Below are positions 1 through 64,000 of a stretch of DNA of 64,000 nucleotides, piece by piece. This DNA comes from Yuukianura sp. NJ FZ-2021. Lineage: Eukaryota. The notes beneath the pieces were generated by a model. The model was not told the origin of the DNA. It saw only the letters and a list, made by a program, of their open reading frames with translations, and did no database searches. The position numbers and the translations under genes are program-made. The DNA is taken from the NCBI GenBank assembly GCA_046563655.1, contig CM102286.1, forward strand, positions 806,001 to 870,000, read 5' to 3'. The stretch's first letter is position 1. Every line of letters begins with the position of its first letter.

Positions 1-1367
1 AGTTCCAATATCAGAGCAAATATTTATTTCCCTCCCAATTTCATTTTGAATTCTCCGCAAATCCACTTCTTTTCCCTCTCCTTTTTCAAATGCATACAAA
101 ATTTGTTTGCCCGTCGTCAGCTTGGTCAAGCACAAGCAGGTTCAGCTTTCTCTGAAAGCAAAGCTTAAACCGAAAACTTTATTCAAAAAAGTAGTTTTTC
201 TAAAAAACCTTATTGTGTATGTCTGCCTTTTTTCAAAAAAGTTCCAATTCCGAAATGTAACACGGAGTTGTACGAGGCTATTGAAAGTATGGACGATCCT
301 TAGTGAAAGCTTTCTCTGAGAAAATCGATAGTTTTCGTTCCATTTTCTTCAAAATAAGGAGCCCACTGCGAGTCTCGAACTCACAAAAAGTTAAAACGCT
401 TTTCCAAAACTAACAAAAACTTTGGCCATAAGATAAAGATAATTTTAGTACAGCAAACGCCCTTTACACCACGCCACCAACCGCACCATCATCATGTCAC
501 ACATTCAAACTTTTTTAAATTTCCTAAACTTCTCAAAACAAAAATCCTTTTTCAAACGCCCGACTGCCTAAAATTTCAAAATTCAAGCAGCCTCAAATCA
601 CCTTTGATGAATAATAGGCCGCAATTAGTCGCCGGGAATCTAGCTTTTCAATTTCAAACTTTCCCGCACACAACGCCGCGGTGTGCTGGTGGTGTTCAGG
701 TGTAGTCAATGCTAATTGCCCAGCATCAAGAATACTGTTATTGGTCAACCATAAAATCCAGTACATTCTTCTGCGCCTGCGTCATGCTCAGGGTGATTCT
801 GGCGGTTTCATTCAAAATCAAACGTTTGGCGCGGTTTTCTTTAAATCTCTTAACAGTTTCAAACCAATTGCATTTACTGTAAGTGTTTCTCCCTCTTTAC
901 AAAACACCCTTGATGAAGATTAATGGTCCACATCACACCGTTTCCATTCTGCTACCGCCCACATCCAGCCCCACCAAATTTTACGGCCCCACCACAGCCC
1001 CACTACCACCCTTCTACTCTCCGTAAACAGCCCATCGATCACTCATTTACTCCACGGTGGCTTTCCAACGTTACACAACAAGACAGCATCTGAGGAAATC
1101 ATCTCAAAACAAAATTGAATAGAACCCGGGAAGTTTCAAAATCAAACTCCCGCCTTGTCTGCGTTCACAAAAGAAGTTTTAATGATGTGATTAAAATCAG
1201 TAGAACGTGAGAACTGCTCTGTACTTTGCAGCAGTAGAGGCTTATTGATTCCTTGGAGCCAAAAAGCAATTAGCCCAGGAGGAAGGAACAATCAAAACAA
1301 GAAGATGAGCCTCATGTTTACACACCTTCACAAACTATGCTCAAATCACCCTTCCGCACCACCATCA

Positions 1368-1480
1368 TTTACCATTTTCAGCCTCCAAAACTCAAAATTT
1401 ACCATTTTCAGTCTCCAAAACTTGCAAATTTACCATTTTCTGCCTCTAAACCTTACAAATTTATCATGTTCAGCGTCAAC
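1368..1480. repeat. Degenerate ~30-bp tandem repeat, about 4 copies
   Basis: Unit approx. TTTACCATTTTCAGCCTCCAAAACTCAAAA recurs with a 30-31 bp period. Confidence 0.7.
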
Positions 1481-4400
1481 ATTTCGCACAAATTTTGAAA
1501 CTTCCAAAAATCTACTTACGGCGGCTCAATTTCTTCACTAATTAAGTCACAACAGACTTCGGAAGCTTCGAATTTCCAACACAAACATGAATCTCAAACT
1601 ACGCAGAAAAGAAAAACAATGTCTAAATTTTCCAAACAAAAATTTAGGGAAAAAAAACCTTCACTTTTTTTGTTAGCAAAAATGGCAGTGAAAATCAACT
1701 ATCGAAGAGCAGACGCAAAGTACACGAAATTTTTCAGTGAACAAAACATAACCTAATCGCCTGATTTCAAACTATGAAAAAAGTAAACCGTTGCCTTAAG
1801 GTATACAAAGAGAGCCCTTAAGTCCCCTCTCATCATCCACTTTTTTATTTAAAAAAAAACTAACTTCCGAGCCTCCGGCATTATTTCCAGATTCGGCTAA
1901 AGTGATTGACTTCTTTTCAAACAACTTTTTAATGAAACTTTTTTTTCAAACTACTTTCAAAGCACTTTCTAGAAATAATGTCGACGGGTAAAAAAAATTC
2001 AAACCCTTAATAAAAATTTTCTAAAAAATTTGCAAGTTTGATTAAATTTTTGAATGCACATGAATTTTTGTGTGTACAAAAAACTAACATAAAAATTTAA
2101 AAAAGGATAGAAAAAAGTACAAAACGGTAATTCTTAAAATCAGGAGAAAACACAGGGATTTTGAGCGTTGTAAATTGATCCCGCAGAGCGTACTTTCTCC
2201 TGCCCAAATGAAATATTGCTCCTCACAACGTCGTTTCCTGCAGCACAGGTGCTTTACCTCCTAAAACATAAATCATCATTCTCTTTTAAAGCGTTTTACT
2301 TTTCAAAAAAAAAACTCCCGTTTAGTTACAAACTTTCCCACAAATCGCGTGTAGAAAAAAAACACATGACAAAATTCTCGGATCCAACGCGTGTAAAAAC
2401 ACACATGACAAAATTCTCAATTCAGAAGAGATTCATCACTCCAGCAGCAGAACTGGAGAAAACAGTTTGAAAATTCCGCTTTAATACACCACATACACTA
2501 ACTGCTGTGCAGCAGTTGCAACTTTTCCCATCTCCCCAACTACGTCCCGCCAAAAAAATTCCAAAAATTCGGTGAAAGTTCGGAAGAGAGAAAGTTTTGT
2601 CGTTTGGATCATCTTCTACTGCTACTAAAGAGGACACACAATCCCAAGAAATATGGATTGTTACTACAAACAAACAATTTCATGAATTTAACGAACCATA
2701 AATGAGAACAAACTGTCCAACAACCTCTACACACCTCACTCTTCCTTTTTCCAAGAAAAAATCACAAATCTGGGTCACATGATTCAGCCGACACGTACAC
2801 AAACTACGTCCCGACGGCAAAAATTTCAAAATTTTGTTTAAAACTTCCGCTCTAAATACTTTCGTAAGCTGCGTACAATATTTTGGACGGTTTTTAGAAA
2901 AGCATTTGTAATGTTTTCTTTAGAACAATTTGAAAAGTTTTGTTCAAAAACACGCAGGTCCGTTTTGAGTAATCGAACTAAAAACTTTGGCTTTGAATAA
3001 TTCATTAATTGAATAAAACTAAAGTAAACTGCAACATGAACACTGATCCCTCTGTTCTGTTCTAAAAAAAAGTTTTCAAACTTTGTGCTCTTTTTTTCCA
3101 TCGTTTAAAACATGTTCAGCTTGCACTTTCAAAACTTTTTAAGTCCCCGCCCAAGCTCTCCAACTATCTAATGCCTTCCCAGTTTCACAAATGGAGTCGA
3201 GCCGAAAGCGCCAAATTCGCTTCCATTCAAACTTTTAAAAAAGTTGAATAAATTCAAAAAACGAGTTGAACCTTTTTAATTACACCCACCGCCTTGTGTT
3301 AAAAGAAACATATTGTTCCATCACACTGTTAGATTCAAACAAAAGAAAAAAGAAGCCGTTTTCTTTGTTCTAAAGCTGTTTGCCATAATTTTAAACACCG
3401 CAAAAACCATCTCACTCCCTCCAAATTCAAAAGTCCCGCTTCCATTTAAGGCTGGAAGCAGGGCCGTAACAAAACCAAGATAAAAATTTACATCTTCACA
3501 AAAAGTCACCCGCCAAAAAAAAAAAAACTTTTTCACTACTTTTGTATTTGAGATGCTCTTTTACTACTGAAAATTTTCTAGGCGTTCACAAACATTTCAA
3601 AGAAAGTTGTGCTGCTTGTTCCCTCCAAAAGAAGAAATCTGATTGGAAGTAATAAAATTGAAAGAAGCCTTTCATCCCATGTCAAAATCTCATGGCACTT
3701 GGCCCACTCGTGTGTCCAGTACTAGGCGAAAAGGCAGCGCCCAAGATTTCAATCAGCCCCCCCCTACGAACCCCCCCCCCCCACTCTTTCTGGACAAGAG
3801 CGAAGCCTTTTGTTAGTTCCCAGTCAAGGATTCCTTCCGGAACAAAAAATTTCAAATCATTCGCTGTTCGCAAAAAAAGAAGGAAAAAAAATCCTCGCCA
3901 AACTTCGGCAACTAGTTGATTGAAACTCACTTTTTAAAAAAAAAAAACGGAGTTCAATGACTTTTGTGCCAATTTTAAACTTCCCGATCGGCAACACTTT
4001 TCGCGTAAATCTCAAATTCGGAAGTTCAAAACTTTAGAACAGAAATTCCTCAAAAATGAAAATTCTCCAAAATCCAAATTCCTAAAATTTCTCTCTAGCT
4101 CATTTTGCCTTTTCTGTTCAGATGTTCGAAAATGAAGAAAAATTCAAAATTTGAGGGCCATCCTAATACTGAAAATCGCAGTGTATATCCAAGAAGCTTC
4201 CTTTCCTAAGATCCAGGAACAAAAAATGGTAGAGAATTGTGCTTTCTCGCTGATCAAAGTTATTTGTTCAATTGGATAAGTATCTGCTAAGATCAAAAAG
4301 TGTTTGGAAAGTGATCGGGTGTATCAAAGCCTACACTTTCTCCTCTTCCAAGGATCTCTCGCAAACTCTTCCTGTCTCCAGATAGAGAAATGGAAGAGAA

Positions 4401-4878
4401 AATTAATTCGAGTCGACAGAAACATGAAAGTTTCACACATCCGACTGTCTGCACAGAGACAGATGGGATCTGATCCCACTGCTCCGCTTTTACTTTCCAC
4501 TGAAACGACAAGGGAGTTCTAACGTGATCAAACGAGAGTCTCTCCACAGCTCCAGCATCTCAACACTTACACTTTCACTTCAGCTCCATCCAGAGCTAGA
4601 AGTTAAATATTTAACTTTTAGGCTAAAAGCTAAAAAAACTTAAATAAATTTAAATAAACCCTAAACTAAAAAAACGTAGAAGCTAAAGAAATAAAGTTAA
4701 ATAAATTTTTTATAGTTTATTTAAATTAATTTAAGTTTTTTTAAATAATTTAATTAATTTAAGATAATTTAAGTTAATTTAGGCTAAACTAAATTTTCTT
4801 TTTCAAAGTTTAACACGCCGAATGAGATGCACTCTCAAGGCGTGGGAAAAATTTGAAATTTTGAAACTTAACTATCCC

Positions 4879-4996
4879 GGCTGGTTGAAGTAAACTTTAG
4901 TCGTGCTAATTGTACCTCCTAGGTATTATTAAGTGGAATTGGGTTAACTGGGAGGTACAATTAGCACTAATGAAGTGTTCGTCACTCCAACCAGCC
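4879..4996 (+). other. Long imperfect hairpin near the left end of the hAT element
   Basis: GTGCTAATTGTACCTCC (4903-4919) is the perfect reverse complement of GGAGGTACAATTAGCAC (4951-4967), extendable to 20 bp with one U-G. Outer stem GGCTGGTTGAAG (4879-4890) pairs with CTCCAACCAGCC (4985-4996) with one mismatch. Confidence 0.75.
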
Positions 4997-5440
4997 AAGA
5001 AACTTACAACTAATTAACTACGCTATACCTATATCTAAAACTAACCATTTGAAACAAACCACACATTCAACATCTTCCACGCATCCATTCACTCATCGTC
5101 CACACATACAAAGGTAAGCACGTTCACACACTACAAACTAAATTAACTAATTCTACTTGCTACATTATTTCTAAAGCTAATTAACCTAAAAGCTAAACAT
5201 TAATTGCAACATTCACACTATTCACAGGTACTCAGTCGCATTCACTCATCACATCCAGAGGCAATCAAACACAATCACTCATAGTCATTCGTCCACACCC
5301 ATCCAAAACATTCACTCCATCCATTCGATTCATTCGTCCACGACTCACGGTATATTAAATCTATATATAACTAAATGTAACTAAACATAACTACTAATTA
5401 CTAAACCTAACTAATTAACTGTACTTATCATTCATTCAGG

Positions 5441-5552
5441 TCAGCCACTCTCCATTCAGCCCCAGCCACTCGCCATTCAACCAGTCATTCACCCTTCAGC
5501 CAGTCACTCTCCGTTTAGCCGCAGTCACTCTCCATTCAGCACCAGTCATTCG
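5441..5552 (+). repeat. ~20-21-bp tandem repeat (CAGYCACTCTCCATTCAGCC-like) in a putative 5'UTR exon of the exonuclease gene
   Basis: About 5 degenerate units between an acceptor (TTCATTCAG, ends 5439) and a donor (ACACAG/GTACTC, ~5627). Confidence 0.6.
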
Positions 5553-5781
5553 TCAACATCCAGCCAACTTACACCCGACATCCGATCCTCTCACACTTCA
5601 CATTCATTCAGTCACAACACAACACAGGTACTCAATTTGAATTCATTCACGCACACATTCACGCTTCTACAAATCATGCTAAATCTAACAATACTCATTC
5701 ATACAGACCTCAGTCACTCCGATTTGAACCATCCACGCTCGCAGCCATTCGTCAACATTCACCCAAAGCCAAACTCGAACG

Positions 5782-6852
5782 ATGTCGTCCATCCAGGAAG
5801 CCCAAGTAAGCTAAAAAATAGTAACCTAACCTAACCTTAATTTAAGTAAGTAACCTAACTAAGACTAACGTAACTAATTAAGTACCCTAACTAAGACTAA
5901 GGTTTAAGGTAACTAATTAAGTAACTTAACCTACCTAACACTAAAGTAAGTACCTTAAACCTAACTAAAACTAAACTCTAACCTGAAACTAATAATTTTG
6001 TTTCCTTTGTAGGAACTAGTGTTGAACTGGTCAGCTGGTACTGAACGAAGCGAGCGCATGGAGTACCTCAAATCCTACCTTGACACCTTAAGCTATGATG
6101 AAGTCAGAGGAGTTATGCAATTATGTAAAAGGGCGAAGCGACGCAAGATTGTCCCCACCACACCGAATGTCGCTAACGCTCCGGCAGTCCCAGGGGAACC
6201 TGCGGCAGACCGAGCGTTAGTGGCTCCGGTGGAAGTGGAGCGTGAAAGGCCCTGGTGGAGTCAATTCACAGAAGCAGAGATCGTTGCCTTAGATTGCGAA
6301 TTCGTCTCTCAAATAATCGGACAAGTTGGTAGAAAGAAAAAATGCAAGCAAATCCTCGCCTCAGTAGCCATCGTCGACTACAACGGTGAAGAACTGTACC
6401 ACAAAACCGTTCGAAGAGCCCCAGGAACCTACCATGTGACTCAGAAATCCACTGAAATGAACGGAATCGGCCGAAGGTCACTTGAGCATGGAGATGCAAC
6501 ATTTGAGCAAATTCAGGCTGAAGTCCGCGAAATATTGGATCGAAAGTTGATCATAACAGTGGGAGGAGTGGGAGACTTTATGGCTTTGGATATTGGGCCT
6601 GTGGCTGATTACGAAACGTTCGACTTACAGCGTCACTGGTACCGTCAGGTGCTAAACACCGATGGTGTTTTGGTTGAACACCCAATGGCACTGAAGAAGA
6701 TTTATGAGATCTACTTTCCGAATGAGGAGATTCAAACTGGGGTGCACTCTGCCTTGGAGGATGCGGTAGCCACCATGAAAATCTTCAGGGATGTGTATCC
6801 TGTTGTTAAGACTGACAATGTTAGCTCCAAAATTAACCTCAATCCGTTTTAG
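5782..6852 (+). CDS. DEDDh-family 3'-5' exonuclease (REX4/ISG20/RNase T-like), ~287 aa; exons 5782-5805 and 6013-6852
   Basis: ExoI IVALDCEFV, ExoII GGVGDFMAL and ExoIII HSALEDAVATM motifs. ATG at 5782 (MSSIQEAQ) splices in phase 0 via CAA/GTAAGC (5806) and TTTCCTTTGTAG (6012) into ELVLNW..., joining ORF 6019-6852. Basic NLS-like KRAKRRK. Confidence 0.88.
6169..6224 (+). other. Paired-9mer hairpin H1 (inside exonuclease CDS)
   Basis: GTCGCTAACGCTC [CGGCAGTCC] CAGG-GGAA-CCTG [CGGCAGACC] GAGCGTTAGTGGC; outer stem has two G-U pairs; GNRA-type loop. Confidence 0.8.
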
Positions 6853-6946
6853 CTTAGCATTGTTTCGTAATCTCCGTGCAACTGCTAATTTAATTAAACA
6901 TGAATTTGTTTATCCTGAAATTCAGCGTACTCACCACAAACTTGAG

Positions 6947-7000
6947 AGAAAAATGAAGGGTCCGCCGAGGTTCTAACCTGGTCTGCCGCTTCTCCTTCCT
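6947..7000 (-). other. Paired-9mer hairpin H2 (between the convergent stop codons)
   Basis: Minus strand: ...GGAGAAG [CGGCAGACC] AGGTT-AG-AACCT [CGGCGGACC] CTTCATTTTTCT. Confidence 0.75.
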
Positions 7001-7018
7001 AAATATTGTTTAATTTGT

Positions 7019-9357
7019 TTAACTAATGACTTGAATTTCTTCGTCTACCTCGATTTCATGGTCTGAGTTCGAATCGTCCTCATAACCTAAGTCCATCTCC
7101 TGCTCTGGTGTTGCAGATCGAGGTTTCATTTTCGTAGTCTTGGCCCTTAACACACGGTAGCAGAAGGAAAGTTTCACCATTCTCTCGTGTGTCAAACTGT
7201 TCCTACGCTTGGTCTGTATGATTGGAAATGTGGAAAACATGCGTTCAATTGACGCAGTTGTTGCTGGTGCTCGGTACATCGTCCCCAACAGACGAATTAG
7301 GGTTTGTGGAACGGCAGGTTGGTGCCGTCCAACTTCTTCCCACCATGTTTCTGGCTTGATTGAGCCGATAAATCCGTTGGCCATGAGGTACGGTGGGAAG
7401 TATTCCTCATCTCCAGAGGCCAACAAAACCGCAACTTTTGCGTATTCCGGGTTCATAACTTGAAGCTTCATGATCGTCGCTGATCTAGTTGCAGGGGTCA
7501 AATGCTCACCTAGAATACAAAAAAAAGTACATGAGGAGGGAGACAGCGGCAGTCCCTGCGTAATGCAGCGGCAATCCCTGTTTCCCTGCCGTAAAGGCAC
7601 TGGGCTAACCTACCTCGATATTTCGGATGGAACAAATACGCCACTAGAAAATCCTCGTTGACACAGCGCTCCATTTTCTGGACAATCATTTCTTTCTTGT
7701 GCTTAAGACAATCTTCCACCATCAGGCAGCACCAGTAGTGATAAGCGGTTCCAATGTCGCAGTGATCTTTTTGGCACTATGAATAAGAATATCAATCAAA
7801 TAACCAGACTTAGATTTGACTAAATCCCCTGCCGAAAACCCACATCCAAATGCTATAGTTACGGTGGGGTCTGGGGTGGGTCTGCCGCACCTGGTTGGGG
7901 TGGGACCGCCGCACATCCCCGCATATCCCCTCGTCTTCTCCTATGTTAAGACTGAATTTCCTTACCAAGTTAATGTAATGAGTAATTCTGTCCAGCTGAT
8001 CGAATAGATCTTTTGCATTCCTAAACAGTCCGTAGTTACTGGCAACTTGACGAACCGCTTCGTCCAGAACATGATCCCCCTTCGCATCTTCTTCAAAAAT
8101 GGTGTTGTAAATGTGCCAGTTTTTTATGAAAGATTCGACGCATGCACGATGGGATGTCCAACGGGTGGCGTTTGGTAGTTTCGGTCGAACTCCATTATAA
8201 ACTTTCAAATAATTCCGGGCCTTGTCCACGTTCCTGAAGTAGTTGTTTACCTTTGAAACAAACGAAAGTAAGGTACAAGGTGCGGGAGTCCCACTAAAGT
8301 GCGGCAGGCCCACCTTTTACTTTAAAAACATAATTATTTATGTACTAGTAAGTGTTATTACCTGCTTAATGTAACCAATTATTTCGTTAGGGATTGTTTC
8401 TTTACAGACTATGTTCATCATGTGAGCAGAGCAGCCGTAAACGAGCATTTCCGGGTATTTTTCTGCACAGAGCCGGCGTAATGCTAGCATGGTATTACAG
8501 TTGTCGGTAACGACGGCAGTGACGGTTGTCTCCATGGACTGACATATCCGAATTGCAGCTTCTAATTTTTCAAATAAGTACTCGTGCGTTTTTTCTTCCC
8601 CTTGACATTCCTCGCTGTTCAAAAAGTAGGGTTTACCGTTCGCTAAAATACAATGTGAAACAATGGGCTCCTGGAAAATATTGCTCCAGCCGTCCTGCAC
8701 TAGGGTGACTTCTTTTCCTTTTACGTTTTCTTTCATCTCAGTATACAAGTCATGGTAGACTCTATCCAGTAGAACCCCGCGAAGAGCCTGATAAGATGGT
8801 GGAGTGTATCCAGGACGGAGACTTGAACAAAATTCTTTCCAGACAGTTTGGTTTGTCGCGTTGAAGGGTATACCGAGTGCGTACCAAAACCGGGCAGCAA
8901 GGAGATCCAAGTTTTCTTTTTCTTTTGGACTCGTCTTGATGCAAAATGATCCGACTTTTGGCTGGAGTCCTGATTGTTGTTTGCGGGCACTGGTGCTCGC
9001 TGTGGGTAGGGACTGCCGTGCCAGTATTTCGTTACTGGCAGAACTGCCGCTACCCGAGCTGGATGGTGACGTTACAGTTTGAACAACCATGACTTCATCG
9101 ATCAACTTTTCACTGTCATCCAAACTAGCTGCTTCCTTAGCCTTTGCACACTTGGACAAATGAATTCCCATTCGGGTCGGATTTGGACTAACGTCTTGAC
9201 TACAGTAATTGCAGATTTGTTTCTTGACCCCATTCCGTACAGTCTGTGTAAACACAGCTCGGATATGAGCGTTGGGTCGACCCCCTCCCTTGCCTCTCCC
9301 ACTTCTACCGATTGTCGGAATGGGCCTTGTTCCTGTAGCTGACGAACTTGCCGACAT
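7019..9357 (-). CDS. hAT transposase, ~644 aa; exons 9357-8362, 8250-7966, 7776-7614, 7509-7019
   Basis: N-terminal BED-type zinc finger (CNYC...HLSKC). Catalytic DGWSN and VTDN motifs, CxxH (CSAH), RW motif (NATRWTS), and C-terminal hAT dimerization region with catalytic E (WW...ASIERMFS). All three introns are GT-AG and the exons join in frame (KQ/VNNYF, INL/CQKDH, KYRG/EHL) with no internal stops. Confidence 0.93.
7537..7587 (+). other. Paired-9mer hairpin H3 (transposase intron 3, antisense)
   Basis: AGGGAGACAG [CGGCAGTCC] CTGCG-TAA-TGCAG [CGGCAATCC] CTGTTTCCCT; G-U pairs in both stems. Confidence 0.8.
7873..7920 (-). other. Paired-9mer hairpin H4 (transposase intron 2, sense)
   Basis: Minus strand: GGGGATGTG [CGGCGGTCC] CACC-CCAACCA-GGTG [CGGCAGACC] CACCCC; outer stem is weaker and bulged. 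Confidence 0.7.
8273..8320 (+). other. Paired-9mer hairpin H5 (transposase intron 1, antisense)
   Basis: GTACAAGGTG [CGGGAGTCC] CAC-TAAA-GTG [CGGCAGGCC] CACCTTTTAC. Confidence 0.75.
9004..9055 (-). other. Paired-9mer hairpin H6 (transposase exon 1, low-complexity linker)
   Basis: Minus strand: GGGTAG [CGGCAGTTC] TGCCAGTA-ACGAAA-TACTGGCA [CGGCAGTCC] CTACCC. Confidence 0.8.
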
Positions 9358-9490
9358 TGTTCAGTTTTTAAATGAAGTAGTTTGCTGGCTGAGCACAACA
9401 ATTTTCGATTTGAAAATCGAGTCAAGTCAAGAAATGTCTTTGTTCAGGGTGGAAACAGAAGCACTGATTATAAAAACATGTGATGGCTTA

Positions 9491-9546
9491 TTGGAGTGGC
9501 TCGTCGGCAGTCCAATTTCCGTTCGGCAGTCCACGAGTCACTTCAA
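9491..9546 (+). other. Paired-9mer hairpin H7 (upstream of the transposase ATG)
   Basis: TTGGAGTGGCTCGT [CGGCAGTCC] AAT-TTCC-GTT [CGGCAGTCC] ACGAGTCACTTCAA; all three non-Watson-Crick stem pairs are G-U on the plus strand. Confidence 0.8.
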
Positions 9547-12500
9547 ATTCACAAGCCCGGGAATTTCAAAATCTTTAATTTTCTTTAGGTTTATTTAGTT
9601 TATTTAGTTTAATTTATACTTTCTTTAGCCTAAACTAAAACAACCTCCTCCGCGTTAAATATATATAGTTAAAGAAACATAACGTAGTTTATTTAACTTT
9701 ATTTAAGTTTGTTTAATTTATTTAATTAATTTAATTAATTTCAATTTATTTAAGGTTAAACTAAAAAAACCTCTCAACCCCTAAATAAACATAGCTCTGG
9801 CTCCATCACTTTCCCGCCATATCATCCACTTTCACCTAGCCTAAGACACGCTAACAGCATTTTTCAGTTTCAAAATAATTACAATTTCCAAAGAAATTGG
9901 CCACAAACTAAAATTTTTCACGAAAACCCAAATTCCTTGGAAAAACGGGCGAAAATGGTGAAAAAAAAGGAAAAATTTTTTTAGGCCAAATCTCTGCCGT
10001 TTATCCCGAAACGCTTCTCCGAATCATAAAAATCGCGAATTTGCCAAACCCGTCTAAAATTTCGCAATAATTTTTGCAAATTAATGGATGTTATGAGCAT
10101 CACGCACTCCCTTTATGTAAACATGTAAATATTCATGGTGCAATTAAATCTTAACAAAACACTAAAATTCACGCCCCCTACAACCCATCTCCTCTCCGCC
10201 TCTCAATTTATTTTCCGTTTTTGCAAATCTCGAAATCAAAAGATCTCTTTGTTCTTCCACCTCTGCGTAAGTTGTACAATTAATGCACTGCTTGAGCAAC
10301 CAACCTTAGCTCACACCTTTCCGCTAACAGTTTCATGTTCTGTCCCAATTAATAACCAACTTAACATTAACTCTTGTGCAATTTAAGAAAAAGTACAAGT
10401 CACTCCAAATTTGAAATTGACACTCTGATCGTCATTCTTTTTGGAAAGATCAGCAGGGTGACATTTACTTCAACCACGCCTGCTCTCCACTTCCATTTGG
10501 AAACATTGTCTCCAAACTAACTCTCAAAAAGGAACAAGAGGAAACAATTTTCCGAAAAAACCTTTGAAGAACTTCCAAAAATGTACAAAGTGCATAACAG
10601 CAGGCATCAATCTCCCCCTCATAATGAGAGGCTCCATGATTTTCCAAGAAAAACGCAACTACATACCTCCACCCACCTAAAGTTATAAAAGTCAAAGATC
10701 AACATTCAACTCAACATAGGCTGAGTCACATTAAAAACAAAGTAACTTTTTCAAGTTTTCAAAAATTCCGCTTCCTCTGCTTTGTCTGAAGTTTCAAAAA
10801 ATCTAGGCAACTGTTCCTAAATACTTCACTTCCACTGTGTTTTTGTTCATTTCTAAAATAAAACGTGGAGCATATAAGTTGATAGACGGGAGTGGATCAC
10901 AGGTGCATAATGGAGGGGAAAAACTAAACTCTTTTTTCGTTTCAAAAAAAAAGTTTAAAAAAAATTGAAAGAAAAACTCTCCCTCATGCACCTGTACCTC
11001 TGACTTTTTTTTTTATAAATAACACAAAACTCCGTCTCGCCTCATTCACCAACTTAACTAAGAAAAACATCTTACGCATGAAACTTTCAAAAAAAAGCGT
11101 ACCTCATCTCATAACCCTTCACTTTAGTAACAAATGCATCCGGTCTCTTTTCAAACGAAAAAAAAATACAAAGATAAAATAAAAATTGAGAAAAAATTCC
11201 CAAAATAAATCAGAAGAATACAAAGGTTGTTCCTTAAAGAAGTTAACTACGACTAAAACAGGCAAAATGTTGCAAGTTTTTAATTAAATATATATTAATA
11301 TATTTTTTTTATTCTTTTGTTTGTATACAGTTTCAGATTTGTCACGTGACACGACTAACGTCAAAGCATATCATTCACATCCATTCATGAGTCTAATGAA
11401 CTTTTATACCAACAACATAAAATACCTTCAAATTAAAACTGTTCTATTTTTTTTAAACTTTGAGAGTGAGTTGCCCCTCCATAGTTCATGGTGGGGCAGG
11501 ATATGCCCTGCAGCTCTTGTTTTCTCAACTCCCCAGTCACTTCCGTTGCTTCATCACTTAAAAAACACTTCCATCTTCAATTCCATTGTTCTAAAAATTC
11601 ATCTTAACCCACTTCCATCATTTCCACGAACACAACTAACACCATTCAGGGTCCACTCTAAACCCCTTCTATCTCTGAACTCTCATCTTCCAAGTACAGG
11701 GCGTTGGCCAGCACAACTCCCCAGTAGTTCCAGCATAATTGAATCCTGTTCATTGTCTTCTGGACCCACTTCACTCCATTGTCAGGAGAACTCTGTTGCC
11801 AAGAGACACTAAATAATAGTCAAAGGAAGTCAGAAGTTCCCTCCATTCCGAGGAGTAGTGAGGCCCCTTTGTCAACCTTCCATCTTAGAACATACAGAAG
11901 GCCTTGTTGTTGTTGTGCTCGACTAAGCATGAGACTCAGACACAACTGGGCACCACAACAACACTCTACTAAAAAAAACTCATCTCTCCACAACCTTCTG
12001 TCTAAATTAAACTCTCAAATTTCCCACCATTAGGAAAGGAGCCATGAAATTGGTTAATTTACGCTCCTCCAATCACTCCATGTTATCTTTCCGCTTCCAG
12101 TTTCAACCCAAAAACCAAAACTAACCACGACATTTTACACGAAACTAAAACACAAAAGTAGAACACAAAACCAGAAAAGTGAGCACAAATGCCCCACCAT
12201 AGACACCCAAATCCAATCAAATGTTCCTAGGGATTTTAGAGACCAAATTAGATTAACTCATTTCAATCAAAGGATTGTTTTCAGAGACTCCCAAACTTTC
12301 CCCAGATTCACTTCCACTTTCTCCTTTTCCCTACGGTTAGGTTAACATCAGGCTACGTTTACGTTAGGTGTAGCCTAACCTAACTTAAACGTAAGTGCTA
12401 ATCCTCCCTTCACAAACTCCCGTTCTCCCATTAATCTCCACAAATTTCAAACAGGTAAAACTTTTCCTATTTGTATTCTCCCGCTTTCTCCGAGGATCCG

Positions 12501-12964
12501 AAAATAAGTCCAACCCAATCAAAGATGTAAACTTTTCAAATGAAACTGAACATTTGAAACCAATTTTTTATGTGAATCTGCTTTATCCAAAATACAAAAA
12601 ACGTGGAATTTGAATTTGGAAAATTTCGAAATCACTTCAATCCAACAAACTTTTTTTTCAATTCAACATTACTCCAATTTCTCATCTTTTATCCAAGATT
12701 CTCCCGCTTTTTTTTCTGTCTATATTCTTCCATTGTCGAGTTCATCAACGACAATCTCATAGAATCAGAGATTCAAACTTTTTAAATTTCCCATTGTTTC
12801 CCGCTTTAAAAAAGTCAAGTAGCAGGGGAAATGGTCCAATTAAATTTCTACAGTCTCCTTTTAAGGTGGAAACAGGGGGCAGAAAGAGCCTTGAACAAAG
12901 CAGTAATGGGCACTAACACCACATGAACAGAAAGTCTCACGGCCAAACGGCAGGGCACTTTATA

Positions 12965-13123
12965 CCGTAAAACTTCTCATAAACACCAGCCTATAATAAG
13001 CGCCGGGCCTCTCTTACTTTTGATGGCTCAGGGCTAGAAGTAAAAGCGTCTGTCTATGTAAACGCCACTCTCAAAAGTTGAGATTCCGAGTAAACGCCCG
13101 GCCTTCTATGAGAAGTTTTACGG
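12965..13123. mobile_element. MITE with TA TSD (Tc1/mariner-pogo-like), 159 bp
   Basis: Perfect TIR CCGTAAAACTTCTCATA / TATGAGAAGTTTTACGG with TA on both sides. Confidence 0.8.
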
Positions 13124-16100
13124 TAATGTTCAAAGACCGGACTTTAAGGTGCGAACCTTACACGTTTTTGAATGTTGGGAACCAAATTTCAAAACTCCCA
13201 CGCTATCTTTCCCAACAGATGCAATTACGCAGGCTACAATCACTTCCTGTTGCTTTCCTCTTGTCAGAAACACATCATTTTAATAAGACGTTGTCTTACT
13301 CCAAAATCACCTCCTTACTGTATCATTTCCAGTCCAATTTCAAAAACAAAAACTCAAAAAATCTTACATTTCTTATTTTCCTCAATGTTTACTCTAAATT
13401 TAAATTTCTTAAATAGTTACTCCCTCCAAAACATTTTACTATGATAATTACTAAAACGCAACACCGCTTTTGACCTCCTTCAGTTATACTCCACCTCTAT
13501 ACCTCGAAATGCAAATTATTTACTCTCTGTCAATACTTGAATGTTTGTTTAAAACTTTAAACAACAAATAAAACTTTTTTCTCCTGTTTAATTACACAGT
13601 ACGACTATAAGTGTTGCTCCCAACCACACCTCTTTCCTCCAACAAAACCGAAATGGCACCCCGAAAACCCCGAATTCGCATCCCAAAAACCAAAATTTCC
13701 TTGGAAAACACAAAATTTGCCAACAAAAACCTACAAATCTTCACAAAAATCTTTCAGCAGCCTAAAATTCCGCTAAAGCCGTACAGTCTGCGCCGGTTTT
13801 GTTCCAATCAGAGCAAAACCAGCAAGGTGTGAATGATTTAGCTATGTTCGTCTCGTCTGTCATTTAGAGACTGTACTAAATAAAATCAGTTGGGAGTCGG
13901 ATGTCATAGTCCCAACTCTGTTCCAAGGATAAGTTTCCGCTAAATTCCGACGAATAGTCTCCCCTCTCTTGTGCTCTCAAAACAGTTCCCTATGCTCAGT
14001 CAAGTGAAAGCAAGGGAAAGATTTAGGCAGGAACCATAAAAATGATAAACAGCCTGTTGAGAATTATGTCGCCCAACGCAGAACCCCCTCTCTCCATTTA
14101 CTCAACTTTCTAAATCATCCTTCCAAAAAATTTAACCACTTTCTCCCGCCAAAAAAAAAGTTCCAGGTGAATTCAAATCCTCAAATCCATTATAATACAC
14201 AGACAAAATATACAAAAACGCTGCATTTTCCTCTCCCCCTTCCCTTAACTTTTCTTTTAAAAGGCCAATTGGACTCTGGGGAACCCCAAAAACTGTTTGA
14301 AAGAGACTTGATATTCATTGGAAACTGAAATTGGAGAAGATAGTCCCATCGTCACAGAATGGCAAATAAGAACCCATTTTCACTTTCTCCATCAACAAGT
14401 CTCTCATTTCCGTGACAAACTTTTAGTTCCACTCCTTCAAAAAACCAAACTGCTCTTGTAACTTGTCCTCTTCAAACTCTTGGCGCCGCAACTTTCTCCT
14501 ATGTTTGATTTGGAAAACGCGTTTTGATCTTTTTCTGTTTCTAAGATCCTATCATAACCTTTACTACGTCTACCCTCTTCTCAAACATAAAGTAACAACA
14601 GCCACTTCAACTTTTTTTTCAAATGTTCAACATTTCCCGGGAAAATATCAATTCACTTTCACTTTCCGTCTAAATCTTCGCCCATTCAACTCCAATCACA
14701 CCACACTTCACCTTCTTCTATCCAGAAAACTGAAATTGAACACATTCAAGTATATCCTAAAATTTCAAAATTTTCAACTTTACATTCTTGACAATTTCAA
14801 AATTTCGAACACCTAATACAATCTTGTTCTGGCTCAAAATGAACCATCCTGGTCTTGTTCAAAAAGTTCAAAAATTGGAGTTTTTCAAAAACTAGATTTT
14901 TTTTTTAAATTTCATCAAGGTTGGACGACTTCACGTAGAGTCCATTCCATTTCAAAATGACAGTGTTGCACTTACTTCCCACTAAAAAAAAAACTTTTCA
15001 ATCGAGAACAAAGCCCGTGGTGAAAGTTCGATAAAACTAAAACTTCATTTCCTCGAGTAAAAAGGACACGAAAAAAAAAACATGAACCTAAAAGTGCTGT
15101 TTTTGGAATTTTTTCGTTCGAATTTCAAGAAAAGTACTTTCCTTTCAAATGGAACTACATTGATAGGGACACAATACTGAACCAGAAATGCCTTTGAAGC
15201 ACTTTTTTTAAAGTCTGGCACCCACCGAAGTAGTCGACTGTTGATGATTGTATGGAACAATGCTCCCGCTCCTTTCTTGAACCAAGTGAAAGTCCTTCTC
15301 ACGTTCACTTTTTGTGTACAAGGCAAAAAGACAAACGAGGAGACAAATTAGATAAGCCTCTTTTTTCAGCGCCTTCTTCAAAATTCGAAAGCAAAGAAAA
15401 AGAAAGTTAAAGCGACAAAAAGTTTTTTTTTCTTTAAAGAAATTGTATTTGTCAAATAGAAATGAGATTGGGTCCAACTTTTCTCTTACCCTCCCTTTGT
15501 TCAGCAGAAAAACATGTCAAGAGACTAAAGAGAGACTAGAATTTTCAATGCCGCTTTTTTCAAATTCAATGTCTTTAAGAAAAAAAACTATCGAAAACTT
15601 TATTTCCACACCTTGAAACTCTAACTTCGTCTCCCGACAACTGCAAGAGACAATTTAAACAAAATTTCAAGAAAAAAGATAGAAGAATCTCAAACTTTCT
15701 CGTTGAAATTCAAAAAATCAAAACTAAAAATCCTGATTTTATGTACACAACAAACGAAGCAAACGGAACATCTTTTCGCGCTTTCTCTCTAAATTTGAGC
15801 AGCGTCAAAAAAAAAGACTTTTCCAATTTGTTTTGTACATTTGACAGTCAAAAACGAGCAAACATCGCACCAAAAGAAAAAAGAAAGTCCTCAATTCAAT
15901 CTTGCTCAAATAAAGTTGACATTTCTCCTCTCAAAATCAAGTTTTTTTAACAGAAGCTTGTCAAGAATCATCTTTCAAAAAAAAAATCTTTCCCGCCGTT
16001 TTTTCTCTTTCGGCACAAAAAATACATTTCCCGTATCTTTCACTTTCTCTCAACCTTAACAAAAACACGCCTATCTCTCCTCCTCTGGTTGAAATACAGC

Positions 16101-16320
16101 AAAACTCCTCTGGTTGAAGTACAGCAAAAGCTCCCAAAAGTTTTCATCTGTACACTTTCACTTTAATTCATTAGAGTGGAAAGGACTATTCTCAACACGT
16201 TCATTCTCTCCCTACTTCCTCCCAGGCAGAAAGCCAATCTTAAGGACCCGATCCTGTTCCTCCTCGATAACATAATCAAAGAATCATAGAAAAAAGTATA
16301 TACTTATATCTACACTAAGC

Positions 16321-16388
16321 ATGCACCAACCAGGATTCGAACCCACAACTACCAACTCACCTTCCCTACACTATAACCAACGCGCTAA
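16321..16388 (-). other. Degenerate tRNA-derived / SINE-head-like Pol III promoter remnant
   Basis: Minus strand has A-box-like TAGCGCGTTGG and B-box GGTTCGAATCC at tRNA-like spacing; no convincing cloverleaf. Confidence 0.35.
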
Positions 16389-19300
16389 GAACCTACTTAA
16401 AGGTTTTACTTTTCCCTTCTCCTCCAGAGAAAAAAAAACCCACATAATCCCAATATACTTTTCTCCAAACCCAAATCCTTCACACGAGAACACGTTTCCT
16501 AGGTGAACAAAAAAAAATGAGAGTGAAAGCTACAACTTTTTAGAAAAAAAAATACCTTACAAAGGTAGGAAGAAAAAACGAAAAGAAAAGTCCAGAGTGA
16601 AAAGAACTCTGAAAATCCAACTTCCTCGAAATGAAAGTAAATGCCGAGCTCAGCAGCTTTCTTCTTTTTCGTTTTTTCTTCCTTTTTTTCAAAAAACGAA
16701 AAAAAAAACTGCTCAAACTCATTCAATATTCCAATCGCACTTCCGCCCTTTCTCCCTCCAAAAAACTTCCGTCTAGTGAAAAGTAGGAGGCGAACTATTA
16801 AGCGAAAGTTAAAAGTTTGGCACTCTGGACAAGTCGCTTCCAAAAATACTTTCAAAATCCCATGTCCTATGAAAAACTAAAAAAAAAAAACTTTCAAAAA
16901 AAAATTCCTTTTCAACTTCTTAGTTCTCTCAAAATCTTCTTCTTGGAAAAACCCGAAATTCATTCACAAAAAATTTGCAATCAAATTTGCAATTTTAATT
17001 TTGTACCTTGGCTCGTACCGAATGCCCTTTTAAAAAACTTTGCAAAATTTCCTCCCTCCAAAATTTGCAAAAGTGTCTAAACAAATCTGCCACAACCAAA
17101 CCACTAAGCCACAACATAAACCATTTGAAAGTTTAAGTCTAATAACAATTCATCATTCCCATTCCGGTTTCCAGTCAAGTCCACAAGCCGGTTTTCCCTC
17201 GTCAGTAAAAAAAAAGTTGCATAGTAATAAACTTCTGCAAAACTCAAAATCACTACAAAGATCAACAAAATCGTTTCTACTCAGATTTCAGTGCAAGCTC
17301 ACAAAAAATTTTCACTTTTCAAATCCATCTGCACACAGACGCACCACCACCACAATTTCCTTGCTTCGCACATTTTAATTTCCAGGTTTCGGGTATTCAG
17401 CAGAGGATTGTTTAAAAAAAGAGCGGGAAATTCGGAAATTGAAGAGATTTAATTTCCGGGAATCTTCTGCTGTACACAAAACAAACACTCCGGCTCCTTA
17501 ACTCCCCAGTAAAAAAAATCCAAAAAAAAAAAAATTTCAATTTCAAAATTCAAAATTTCAGAAATAAAAAATTTTTATATTATGTTATGGTTTAAGCCAG
17601 ACATCCGTGTAAATAAACTCCCTGGGAAACTTAACAAAATGGCCAGAAGCACTTTCTGATGAGAAACTCACTCACCTTCTTGCTTCTGTTTCTTAAGACA
17701 AAAAAACAAAATTAAAAATTAACAGTTTTGAGTTTTCCCTCCCGCCCGGGAGTTATTATTATTCAGTTGGGAAGATTAAGAACAGGTTGAAGATGGTTTT
17801 GTGTGAGAGACGGGATATCCGGTTGTATTTAAGAGAGACATAAAGTGGAGTCCATCTTCAACTTCACTTTATGGACACTCTTCATTCATTCTCAGTTCAA
17901 ACAGGTTTACAAAAAAACCAAACCAACTTTCAAAAGTTACAAAGCAACAAGGTAGGATCACATCAAAAGTTGAAAAAGTTTAGAAAAAAACAAAAAAACC
18001 GCCTCCACCTTTATTTTTTTTAGTTAAAACAGAAAGTTTCCCACACACAAAAGAGTCACTAGCCTCGTCTGTTTAGTTTTTTTGTGAATCTTAAACTTCC
18101 TTAAGGGCCAAAATCTATTGTGGGAACTTCAAAAAAAGTGCGGGAGCACTGTAGCGTGAAGCCTTTAATGTGTGATTGAGCTCCAAAATTATCCCTATCT
18201 CCAATCTCTAACTTCTAAGATCAAATCCAACTCTTCTCACACACAACTAATACTTTTCAAATATAAAAAATTACTTTTTCGAAAACCATTTTTTTGGATT
18301 TTACTGTACATGATGAAAGGGCATGAGAACAAGCAGAGAGGGCAGAAACTACAGCAGCAGGGAACAAGAGCTAATGTACTTTAGCCACGTGGGAACGTGA
18401 ACTTCATTACAAAGTTTAAGCAAAAAAAAATTTCAAAAACTAAAACAGAAAAAAAAATCAAATCAAAATACAACCGATTATTACATCTCGCACTTCTTTT
18501 TAAATTTCACTCGCGTGTAGTACCTACCTAAAGCCACGCCCTAAACTCACAAAAAAAAAACTCCAATTTCATTTCAAATTATTTCGAAAAATTGTTAATT
18601 AAGAAATCATCTTTTTCAAAAAATAAAAATAAAAATTTAAGTTCGCACAATTCCCCTCATTCCCACAGGGTTACACGCACCCTTAACCAACTAGAGCAGA
18701 AAAAGAAATGTACACCATGTTCCAAAAATACAAAAATTCAAGAAAAAATGTCCCCCTCTTTCTTACTTTTCCCAACACCGCTTTCAAAAATATTTTCACT
18801 CACATTTTTTTTTTACTTTTTTGAATCTCCCGGCATTTATATTGTAAAAAATGAAAAAAGGTCACGGCCCCAAACTTTTTCTTACTTGACTCTAGTTAAG
18901 TCAGTGTCAAAAACTTGTTTACCTTTTCCTATTGTATATTTCTTTCCACTTTACTCCTCCAACCACCATTGTATATTTATTGTAAAAGTTTTCAATTACT
19001 CTTTACACGCCCCCGCAAGTGGTTGGCCGATACATGAAACAAGTTTACAAGTTAGAAGACAGAGTCCAAGGCTTGTCCAAAACGAAGAGGTCAGTGACCT
19101 CGTCCACCAATCCCCTCCATTGAAACTCAAGATGACTCTCAAGTGTCAGTGGACTCGTAGTCAACTACGTTTTACAACACTGGAACTTTTCAAAAAAACC
19201 GCCCTTGCATTCGAACCACCACTTTTCAACTTTTGAGGTTCAATCTGTCTTTTGAAAGCACAAGCATATACTTGATGCTGGCCAGCATCATGCTGTCCAT

Positions 19301-22300
19301 CTCATGATCATTCACTCTGCCATTGTACAACTTCTTGTGCAAAAAAGGAATTGGATGGATTAGGCCAAATGGCATCCCACTCTCCCGTCAAAATTCAAAA
19401 AACAAGCCTTCCAGCACAACTTACGTTCAGTGCTGCAGACCAAACCACTTCAACATTCAAAATCTCCCACTTCCAAATCTATACATTTACTCAAATACCG
19501 GTTTCCCAAATGGTTTCTTAACTTTTTAGCTTACAAAAAAGACTTCAAGATTTCAGTCAACTTTTAACAATACGAAAATTTAAAGCAAAAAATCAAACAA
19601 TGGATGCATCAAACAATTGAAAATTCAACTCAACCTGAATAAAAAATCTTTCGAAACCAAAAACGCAAACTCACACAAGCAAATAAATTTGCTCACGTGA
19701 CTTTACAAATTAAAATAAAAATTTAACATTAAAAAACTGTTTAAAACTTCATAGTAAGTCCAGTTAAAATGCAAATCACTTTACGCTGTCCAAACAATCA
19801 CAAGACAAAATCCTATAAATTCAATTTTTAGAAATAGGTTTCAAAATTCGTCAAAAATTCCTCCATTCTCACAGAATTTCAAACTCGTCGAATCTTTTGA
19901 ACGCAAAAGAAAACTCGCAAAAAAAAAATCCTTTTTCGTTTAAATTGTGGCTCTGAAATGCTCATTTTTCCTTTAATTTCGCGCTCAAAAACTAAGTGTT
20001 AATTAAGTTCGTTAAGTCAGAATCATGCCAACACCGTAGTTTTACCTTTACTCACTCGCTAACATCTCACTCTCTATTTTCATTCACACTTTTCTCCACA
20101 TTTACAATTTTAGAAGTGTCCAACACTATATTTGGCTCTCCGCCAGAGAAAAAAACTCAAGTGAGAGATCAAACACAACCAAAAACGAACGGAAGAGATG
20201 CATTCTTCAGATGCATTTTCACCACTTCTCTTCCAAAAATGACATTTTGAACAAAAAAACAGAAGAATGAAGTCGAAGATGGAAAAATTGCCAAATCTGT
20301 GAACCTGGAGAAGAAGAAGACGATGTGACAGCAGAAAGAGATCAAGAGACTTATTTCTCTAGTAAACCTTTCCTTTCATTTTTTCCATAATAGTGATCCT
20401 CCTCCTCTAAAAAGTAAAAAAGTCAAAGTCCTTCAGATTTTGAACACTTTTTATGTCATACTCACCTCATTTCATTCCATTTTCTCTAACATTTGAGACG
20501 TCTGAGAAAAAAAAAGAGAGAGCAAGAGGCCAAAATCACAAGAATTCTTTTGAGCCGCTCCTTTTCCCGCGCTTTCTTTGACAAATCCTGAGTAATCTAA
20601 CGATAAAAGTTGCTTACTCTTAGCATTCCACTTTCTCCTTAGCTCTACTTTCTCCTTAGGCTCTTCTGTTTCTCGAAAACACGAAAAAGACTAAAGATCC
20701 CAATTCAGAAATGAATTCATCCATTTTAGCTTCTCCTTTTATTGGATTTCTCACACTATCCGCCTTAAACTGAATTAAAGGATAGTTTCTCTCCGACAAT
20801 TTAAATCTTACTTTCTCTTTTCCCCGATATCGATTTCAAGGTAAAACTCAATAACAAGCCTTAACTCAAATTAATTGTTCTCTACTCTACTTTCAACAAT
20901 TTACTCTGCAACTAACAATTTTCTCTAACTTCAAATTCCATCAACATCCAAAAGTTCAACAACAAAAACAACTTCCAGCTTCCACTTTTTCAAAAAATCT
21001 CGTGCTCTTATAATCTTTCGTTACAGTCGCAGTATCTCAAAATTTCTATTTTTGAATTCCGAAAACCAAACATGTTTCCTGCATTGCCCAAACACTGCAA
21101 CGCTTAATTTAGAAACCATTTAAAACGTATAACTCCCTGCTCAGCCATAAATCGGAGCCACCGGAAACGGAGCATTTGCCAAAACAGCACTGCACCACCC
21201 ACAACCAAATTTAGTTTCATGCTCAAAATGTTCTCGTTTTTGACTACCTCTGCATTTCATAAAACATAAACTTCAAACCAATAAAAACTTTGTACGCAGT
21301 AAGCATATGGTGCCAAATCAGGTTTTCGTGATGCCATCTTCGCAATGTTAAAAAAACAATCAATTTCCTTTCTCAATTGTTACAAAATCGTTACAAAATA
21401 ATACCTTCGCTCATAATAATTGCTTCACAAAATACTCATTTTTCTTTCCATTTTTTAAATCAAAAGTCTGTTTTCCTTCATTTTCTTGCTGTTGTCTTTT
21501 TACAGTTGACAATTTTGTCAAAAAATTCTATCTCTCCGAAAACACCTAATCCCACTTTATATTTTAAATTTAATTATCCATTGTAATTCATTTGTACCAA
21601 GAATTACTTCGTTTCCAAAGTGACACAGCAGAATCAAAAGCACTTCCAGCAGAAACCGGAGAAAGATGAAAGTGTTCCTGCTGTTTTTGGTGAGCGACTA
21701 ATGAATGGTGATTAAAAAGACAGAAGAGGAGCTTTTTGGAGGTGTTCCAGCACAAGTACTAAAAGTAAACGAAGACAAAGAGTGTTCAGCAGTCAAGTGT
21801 GAGTCTTAAAACAAGGAAACGCACAAAAGTTACACTTAAAAACTACTTCATCTCCGACTAACTAAATATTAGGAAGAGAAAGTGCCGTCAAACGTCAAAT
21901 AATTAGAAAAGAAAGAGAGGTTTTAACAGGTCGTAATTTAGTCTCCGTTTTAGCACTTTCTCTCCCGTCTAAATTATGCACAAAAGTCATGTCACGAGTC
22001 AATTTGCCACCTCACTCTCACTGTCACATTAGTCAACCTCAAAAACTAGAGTGCGGGAACTGTCAAAAACTTTGACCTTTGACCTTTCAACAAAGTTGAA
22101 AGCTCAAATCCAGTGCAAATCCCTGCACTCAACTTCCGCAAAATCTAATTTTTGTAAAATCGGATGAAATTCGGCGAAATCGAGTAAAATCTTGATCATC
22201 TGTCACATGACAAATAACAGCCTACAGAATCTCCGAATTTCGGAATCTACCCGGATCAAACCAAATCCCAAAAATCAACAAAAGTCTAAATGGACTCAAT

Positions 22301-22713
22301 TAAAAGCTCAGCCTTAAGTGAAAGTGATTGTCCCTGACAGGCACCTCTACACTTTCACTCATCACTGCTCCCTTTCCACGTTCCCGCCAATTTTAAAAGT
22401 TCAAATTGAATCTGTACACATACTACAAAACACACAAAAAAAATTTACTTTGCCAAGCACGTAACTCCAAATGCTTAAAACGCACATTTCTGCATGCTCA
22501 AAAACAACATCGTGTGTGGTTAGTTTTAGTAGAAAAATCTGTCTGTTCGCATCCGACCAATTGTTTACACTTACGATTTCTTCCAAAGATGACATAATGT
22601 GGTTTTCTTAAGTTTCTCAGCGGAGGTTACTTTTTTCTAAAACTTCTGTCTAAAAAAAATCTTCATTTTTGAAATTTGAGACATCACATTATGTGTTCCT
22701 CCACGCAAGAAAG

Positions 22714-25298
22714 TATGAGGGGAGATCGACTGCTTTTCAATAGGATTTGCTGCAAGATTTTTTTAAAAAACACAAGCAAAAATTCCTTGCAGAAAATAGG
22801 GACGAACATTTTCTGCAAGCTTTTTCTTGCAGAGAACGGAGGCGTTGTTATAAGAAGTTTGCGCAAAATCGAGCCGTTGTTATAAGAAACATGCGGAAAA
22901 TCCAGATGTTGTTATAAAAAGCTTGCGGAAAATCGATGCGTTGTTATAAAAAGATTGCGGAAAATCGAGACGTTGTTATAAGAAACATGCGGAAAATTTG
23001 AGGATTTGGAATTTTGAAAAATTCGGCTGAAATTCAACTTTTGGATATATTTGCCTTGCCGAGGATTCACGCGTACTCTACCGTCTTGAAATGTTGGTCT
23101 AGTGAAAAATTGACCTGTTCTCTAACTTTTTGACGTGACCAAATTTTTAAAAATTCACTTGTACACTTACTTTTTGAGGAATTGGAATTTTGAAAAATTC
23201 GGCTGAAATTCAACTTTTGGATATATTTGCCTTGCCGAGGATTCACGCGTACTCTATCGTCTTGAAATGTTGGTCTCGTGTCAAAATTGACCTGTTCTCT
23301 AACTTTTTGACGTGACCAAATTTTTAAAAATTCACTTGTACACTTCCTTTTTGAGGAATTGGAATTTTTAAAAATTCAGCTGAAATTCAACTTTTGGATA
23401 TATTTGCCTTGCCGAGGATTCACGCGTGCTCTACCGTCTTGAAATGTTGGTCTCGTGTAAAATTGACCTGTTCTCTAACTTTTTGACGTGACCAAATTTT
23501 TAAAAATTCACTTGTACACTTCCTTTTTGAGGAATTGGAATTTTGAAAAATTCTGCTGAAATTCAACTTTTGGATATATTTGCCTTGCCGAGGATTCACG
23601 CGTACTCTATCGTCTTGAAATGTTGGTCTCGTGTAAAATTGACCTGTTCTCTAACTTTTTGACGTGACCAAATTTTTAAAAATTCACTTGTACACTTCCT
23701 TTTTGAGGAATTGGAATTTTGAAAAATTCAGCTGAAATTCAACTTTTGGATATATTTGCCTTGCCGAGGATTCACGCGTACTCTACCGTCTTGAAATGTT
23801 GGTCTCGTGAAATATTGACCTGTTCTCTAACTTTTTGACGTGACCAAATTTTTAAAACTTCACTTGTACACTTACTTTTTGAGGATTTGGAATTTTGAAA
23901 AATTCAGCTGAAATTCAACTTTTGGATATATTTGCCTTGCCGAGGATTCACGCGTACTCTACCGTCTTGAAATGTTGGTCTCGTGAAAAATTGACCTGTT
24001 CTCATAACTTTTTGACGTGACCAAATTTTTAAAAATTCACTTGTACACTTCCTTTTTGAGGAATTGGAATTTTGAAAAATTCAGCTGAAATTCAACTTTT
24101 GGATATATTTGCCTTGCCGAGGATTCACGCGTGCTCTACCGTCTTGAAATGTTGGTCTCGTGTAAAATTGACCTGTTCTCTAACTTTTTGACGTGACCAA
24201 ATTTTTAAAAATTCACTTGTACACTTCCTTTTTGAGGAATTGGAATTTTGAAAAATTCAGCTGAAATTCAACTTTTGGATATATTTGCCTTGCCGAGGAT
24301 TCACGCGTACTCTATCGTCTTGAAATGTTGGTCTTGTGTAAAATTGACCTGTTCTCTAACTTTTTGACGTGACCAAATTTTTAAAAATTCACTTGTACAC
24401 TTCCTTTTTGAGGAATTGGAATTTTGAAAAATTCAGCTGAAATTCAACTTTTGGATATATTTGCCTTGCCGAGGATTCACGCGTACTCTACCGTCTTGAA
24501 ATGTTGGTCTCGTGAAATATTGACCTGTTCTCTAACTTTTTGACGTGACCAAATTTTTAAAAATTCACTTGTACACTTACTTTTTGAGGATTTGGAATTT
24601 TGAAAAATTCTGCTGAAATTCAACTTTCGGATATATTTGCCTTGCCAAGGATTCACGCGTACTCTACCGTCTTGAAATGTTGGTCTCGTGAAAAACTGAC
24701 CTGTTCTCTAACTTTTTGACGTGACCAAATTTTTAAAAATTCACTTGTACACTTCCTTTTTGAGGAATTGGAATTTTGAAAAATTCAGCTGAAATTCAAC
24801 TTTTGGATATATTTGCCTTGCCGAGGATTCACGCGTACTCTACCGTCTTGAAATGTTGGTCTCGTGAAAAATTGACCTGTTCTCTAACTTTTTGACGTGA
24901 CAAAAATTTTTGACAAAATATCACTTTTACGTTTACTTTTCGAGGAATTCTAACTTGGGAAAATTCAGCTGTCGTAAAATCTTAAAAATGAATTATAATT
25001 TATAAAAACGTCTCGATTCTCCGCAAGTTTCCTATAACAGCGGCTCGATTCTTCGCAAGCTTTTTATAACCGCGGCTCGATTCTCCGCAAGCTTCTTATA
25101 ACAGCGCTTCGATTCTTCGCAAGCTTTTTATAACAGCTCCTCGATTTTCCGCAAGCTTCTTATAACAACGTCTCGATTTCTGCAAGAAAAAAACTTGCAG
25201 AACATGTTCGTTTTGATTTTCTGCAAGGAAATTTAATTGTGTTTTTTAAAAAAAGCTTGCAGCAAATCGCGCTGAAAAGCAGTCGATCTCCCCTCATA
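22714..25298. mobile_element. Non-autonomous TIR DNA transposon, IS3EU-like termini, with long repeat-containing TIRs and an internal satellite
   Basis: TATGAGGGGAGATCGACTGCTTTTCA ... TGAAAAGCAGTCGATCTCCCCTCATA. 6-bp duplication AGAAAG at 22708-22713 and 25299-25304. The ~280-bp arms contain mirrored ~35-bp subrepeats (GCGGAAAATCGAG..GTTGTTATAA). No ORF. Confidence 0.85.
23000..24970. repeat. 176-bp tandem satellite, 11 full copies plus a partial copy
   Basis: Unit start GAGGA(A/T)TTGGAATTTT at 23000, 23176, 23353, 23529, 23705, 23881, 24058, 24234, 24410, 24586, 24762 and a diverged copy at 24942; copies are near-identical. Confidence 0.97.
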
Positions 25299-28200
25299 AG
25301 AAAGCTCCCCTCCTTGCCTATTTTTATATAATTCAAAAAAAAAAAAAAAACTATGGTAAGGAACCATCTGCCTAACTTAAATTTGCATTCTGCTCTTACT
25401 GCTGCTGCTTCTTACGTTAAATCTTCAAGCCAAGAAGCTACCAACTGGACTCTACCACAACTTAATGCCTTTCCAACATAGCTTTGTCTTTTTTTCAGAC
25501 AAAGAACAATACCCAACGTCCAGCAATAATTTACGAGTCAAAAACAAAAAATATTGAAATCGGACAGATGATATCGACCAAGAGAAAAAAAACATGAAAA
25601 AATAAGAAAAAAAATCGGAATCGGGACAAAATCTCGCAGAGCAAAAAAAATCGGAAAATCAAACATTCCAAAATTTTCTTCACCCTAACATTTTATTTTA
25701 TTATTATTTTTAGTCTATTTTTTTCCAAAAAATCGGCGATATTTTTCGAAAAAACACTTTCGAAAAATAAATAATACAAAAACACTTTCCCTAACGGCTA
25801 ACAAACGCTTTGTGGATGAACAGAAAAAGGATGAGAAGCAGGAGTCAGAAATTAATTCCCTTTCAGAATCAATTACAAGATCCAAAGCAGAGAAGGAGGA
25901 AAAAAAAGATGAGAGAAGATGCGAATTTAGTGCTCGAGGCTCTTTTCATAGTTTTTCTTCTCTTCCTCAAATCAAATTACTGGCAAGGGATGGAGAGAAT
26001 TGGTTCAGAAACCAAGCAGAAGAAGGTTCTTGATTCCATAATATCCTAAAAAATACCTTCAGGAATTTCAATTCTAAAACATTCTTTCTACAAAACCCGC
26101 GTTTTTTGAAAAAGACAAGACTCCAAACAGGAAATCAAACAACAGGCACAGACCAAAAACTGACTTCCACAAGATGAAAATTTTAAGATCTCATTTTCCT
26201 TCTATAGACTCTCGACAAGACTCAATTCCAAAAACATCTTGTTCCTAGTACACTTCAAAATCAATATTATTTCAAGCTTCTTCCTTTTCTTTACATTTTA
26301 TCCACTTTTGTATATAAATATTGTTGATTCTGCCAGAGAAATGGCTTCCAATCCACAAAAACTTCCAGCCTAACTAAAAAAAATAAAAAAATACAAGAGC
26401 TCAAGTGGTGAAAGTCCTCTCAACTTTTTTTTCCTGCAAAAACGCACGTTTTAGCAGAAAAAAAATCCTTTTTTCTGCGTTCTTACTATGCATTTTTCCC
26501 TTCTTTCAATTCAAGTTTCACTTCAAATCAAATCATCCTAACACGCAAAAATCCAACTATCAAATAGGCCTGATTTCGCAAGAATCGTAATCGAAACTGC
26601 CACGAAATTTCCATATTGCAAAATGTAGGACAGAAATTAATGGCACAATTGGAACACACGATGATGCTCCTCTTTTTTCAATTCCTTTGCACATTTAATG
26701 GATCCATTTTCTTATTACATTTCATTTTCAATTGAATTTTACGTCATTTTGAAAGGTCCAACGAACACAACAGCAGGAGGAGTACGTAGTTCCATCAACT
26801 TTTTAGCAAAATAGTAAATGAACAAAAAAAAAACAATAACTCTGCCTAGTAGTCTGACACGCTTGGGTAGATTGGTGGGAAAAGACGCCTTTTGCTTCTT
26901 ACAAAACAAGAAATGAAAAAAGACGAAAGACCTGTTCGTAAAAACCGAAAAAAATTGAAATAATATTTTCATTTTGGATTTATCCAACTTTTAATGACTT
27001 CAAATCTACCACTGAATTCAACCACTACTACTCTTTTTTATAAACCACAACAACAGACCTGCACAGTTTGCCTTAATTCAACCCGTTACGTGATTCAAAA
27101 CTACAAAAACGTTTTCATTGTTCTGTCTCTGCGTAATTCCGAATTGGCATTATGAAAAATCAAGAAGGAAGAGTCAACATTATCAAAAAATACAAAAAGA
27201 AAAAAAATTCAAGAAAAAGCAATTGTTGTCTCATCCGTTTTGTACCTACAAACAAACGGCTTTTTTTTGTCTTGAGAAGATCATAATGAGAAGCAGCGGA
27301 AGTTGCATTTTAGCCAATGCACTTTGCCTTTGCTTTGCTTCAGGGTCAAAGGAACACGACAAGTCATGACATACGCAACTACTCACCTTCCCAAGTGACT
27401 AAAAAGTTCCCAAGCAACTTTAACTAGTCACTCCTCTGATTCACCTTTTTTTATTATATAAAATAAAATTAACCTCAAATTATTCATCACCTTTCCTCCT
27501 GTACTCTCTAATTCTCCGGGGTCATCTTCCACGAACGTTGTAAAATGCAATCAACTCAAAAGTCCAAACTTGGAAAACTTAAAACAGACGCCAGACACAC
27601 TGACTAACATCACGTTGTCCTTCTGTCTGTCTGTCCGGCCATGACTAATCTTCATCCTCTGACTCATTACAACTTTTAATTTCAAACGCTAAACAACTTT
27701 TCATACAAAACGATGAAAACCAAACGGAAAACGACTAGAAAACAAAACTAAAAAAAAAAAAACAAAACAAAACAAACACAAAATTTTTTCTTCCAAGATT
27801 CTTCAAACTCAATTTCAGCGGCTGTGTTGACCGGGCAAATCCAATTTTTTTAAAATATCAAAATCTTAATTCTGGAGAAATCTTTTCTTTTTCTTCAGTT
27901 TTTTCCTTTTTTTGATAAAATTAAAGAAAAATTTCGTTTTAAACCAGTTTCAGTTTGATTAAATACGCCACTTCCGCTACTTCTCTAAATCCGTTTCCTC
28001 TTACTACCAAAATTTCTTTAGCTTTTCCTTGCCTCAGCGCATTTCCCTTGTCCTTTTCATTTCCAATTTAACTTTTTGGACTCTCTCCGTTTTTCTTTCT
28101 CGTCTTCTCCAGAATTGAGGAAGTCCGCTGAAACTCCAATTCTGGAGAGACACAAACGGAAGACGGAAGTCAAAGAGAGGCACACAACAAGGACTTTCTC

Positions 28201-29341
28201 CGTCTCCAGCACAGCAGAGTTAAAACTTCCGAAAATTCCATGTTGAGCCTCATCTATTTTGCATTCCATCCGAAAGGAAGAAGGCGGAAGATGAGACAGG
28301 GAACATAACTCTTCGCCCCACAACAGACATTCTCAACTGCCCAACTTAACAAATATGGAGAAATCCATACAACAGCACTCCTTACGGCACAAACCCAACA
28401 ACAAAAGTACGAAAGTGTCCATATGTCACGTCCTACTAATCAAAGGCCTCAGCGCCTCCCTTAACACGTCCATGTCAATCTCAACTTAACCAAAAAATAA
28501 GCTATGGGCAACATAATTAGTCAGAGCAACAACATTTGAAATTTCCCTCCCACACACTCTCACTTTTACTCAAATTATTCAAAAAAGGCCCACCAAAATT
28601 TGAAATTTAGTCCTGTCATTATAACTCTCCACACAAATGCATTTAGGAAGATGAAATGACAACGATGTCATAAAACCCAAAATGTCCATCTCTGCATCTC
28701 CAACCAAAGAAAGCGAAAATAATCCCAAAACTCGTTTTCTACACGCAGTCTCTACAATTACAATCAACCACAATTACACTTTTGACCAAAAACAGATCAA
28801 AATTGCCGCCATTTCTCATCTCTCCCAAATGTGCGTCAAATCTTTCAAATTACCGAGACAATTAAATGGCACGAGGAACCAAAACATGCCAACCGCCTGC
28901 GGCTGCGCAGAACATCAAAGATTCTACTCATGAGCAGAGCAGAAGTGATCCATACTGAATCTTCAAACAAAAGAACAGATTTTAATCTCGACATGCCAAA
29001 AAAAACAAGATCACACCGTCGGCGTCGGCGCAGAGGCACGTTGTTGCAAATTTCTCCTTCCATAAACTGATATTAATTGATGTCAAAACATAAAAAGACA
29101 ACCTCCTTCGTCGAATAAACAAAAAGTGGAGCCCTTTGAGGCATTTGTCACACTTAAAGATCATGTTCAAATTCAAGTGTGAGGATGAGAAGAGGCAATT
29201 TTGAAATTTGGCTCACACCACATATGAAACATCCATAATGCCCACAAATACTTCCTGCCTTGCTCCACATCTTCTTAGTGCTCACTAAAATATCAGCAGC
29301 CTCGACATTTAAACCACAACTTGATTCCATTTTTCACTTTA

Positions 29342-29850
29342 CCGTAAACCTTCTACTAAATGCCAAGGCACATACAGGAGAACTCGAACCTTCCGACCAC
29401 TTACGATTTGCTACACCACCGACCACCTACCACTTAAGCGACCACCTACTTTGTTATGACTACGAACACCTACAACTTGATATAGCACCTACCACTTGCT
29501 ATACCAGCTACCACCGACCACCTACCACTTGTTATACCACCGACCACCTACCACTTGTTATACCACCGACCACCTACCACTTGTTATACCACCGACCACC
29601 TACCACTTGCTATACCACCGTCCACATACTACTTGCTATACCACCGACCACCTACCACTCGATATACCACCTGTCACTTGCTATATCACCGACCACCTAC
29701 CACTTGGTTGGCCTCAAAATGCCGCTAGAGTTGATTCAAAATAACGACTCTACCGTTGGTATTTATCAGAAACCGGTGTTTATTTCTATGTCTGAGAGTT
29801 GAACCTACTGGTTTTTAATGGAAAATAGGCGTTTGTGAGAAGTTTTACGG
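29342..29850. mobile_element. TA-TSD MITE related to the 12965-13123 element, containing a minisatellite
   Basis: TA/CCGTAAACCTTCT... at the left and ...TGAGAAGTTTTACGG/TA at the right; the right TIR is nearly identical to that of the 13-kb MITE. Confidence 0.7.
29395..29706. repeat. 26-bp minisatellite CACTTGTTATACCACCGACCACCTAC
   Basis: About 8 clear units at 29493-29706 plus degenerate units upstream; period 26. Confidence 0.9.
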
Positions 29851-32800
29851 TACACTTTGCATTAAACAGCCTTAAAATAGTATAAGAGAGGTAAATTGCG
29901 AAGACCTACATTAGGTTTACATTAGGTTTTTCCCAAGAGTCTTTTAAGCTCCGAATCTCATACGTAAGCTTCCTCTAAGCTTCTTTTTGCAAGATGCTCC
30001 AACCAATGGAATCTTTTGATGAATCTGAGAAGTGGTAATCAGGTGTGATGATACCAAATCCAAAAACTTTTGGCATTATGTGCGCAAGTCTGCAAAACGA
30101 GGATGAAAGTATGACTGTTAAACCTATGACACACTTCACACAAACCAACTTTAACTTAAAAACTGCTCAACTAAAAAAACTGATCCGATTAAGATAATAC
30201 GCCTCCAAAAAAAAATTCGACTCTCCGACATACTTTCTCTGTGTAGAACAGCCTTAACACACCCCGCAGCATTAGCCACAAGCCCAGCTCTATTTCACAC
30301 ATTCAACCAAAAACACAAAATCCAAAAACACATTTTTTTTTCAAAAAACTCAAACACAAAGAAATTTAATCTTGAAATCTAACATTGATCTGACGCATAA
30401 TACACAACTGCTAAAAAATCTCCGACGTGTAGAATTACCTAACCTTGTCCATGTCTACCCAAAAAGTCAGGTACTTATTTAGGCAATCATTTTTCTCAAA
30501 AACTTCAATTTCAAAAATCAACCTGTTTAGGTACCACTCCAAAAATTTCTCAAAATCAACATTTTAGAAACACTTTTACCCAAATTCGAGACAAATCCAC
30601 CCAAAATCTCATTTTTTAAGATTTTAACTGGATTTAACAAGAATCCGCGTCAATCCTAACTTCCCCAAAAGGAAATCGATACTCCAGATTAGTTTTTATA
30701 TGTTCTTCGCATGTCAAAATCTGATTCCGGAACATCTTAATCTCACAGCACAGAACTCCTTTAGTTCCGAAATTTGATCCTCATCAACTTTACACTCTTC
30801 TCTTTTCATCTTCAGATGCAACCTGCAGATAATTCCGAACAATCCCACTTTTCCAAATTCTTTTTCCGAAATTCCGAAATTCCAAGTGCAACTAATCATA
30901 GCACAAAGTGCATCTAGTGCATTAGCGTCACCATACAACAAAAAAAGTTGTTTTTTACGCCACTTTTGACCTGCGTTGCTGCTTTCTTTTTATGTTCCCC
31001 TCCATGTCAAGCCTTAATAACCTCTCTTCTGCAACTCTTCTCCAGTGGAACACTTCTTTACACAGCAAAAAAAAATTCAGCGTTGTACTACACTCCATTT
31101 CCAAGAACACGAACAGCGGATCAAGTTTCAAAAAAATCCAAAACGAAAAAATGAAAATCCTAGTTGGAAATGTTTGCAATTGGATTTAGCTCTCCCCTGC
31201 AGCATCTCTTTTTCCTCGCATCTTCGCTTCAGACCTGACCCCAATTTTTACTTCAAAGGCTACTGCCGTTATACTACCCGCCAAAAAATCCAACTCTCGA
31301 ACAAAGCATAACTCCAACTTCCATTTTCCACGCTTTCTCCGAGGTCCGCACTCTCCGTTTCAACTTTCACCCAAAAACACACTTACAGCAAGCACTTATC
31401 GCGTAAAAAACCAATGTCGTTCAAACTCAAATAGAAAAAACAGTTCATTTCATACGCATTTCCCGCTTTTTTTAAGGGTCAAAGCAACTTCCCAAAAACT
31501 TGCACTTTTCACACTTTGCACCAAACGACGCTTCTCTCAGGGATTTCACATTTCGCTGGGAGGAAAACACAAAAATAATAGAATTTTACAGCAACTTTAA
31601 CTGAAACTGAAACATGTACGCACTTTTTCCAGTATCTATTCCCAACATAACTTTAGAGAAGCATAAAGTGAGCTCAGGCCGCCTCAAAGTACTGCAAAAA
31701 CTAACATTTCTTAATAAAACTTTTATTTTTCTTTTCTCTTTTCGATGAGTCAATAAAATGTTCCGCCTGTTCCTCCTACTCAACTTTTTTTCTCTTCCTC
31801 CGAACAAAATCTCCAAAAGTGGAACCCAGTCAAACAAGAAGTTGAAAAAAGCAAGAGCAGACACTACTGCAGAAACAAGACACTTTTTCCTCCTCCTCAT
31901 CTGCCAAGAGCCCAAAAAAAACCGAAAAGAATGAACTTCCAGCAGCAGCATTTCAGAAAAAAAGTTGGCGAAAAAGGAGAAGCCCAAATGTTAATGGTAA
32001 TGGCTCTACTTTTTTCCTGGTTTTTTCAAAAGTGCATAAGAAGATCCAGCTACTTTGAGCGTATCAAGTTAAAAAGACATACAAAAAAGTTCAGGTTCCA
32101 GAACCTCTCCAGGCTCCGGTTCTGTTTCTCCACACTTTCTTGTCTCGGATGCTGCTCCAGCACATGAATGCTGCTCCAGCACATCCAGTAGTGTTAGTGG
32201 TTGTAACTTTGGAATTAGACGGCCGTTCTAGGACCTGGTATACACTTGAAGTGCCAGTAGAAAGTGGAGCAAAAAGAATTAACAAGTGATATATTTCAAT
32301 AAGGGCAATAAAGTGGAGGTTCCCTCTCCTCTCAAGATTTATTTCCCAGGCCCCATTTTCACAAAAGCAAACTTTCCTAATAGTTCTCTTAAGCATAAGC
32401 CCAACATTCCCCATGCTCAATTCCAAAAGAGAGAGCGACGAATCCTCAGAAACAGCCGACTTTCTCCACCCTCCCAAACTCTCATCTCCAAAAAAAGCGT
32501 CTTTCTATACCGAAATCCCTCGTCCTATATTCTGATTAGATAAAGTCCATTGTCATTCCTTAACTTACTTCTTCTAAAGAACTACTTTCTTCCAACATCA
32601 CAGAAGATGCTTCTTACAACGCAAGATACTTGCTCAGTATACTTACACAGAAGATACTGGAAGATACTTGCCCAGTATCAGTAGTAAAAAAGGAGAAACT
32701 CACTCTCTATTGACTCTACTTCCTTCTCATCTCATTTCTCCAAACATTCCGAGCTTGACCTCAATTTAAGTCAGCAGTTTCCGACAACAGGGAACCTAGC

Positions 32801-35800
32801 CAAACATTCACAAAAAACTAACATTTTCGAGAAAAAAAAAACTAACATTTTCAGAAAAAACTAACATTTTCAAAAAAAAACTACTTTCTTCCAAAAACTA
32901 ACAATCACATACGTCCACTGACCTCTGACCACCCCATCAAATTGACATGCCTGTCATAACTCAAAACTAAAAGTTCGAAAACTCCTGTCAAAACTCACAA
33001 GAGAAACTCAAACTCTAAACTTCGCAGTTTATTAGCTAAACTTTTTAATTTTTTTTTCTTCAAATTTTTGCCAAACCCACAAAAAACATAAACAACACGC
33101 AGACGCATCTCTGGCATAAAGTACAAAGTATGCGGAAATTATACGTTTTCCACGACACCAATACTTAACATACAGCACTGCCCAGCTATTAAACTCTACT
33201 CATCTTTCCTTCATCACCGCTTTTGGATCTGTTTCATTTCCAGGAAACATTTTCAAAAAAAAATCAAATCCATTTTTCCAAAATCCTCCTTTTAAAACTC
33301 AAATTTCATAAACAGTTATAACATAACCATAATCACAACAAAACAGAAATCGAACGGTAATTATGACACGAAAATGGCAACAAACAAATGTGTTTATCGC
33401 ACAAACCAAGATCATTTGAACGTGCGAATCGCAGCTTCGCACGATGCAATGATGCAAAAAACGGTTGTTACTTGGCAACCACTTTGCGAAGTGTTCAAAA
33501 TCTCTCAGAAGATGAAACACAATGTCCAACGAGATAAATATAATGGGTAGCCCCGAGGCCAAAGTTCATTTAACATGGAAGCTCAACTTTTTGCCCCTTG
33601 TTTTATTTGTTGCCCACCCGAAAAGAAGATCACGTTGTAATAACTTCTGCTTCTTCAACATAACAACAGTGTAAGTATAACATAGACTGTGCTATAACAT
33701 GTCGGAGCAGGGATTTTCTTTATGAGAAGAGGATCTAGTCATCTCGGGATGAAACTAAACAGAGAGTCTCTACTTTTTATATCACAGATCAAGGGCCTCT
33801 TCTGTCTCTGGATTCCAGGAAAACTGTCCTCTCAAATATTCCAGAAGAGAAGATTATTGCTCCAGGCAGTGCGTGTAACTTCGCCTACAACATAGCCTAA
33901 CTTTAACCTAACTAACCTAACCATATATGTGGGAACCAAAAGTTGAAAAGAAAATCTTTATATTCAAGATTCCAGAAATAATCAAATCCATCCTTCATCT
34001 CCGGAGACATAACTTTCTCCTTAGCGCCAAAAACAACTTTCTTTGTTTTTCAAAAAAAAAAGTTAATCAACTCAGACACTGCGGAAACCCTAAATGTATA
34101 CCCTGCAGATTCTCGGTTGAAGTGAACAAGCCAACCACCTCCTTGTACCCACCAGTTCAAATTCTGCCGACGACCTTCTTCCTGCCTTATTAAGCCCGAC
34201 GCCAACCAGTTGACGACAGTGTACCAATCACGCAATTTTTGCGACAGTTTTTCGAAACAATGATAATGAAGGCACGACTCCGCGTGAGCATGGGTACAAA
34301 CATAGCAATTCTTGCCAACTTCAACCACATTTCGCATCAAAGTTTCAAAACTTTGAGAATCCCAAATTAATATGCAGAAGGCAGTTGGTTGTTAGTGCTG
34401 CACGCGTTGGAGTCAAAAAATTCGTGACACACCGTCTGCCTAAACAGTTTCGTACTTTTTAGTTTTTCTTTTAAACAAAAAAGAAATCGATTTCGGCCAA
34501 CCTGTAAATCTTTTCCCTTTTCATTCTAACAACAACTTTTTTTCAAAAGTTATTATTAAAATGGCGTTTATCTTGTGAACACCTTACGTAGATGACAGGA
34601 ACAACAAGGCTTGGCTTTTTGAAAAAAAACAACAACACGTTGAGTTGACATACTCCAATGAATGAAAAATGAATGGAAACCTGTCATTATATTCGCAAAC
34701 TCACTCCAGTCAGAAACAACAATGCAAAAATCTGTAGGAAAAATCAGGAAAGTGGAAAAGTGGCATAAAATGGAAATGGGCAGAAAATCCTATCAGCTCA
34801 AAAGATCTTTGGATCTTGATCTTCTCCACGTTCTCTCATCTCCACTCGTGTTCTTAAAAAGTTCTTAAATTTTTACACTCTAGGGAAATAATTAAGCTTT
34901 CATCTTCACCATAGAAGATGAGTCGAAATAAGAGGAAAAGCGACACTCTCTTGCTGCTTGGGTTTCGAGAGTCACTAAACCTCGGATACTCGCAGATGAA
35001 CTCAATCCTGTTTGGTCTTACCCTTAATTCAAAAAATCTCACAATTTGAATTGTCAAACTGCTTAAAAAATGTCGGCCAAAACAACATTATGTGTAAGTA
35101 TTTAGGCTAATCAAAACTTTAAAACAAAAGCAACAAAAAAAAGTATGCGCGCCAATCAATGTCAGAGAGAAAACTACAAAAACAAACTTTTCCACCCACC
35201 GGTGAGCGGCGTCCTTTACAATTTCAAAAACTTTTTGAATCAACGCGGGAGAAAAGTCTATAAGTTTGTAAAATGTAAATGAAAAAGTACAAAGTTTGGG
35301 AATAAGGGAATTAATTTGAGTGGAATTTCCTTTGAGATTTGGAATTGCACAAGAATCCAACAACGAGAAAATGGTAATGCAAATATTTGACGTTGGATTT
35401 TGATTCATAGCTCCACGGTCTGTCTAACCACGAACTGCACTATGGCCTTACTCTGTAAAAACTAAAATATGAATCTTCACTGTCACTGGTCAAAGGTCAC
35501 CGAGGTCTGACAAGAACAAATATCACGAGAATTAATCAGTTTAATTGTATTTTATTGTCTGTTAACCTCGAAAACTAACAACGTTAACGTCGTTGTGTGC
35601 GAAACCAGCTGATTAACATTGAGTTCACCTGCGAATACACTCGCTCGTTATCCATCTTTGCAATTAAGCCAACCAGTGACCCCCCGAAGCTCACTGTGAA
35701 ATATTGCTCGGACAGGGCAACAATATCACCATGAATTAACTGCCACACGATCAAGGATATGTTCAAAAATTGTTGCAAATAACTACAAGTAACCTTAGTA

Positions 35801-36384
35801 ACTAAAAACTAACGTTGTAGAATTTCTCGACGAAGGATAGCACGACTTAAAATATTCGTCGTGATTAATCAACGTCTCAACTTTTAAACAAACAAAAGTT
35901 GGTACAATACTGAAATTGGGATTTAATTTATACCGTCCAACTTCGTGTGTTGTTTTCATCCATTTAGTTAACTTCAAACTCCCAAAAACTCCTATCACAT
36001 TTTCTTCCAGAAAAGACAAAGGATTGTTTTGTGGCTCATCTTGGCCGCCATAGTTTCCATTTAAACAGAAAGACAGTGACAGAAGAAAAAGAGCCAACGA
36101 ACTTTATATCTTAAGGTCAACTTCACCGTAGTATTTTAATGAGCCACTTCGTAAACAATGAATCAAGTGACTTGATCCAAGTCAACTTTGGTTTCATTGT
36201 TATGTTTCCCTTAACATTAGGACTTACGTGAAGTGGTAACCAACAAGTAGAAAATGACAAGGCAGGAGAAGTAGTTCCATTGTCGTCTTGTATCCGTCGT
36301 AGTCTTGAACAATAACGTCGGTCGGTCCTCCATTATTGATTAGTAATCGTCCACTACTACGAGACATGCATCCACCAAGTTACT

Positions 36385-36910
36385 AGACTAATTCAGATTT
36401 GGGATTGGGACTGGGCTTGTGGACTGTGCTACAAGCTACAAGCTACAATCCACGAGTCCAGACAAAACAGTTTCGGTTTTTCCAGATGGTGGACTGTGGA
36501 CGGTAGAAATAATCGTGCTCAATTTGAATTTTTTTAACAAGTATTACATATAATATTACATATTTTTATAATATAATGGAGATTATTTAATTCATCATAT
36601 CATTCAAAAATGTTTTTGGAACAATAGCGGTTGAATTAATTCCTATTGTACACACAATTACCATTTTTTTACCAAAAGTTATCGAATTACTATTGTTAGT
36701 AACTGTTTATTCTTGCAAACCTAAATTGACCACAGCATTCCTGTCAGCTTTTTTGAAAACAAAAAGCGGGAATGAGATTTCCACCGTCCAGTCCCTGAGA
36801 GAGACGTGTTTCAAAAAAATGAGGAAAAGACTCTCTCAGGGACTGTAAGGACGGTAGCTACCGTCCACCGTACAGTCCACCGTCCCAGTCTCTGAAATCT
36901 GAATTAGTCC
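36385..36910. mobile_element. Non-autonomous PIF/Harbinger-like MITE (~526 bp)
   Basis: TIR (A)GACTAATTCAGATTT / AAATCTGAATTAGTC(C); 3-bp duplication ACT (36382-36384, 36911-36913); mirrored subterminal GTGGAC/GTCCAC motifs; internal IR CAGTCCCTGAGAGAG / CTCTCTCAGGGACTG. Confidence 0.65.
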
Positions 36911-37559
36911 ACTGTTGAGATAGTACTTTGTAGTTTGTTGTTGGTAAACAATCTGATTCTAGTGGAGCACTTGAATGTTTACTGTTTTGCTGGAATCACT
37001 TGATGGAGACACGATGGAGAAAGGGGGAGGGGGTAAACAGTAACGAGAGAACTATTGTACCAAAGGTCAACTGTTTCTTACTGGATACAGATGAATGTCA
37101 ACGTCCTGGACACACCGTGTCACTGAAAGAGGTCACTGATGAGTTGTGTAGGCTGAGGTCACTACCGGGTTGATCCGATGAATGCGGAGACAAAAGCGAT
37201 GCGTCGTCCTCCGATGAGAGTGAATTTGAGACTGAGGGAAAAGGAGGGAGAAAAGTGCATAGGAATGAATGAGAAATACTGCGAAGATTCTCTCGGCGCC
37301 TGAGTCGTATCCAACCACCACCACTGGCAGAGATGGGCACTTCGAGTTGCACTAACACTTGCTAGAAATGGTGTGAATTAGTTAATTAATCACTCATTAA
37401 CTTATAACAATTTAATTACTTTGATTAATCTAAAACTAACACCTAGAAACACAATTGCTGTTATGCTATCGCCCAGCTGGAGCCCTAAAAAAAGTAAAAC
37501 CAGGAAAAATAATTAAAGATGGCGCCACTTCGGGCCAGAAACGTTTTCGGATTTGGGTA

Positions 37560-37694
37560 CCGTAAATTTCCAAACAGTACCCTCGGGTACGAATTGTTTC
37601 GTCGAAGTTTGGAGGGGGGTACTAATAGGGAGACGGAGTTCTATTTGAAGCGGGGGTACTATATGGTACCGGGGTACTATTCGGAAATCTACTG
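37560..37694. mobile_element. Short TA-TSD MITE (135 bp)
   Basis: Imperfect TIR TA/CCGTAAATTTCCAAACAGTACCC versus GGGTACTATTCGGAAATCTACTG/TA. Confidence 0.6.
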
Positions 37695-40600
37695 TACTTA
37701 CTGTATGGAGGCCCTACTAGTCCATGAATTTAATAGAATTTATTACAAGTTTTGTTAAACACGTTTTTAGGTTTTCGGAATTTTGAAGTTTTTTGTCAAA
37801 ATTTCGTTCCGTGTGCTTTTAGTCCGGGATAAATTGTTTTGAATAAGAAAAAAACTGGATTTGAGCCGAAATTGAAAAATAAGTAGAGCTTCTCGTGTAG
37901 TAACAGAAGATTTGTTTAGGAAAAGTTCTGCTTTCACTTTGCAAAGTTCACTTTCCTTTTGCAAACTTTTGTTTGTAAATTTTTGAAGTTTCAATTTAAT
38001 TAAAAGTACTCAGTCACTTGAACTTCCTTTTCCGAAAAGTCTCAAAATCGAGCACTCCATTTTCTATTCTTTGAAAAACAAGGTGCTGGAAAACAAAACA
38101 AAACTTCCGATTTTGTTAATTTCAAATTAGTTCTAAGAATTCTCAAAATTTTAGTCCTAGTCGGTGTTAAGTTTTTGAAATGTTATGATTTCAAGGGGGC
38201 CTTAAGTAGCCTCCCACAAATTTCTTTAACCCCTTCAAAAAAGTTCAAATTTTCTACTTTGCAGTTCGTTTTTTCAGAAGTGTTACAGTTAAGGGCACTT
38301 TTTTAGTTTTTGAAACTCAATATCTTTTCCAAAACAAGTCAGAGTGCCTACCATCTTCAATCTTCAGTGTGCAGTGTCAGGGGGCCCTTAAGTCCCCCAC
38401 ATTTTGAATTTTGTGTATTTGTCCATGCGGTTCCACTATACTTTCTGTTTCTGTTCCTAATTGCAGTCTACAGAATTTGAAAATCTGTTGTAACATAAAT
38501 CCCCTTCACATGTGTTGAACAGATCTTCATGGAATTTGACCCTCCGTTTGATTTCAGACTGATCAACACACGACTTTAGCCAAAGCATTCAAGCATTAAA
38601 CACCTACTTTAAGTCGTTATTTTAACAAGTTAAAAAGTCAGTTTTAACGTATTTTAACTTAATCTGTTTTAAATGTTGATCATTTGGTACAGAATGAGGC
38701 GCAAAAGTTGAAAAAGACAATGGATTTGGTTTTGAGTAAGAAGTGAAAGCAATTTTCTGTCCATTGTTCTGCTTTCTCCTTGGCGTTAGGTTAGTTAGGC
38801 TATGTTAGGCTAAGGTTAGGCTAAGAGATGAACTTCCAGTGTGGAGCAATAGTAATAAGATTAGGCTGCAGAATGGCATTACTTCCACTTTGTCCAAATT
38901 TAGTTGGGAATGATTATTATTAAATAGTGGGCAAGGGAGAGCGGGAAAAGTGAGGTCAGAGGTCATAACTCTTCCTTTCTGAAGCCAAAAACAGAAAATG
39001 GAGACTGGAGAAGTGCTAAGAGTGCCAATTAGTTGAGATATACAAAACACAAGTAAAGAAGGAGCTTAGGTTAGGCTAAGGGATGCTCCCTTGGAAAGCC
39101 ACAAAGTCTACTTAAGGGCCAGTTATGAAATGGAGCCCATTATCTCTCCTTGGCCTCTTTACTTTCCTTAACTTTTACCATTGAGACCATGATTTATTTT
39201 GAAACAGAAAGCACTTTCTCCTAAGCTAAAAGCACTGCCAAACAACAATGAATGTAGAAAAGGTTAGAGTAAACATAGATTATGTTAGGGTGAAAGTAAA
39301 GAGCTTCTCATTATCACTTTTAGTTTACTCGCTTTTGCCAATTAAGTGCAAATAAGTCGAAACAGTGCCAATTTGTATTCAAAACAACTTTAAAACAATG
39401 GTATTAAATGGAATTCAAAATTTAGATTGAATTTCATCATCAATGGATCAATTTTTCTTCAATCCCCGCCATAAATTTCGGTTTTCTCACCAAAAACTTA
39501 ATTTTCCTGCCAAAAACTTTGGTTTTCCCTCCAGAAACTTTGATTTTCCAGAAAAAACGTTTTGCACGCTTTGAAAAGCGATTTTAAGAATTCCATGCAC
39601 TTTCCAGCAGTTTTGCCTTGTTTTTACATGTTTTTGGTAAAAAATGTTACTGTTCTTGGTGTTTCAAAATTCAAATTTTGGCATAACTGGAGAGTAGAAA
39701 TTTTTTTGAAAAATTCTTTTGAATTTTTTTTTGAAAAGTGAAGTTGTTTGAGAAGACTAAATTAGGCCCATTTGAGACTAAGGTTCCTTTGTTGGCGGAA
39801 TGTAAACAGAGGAGAGCAGGGTCCTCGTGGAGATGAGGCGGATAAGACGTATGGAAAACTTCTTTCACCAAATTGGCTGGATCCAGAGAGATTTATGTCC
39901 TCCGAAGATCTGGTTCTCCTCTAGAGACATCCCCATCACCCCTAGCAACCACTGCTCCAGAATTTTAAATTCCAAAGTAACCATGGCGACAGGGAACTCT
40001 AGCAGGACCAAGGCTACTCTGGACAAAAGTTTTTGTCTGCAGAAGGTGAGACACCCATAAGTTTCTTCGTCCAATCAGACAAACGGAAAGTAGAAATTCA
40101 GAGGAAATAAGTCACAAAAGTTTTAGTTTTTTGGAAAGCTGGAAGACTTTGTGCTTGGATTTGGATAACTTCAAAAAACTTTCTCTTTTTGAAAACACAC
40201 TTTACTTTTTTGTTCAAAGTTGAGAATAATCCAAGTTTAGAGACACTGCAGATCCTATTTGTTCAAAAAAAGTTTCACTAATGGGCTCTCTATGAGCTCA
40301 ATTTTACAAAATCTGGAATAAGCCAACCAATCAGGAACTGGCCTTGCACTTTTCCAAGTCACAAATCCATTGTCAACTTAAAAAACAAAATTTCAAAAAA
40401 AAAAAAGTTTAAAAAAAAATTCAGAAAAAAACTATGTTTGAACTTACAAAACCTGAGCAGTGTTAAGGTAAACGCATAAACTTTCTCCAAAGTGAAAGTT
40501 TGAAAAGTAAATTTTGACTTTTTTGTGTATACTACTCTGCATGTGAGGAAAAATGCAATCCGGTGTGTGTTTTTTTAACTTTTTCGAAATTTCCTTTTTT

Positions 40601-42834
40601 AAAACAACTTTTTACTTTAAAGTAAGGCTTTTTTGAAATTGAAATTGAAAAAGTTGAGGGTAAGTGACATGCTAGAGGAGCTCAATTCCCTAAACTCTGG
40701 GCTTTCAAAATGTTGTTACTGTAAAGGATTTACCCCAAATTCCACCATACTACTGCATCTCTCCAAAATTCATTTTAGACGAGTCTAACAAAATGGTTTT
40801 CCCGCCTAACTTTTTCAAAAAAAAACCTTCAACTTTGAATCCCGCCAAAATCATGGTCGAAGCCTAACCAAAAATCGGCCGTAAAATATATACAACTTTA
40901 CACAGGATTTTGAAAAAAAATGAAAATAGTTTGCTCAAAAAACACACAGTTTTTTTTCCAAGTTCAAGCGAATGATTTTAATGTTATTGAAAACTTTATT
41001 TAGGGAAAAACTGTAACTTTTTTTTTAAAAAAGTCTTTTCCTTTTTGAACGTAATTTACTGCCGTTTTTTGGAAACGAAATAGCATTTTTCTTCCTTAAA
41101 TAATTTTTGGTTTTAGATTTTTCCATTTCTGTCTTGTGACTTTTCTTGAAGCTGTGGGAAAGCAGTGTAGCGAGGCGACAACGTCGTTACAGCGACTGAA
41201 ATGTCGCCAACTCCCACAAAGTCAACTTCAGAAGTTCGAGTTATGCAAAGTAGGCTCATAAATACAAAAGTTTACGTTCCAAAAGGTTACAAACGGGACA
41301 GCAATGTTATTATATAGACCCAAAAACTTTCTTTTAGGTCGCAAAATAGAAAAAATGCATCCGGATAAAAAAAACTTTAAAACAGTTTATTTTTGTCAAG
41401 TAAACTTTCAGTTTATATTTTAACCAATTAGATTGTGCGGTAAAGTCCAAAATTTTAAAATTTTAGTGTAATTAATTTTAGTAAATAATTAATGATGTGC
41501 AGAAAAAGAAAGACAGAAAAGTTCTTTCTATGAACATGATTTTGAACTCTCTTGTGTTAACCTTTTAAAACTTTTTTTTCAGAAATGCATTGACTTTGAA
41601 AATCTTCTGGCGGCAAGAAGAGTAAAAATTGAGGCAGAAGAGTTATCAAAACAAAGGAAAGAATAACCACCACCGTGAGAATTGAACTTATGGAACCATA
41701 CGGTTTTCAAAACGAAAAAGCAATGGAGAACAAAAATCTTACAAAAACAAACAAAACTTTTTTAAAAAAAAAGTACTTTTACAAAGCCCGAATTTGAACT
41801 TCTTTTATTAGTCTTGTATTTCTAATTTTCAAAACAAAAAATTAACAAAATGTGTTGGGTTTAAAAAGTAAATTCCTGAAAAAGTAAATCTTTGGCGCGA
41901 AATAGCGACATTTTAAAATGTTGGGCATCGTATATACTTGGAGGCGGTAAATTTCAAAAAGTCTGAAACCGCAAGTATCTTTGTTTCACTTGAGACGTTC
42001 ATGTTAAGTGTTACTCCAGTGCTAGCTTAGTTTTCTTCTTATTATGATTATTACCCCCTGCTCTGACAATCACGTTAATAGTCTCACAAATGGACCAAGG
42101 AAACGATGCTGTTCAAAATCTTAGTTTTAGAAAACCTTAGTTTTACAAAATGTTGGATTTACAAAATCGTAACTTTTAGAAACTCGTGCATTAGGTTAGG
42201 GAGAGAGCGTGTTTCTTAGCGTGAGAAAGTGCGTGAGACAGTGAAAGTGCGTGGTGCTCTTCCTACTAATTAACGGCACAACCTCTAACTTTCTCGGGGA
42301 ACTCCAGAACCAACTTGGCTACATTTCACGTGATGAATGTCATCAATTTGGTCGACGCTTCCAACGTTTATGCTCAACCTAATGAATGTTACGCGGCTAC
42401 ACTTAAATTTACACCGCCCCCACGCCCACTTTCTCCAAAAACGATCTCCGTATGTACCAAAAATAAAAAAATGTTCAAATTTTACTTTTTAACCTTTCTC
42501 CACTCAAGCAGAAACAAAGAACGAATTTTGAAGTCACAACTTTCTTTATTGTATCAGCAATTCTTAATAGGCTGTTCAATTTTTAAAGTTGACAATTTTT
42601 GAATTTTGTTGTTTTTTGACCGGATCCACTTTTTTAACCACCTTATTCGTACTTTTTCTGCCACAAAGAAACAAAAGTTAGACTAGAAAAGATGTCACCA
42701 CGTTAACAAATATGAGTAAAAGCGTTTCTCGCGGGAGTTTTTGAATGGTTTAATCCCTTGGATCTTTTGTGACACTGACAAGCCCCCTGCTTTCTCCTAT
42801 CACTTTTAGTGGAACTTTCACTTCGGAATGAGAC

Positions 42835-43469
42835 GGTTCCAGGTCATAAGCGCCTAACCAAAAAGCGCCTCTCCAATAAGCGCCTCTCAATAAGCGCCTA
42901 AAAAATAAGCGCCTCCATCCAAAAAGCGCCTCCACCCAAAAAGCGCCCCCATCCAAAAGGGCCTAACCAAAAAGCGCCTCCAGGCAAAAAGCGCCTCCCA
43001 TCAAAAAGCGCCTCCAGCTCCAATTTAAAACCAGGTTAATTTATTCAAAATAACTGAGAGATAAATAACTTAACCTAACCTAGAATTGACATAATCCTAA
43101 CTAAACATGAGAAGAAACACTTGAGACGTAATCAACATTGCGAATTTAAAAAAAAAAACTAACCTAACATAACCTCGAGACGTCATCATTATCGCGAAAT
43201 TTAACCAAACCTAACACCGCGCCTTCGGCGCGGGAACCTATAGACACCTAATTGAATGAACCCAAATAAAGCAGGTTTTTATTGGAACTGGAGGCGGTTT
43301 TTAATTGGAGGCGCTTTTTGCATCGAGGCGCTTTTTGGTTAGGCCCTTTTGGATGGGGGCGCTTTTTGGATGGAGGCGCTTTTTGGATGGGGGCGCTTAT
43401 TTTTTAGGCTCTTATTGAGAGGCGCTTATTGGAGAGGCGCTTTTTGGTTAGGCGCATATGGGCTGCTAC
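42835..43469. mobile_element. Mutator/foldback-like non-autonomous element with repeat-built TIRs
   Basis: ~200-bp inverted arms made of AAAAAGCGCCTCC-type subrepeats. Direct duplication GGAATGAGAC on both flanks (42825-42834, 43470-43479; 10-11 bp depending on the boundary). Interior has AACCTAAC runs and a CCGCGCC-TTC-GGCGCGG hairpin. Confidence 0.8.
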
Positions 43470-46259
43470 GGAATGAGACATCACTTGTCTCCTGGCTCCC
43501 AGCCCAAACCTCCTTCTTCTTCTAAATCTTTGATAATAAGTTCCCAGTCGGTAATTTGTCATTGGAACTTTCTCCCTTCCAGCCCAGAAGGGAATTCTTT
43601 GTCTCCACACGCACTTTCCAACAACTTTTAAACTTTTCCCGCTCTAAAACATTTGTCTTTTCCCGCCAAAATCCCTCCTCCATCAGCCTTTTAGTCGAAA
43701 AACTCCCTTCCACCCCTTCCTGCAACTCAAAACTTAACAATTAACGGAACAGGAACGTAAATTTCAAATTTTTGAAACTCTACGCATCCAGTTCCCAGCA
43801 AGGTTCCTTGACAACCGAATTGAAATTCCTACAACAGGTTGTGCAATAACTCAGGGTTCCCAAAAAAATTATTTCAAACCAATTTCTGCACAAATTCCTT
43901 TTAATTTACATTACATGCATAGAAAGGTAGATTTCCTATTTTCAAACAATTTTTAAACTTTCAGGTATTGGACAACCTGATGTAGTAAAAGTTTATTTTT
44001 TTGTTTACGAACCTTGGCTTCCAACGTTCTGCGCAGTTGGGTTACAGTTACTCCCTCTGCCACATTTCTTTAGAACTTTCATGATTAACGATCCGACAAG
44101 GTTGAAGTGTCTCTTACTTTTAGTGAGTTGCAGGGCCTCCAGGCCCTTCAAGGGCCCTTGTTTGTTCTGGTAATCTGCCTTGGGCTTTATGAGGTTGTTC
44201 TGCTAGAATTTACATAGAGAAAGCATTAATTTGTTCAGGGATAGGGCTGACAAAGGGCCTTGATTGGAGAAGACACACTGGAATCCATTAGTGTCAGCCC
44301 ACCAGGAGGCTAATTAACACAAAACTTTGAATTTGGCGCCCATCACTCCCGCGTCTATCTTCCCGCCAAAACAGAACCCGGGCGGGTAATTTCAAAATCC
44401 CAACCTTCCGGATCCAAAAACGTAAGTCATTCCTTATCTAACTTTCTATTGTTACACTTCCCACTTTTGAGCAGGAAAATTTCAAATAGTGGAGCTTATC
44501 GTCTGCCTTCCGAGCTTAATTGTGTACAGATTCTGTTGTTTTATAAACATAAAACATAATTATGTTGTCTGAAGCACTTTTGGATTTTATCCGCGCATGT
44601 GAAGTTTCTGAAAATTTTGAATTTCGGGTGCAATGACCTCAACGAGAAGAAAGTTTTGGGCTCGTTAGGTTTTTGTAAAGAAACTGAAAAAGTTTTGTGA
44701 GAAATGAACCAGAGATTTTTCATGTTTTTGAAAAATGGGCCGCTGATGTTTTTTTGAATGTTCTGGTTTACTTTTTGATTCTGGAGATTTGCACATACAA
44801 GAATTTGAATCTTGTGCCAAAAAACAGAATGCTTCAAGTGACAGGAGCAGGTGAAAGTTGCACACACAAAAAATTTGGAATCGATTCCAGTTTGGCACAG
44901 ATCCATTTTGACAAGAATTCTTCTCATAAGAAATGCGTTTTGGGGCAAGTTGAGACTTTTCTAAAAATTATTTTGGGGCAAGTTGAGACTTTTTTTCTAA
45001 AAACTTTGAATTGGAGTAAAGCAATTGAAGTTCATGTTAAAACATAAATTTCAATGGCGGTTAGCCTCCAAGAACGAGTCGTTTAAACACAAATCTTCCT
45101 TCCCGCTCTTTTCACCTTAAAAGAGCGCATTTAAAGCGCGGAATTGGGTTTTGGCGGGAGAATTGGAGAAAGTGAAGGAGCGTAACGAAGTAAGGAAGTC
45201 ATGCTCAGGTTCCTTTCACCTTAGTTTAAACTTAGGCGGGAAACAGGGAAACTTAACCTAACCTCAACTTTCACTAGACTCAAAATCACTAGGGAGACGT
45301 AAGTTTTTTGGTTACGACTTTCAGAAGAAAAAACTGACAGAGTAAAACTGCCATCAATTTCTAAAGAGCTAAAGGTGGTTAGGTGGTTAGGTGGCATGCG
45401 GTTTGGTGGTATGGCATTTATGGTTTTTTATAATTTAATACCATCAGACTGCTCTGACGCTAGCTACGCTGCGCCACAAAGTTTTAAAACTTTAAAGAAA
45501 ATTCAAACTCCCGCCAAATGAGATTTCCAATTTGAGAGCACCGAGATACTACTTTCTCCACAGAAAAAAAAAACTAAAAAAAAAAAATCAAAATCCGTGT
45601 CGTGTTTTCAACTATTTTTAACAGTATTTCAGCAATACATTCGCTTTTTGTAGTTCTGCTGTGCTAAAATTATTTTGAGAAAACTGACTCGCCTTTGGAT
45701 TATTTTTTGAGCGTGTGAAATTTGAATTTAAATGAAAAGTTCTAAATTTTTTAAAAAGTTTTTAAATTCGTGCCTTACGCACTTTCTCCCAGGAAAAGTT
45801 TCGTGAAGAATCAAATTTCCAAACTTTGTAGTGACATGATGGGAAGAATTTTGGAAAAGCGTATGGAAAAAATAGAATTGACGGTCACAATGGGACGGAG
45901 GAAAATTGAATTTAAAAGTTTCCGCTCTTTTTTTTCGTAAACAAAAAACAACCAGCTTTCTCCCCATGTTCTGCATTTGAACTGCTTTGTCATTTCAAAA
46001 AACTTGTTCAAAACAAATTTAGGAAAATTGAAAAAAAAAAATGTTTTTTGACACGGACATATCAATTTTTGGAAAATAATTAATTGAATGACTAAGCAAT
46101 TTCTCCGTTTCAGCTGAGTTTTCACGTTAGGTTAGGCTAAGTAAAACTTTCTCTGGCAGTGAAAGTGAAGCTGATTCAGCAATTTTTGGATTGTTTTGTA
46201 TTCATTACAGTCGGAACAAGTTGATTTCGTAATGGACTGCGGCGGACGACCCAGCAGCG

Positions 46260-46311
46260 GAGGGTGAGATGCTTGGCAGCATCACGTGATGCTGCCAAGC
46301 ATCTCACCCTC
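46260..46311. repeat. Perfect 52-bp palindrome without spacer
   Basis: GAGGGTGAGATGCTTGGCAGCATCAC / GTGATGCTGCCAAGCATCTCACCCTC. Confidence 0.95.
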
Positions 46312-49300
46312 AGCACCAAATTGTCAGAAATTCCATTTCTCTTGTCAGACAAAAAAGGGCTCCGGAGGAAGTTGGAATTAAATTTGAACTTCCCAAGCGC
46401 TTTTTCTATTTCAAAAAAATGCAACCCGAGGACAGTGATGACAAAAAATGAGTTCACCGCTCACCGAACCGAATTCGGATCTCGTCAAATTCGTATCAAG
46501 TTAAAAAGGTTTTTCCCGCTGAAAAAAAGTTAGGGAGAGACGCACGGATGGAGGGTGCGTTTTAGGGTGCGAAGGGAGTACAAAGTCCAGCGAAGTGGAA
46601 GAATTGTGCTAAGACTGCGCAATGATTAATTTAGGCATGTCAAGGGCCACGACCACTTTTCCAAAAATTTCACTCGAATTTTATTTTCTCTTCTACACAT
46701 AACAAATAGCGGGAAGCAATTTTGAAAACTGTCGCTTTTCAAAAATGTTCGTCAATCATCGATGCATTTCTAGACAAACAGTGTATGTCACTAACCTTTA
46801 AACGTCAAATTTGTTACATAAAATTAATTTTGAAAAATTGAAAAAAAATTTCAATGAGTAAATATTATGGAATTTTGAAGTTCATGTTTGTTTCGATTAA
46901 CCACTTGGTTAGGTTAGGCTAAATTTGTAAAGCATGTGCTTGCAAGTGTGTCTGGAGAGAAAGTGCGTACTGCAAAGTATCTCTGGAGTGAAAGTATATA
47001 CTGCCAAGCATCTTTGGAGTGAAAGTGTGTACTTCCTGGAAGAGGAGGCGGGAAAGCAAGTGAAGGCTGAGATTCAATCTGGTGGGGACACACCGGAACT
47101 GCACTTTCTTCGGCAGAGTGGAGAGGACTCGCTTTGCCACCAGGCGGAGGTGCCAAAGTCACCGAAAATCTCCCGGGTAACTTCAACTTTTCAAATTTTT
47201 ACACAAGAAGCACAACTTTCACTTTTTGACTTTCTTTTGCCAATTACACCTTCAAAAAACTGTTTGCCGCATCCAAATTTTTGAAAAACAAAACTGACGT
47301 TGCAGACTTTTCCAAAAATTTGAAAGGTAGAACATGATCTTCATGCTAAATTTGGATTTTGTTTGATATTGACTGACCTAGAAAATCTCCGATTTTTTTT
47401 AAAACGTTCATGTCAAAAAGAACTTCATTTTTCTTTTGAACTTTGAAACAAAGGAGTTGAGGAACATGAAATTTTTTTTGAAAACTCTTTGAACAAGAGT
47501 TTTTCAAAATCCTTCACTCAACTTCATCTTTGAAGAGTTTAATCTTAGACTTTGGAAATTGAAGATGAGTTGAAGATGAACAATGCATCGGAGGTCCATC
47601 TGCCCCCAACTGTTCACAATTTTCATTTTTATTTTCTTGTTTACTTAAATTCTTATTTATTTTTACCGGTTAAACACAAACGATTTATTTCCGCCGTTTG
47701 GATTTACAAAAAATCCCACCATTCGAACAGTAAAATCCTCTCTGCTCGATTACAAAATTTGTTTACAAAAATTTACAAAACTGGATCATACTTTACTGTT
47801 TTTTAGAATTTCGAAATTCGAAAAAGTTCAACAGCTGGAATTTGTTTTCTGAAACTGTTAGGCTACAATTTAAAAAAGTTTTTTTTTTTTACTAAACCAT
47901 TTTTTGTTATGTTGTTCACCAATACCCATAACAATTGACCCACATGTGGTCAAAAGAGAGTGACGCACAAAAATGGATGAACATTATGAGCGAAGTGGCT
48001 ATTTAACACTAACGATTCCAATGGGCTGCCAGTTCGAATCCCACAAGAGTCATTCCATCTTCCACTCATTACCATCAACATTTCCAATCGCTATCAACTC
48101 AAAATGAGGAAAACACAGTTTTTAAAAAACGAAAAAAAAAAAAGAAGAAGACGCTGGACATTGTGCAATGTTTCTATTTCAAATCATGGCTGGAACAAAT
48201 TCATACTAAAATGGCGCCAATTTGAACCTGAAATGAGGCTGGTCCAGAATTGACAATGTTCGACACCTAGTCACGTCAAGAGCTTTTCTTAACACTCCGT
48301 TAGTCTGATGAAATGCAATCTAATTTCCTGGAAGGAAGGAACTACTTTCTCCATTTCAAAAAAAGTTCAAAAAGTTTAAACGAATTGGAAAATTCGGCGG
48401 ACGTTTTTTGAAAAAACCTTCCAACTTTCTCTAGGATTACACTCAATGTGCGTTGTATTTTTTTTGTGCCAAAAACTTGGAAGTAAATGGATGTCGGGAA
48501 AAGAGTTTGAAGTGTAATGTGACGCAGTAGAGAATAATGAAATAGTAATGAGAGGCCGTTAGGGTTCGTCGTAAGGTGTGTTGATGACCTCTGAGTATTT
48601 CCCGTGTAATGGACCAGAGGTTAGGCTATGTTAGGCTAACCTAAAAGACCTGACGATCGGAGATTTATATTTCCCTGGGGACACTTCAAGCCCAGCACTT
48701 TTCAAAAAAAGAACTTTCTCCCGGGTATTTTCCAAAAAGTCCCGCCTAACGTCTTTAGCATGAATCCATTTCCAAAGTCATTTGGAAGTCTGTCCAGGAG
48801 CAGCAAAAAATGAAAAAAGAACTTTTGTTAACCTGGAATACTAAATCCTGAAGCAGGGGTAATCAAATGGTCATCCATCCTCTGTCGACTTTGATTTCAA
48901 TTTCAATTCCTTTAGGAACAAGGTTAGCCTAACCAGGAAGATAAATTACCCGCCAAATTTTTTTTTCGAAATTTCGAATATTTTTTCTCAGCATTTTATG
49001 GTTTGGTGTAAAACTGATCGTAAGTGTAGAGCAGGCTTGTTGAGAAATGTCAATTCAAAAGTGAACTCAGAACATGAATTTTAGTAATTTCAAAAGTTTT
49101 GAAGTTTCGCACCACAATTTTTCAAACGAAGATATTTTATGGGTCATTTCGATCAAAAACTTTTTGACCGCGTCGAGGGAGTCATGTACTCCACAAATTT
49201 TTTTTGAATGCATTTTTTTTTAGAAAAATCATTTTTTGAGGTTTCGAAATTCCGGAGGGTGCACTCAAGCTCTCTTCGCCCATAAATTAAAACAAACTTA

Positions 49301-52300
49301 AAAAAAACTTTCTCTGTTTCCAAAATTCAAAAACTGAAAGCCAATTTTGAACAGGATCTAAAAATTTCCAGGAAAAACCGAAATGTTTGTTTGTATTGTA
49401 CAATTTGCCATTTGCCCCTGTTCCCCAAAGTATCATTTTCAAAATTTTAATTTTTGAAAAACTCAACTCCCGCCAGATGCTGCACAATTGACAATCACAA
49501 TTGAAATCTCCCGCACTTCTAATTTTTCTGCTTCATTAGTCACACTTCTTAATTAACTTTAGACAAACCATTGTTTCCTCCCTCTCGGAACCTTCGACAC
49601 TTCTGCGCAGAAGCCAATTTCCACAGGTTATTAACCTTCAGTGATTCCAATCTGCGCAGACAGTAATTATTTGTTACACAGAAAGTGAATCCAAAGGTTA
49701 GGTTAGCCTAACCTAATGGAAGCCTAACCTAAACCTGTCATCGCTCCCTTCTGATTTATCGTTGGACTTCCATTGTTCTCTCCCATCCAGGAACACTTTT
49801 AGACAAACACAATAGTCGGGGGTCCAACTTTAATTAGATCGAAATGGACGCAGACGCAAACAAATCAAAAACAGAATCAATCCTGCTTACTAATGCACAA
49901 AAACTATGCACAATATGCACTCTCACGAACTTTTGTGCACCACTGGCTATATTTTCCTGCGATAATGCACAAATGAATCATAAACTTCATTTTTTGTGTC
50001 ACTTGAACATTAGTCCAAGTACTGTTCTTGTTTTGCGGTTTTTTGGTTAGTATATATTGTGCCGCAAGGTTGAGTTTTACATGAGGATTACAGAATCAAA
50101 AGATTTCCATCTAAATTGCCAATTTTGAAAAAGATCAAAGTGGAAAATATGCGCCGGAGAAAGCAAAATAAGCGATGCTTTTGTAACAAAGTTTTGTGAA
50201 GTTTTCTCTCCCTTTGATTTTCACTTTATTTTCTATCGCCAGAGTCCAGGAGACTCTCAAGGAAAATGATGATGACGAGGCCTAATTTGGACACAATTTC
50301 ACTTTGTACGACCGTGGGTTCGATTCTCCTCTCTTGATCTTTTTCTACAAAAGGAAAATAGCCTCCAAGCAGTTTTGAGTACGATCTAAATTAGTAGATT
50401 AAACAACTTCAAATACATTTGAGAAGAGACTGTGTTTTGTATCCACAACCGTTTTTGCCTAAAACGCTAAAAAAGAGGACACAAAGGAATAGTAAGTAAA
50501 AGCATAGGCTGAAAATTGGTTTTGAAATTTCGGCACCTGGGGATATGTGAAAGCGAAATTCTAAAATTCTGTGTTTTAGTCACCCCCATTTCTGTTTCTA
50601 GAAAAATCTGGCATTATGCTTTGTCATTCTTACGTGAGTTACGTTGTAATTCTGAATCCACTTTTAAAAAAAAACAGCTTTTTAAAGTTTTGAAAAGTAG
50701 AACACTTTTACTTAACACTTTGACAGCTACTCAATCAAATTCTTGCTTACCTATCACAATTGATTTGTAATGTTTTGCTTTTGAAGTATTGCGAGCCTAA
50801 ATTTTTAAAAAGTTCCAACACCAGATTTTTTTCTGCTCGTATCAATCACACCAAAAAAAAACGCTTACATGTATTCATGTAGTGAAATATAGCTTCACGT
50901 GAATTTTTTTTAAAAAGGAATAAACGATGAGCTGATGTTTTTTTTTGAAAAACTGAACGCACCAGAAGGATTTTCAAACGTTTGATTCTTTTGATCTTTT
51001 TTGAGCATATTTTTTGTGAGAATTGAAAAGTAGAGCATCCTTGAAGTAAGTTTAAGTGAAAGTGGAGATCCATTATGACTAAAACTGGAAGGTGTTGAGT
51101 TTTGAATACTAAAAAGAGCCCGCCTTTTCCCCAGGGTCACACTAGAACCCAGAAAAGTCGTTTTCTGTACGTAAAACCGGGATTTAGGAGACTCTGAACT
51201 GGATAAAAGCAACTAAAAGTTTCTGGCTTCACTCCAGAACGACTTTGCACAAAAAAATTTCAAAACGTGCGAAAACTCCACTCACGCAAAAAATTAATTG
51301 TGCTAAATGACCAAAGTGCCAAAATGATTAGAAACCACTTAACACTTTGATCGTGTTCACCTCACGATCCTTTACGTGTTGTGTCAACTTTGCACAATGA
51401 GAATTAAAATCTGAGTTATCAGACATTTAGAAAGCATTCGGATGTATTTTTCCACTTCACTTTACTTGAAGACTTCATGTCATGGTTCACAATCCGAACC
51501 ATGTCAGATTTTTTTTTTCAAAAAATGTCAGAATCTTTTGTTCGAAAGTTCATAAAATTCTGACATTTCAACCAAAAGCTTTTTCTTTATCAATTGGTCA
51601 CGAACGGCAAAAGTTTGTTTCAGAACTTCATTTTACAGAAAAAAAATTCAATTCTTTGAAATTTCGGAACACAGAAGAAAACTTTGTAGCTTGTACTGAT
51701 GTTCTCTAAAATGAAATTTTGAAAAATTGAATTCAAATTTATTTTCTCACGCTCCCTTGACATAAAATTACTAATTGGAATTTGAATGCTCTCCAATAAA
51801 AAGTGATACAGAATTTTGTAGATGCTTGTGTGAAACTTTTCAAACAAAGTTGGATTGATGACGCCGATTGTCCATGTCATGTTCATTTTCCAGTGGAGAA
51901 GATACGGATACTGCCCAATCGTCGGATACGGATGACAATTCCGATAAAAATTCCATTGTGTGTGGCCCCTTCTCATGCCTTTTTCAAAATATCACTTGCA
52001 TGAATGTGAACCTTGAAGATTTAGTTGAAGATGATTGTGTGACTCTTTTTCGGAGAGTGAATAATAGTCCAAGGGCCCCTCGAAGTCCTTCCAGGGCCCA
52101 TGTCATTTCTATTGTGTCCTTTGGAAAAAATTTCAAGTAAACTTACACCTTCATGTACGAAGTCTCACGAATTTCGAAACGATCCACCTTTTCTACATGC
52201 TTCATCAACAAAATTTACCACGCAGGTCATCAATTTTTGGCGGTGCAGGGCCGCCCGTGTCCAGAAACACAAAATGAAATTGTCGGAAATTTTGAAAAAT

Positions 52301-54426
52301 TCTCAAAAAAAGTTTCGTTTTTTTTTTGGCAGAAGCAAAACAGTGTCCAAATCCGATGATGACACAACAATAGAAAGCTGAAGGAGATAGAAATTGGAGT
52401 GGGAAAAAAGTAATTGGGATTTAGTATTTGTAGGATTCGTCATCGGATGAAAATGGAAAGAATTCAATGCAGCATGAGATTTAATATAGAAGACACTCAG
52501 CTTCCGCTTCACTGAAAACTGAGCCTCTTTTTCAAAGTGCAATCAAATCCATCCCCTGTTCAGAACACACTTTCTTGTTCAGAACAGAACAGAAGCAGCA
52601 CACTTTTCAAAATAAGGTGAGTCATGGACCAAAAACGTTACTTTGTTCAAAGAATTTTGAAAATTCGGAGAATCCGAGAAATTGCAAAACCTAAACAAGA
52701 AGTGAAGTTTTAGTTTTGAAATTTGTGGCAGCATGAAATTTACAAATTTCAAAAAGATTTTTATACAAGAGAACTTTGGTTCTTGGTTTTCCGTGGGAAG
52801 ATTTAAATTAAAATGCAAAAGCTCCCTCTCTCTCTCGCTTTTCACACTCCGTGTGCCTTCATTTCAATTCCAAAGCACAAAAAATGGAAAAGTTGAAAAA
52901 AAAGTTTTTTTCAATTTCACTTTCACCATTTTTTGAAGTGGGGAAAAGAAATTCTCAGGGGATTTTCATTTTTGAGAAACTCAGCCAAGCGAGTAATAAT
53001 TGCGTAAATCTTTAAATTCATTTTTAATTAGAAAGGAATTAGAATGAAAGTTCAAAGTTCTGGTAAATTTAGTTGCAAAGCTGAAATACGGTTTGAAACT
53101 TAGAATTGCAAAAAAAAGTATTTATCTTTCAGAATTTGTGAAATTTTTGCTTTATGCTACTGTTGTTTGCTGGTGAAAAATTACTGCTTGTCACTTTCAC
53201 TTTTGTTTTACAACAAAAGAAAAATGATGATTGACCTCGAGGTCACGCAGAATTGTTTCTACTACTTTCTCCATTTCATTTGCAGAACACGTCAAAATTT
53301 CAAAAAAAATCTCCGTGTGAAACTTTTTTTGAAACAAGGTTGTACTAATGCACTGCATCACGAAATAACAAAAACCACCAAAGCGGCAAACAAGATTTAC
53401 TTTCTACATATGTTTTCCGAATGAGTCAAAATTTTACAAATTTTGGGTGACTTGGATCATTATTCTTAGAATTTCGAAATTTCATAAAGAAATTTTAACG
53501 AAACTTTCTCAAAAAGACTATTCAAAAAAATGTAAAGCATCAATAGAAACATTGCGTTAACACACCGTTAGTCAAAAATCGGCGTTTTTCTTTCAAAAAT
53601 CACCTGGAGTCTGTAAAAAGCTTTACTTTTGTGCCTTGCAGTGACAACCTTACAAAAAAAAAAGTATTTCCCCGCCACCTTTCAACACTGGAATTGTGCA
53701 AAAGGGCCCTTGGATTTCTAAGGGCTAAGGCTAAGTCCTCTACACCTTGAAAAAGTTGGCCATTATCAAATTACTTCTTTTGAAACCATTCATTCGTAGC
53801 CCCTCATCATGTCACCTCACCCAGAAAATGACGCACGACATCCCCTCTTGCCCCATGTCACCAAATTCAAAACATTTTTTGAAAACTAAAAGGTCACACG
53901 AGGGGAATTTAACAAAAGAAACAAAAAACGAAATGAAAAAAAGAATCTTTTTAGAATTGAAAAACTGTTTCATTCTGGATAGTATTAGATTACACTGAAG
54001 TGAACACAGAGGCTTAAGAATTGGAGCTATTTAGATTAAAGATTTTAAATTTCTCAGAGAGATATGTTTCAATTTTTGACATTTATTTTGGTCATATTGT
54101 CAAAAGATATTCTGTTCAAAACTTCACAAGTTCTAAAGATGAAAACACAAATGGGAAAGAAAATATTTTTTCGTTCACCGTGTGACAAAAAGTGCGAAAA
54201 TCGCTTCAACTTGAATACTGTACTATAAGTCATGTTACTTCTTTGTTGGTATTTAGGTAATAAAGCGTTTAAGCCACGAAATGGTGCAAAAAACACATAC
54301 ACTTTATTATACATTCATATTTTTAATGAATTAATTAATTACAACATAAACAGTATAATAAACATGATATACTATATAATACTGCAAACTGAATTCAACT
54401 AATAGGAGCACTACACGATGTGTGAT

Positions 54427-55798
54427 TTAACGGAATGTAAGCAGCAAAGTATTAACATTGTCAATTACAATTGACCCGAATATTGTAAGCAGGAATTCGT
54501 TAGAGTCCAATACAAAACGTGCCCCTACGCGTATAACAAGTTGTTTCTTTGACTTCCAATATCTCCGACTGTAGCGCATTTGTTCGTGAATTTGAAATTG
54601 ACCAGCTCTGCAACACGCAAGTGAATTGGTAGAACAGAGTACTGCCAAGTTTATTATTAATTTAAGTCCAACTGCTAGAAGCAAGCTGGATAGGGCTACC
54701 ACTTGTCCAATCACAATGTGTTCTCTATCTGCAGCCCCAAATTTTATGCAACCGTAGATGGCGAAGATTAGAGCACCCTCAGAAAAACAAAAACCAAATT
54801 CCGTAATATTCGCAAAGACGTCATTCACAAAGGCGTTCAACACTTGATGACCCGAGAATACAGCTTCGTTGACCATTCGCCGTGGTGAGTTTGCAATATC
54901 AATGCATTCACTACAAACACAAAAAATATACCAACTACTTTCTATATTTTATCCCTTTAAATGACATGATAATAATGAAATAAAATAATATATTCGTGTA
55001 TTAAGAAAATACTTCCTTACCTTAAGTGTTTCATCCAGTGGCGCAACGAATTAAGGTATAGGAGTAGCAGCTTGGCATAAAGGTACAGTAAAGATCCTGC
55101 GTAGACCGTGCATAAGCAAGTAATGAAGACCCACAAGCAAACCAATGTTGTGAGTACATACGTGTCAATATTCACAGCTCCAGTAAAATATTTCAAATAT
55201 TGAGCAACGAAAAGGTAGACTGAATTAGTAATTTGATTGTCAGCAAAGGCAAAGAACAGTACGATTACAGGAGTACCAAACATTTGTAAATAAAGATATG
55301 CCAAATACATAAATTTGAACGGGGCCTGGAATTCATCTCCATGTGCAGAATGTTGCGGCACGCCATATACCTTGTCTGTAGATTAAAAATTGTAATGCAA
55401 CTAAATTGAGCTCTGGCATTTAATAGTTAATGTTTTTACTTACGGAGATGATTAAAAAATCGTAACATGGAGGAAATTACTGTAGATATTTCCTTCATGT
55501 AGAGACCGTACCATAGTTGAAATCCACACCATAATCCAGAGGCAAAAGAAAGTGCAACGCAAGCAACGGATATTTGTGGAACGTGTTGGAAGAAAAATGC
55601 TCCACAGGCCCAAACCACAATCATAAGTAAGTTGAACATTAGAGTCAGCGTTATGAACAACTTAATAACGAACAAGTTTTCGCAAGTGACCACCTTATAT
55701 CCACTTTTCGTCCAAACTATTCTGAAGGAATATACTTTGCATTTGAATCCTAAATCGATTGTTTTCAAAGCATAATCCCACGTTGTTTTAGACAACAT
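54427..55798 (-). CDS. Multi-pass membrane chemoreceptor-like protein (gustatory/odorant receptor superfamily-like), 397 aa; exons 55798-55444, 55375-55021, 54910-54427
   Basis: Three hydrophobic ORFs join in frame through GT-AG introns (GTAAGT..TACAG, 68 nt, phase 1; GTAAGG..TGTAG, 110 nt, phase 2). About 7 hydrophobic segments. Size and basic-loop plus terminal-helix C-terminus (WKSKKQLVIRVGARF...IVIDNVNTLLLTFR) resemble arthropod GR/OR-like receptors; the family call is by resemblance only. Confidence 0.75.
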
Positions 55799-58757
55799 TT
55801 TGTGTTTCTTTAAATTTAAATTTGCAGTGTGCCTACAACAACATAGTTCCTTTACTTTTTATAAGAAACTAAAATCCAAGCGAACTAATAGTCATGAGTC
55901 TTTGTGTTATTTTGTCGTTTTTTAGGAATTTTTTTTTTTGGAAAAAATGACATTCGAGAAAATTATAGATTGAATATGTGTAAAATTTCTGCTCTGTAGG
56001 AACAAAAATCATTTACAATTGCGGTTATAACCTAAGAAAAATTGCAGGTTAAATTTATCCAAAAGAATTTGTCCGCTTTCGTCAAATTTTGCTATTTCAA
56101 GTTTAAATTGCATCCGGAGGAAGTATTCAATTATTTTAAAGAAAAATTCTGCCAAACAAATATATGTTTTCAAAATGATCCAACTTTGTGATAAATATGC
56201 CGAACACCTTCTAAGCAACACTTTCATTTCTTTAAATATATTTTCAGTTTTCGGAAACTTGGACACGGGAAATTGTAAATTAACTTAACTGAGCAATCCA
56301 AACTTTTAACGTACATTCAAACGCAGTTTTTGGTATATTTGAGCAATTTCGAATTCAAAATTCTGAACCCATTACTGAAACCCTAAATTTAGCGAATAGC
56401 GAAACTTTTTGAAAGTTTTAAATTTTATCCAGACTTTTTGTTATTGTAAAATGGTTTCTCCAGTGCAGTGTCCAGTCATCGAAATTTTTCTGGCGACACT
56501 ATTTTCCCACGACGCTAAAATGTTTAACGCACGCTCAAATTTGAAACGGTTAACCCAGACGCTTTTGGCGCTAAAAACCGAAAGCCTCTTGCCTACACGT
56601 ATGAATGTTGAATGTGTTTTGTGAATCGTAAAAGATCGGTTCCTTATTACAAAAGAAGGATAACGAAGGGCATGATCACAATTGTAAATCCATCAATATT
56701 TGAGAACAGAAGATACAAAGCTAAATCCTTCATTACTGCCCATTCTTAAGGGCTCCCCCTTTTAAGGCCTCCCTAAAAGGCTCCCTCCTTTCTTAAATTT
56801 CTGCCACATGAATGAGCAATCACTTTGTGAAGTCTCTCTGTAGGGCCCTTAAGGCACCCATGCACTAAAGTACCTCAACCCAAATGGTGTAAACTTACAG
56901 CTCCATGAATATTTTTCAACAAAAGGACAAATGGACAAAAAGAAAAGTGAAAAAAAAGCTTTTAGAAAATTTCCAATTACGCTTGTTGGACTGCTCTTTT
57001 CTCAAAAGAAGTTTCTTAAGCAATTTGATTCAGTGGGTTCATAACTACAAAGATCCAATTTTTCATGGTTTAAAATTTATACGTTTTTGAAAGTTCCCGC
57101 CTTTTCAAAATACGGTTTCAGCTGCCCCTCAAATTTGGAAATTTCATTTGAATTTTTTTGTTTCTAAATCCCAATTAGGCCTCATCATACTCCGATGCCA
57201 CAGTGCAAATAATTTGGTCAGGATTTAGAAGGGAAGAGGATTAGAGTCACTTTCAGAGCTGGGCAAAACCGTCGGGTGCCCATCTCTGGCTGGTTTCAAA
57301 ATTAGTTCAAAGAAGTGTCCCTGGAGAAGTGCCAGTGGCTGGAGATTAAGTTCAAGCTTTTGAAGATGATGAAATTCAAACAACTTTTCAATTGTTTTGT
57401 TTCTTCTCTGTTTGCATTTGAAATGGAAAAAGGGTGAAAGGAGAAGAGAAAAAGAGAAAGTTTTTCATCCCCCTCCTGCTTTCATCCCCTTCTCTTTTTC
57501 ATCCCCCTCAAAAGATAGAATTTTTAGAATTGAAATTGAACTTGGGCACAAAACTAAAATTCAATCAAATCCCAGGGATTCCTCTTTCCAAAATATTATT
57601 TTGACAACTTTTCAAAATCCATGTCACAAAATTTAATTTAAAAGAGAGGGTGGTCCTCAGTCACCAAAAATTGTTGCAACTCGCCCCTTGGCAAGTTGCA
57701 CTTCTGACCTTTGACATTTCTGTTTCTTTTGATCTAATAATCATAATTACTAAAAAGCTTTGAGCTTTCGATATAAATTTTGGTTTAATTTGTATTTACG
57801 ACTGACAGGAGTTTGAAAAAATAACTTTTTTAAAAAAAAATAATGGGTCACCAACTTTTGTCGGCTTAAGGTCAAATGTGATTGAGGCGAAATGAGATGG
57901 AGGGAGACTTAATGTCCAATTCCAGTTACAGAAGATAATGGAAATGGGATGGACTTTTATGTAACTTCGGAAATGGTTACATCTTCCGTTGGTTATGTTA
58001 GCTCTCTCCTTACTTTCATCCATTACATCTTCAAATGTGTAGGAGCTAACAAGATCAAAGTGCAATTTATGTTTCCTAATTTCTTGGTCAGATGGACTTT
58101 TTTCGGTTTTTCCCGCTCCCCTCATTTTCAACTTTTACACTTTTCCGGAGTTCCCTAGGGAAATTCCGATTTTTTCCAATCCTCCCCCGCTCGTGTCCAG
58201 CCAAAACTGGGATTTGAAGGAAAACAATATGAAGAGGGAGATTTTGAAAAAAAAGAAACAATGGAGGGAGAATTGTAATGAGGTTGGAACACAATTGAAA
58301 ATATTTTGGGCTTGAAGTTGCTTTTACCTTTTAGCTCTCTGCACTTCAAATGATATGAATCTCCCCTCATTCTTGCCTCAACGAATCCAAAAGAAACTTT
58401 TTCATTTTGAGGATTTTCTTTGTTCGTTTGTTGAAGAAGATCAAAAGTATACTTTCGAATTTTCTCCCCTCACGGTTTTTTTTTCGCTTTTCGGTATAAA
58501 GGAAAAGAATTTTTGCTTCAAAGTATTTCTCCACACATTTCAAATTTCGTGCCACAAAGAATTTCTCCCCAACAATCAATTTCAAGCTCAAAAAGCTTAA
58601 GACTTTCCCTTACTTTCACTGAAACTCACCCTCTCCCTAACTTAACGCCCAAAGCTTTCAAAGTTGCACCTGAATTTACTCAGAACAGAACCAAAAATTT
58701 TGAAACTTAAATCTAAAATTTGAATTATTTAAATATTCCTTGTTTTTTTTGGAGTGA

Positions 58758-61700
58758 CTATTGATTTGATTGATCGTAGTCGCCATAATAGTCGTAGTAG
58801 ACTGTTTCGTGGTTTTCATTTGAATCTCCATCGTCAACGTAGTAGTACTCTCCAGAATTGTAGGGATGACGACCATGCGTAGAGACGGATTGGTCATTGG
58901 AAAATCGTCTTGTAGCATATCGTGACCCCGTTTCCTGTCCTGTGCCTTGGCGTGTCTTGCCCTTCCTGACCTTGACAACTCTTCGCCTGGTGCCACTCGA
59001 GCCACTTGACCCACCGTCCCGCCCGCCAGCAGCCCCACCTTCTCCGTCTGAAACAGTCACAGAATTGTATGAGGTATGTTTGATCTAAAGTATTTTTTCA
59101 AAATCAAGGCAAAACAATTACGCCTGCCAGCATGGTTGCGCCTTCGAGTCTTGCGCAGAATTTTTCTGGAACTTCCATGTCTTCTGTCTCCCGAACCTCG
59201 CACAGCATCAGTCCATCCACCACGATTTTGTTCCGACTCTGATCTGCTAACTTTTGATTCCTCACCAGTTCTGCTTCTTGATCCGGATCCAGTCGCTGAT
59301 TGGCTCTCGCCGGTCTGAGCTGCAGTTCCTGATTGGCTGCCAGTTGTCTGAGCTGCAGTTGATGATTGGCTGCCACTCGTCTGAGCTCCAGTCGACGATT
59401 GGCTGCCACTCGTCTGAGCTCCAGTCGATGATTGGCTGCCACTCGTCTGAGCTCCAGTCGCGGATTGCCTGCGACTGGTCTGAGTTGAAGAGACTTCAGT
59501 ATCTTCATCAGTTACAACCTCAGCGCGTTGGCCATTCTTTGATTTGCCAGTTGGTGACACTGGAACCCAACCTTCGCTTGAATCTACATACATATATTCC
59601 GTCTGCGTCACAACAACCTTCTTACGGCGGCCCTGTTTCCTTGGTCGAATATACTTTCGCCTCACAACTTTTCTTGTACGTCCCGAACCGCGGCGGGATT
59701 CGCCATCATGTTCTCGCTGGTTTCCGCCTTGCCGTCTTATTGAAGTCCGGTTGCTCACAGATACAGTTTCGTAATCACCCTTCTCATTTGCAGTCGAACT
59801 TCCTTGCCCGGTGGAATCGACGACGTTGACGTTACCTTCTTTTTTGTTAGCGGATTGGTCTGATACGGTTTTGCTTTCTCCAATTTGCGATCCTACTTGT
59901 TCGGTACGAGATGAACTGTATTTACCGCTGCTAGCCTGTTGACCTGAAGCTGTAGATGAATCTGTTCCAGTTTGCGATCCTACTTGTTCGGTACGCGATG
60001 AACTGTATTTACCACTGCTAGCCTGCTGACCTGAAGCTGTGGATGAATCTGTTCCAGTTTCCGATCTTACTTGGTCGGTACGCGATGAACTGTATTTACC
60101 ACTGCTAGCCTGCTGACCTGAAGCTGTGGATGAATCTGTTCCAGTTTCCGATCTTACTTGGTCGGTACGCGATGAACTGTATTTACCACTGCTAGCCTGC
60201 TGACCTGAAGCTGTGGATGAATCTGTTCCAGTTTCCGATCTTACTTGCTCGGTACGAGATGAACTGTCTTTACCACTGCTAGACTGCTGACCTGAAGCTG
60301 TAGATGAATCTGTCTCAGACTTAACTGTTTTTTCTTCAGTTCTCTCACGGTACACCTCCGAACCTTGTTGAGTGTTTTGGTCTTGTTTTGTGATACCGCG
60401 GCCTTTACCAGTGATCGAAGAATTCTTGGACTCATGGACCGTAGTAGTAGACTCGTCTGTGGTGCTTGTCGTTGCAGAATCAGATTCGTCTGTCACGTAG
60501 TAGAATTTGACTTTTTTCTTTTCTGGTTTCGGTTTCGGTTTCTTGTGGAGCACTATAATTTCTTCCGTTGTCTCCGATTCATCAACATTTTCTTCTTCCT
60601 GGACAATTTTTGTGTATTTAGTTGAAGACTTCGCAGTCTGTCGGTCCTTTTCGTTAGTTTTCGCTGTAGATCCCTCGCCAGTTACCTCAGTTTTGGTGGT
60701 CACGACCGTGGTGTTGCGGTCAAAATTTCTTTGATCTTCCTCCTTGCCGCCGGTTTGGTTGGTTTTTTCAGTAGCGCTTGTGTTAGTCGTTGAAGCTTTT
60801 TCCTTAGCGTTAGTTTCGGTTACCATTGTGGAAGTGGAGCGACCTTTGCCTTGTTTTTTCTGATCTTCAACTTCTACTTTTTCTACAACTACTTCCTTTT
60901 CCTTGGCGCCATCTTTTTTCACTTCTGCGGTTTCTGCACCACCGCCACTGCCACTATTAGATGAAGTCGTGGTTTTCGTTTCAGTAGTGACATCTTTCGT
61001 CGCACTATCTTTATCCGATTTTTGGGTTGCAGAATTTGTAGTACCCTTGCCTGTGTCACTTGTGCTTGTAGTTGTGGTTATGGTTGTCGTCGTGACGGTA
61101 GACCCGGATTCTGGGTCATTTGATGTGGCACTTTTAGCTGAGGTTGTACTCTTTGTTTCATTGGTGGTGACAGCTCCCTTTTCCATTTGGGTATAATTAC
61201 CAGATGCTTGGCTTGTTGCGCTTTTAGTACCCTTGCTGGTGGCGCCATCTATGGTGGTGTTGGATTCCTGTGTAGACTCAGATGATTCTACTTCATATTC
61301 CTCAACAATTTCCTCGTAACTTCTGTCATTGTAACGTGGATTTTTCGGTCTGCGTGGTCTGCCAATAGGTTTTTTCTCCTCAGTTTCTTCTTCAAACACT
61401 TCTTCTTCAGTTATGATTTGCTTCGAACCCGTTTTGCCTTCACGCCATTTACCACGTCTATCTTTCTGGTTGCTGCCCCCTTTACCATTTCTGTCAACCT
61501 TGGTGTCAAACTTTTTGCTTATCGTAGTCGAACGTCCACTTGAACGTCCTGTTAAACCGCTTTTTCCTGTCTTTCCGTCATTGACGTCCTCGCCATATTC
61601 AACTTCCTCCTCTTCATAATATGCCACATTTCCTTCATCTTCTTCTTTGGTTTGAGAGGTTTTTCCCCGGCCGTCACTTTTCCCATATTTAGGGCCTTTA

Positions 61701-64000
61701 CGTCTTGATACAACTGTTATGTTTTCTTCCCAGTCATCATCATCTGTAGCACTCCCTTCATTTCTTTCAGTAGTTTTAGTTTGAGTTGTCTTTTTCCATC
61801 CGGGACTGAACAGCTTCCTGCGCACTACAACAACCGAGCGTCCATCGTCCGATTCTCGTTTGCGACTAAAAAGCCTTCTACGTCCACGTTCTGTGTCACT
61901 GGATCCCCAGCCTCCAGTTTCACCTCCAGATTTCCTTGTGTTATAGACTCGACTCGAACGACGTTCAGTGTTTCCAGAGCCCTGTGAACCCACATCTTCG
62001 ACTTCTTCGACTTCATCTTGAGAGGAAGTCGTTGTCGTTGTGGTAGTCGTCTTCGATGAACCTGTTCCATCTCTCGCACCACTATTTGAAGTTCCGCTTT
62101 GACCTAAAATGACAGAATTCAATGAACTTCCTGATTCACCGGTTGAAGTTGAGCTTACAACAATGCTTTTAAGCTTACCCTCATCCGCTGACTCAGAAGC
62201 TGTTGAATTCGAAGCCTCCTCTTCCTCAAATGCACCTCCATTGCCAAACTCGCCAGTATTATTTTTTGAGACTTTTTTCGAACTCCAAGTTTTCTTTCCG
62301 CCGCTCCGTTTCCACCCTTTCTTTCCGCCAGAGGTCGTAGTAGTTTTCGTTGTTTTTCGAGTTTTACTGACACCGTTTGGCGAGTCATTTTGAAGCGTTT
62401 CGGTGGTGACATTTTTTTGTGTAGAATTAGTTCCATTCCCGTCGTCAGTAGTTTCAACACCAAGGGCTCGTTTCTTCCGCCGTTTGGTAGGTGGCGCCTG
62501 TGTAGTGCCGGCACCGGTTTCGTTTGTTCCGTTTGATTTGTTCACCAGGCCAGAAACTCCTCTTCCCAAATTACTAACCACAGATACAATTGGCTTTTCT
62601 TCTTTTGTATTTGGCTGTTCATCTTCATCATGACTGTGGACGTGGTCAGGATGTCCATGTCGATACTTTCGTGTTTTAGATTTTGACTTATGCTTCCAAT
62701 TTTTCTTCCCGTTTCCACGGCTTTCTGCATCTTCTTCCTCTTGAGAGTAGTATGCGTCATCATCGTCATCATTAGCAGTGGTGTCTTTATTTTTGTGGCC
62801 AAACTTCCCGCCCTTACCCCAACCTTTGCCATGAGTTTTGGAGTTACTACCACCTTTTCCGCCACCGGTTTTGGTTGTTGTGGTGTTCGTTATGGTCACT
62901 TCCTCAAAATCTTCCTCTTCAATTTCCGTTTCAGTTGTTTTTGTTCCAACCTTCTTTTTTAAATTACTTCCACTTGTTTCTTTACCATCTTCAGTTGCGG
63001 ATTCTGTATTAGTAATTCCGGTTTTCTTTGTTTTACTTTGACTGTTTCCGCTGGAATTCCCGCTGTCGTCCGCACCTTGGGTACTAGAACCGCTTTGTCC
63101 TTTTTTGGTTTTTGATGATCTGCTAATCTGTGTTGACTCAGATTCTTCCTCCTCTTCTACGTTAGTTGTACTTTTTCGTTTGGATTTGCTTAGGTTGGCC
63201 TGGTTATCTTCGGCCTCTCCTCCATCTGCAGATGTAGGCTTTGAGCCCTTGCCACTGTCACTTCCTGACTTACCTTTCGTGGTCGAGGAAGAGGATTTCC
63301 TCACAGAAGTTTCGGATTCTTCTTCCTCTTCTGTTCTAACTTCAGTTAATTTAGATTTTAATGTCGAAGTGTCCTTGCCCCCGTCATTTGGATTAAACTT
63401 CCCTTTTTTAGTTGATGATGTCGTGTTCGTTACCGAAGTTGATTCCTCCTCTTCCTGAACAACTACCTCCGTGATTTTTTTTGGCTTTGGTGTGGGCTTT
63501 CTGCCGTCATCTGGACCTGACTTTCCTTTCTTTGTGGACGAGGTAGTGTTTGTTACTGAAGTCGATTCCTCCGCTTCCTCAACAATGACCTCATTGACCT
63601 TTTTAGGCTTTGTAGTTGGTTTCTTGCCGTCATCAGGACCTGGCTTCCCTTTTTTAGTTGATGATGTCGTGTTCGTTACTGAAGTTGATTCCTCTTCTTC
63701 CTCAACAACGACCTCAGTAACTTTTTTAGGCTTCGGTGTGGGTTTTGTTGCGTCATCAGGACCTGACTTTCCTTTCTTAGTGGATGAAGTCGAGTTTGTT
63801 ACCGAAATGAATTCCTCTTCCTCAAGAACGACCTCACTGACTTTTTTAGGCTTTGTGGTGGGTTTTGTGCCGTCATCAGGACGTGACTTTCCTTTCTTAG
63901 TGGATGATGTCGAGTTTGTTACTGAAGTTGATTCCTCCTCTTCCTGAACGACGACTTCAGTGACTTTTTTAGGCTTTGGCGTGGGCTTTGTGCCGTCATC
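58758..64000 (-). CDS. Very large low-complexity S/T/G/K/E-rich repetitive protein, 5'-truncated by the window edge (at least 1722 aa); exons 64000-59122 and 59047-58758
   Basis: The frame reads as open from 64000 (DDGTKPTPKPKKVTEVVVQEEEE...) into ORF 63304-59057. A 74-nt GT-AG intron (59121-59048) joins in frame to the Tyr-rich last exon (stop 58758). All internal repeats have lengths that are multiples of 3. Confidence 0.85.
59290..59480 (-). repeat. 33-bp coding repeat (AQTSGSQSSTG), about 5-6 units
   Basis: Seen in both DNA and translation. Confidence 0.85.
59880..60320 (-). repeat. 87-bp coding repeat (ETGTDSSTASGQQASSGKYSSSRTDQVRS), 5 units
   Basis: CCGATCTTACTTGGTCGGTAC recurs at 60061 and 60148; units are near-identical. 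Confidence 0.9.
63300..64000 (-). repeat. 120-123-bp coding repeat (~41 aa), about 6 units, continuing beyond the window
   Basis: Anchor GTCAT(C/T) at 63995, 63872, 63752, 63629, 63506, 63383. Confidence 0.9.

Follow-up and report, generated by a model that had tools for sequence, protein, structure and literature searches.

Cut-and-paste DNA transposons are thought to require their ends and a transposase alone. hAT elements use a DDE enzyme on duplex ends, and their subterminal transposase-binding repeats (AAACGG in Ac, GTGGC in Hermes) lie in duplex DNA within a few hundred bp of those ends. In the prokaryotic IS200/IS605 elements, the Y1 transposase TnpA recognizes subterminal ssDNA hairpins, one per end. 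In 7SK, a host snRNA, a single GAUC-GAUC repeat site self-paired by Watson-Crick pairs is bound by HEXIM dimers. The CTE of type-D retroviruses and the NXF1 intron is a two-fold symmetric RNA stem-loop whose lobes are bound by a dimeric NXF1:NXT1 platform (PMC4330390). The CTE is about 130 nt long, occurs once per genome, is always in the sense orientation and has two separate internal loops.

Within a 64-kb stretch of DNA, hereafter the window, lies a hAT transposon carrying seven hairpins, W1 to W7, each built on a twin 9-mer (Table 1). As with the CTE, each would be a cis-acting symmetric stem-loop on a mobile element, with direct repeats on the two arms making the symmetry. Unlike the CTE, the unit is 40-60 nt long, has one self-paired 9-mer core and is present in 7-9 copies on both strands of a DNA transposon; it has no sequence likeness to the CTE and no Rfam match. 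It resembles hAT subterminal repeats in that a short word occurs many times in both orientations and is presumably read by an element protein, but the word is absent from the ends, always paired inside a hairpin, and found in introns, linkers and untranslated gaps. A short self-pairing word on both hairpin arms is also the arrangement of 7SK, where a dimer reads it, whereas the hAT hairpins are mismatched, multi-copy and in a transposon. Imperfect single-strand hairpins in a transposon are shared with IS200/IS605, in which they are protein recognition sites. In full-text literature searches outside subscription journals and Repbase reports, the listings and abstracts contained no description of such a hAT/hairpin/exonuclease element or of its 9-mers.

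The host transposon is complete, and its ends are AT-rich words. DNA contigs from three runs, all from one sample, contain the empty site, joining 4582 to 9800 and sharing 8 letters. The 8-bp target-site duplication, the short TIRs and a transposase with a C-terminal hAT dimerisation domain, a BED finger and DUF659 place it in the hAT superfamily, as the original prediction had it. Two convergent genes are present, one for this BED/DUF659/hAT transposase and one for an ISG20-like exonuclease. Pfam matches in the transposase were DUF659 (PF04937, E 1.1e-18) and the hAT dimerisation domain (PF05699, 22.2 bits, cut-off 21.4); exon 1 holds a CxxC...HxxxC finger read from the sequence, and homologues carry BED-type or DUF659 names. 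Its splice sites were called from sequence rather than RNA. The second gene is predicted to encode an ISG20/REX4-like DEDDh exonuclease, with a Pfam RNase_T match (PF00929, 25.1 bits, cut-off 24) and ISG20L2 (E 8.1e-6) and ISG20 (2.7e-4) as best PDB matches. We infer an upstream exon for this gene because the N-terminal motif of the family begins before the Met at 6058. Pfam gave no match in the exonuclease N-terminal region or at the transposase N-terminus. A word-based protein search found two exonuclease relatives and a full profile search 2109, of which 49 were at E ≤ 1e-30 (proteins alone); only 10 sequences fitted the pattern of a peptide-signature scan, two with an A-V...A-V linker. The profile search found no relative of the exonuclease in the viral contigs.

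Table 1. Positions in the window of the hAT transposon, its genes and the seven hairpins. Hairpin extents were taken from RNA folds.
Feature	Position	Strand	Parts	Location or basis
hAT transposon, complete, 5209 bp	4591-9799	.		Empty site and ends read
8-bp TIR CAGAGCTA	4591-4598		Complement at 9792-9799	
8-bp target-site duplication GCTCCATC	4583-4590 (left copy)	.	Right copy 9800-9807	
ISG20/REX4-like DEDDh exonuclease gene (predicted)	5782-6852	+	Putative CDS 5782-5806, 6020-6852; intron 5807-6019	
hAT transposase gene	7019-9357	-	Exons 9357-8362, 8250-7966, 7776-7614, 7509-7019	
Transposase introns 1, 2, 3			8251-8361, 7777-7965, 7510-7613	GT-AG borders and frames read against homologues
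W1	6169-6224	+	9-mers 6182-6190, 6203-6211	Exonuclease coding linker, sense to exonuclease
W2	6947-6999	-	9-mers 6959-6967, 6980-6988	Between both stop codons, 20 nt beyond transposase stop, sense to transposase
W3	7537-7587	+	9-mers 7547-7555, 7569-7577	Transposase intron 3, antisense
W4	about 7869-7921	-	9-mers 7879-7887, 7903-7911	Transposase intron 2, sense
W5	8269-8324	+	9-mers 8283-8291, 8302-8310	Transposase intron 1, antisense
W6	9004-9055	-	9-mers 9010-9018, 9041-9049	Transposase coding linker after BED finger, sense
W7	9491-9546	+	9-mers 9505-9513, 9524-9532	134 nt upstream of transposase ATG at 9357, antisense

We counted CGGCAGWCC with up to one mismatch. The window contained 18 matches, compared with 6.59 ± 2.35 after shuffling, and none of 100 shuffles reached 18. 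Fourteen of the matches (eight exact, six with one mismatch) formed seven same-strand pairs within 6182-9532, each pair inside one hairpin, with inner spacers of 12, 12, 13, 15, 10, 22 and 10 nt from W1 to W7 and a start-to-start spacing of 17-31. The remaining 58.8 kb of the 64-kb window held no further twin pair, against seven within the 5.2-kb element. Seven such hairpins, their placement (three transposase introns, an upstream site, the 3' gap and two coding linkers) and their confinement to the element had all been predicted and were confirmed: RNA-fold extents agreed with the predicted starts, and placement agreed with GT-AG borders and with frames read against homologues. Hairpin strands were also said to alternate, which is true of the window (+ - + - + - +). 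The motif was absent from 4591-6181 and 9533-9799; there is no clustering near both ends, and we rejected hAT subterminal transposase-binding repeats as the identity of these sites.

Each hairpin has (G)YGGCAGWCC(C) twice in direct orientation, once on either side of its stem; the two copies sit opposite one another and pair through G-C, G.U/G.A, C-G, A.A, G-C, U.G/A.G and C-G, and C.C-type mismatches bound this core. The core is a two-fold symmetric mismatched duplex between outer and inner helices of free sequence, as had been proposed. Although their sequences differ in each copy, the three outer and three inner pairs nearest the motifs formed in all seven hairpins, in line with the earlier claim of stems that vary yet pair across spacers of 10-22 nt. 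When both 9-mers were barred from pairing, the stems in 7/7 cases still beat 400 random in-element placements of the same geometry (fractions 0.000-0.022). Four outer plus three inner pairs were found in six of the seven hairpins, compared with 1 of 126 chance twin motifs in viral contigs; these contigs, where scanning for the twin pattern produced at least 120 isolated chance matches, served as controls alone. Whole-hairpin z values from W1 to W7 were -4.8, -0.4, -3.5, +0.5, -2.6, -5.1 and -3.9, so that, taken as entire segments, W2 (z -0.39) and W4 show no unusual stability. W4 has the weakest outer stem in the window, and its G-rich complement gives a better fold. A bulge-helix-bulge fold was examined by hand and rejected.

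Fold energies were -17 to -42.5 kcal/mol with RNA parameters, compared with -5.6 to -15.5 kcal/mol with DNA parameters. The hairpins could nonetheless act in DNA, as transient ssDNA or cruciforms bound by an oligomer of the BED-finger hAT transposase or by a host DNA-binding protein, thereby tethering transposase or marking chromatin. BED fingers bind DNA, this transposase has a dimerisation domain, and, since orientation is irrelevant to a cruciform, sites on both strands would be explained without antisense RNA. Under DNA parameters, however, the folds are weak and three of the seven were no better than shuffles (z -0.2, +1.4 and -0.6); the G.T, A.A and C.C mismatches of the 9x9 core disfavour extrusion; and the motif is missing from the subterminal DNA, the usual binding place of hAT transposases. 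Copy number points the same way. The depth of the interior (5006-9523) was single-copy (47.8 in X1), whereas that of the ends reached 1720 (contigs). Because the termini are multi-copy while the interior with hairpins 1-6 is single-copy, terminus-only derivatives seem to have spread without these hairpins, which suggests that the sites are dispensable in cis. We regard action in DNA as possible but unlikely.

Like the stronger folds under RNA parameters, a comparison of strands speaks for a single-strand fold, probably in RNA: the motif strand folded better than its complement in four window copies, equally in two and worse in one. A fold of one strand should favour G-U over A-C mismatches, and stem mismatches had been described as mostly G-U on the motif strand; a strand-neutral count gave the window 9 G-U to 4 A-C (p = 0.13) and the relatives 4 to 17, an outcome that depends on the counting rule. 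The expected bias was not significant, which counts against a fold of one strand.

We then compared the window with related elements. A model trained on the seven window copies alone gave seven matches at E ≤ 1 in 240,713 nt from 80 related loci. Six of them fell in L001 and one in L005, both metagenomic elements; the remaining 78 loci gave none. Its best score in viral contigs was 27.7 bits, against 36-46 bits for the window copies, which are training rows. L001 has the same two convergent genes, its transposase and exonuclease each being 43% identical to those of the window. It contains nine twin sites (eight clear and one weak), and L005 contains one. Strand order in L001 was + + - - + - + - -, so alternation is not a trait of the family. 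The W1 orthologue (L001 6964-6990) lies in the exonuclease linker with both 9-mers in the same reading frame, and the W6 counterpart (L005 546-576) occupies the same post-BED place with both 9-mer frames kept. The counterparts of W4 (L001 2449-2474) and W5 (L001 2017-2042) lie in orthologous introns in the same orientation; the remaining sequence of both introns is unalignable, the W5 site being the sole alignable block of its intron. In L019, a more distant hAT-plus-exonuclease element, no twin sites were found; the L019 repeats form a plain 25-nt tandem array. A de novo search of the 80 related loci for other twin words gave nothing convincing.

Every site occupies a place tolerant of insertions (introns, untranslated gaps or low-complexity linkers), as would be expected if very small mobile palindromes inserting there, or mutation striking such places, had left a functionless by-product. 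Against this, positions and frames are kept at orthologous sites at 36-43% protein identity, although the introns and linkers around them have lost all conservation of sequence, and no copies occur in the 58.8 kb outside the element, whose interior is single-copy in contigs. For the latter two reasons, a MITE-like or palindromic mobile insertion was rejected, and the by-product explanation as a whole is already largely refuted and very improbable. Related elements from other organisms carry these hairpins at matching positions, and the hairpins are therefore very likely a functional part of the hAT that had gone undescribed.

Covariation was examined in a set of 16 sites. In this set, 73.2% of cells were paired, compared with 56.8% after shuffling and 32-46% with slid partners. 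Double-change cells numbered 62 against 26.9 ± 4.0, a value reached in none of 500 shuffles, and the covariation score was 0.426 against 0.161 in shuffles. The second inner pair formed in 15 of 15 sites with four pair types. The stems therefore covary, which upholds the view that the pattern is conserved structure and not duplication, and the hairpins form a symmetric stem-loop supported by covariation, as a CTE-like protein-binding RNA hairpin would. Rfam 15 gave four weak matches in region 4400-10000; all fell short of the gathering score and lay off the twin hairpins.

The structure is weaker in L001. Its stems are 2-5 bp and its hairpins about 14-17 bp, and stem energies were mostly not better than those of random placements (fractions 0.03 to 1.0). 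The main signal may therefore lie in the paired 9-mers themselves. This, with the far greater conservation of the 9-mers than of the stems and their start-to-start spacing of 17-31 bp, would suit plain double-stranded sites, in which tandem half-sites about two helical turns apart are read by a sequence-specific protein and the palindromes are incidental. A protein binding the duplex would not, however, impose covariation with several pair types on the motif-adjacent pairs, and a symmetric dimer bound to duplex DNA would not be expected to favour direct repeats within a palindrome; we consider such sites improbable. The short L001 hairpins also bear on whether these are small-RNA precursors, miRNA-like or siRNA hairpins, with the same word on both arms so that products would target the complementary word on opposite-strand transcripts. 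In the window, stems of about 19-26 bp (core included), the three hairpins within short introns and a complement of every site on the other strand fit such precursors; the L001 length does not, and Rfam miRNA families had no match to the hairpins. A role as small-RNA precursors is about equally improbable. Taken together, structure, symmetry, confinement to the hAT and presence in relatives, which it had set as a test, stand from the original prediction, with stems much weaker in L001, while strand alternation and G-U bias do not.

The core also resembles an unconventional splice site. IRE1 cleaves loops of consensus CNG|CNG, to which CGG|CAG conforms, and a start-to-start distance of 17-31 nt is reminiscent of mini-introns of the XBP1/HAC1 type; W3, W4, W5 and the L001 site at 3292 could each place every 9-mer in a loop with a 3-bp closing stem. 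Yet such a 3-bp closure of a 9-nt loop is impossible at 13 of 17 sites, most sites cannot form the two separate hairpins with 7-nt loops, and many L001 motifs have T or A as their first base. Half of the sites are antisense, and splicing at the two sites in coding sequence would excise 21 nt, preserving the frame, and 31 nt, breaking it, for no apparent reason. IRE1-type splicing is extremely unlikely here.

In our judgement the chances are about even that the hairpins are a selected, lineage-specific cis element of an exonuclease-bearing hAT family, acting as a single-strand fold, probably RNA, that docks a symmetric factor. On this view, a dimeric factor with two-fold symmetry would dock on the twin 9-mer duplex of a single folded strand, most likely RNA transcribed from both strands of the two convergent genes, and the element's own exonuclease or transposase is a candidate binder. 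The hairpin would then govern what becomes of the element's transcripts, through stability, 3' trimming, splicing or export, and would not be required in cis for cut-and-paste. As half of the sites are antisense to their host gene, a role in RNA requires antisense or read-through transcripts.

A more specific and quite unlikely version is a hAT lineage with its own RNA-level control. Symmetric hairpins every few hundred bases on transcripts of both strands would be read by the ISG20-like exonuclease with its conserved N-terminal extension, or would halt it; sense and antisense RNAs would be trimmed or shielded, blunting dsRNA or small-RNA silencing of the convergent pair. If true, it would be the first description of a cut-and-paste DNA transposon equipped with a module of structured RNA and nuclease.

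The interior of this hAT adds a second enzyme gene and seven to nine copies of a structured element, which has stayed in the same introns and linkers although the proteins have diverged to about 40% identity. Such retention within introns implies that the structured element matters to the transposon's success. If the hairpins are RNA docking sites, they would allow control by a DNA transposon over its own transcripts to be tested, and would supply a compact symmetric RNA-protein pair; if they act in DNA, they would represent a novel type of internal site for transposase or chromatin. In either case, the hairpin model provides a handle for locating this family in eukaryotic genomes.

The window was scanned for CGGCAGWCC, the 9-mer present as two direct copies in each hairpin. 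With up to one mismatch allowed, 18 matches were found in the 64 kb, against 6.59 ± 2.35 in shuffled windows, and none of 100 shuffles reached 18. Fourteen of these, 8 of them exact and 6 with a single mismatch, lay between 6182 and 9532 as seven same-strand pairs in the strand order + - + - + - +, while the other four were unpaired, carried one mismatch each and were distant from the element pairs. RNA folding placed the pairs in seven hairpins (W1 to W7, numbered by ascending coordinate) with one layout, in which an inner stem-loop is bordered by the two 9-mers and these in turn by the arms of an outer stem; the inner segments measured 12, 12, 13, 15, 10, 22 and 10 nt, respectively. The three transposase introns each contained one site; a further one lay upstream of the transposase, another in the gap that separates the two stop codons, and the low-complexity linker of each gene carried one. 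The scan and folds thus bore out the original prediction of seven paired-motif hairpins, including their placement, and no pair occurred elsewhere in the window.

Coordinates of the hAT element, its predicted transposase exons and the twin-motif hairpins
Feature	Position	Strand	Basis
hAT element	4591-9799		empty-site joint
Transposase exons (predicted)	9357-8362, 8250-7966, 7776-7614, 7509-7019	-	GT-AG borders, frames, homologue alignments
W1 hairpin	6169-6224	+	RNA fold
W2 hairpin	6947-6999	-	RNA fold
W3 hairpin	7537-7587	+	RNA fold
W4 hairpin	about 7869-7921	-	RNA fold
W5 hairpin	8269-8324	+	RNA fold
W6 hairpin	9004-9055	-	RNA fold
W7 hairpin	9491-9546	+	RNA fold

The stems had been described as differing in sequence while still pairing, and indeed the three base pairs flanking each 9-mer on either side were formed in all seven copies with sequences that differed among them. 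With both 9-mers barred from pairing, each copy was compared with 400 equal-geometry placements drawn at random within the element. The fractions of placements at least as good were 0.000, 0.022, 0.000, 0.003, 0.005, 0.000 and 0.013 for W1 to W7, so that the stems beat random placements in every copy even without 9-mer pairing. Whole-segment z-scores were -4.8, -0.4, -3.5, +0.5, -2.6, -5.1 and -3.9, indicating that W2 and W4 are not unusually stable as whole segments.

The borders of the host element were given by an empty site: contigs of three DNA runs (one sample) link 4582 to 9800, with 8 letters common to both sides. The target duplication is GCTCCATC and the terminal inverted repeat is CAGAGCTA. 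Sequencing depth over the interior (5006-9523) was single-copy (47.8 in run X1), and it rose to as much as 1720 in the left 400 bp and 331 in the right 270 bp. The flanks are themselves repeated (depth about 200-350 vs 47.8), and the empty-site version had a depth of 233.7, which indicates that the hAT inserted into one copy of a repeat. A single-copy interior with multi-copy termini hints that W1 to W6 may not be required in cis for transposition, although the high terminal depth could also stem from unrelated AT-rich repeats.

The element encodes a minus-strand transposase with a CxxC...HxxxC finger, DUF659 and a hAT dimerisation domain, whose nearest database relatives share only about 35% identity. 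Convergent with it on the plus strand is an ISG20/REX4-like DEDDh exonuclease, in which a conserved N-terminal extension is followed by a basic stretch, as in many relatives; the extension had no Pfam match. The exonuclease family is sizeable and unannotated (49 representatives at E ≤ 1e-30, proteins P0029-P0178), and many members have PWW preceded by a variable and often repetitive linker and also share an N-terminal motif. This motif (..LNW.A...) starts before the Met at 6058. The coding sequence seemingly begins at ATG 5782 in a small upstream exon; the predicted intron 5807-6019 consists almost throughout of CTAA/CTAAC-like words, and similar intron-like stretches lie at 5100-5440 between C/A-rich exon-like pieces.

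Relatives were sought by aligning transposase exon 1 with 17 homologues and scanning metagenome contigs. The pattern matched 384 times; a relative is encoded at 92 of these matches, and 80 loci were retained. The 9-mer scan of these loci yielded 47 matches in 23 loci, with pairs in two only, L001 and L005, so that the proposed check of related hATs did recover the hairpins. L001, the best locus (43% identity), encodes the transposase and a convergent exonuclease 43% identical to that of the window (124/290 residues). It carries eight clear twin sites, at 404(+), 636(+), 1120(-), 2017(-), 2449(+), 3292(-), 4097(-) and 6964(-), and a weaker ninth at 3395-3425(+) that the covariance model picked up (21 bits, E 0.0018); 16 of its 17 relaxed single-motif matches were in pairs. 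At its transposase stop codon (3270-3325), the variant word TGGCTGACC occurs twice and is followed by a degenerate third; CTG...CAG flanks every copy, making this a triple rather than a twin site. L005 (36% identity, 1.4 kb) has one twin site, at 546-576(+). The more distant L019 (hAT, 27%; exonuclease 33% over 141 residues) was without twin sites. Its exonuclease is ISG20-like and convergent, no YGGCAGWCC pairs occur in the whole locus, and its repeats form two arrays, a tandem one of 25-nt units at 2141-2225 and one of 18/24-nt units at 3267-3671.

Several of these sites are orthologues of window hairpins. In the window as in L001, about 20 codons separate the exonuclease-linker site from the conserved PWW motif that follows it, both 9-mers are in the same reading frame and the remaining linker is unconserved. 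L005 likewise shares with the window the frames of both 9-mers at the site after the BED finger. The introns that follow the DUF659 exon and its successor interrupt the protein at identical positions in the window and L001, and each holds one site in the same orientation. In the former, the twin motif was the only alignable block; in the latter, the MAFFT alignment did not match the two twin motifs to each other. That the hairpins are mini-introns of the IRE1 type is the least probable of the explanations considered. Strict strand alternation, expected by chance in 2 of 128 orders, holds for W1 to W7 but is not a family trait, since the L001 order is + + - - + - + - -; its upstream and post-BED sites are opposite in orientation to their window counterparts.

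We then aligned 16 twin sites from the window and its relatives. Paired cells amounted to 73.2%, vs 56.8 ± 1.8% in shuffles (0/500 reached it), and fell to 32-46% when partners were slid by 1-3 columns. Cells changed on both sides numbered 62, vs 26.9 ± 4.0 in shuffles (0/500), and the covariation score was 0.426 vs 0.161. The inner second pair was formed in 15/15 sites with four pair types, and the outer second pair in 13/16 with three. Among 126 chance twin motifs from viral contigs, one formed four outer and three inner pairs; a relaxed rule was satisfied by 10, vs 7/7 sites in the window and 4/9 in L001 and L005. A covariance model of all 16 sites, run over 304,713 nt, returned only those sites, the weak L001 site and one noise match (E 2.5). 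A model of W1 to W7 alone, run over 240,713 nt of the 80 loci, gave seven matches at E ≤ 1 (six in L001, one in L005) and none in the other 78 loci. L001 stems were short, and their energy fractions came nearest significance only at 636 (0.033), 3292 (0.075) and 6964 (0.095). The covariation, the chance-motif control and the model matches together show that stem pairing is a selected feature, as the claim of conserved structure had held, though conservation is greatest in the 9-mer pair. That the 9-mers act as plain duplex half-sites appears improbable, and a by-product without function still more so.

In each of the seven window folds, one direct 9-mer is paired to the other: GGC of one with GWC of the other (G-C, G.U or G.A, C-G), around a central A.A mismatch and with C.C-type mismatches at both ends. 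Read 5' to 3', the two strands of this short duplex are identical, and thus the core is two-fold symmetric. The consensus over 34 motifs from three elements was (G)-H-G-G-C-A-G-W-C-C-(C), with the L001 3395 row placed one base off in the table.

Folds of W1 to W7 ranged from -17 to -42.5 kcal/mol with RNA parameters and from -5.6 to -15.5 kcal/mol with DNA parameters; under the latter, three of the seven were no better than shuffles. In four copies the motif strand gave the better fold of the two strands; two copies were near ties, and in W4 the complement, which is G-rich, folded better. The G-U bias reported for the motif strand did not survive a strand-neutral count (9 G-U vs 4 A-C in the window, p = 0.13; 4 vs 17 in the relatives, largely because of A/C-rich flanks). 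In both elements, hairpins antisense to the transposase gene recur along its whole length on the exonuclease-sense strand (window: W3, W5 and W7; L001: 4097, 3292, 2017 and 1120), an arrangement compatible with read-through or antisense transcripts of the convergent pair. A DNA role blind to orientation fits this placement equally well, and a DNA hairpin or cruciform site, though unlikely, deserves some weight; we doubt strongly that the hairpins are precursors of small RNAs.

Other repeats and sequence features were observed in the window. Just within the left end (4871-4998), where the element is multi-copy, lies a near-perfect palindrome of 128 nt that lacks the twin motif (RNA fold -58.4 kcal/mol, z -6.8); several diverged copies of it were present among the contigs. 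It comes after a TTTTGAAA...CCCGGC word, as W7 at the right end comes after a similar one. Strand asymmetry was strong (GC skew -0.23 to -0.34) over most of 1-34000, except in the element (6-10 kb) and at 22-26 kb. The layout at 22714-25298 is foldback-like: eleven tandem units of 176-177 nt are enclosed by arrays of 32-nt repeats in inverted orientation, with arms of about 160 nt that are 79-85% complementary. The inverted repeat at 42840-43465 has 190-nt arms (93% complementary, 246 nt between) of short GCGCC-containing units spaced 17 and 31 nt apart. On the minus strand, 59057-64000 is taken up by an open frame that spans at least 1647 codons and continues past the end of the window; tandem repeats of 33, 87 and 123 nt abound in it, and it had no Pfam match.

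The twin-motif hairpins had no Rfam match, and neither such hairpins nor a hAT with an ISG20-like gene was found in searches of the freely accessible full-text literature. They differ from hAT subterminal repeats in place and form, and did not qualify as such repeats when tested. The nearest described system is the retroviral CTE, a cis-acting RNA stem-loop that is two-fold symmetric like W1 to W7 and is read by the dimeric NXF1:NXT1 platform (PMC4330390); it is unlike them in size, copy number, strand use, sequence and host element. With middling confidence, we read the hairpin element as a selected cis element that acts as a single-strand fold, probably of RNA. The element's own transposase, with its dimerisation domain, and the exonuclease, with its N-terminal extension and basic stretch, are candidate binders. 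The mismatched symmetric core would serve as a docking site for a dimeric factor and may control the element's own transcripts.
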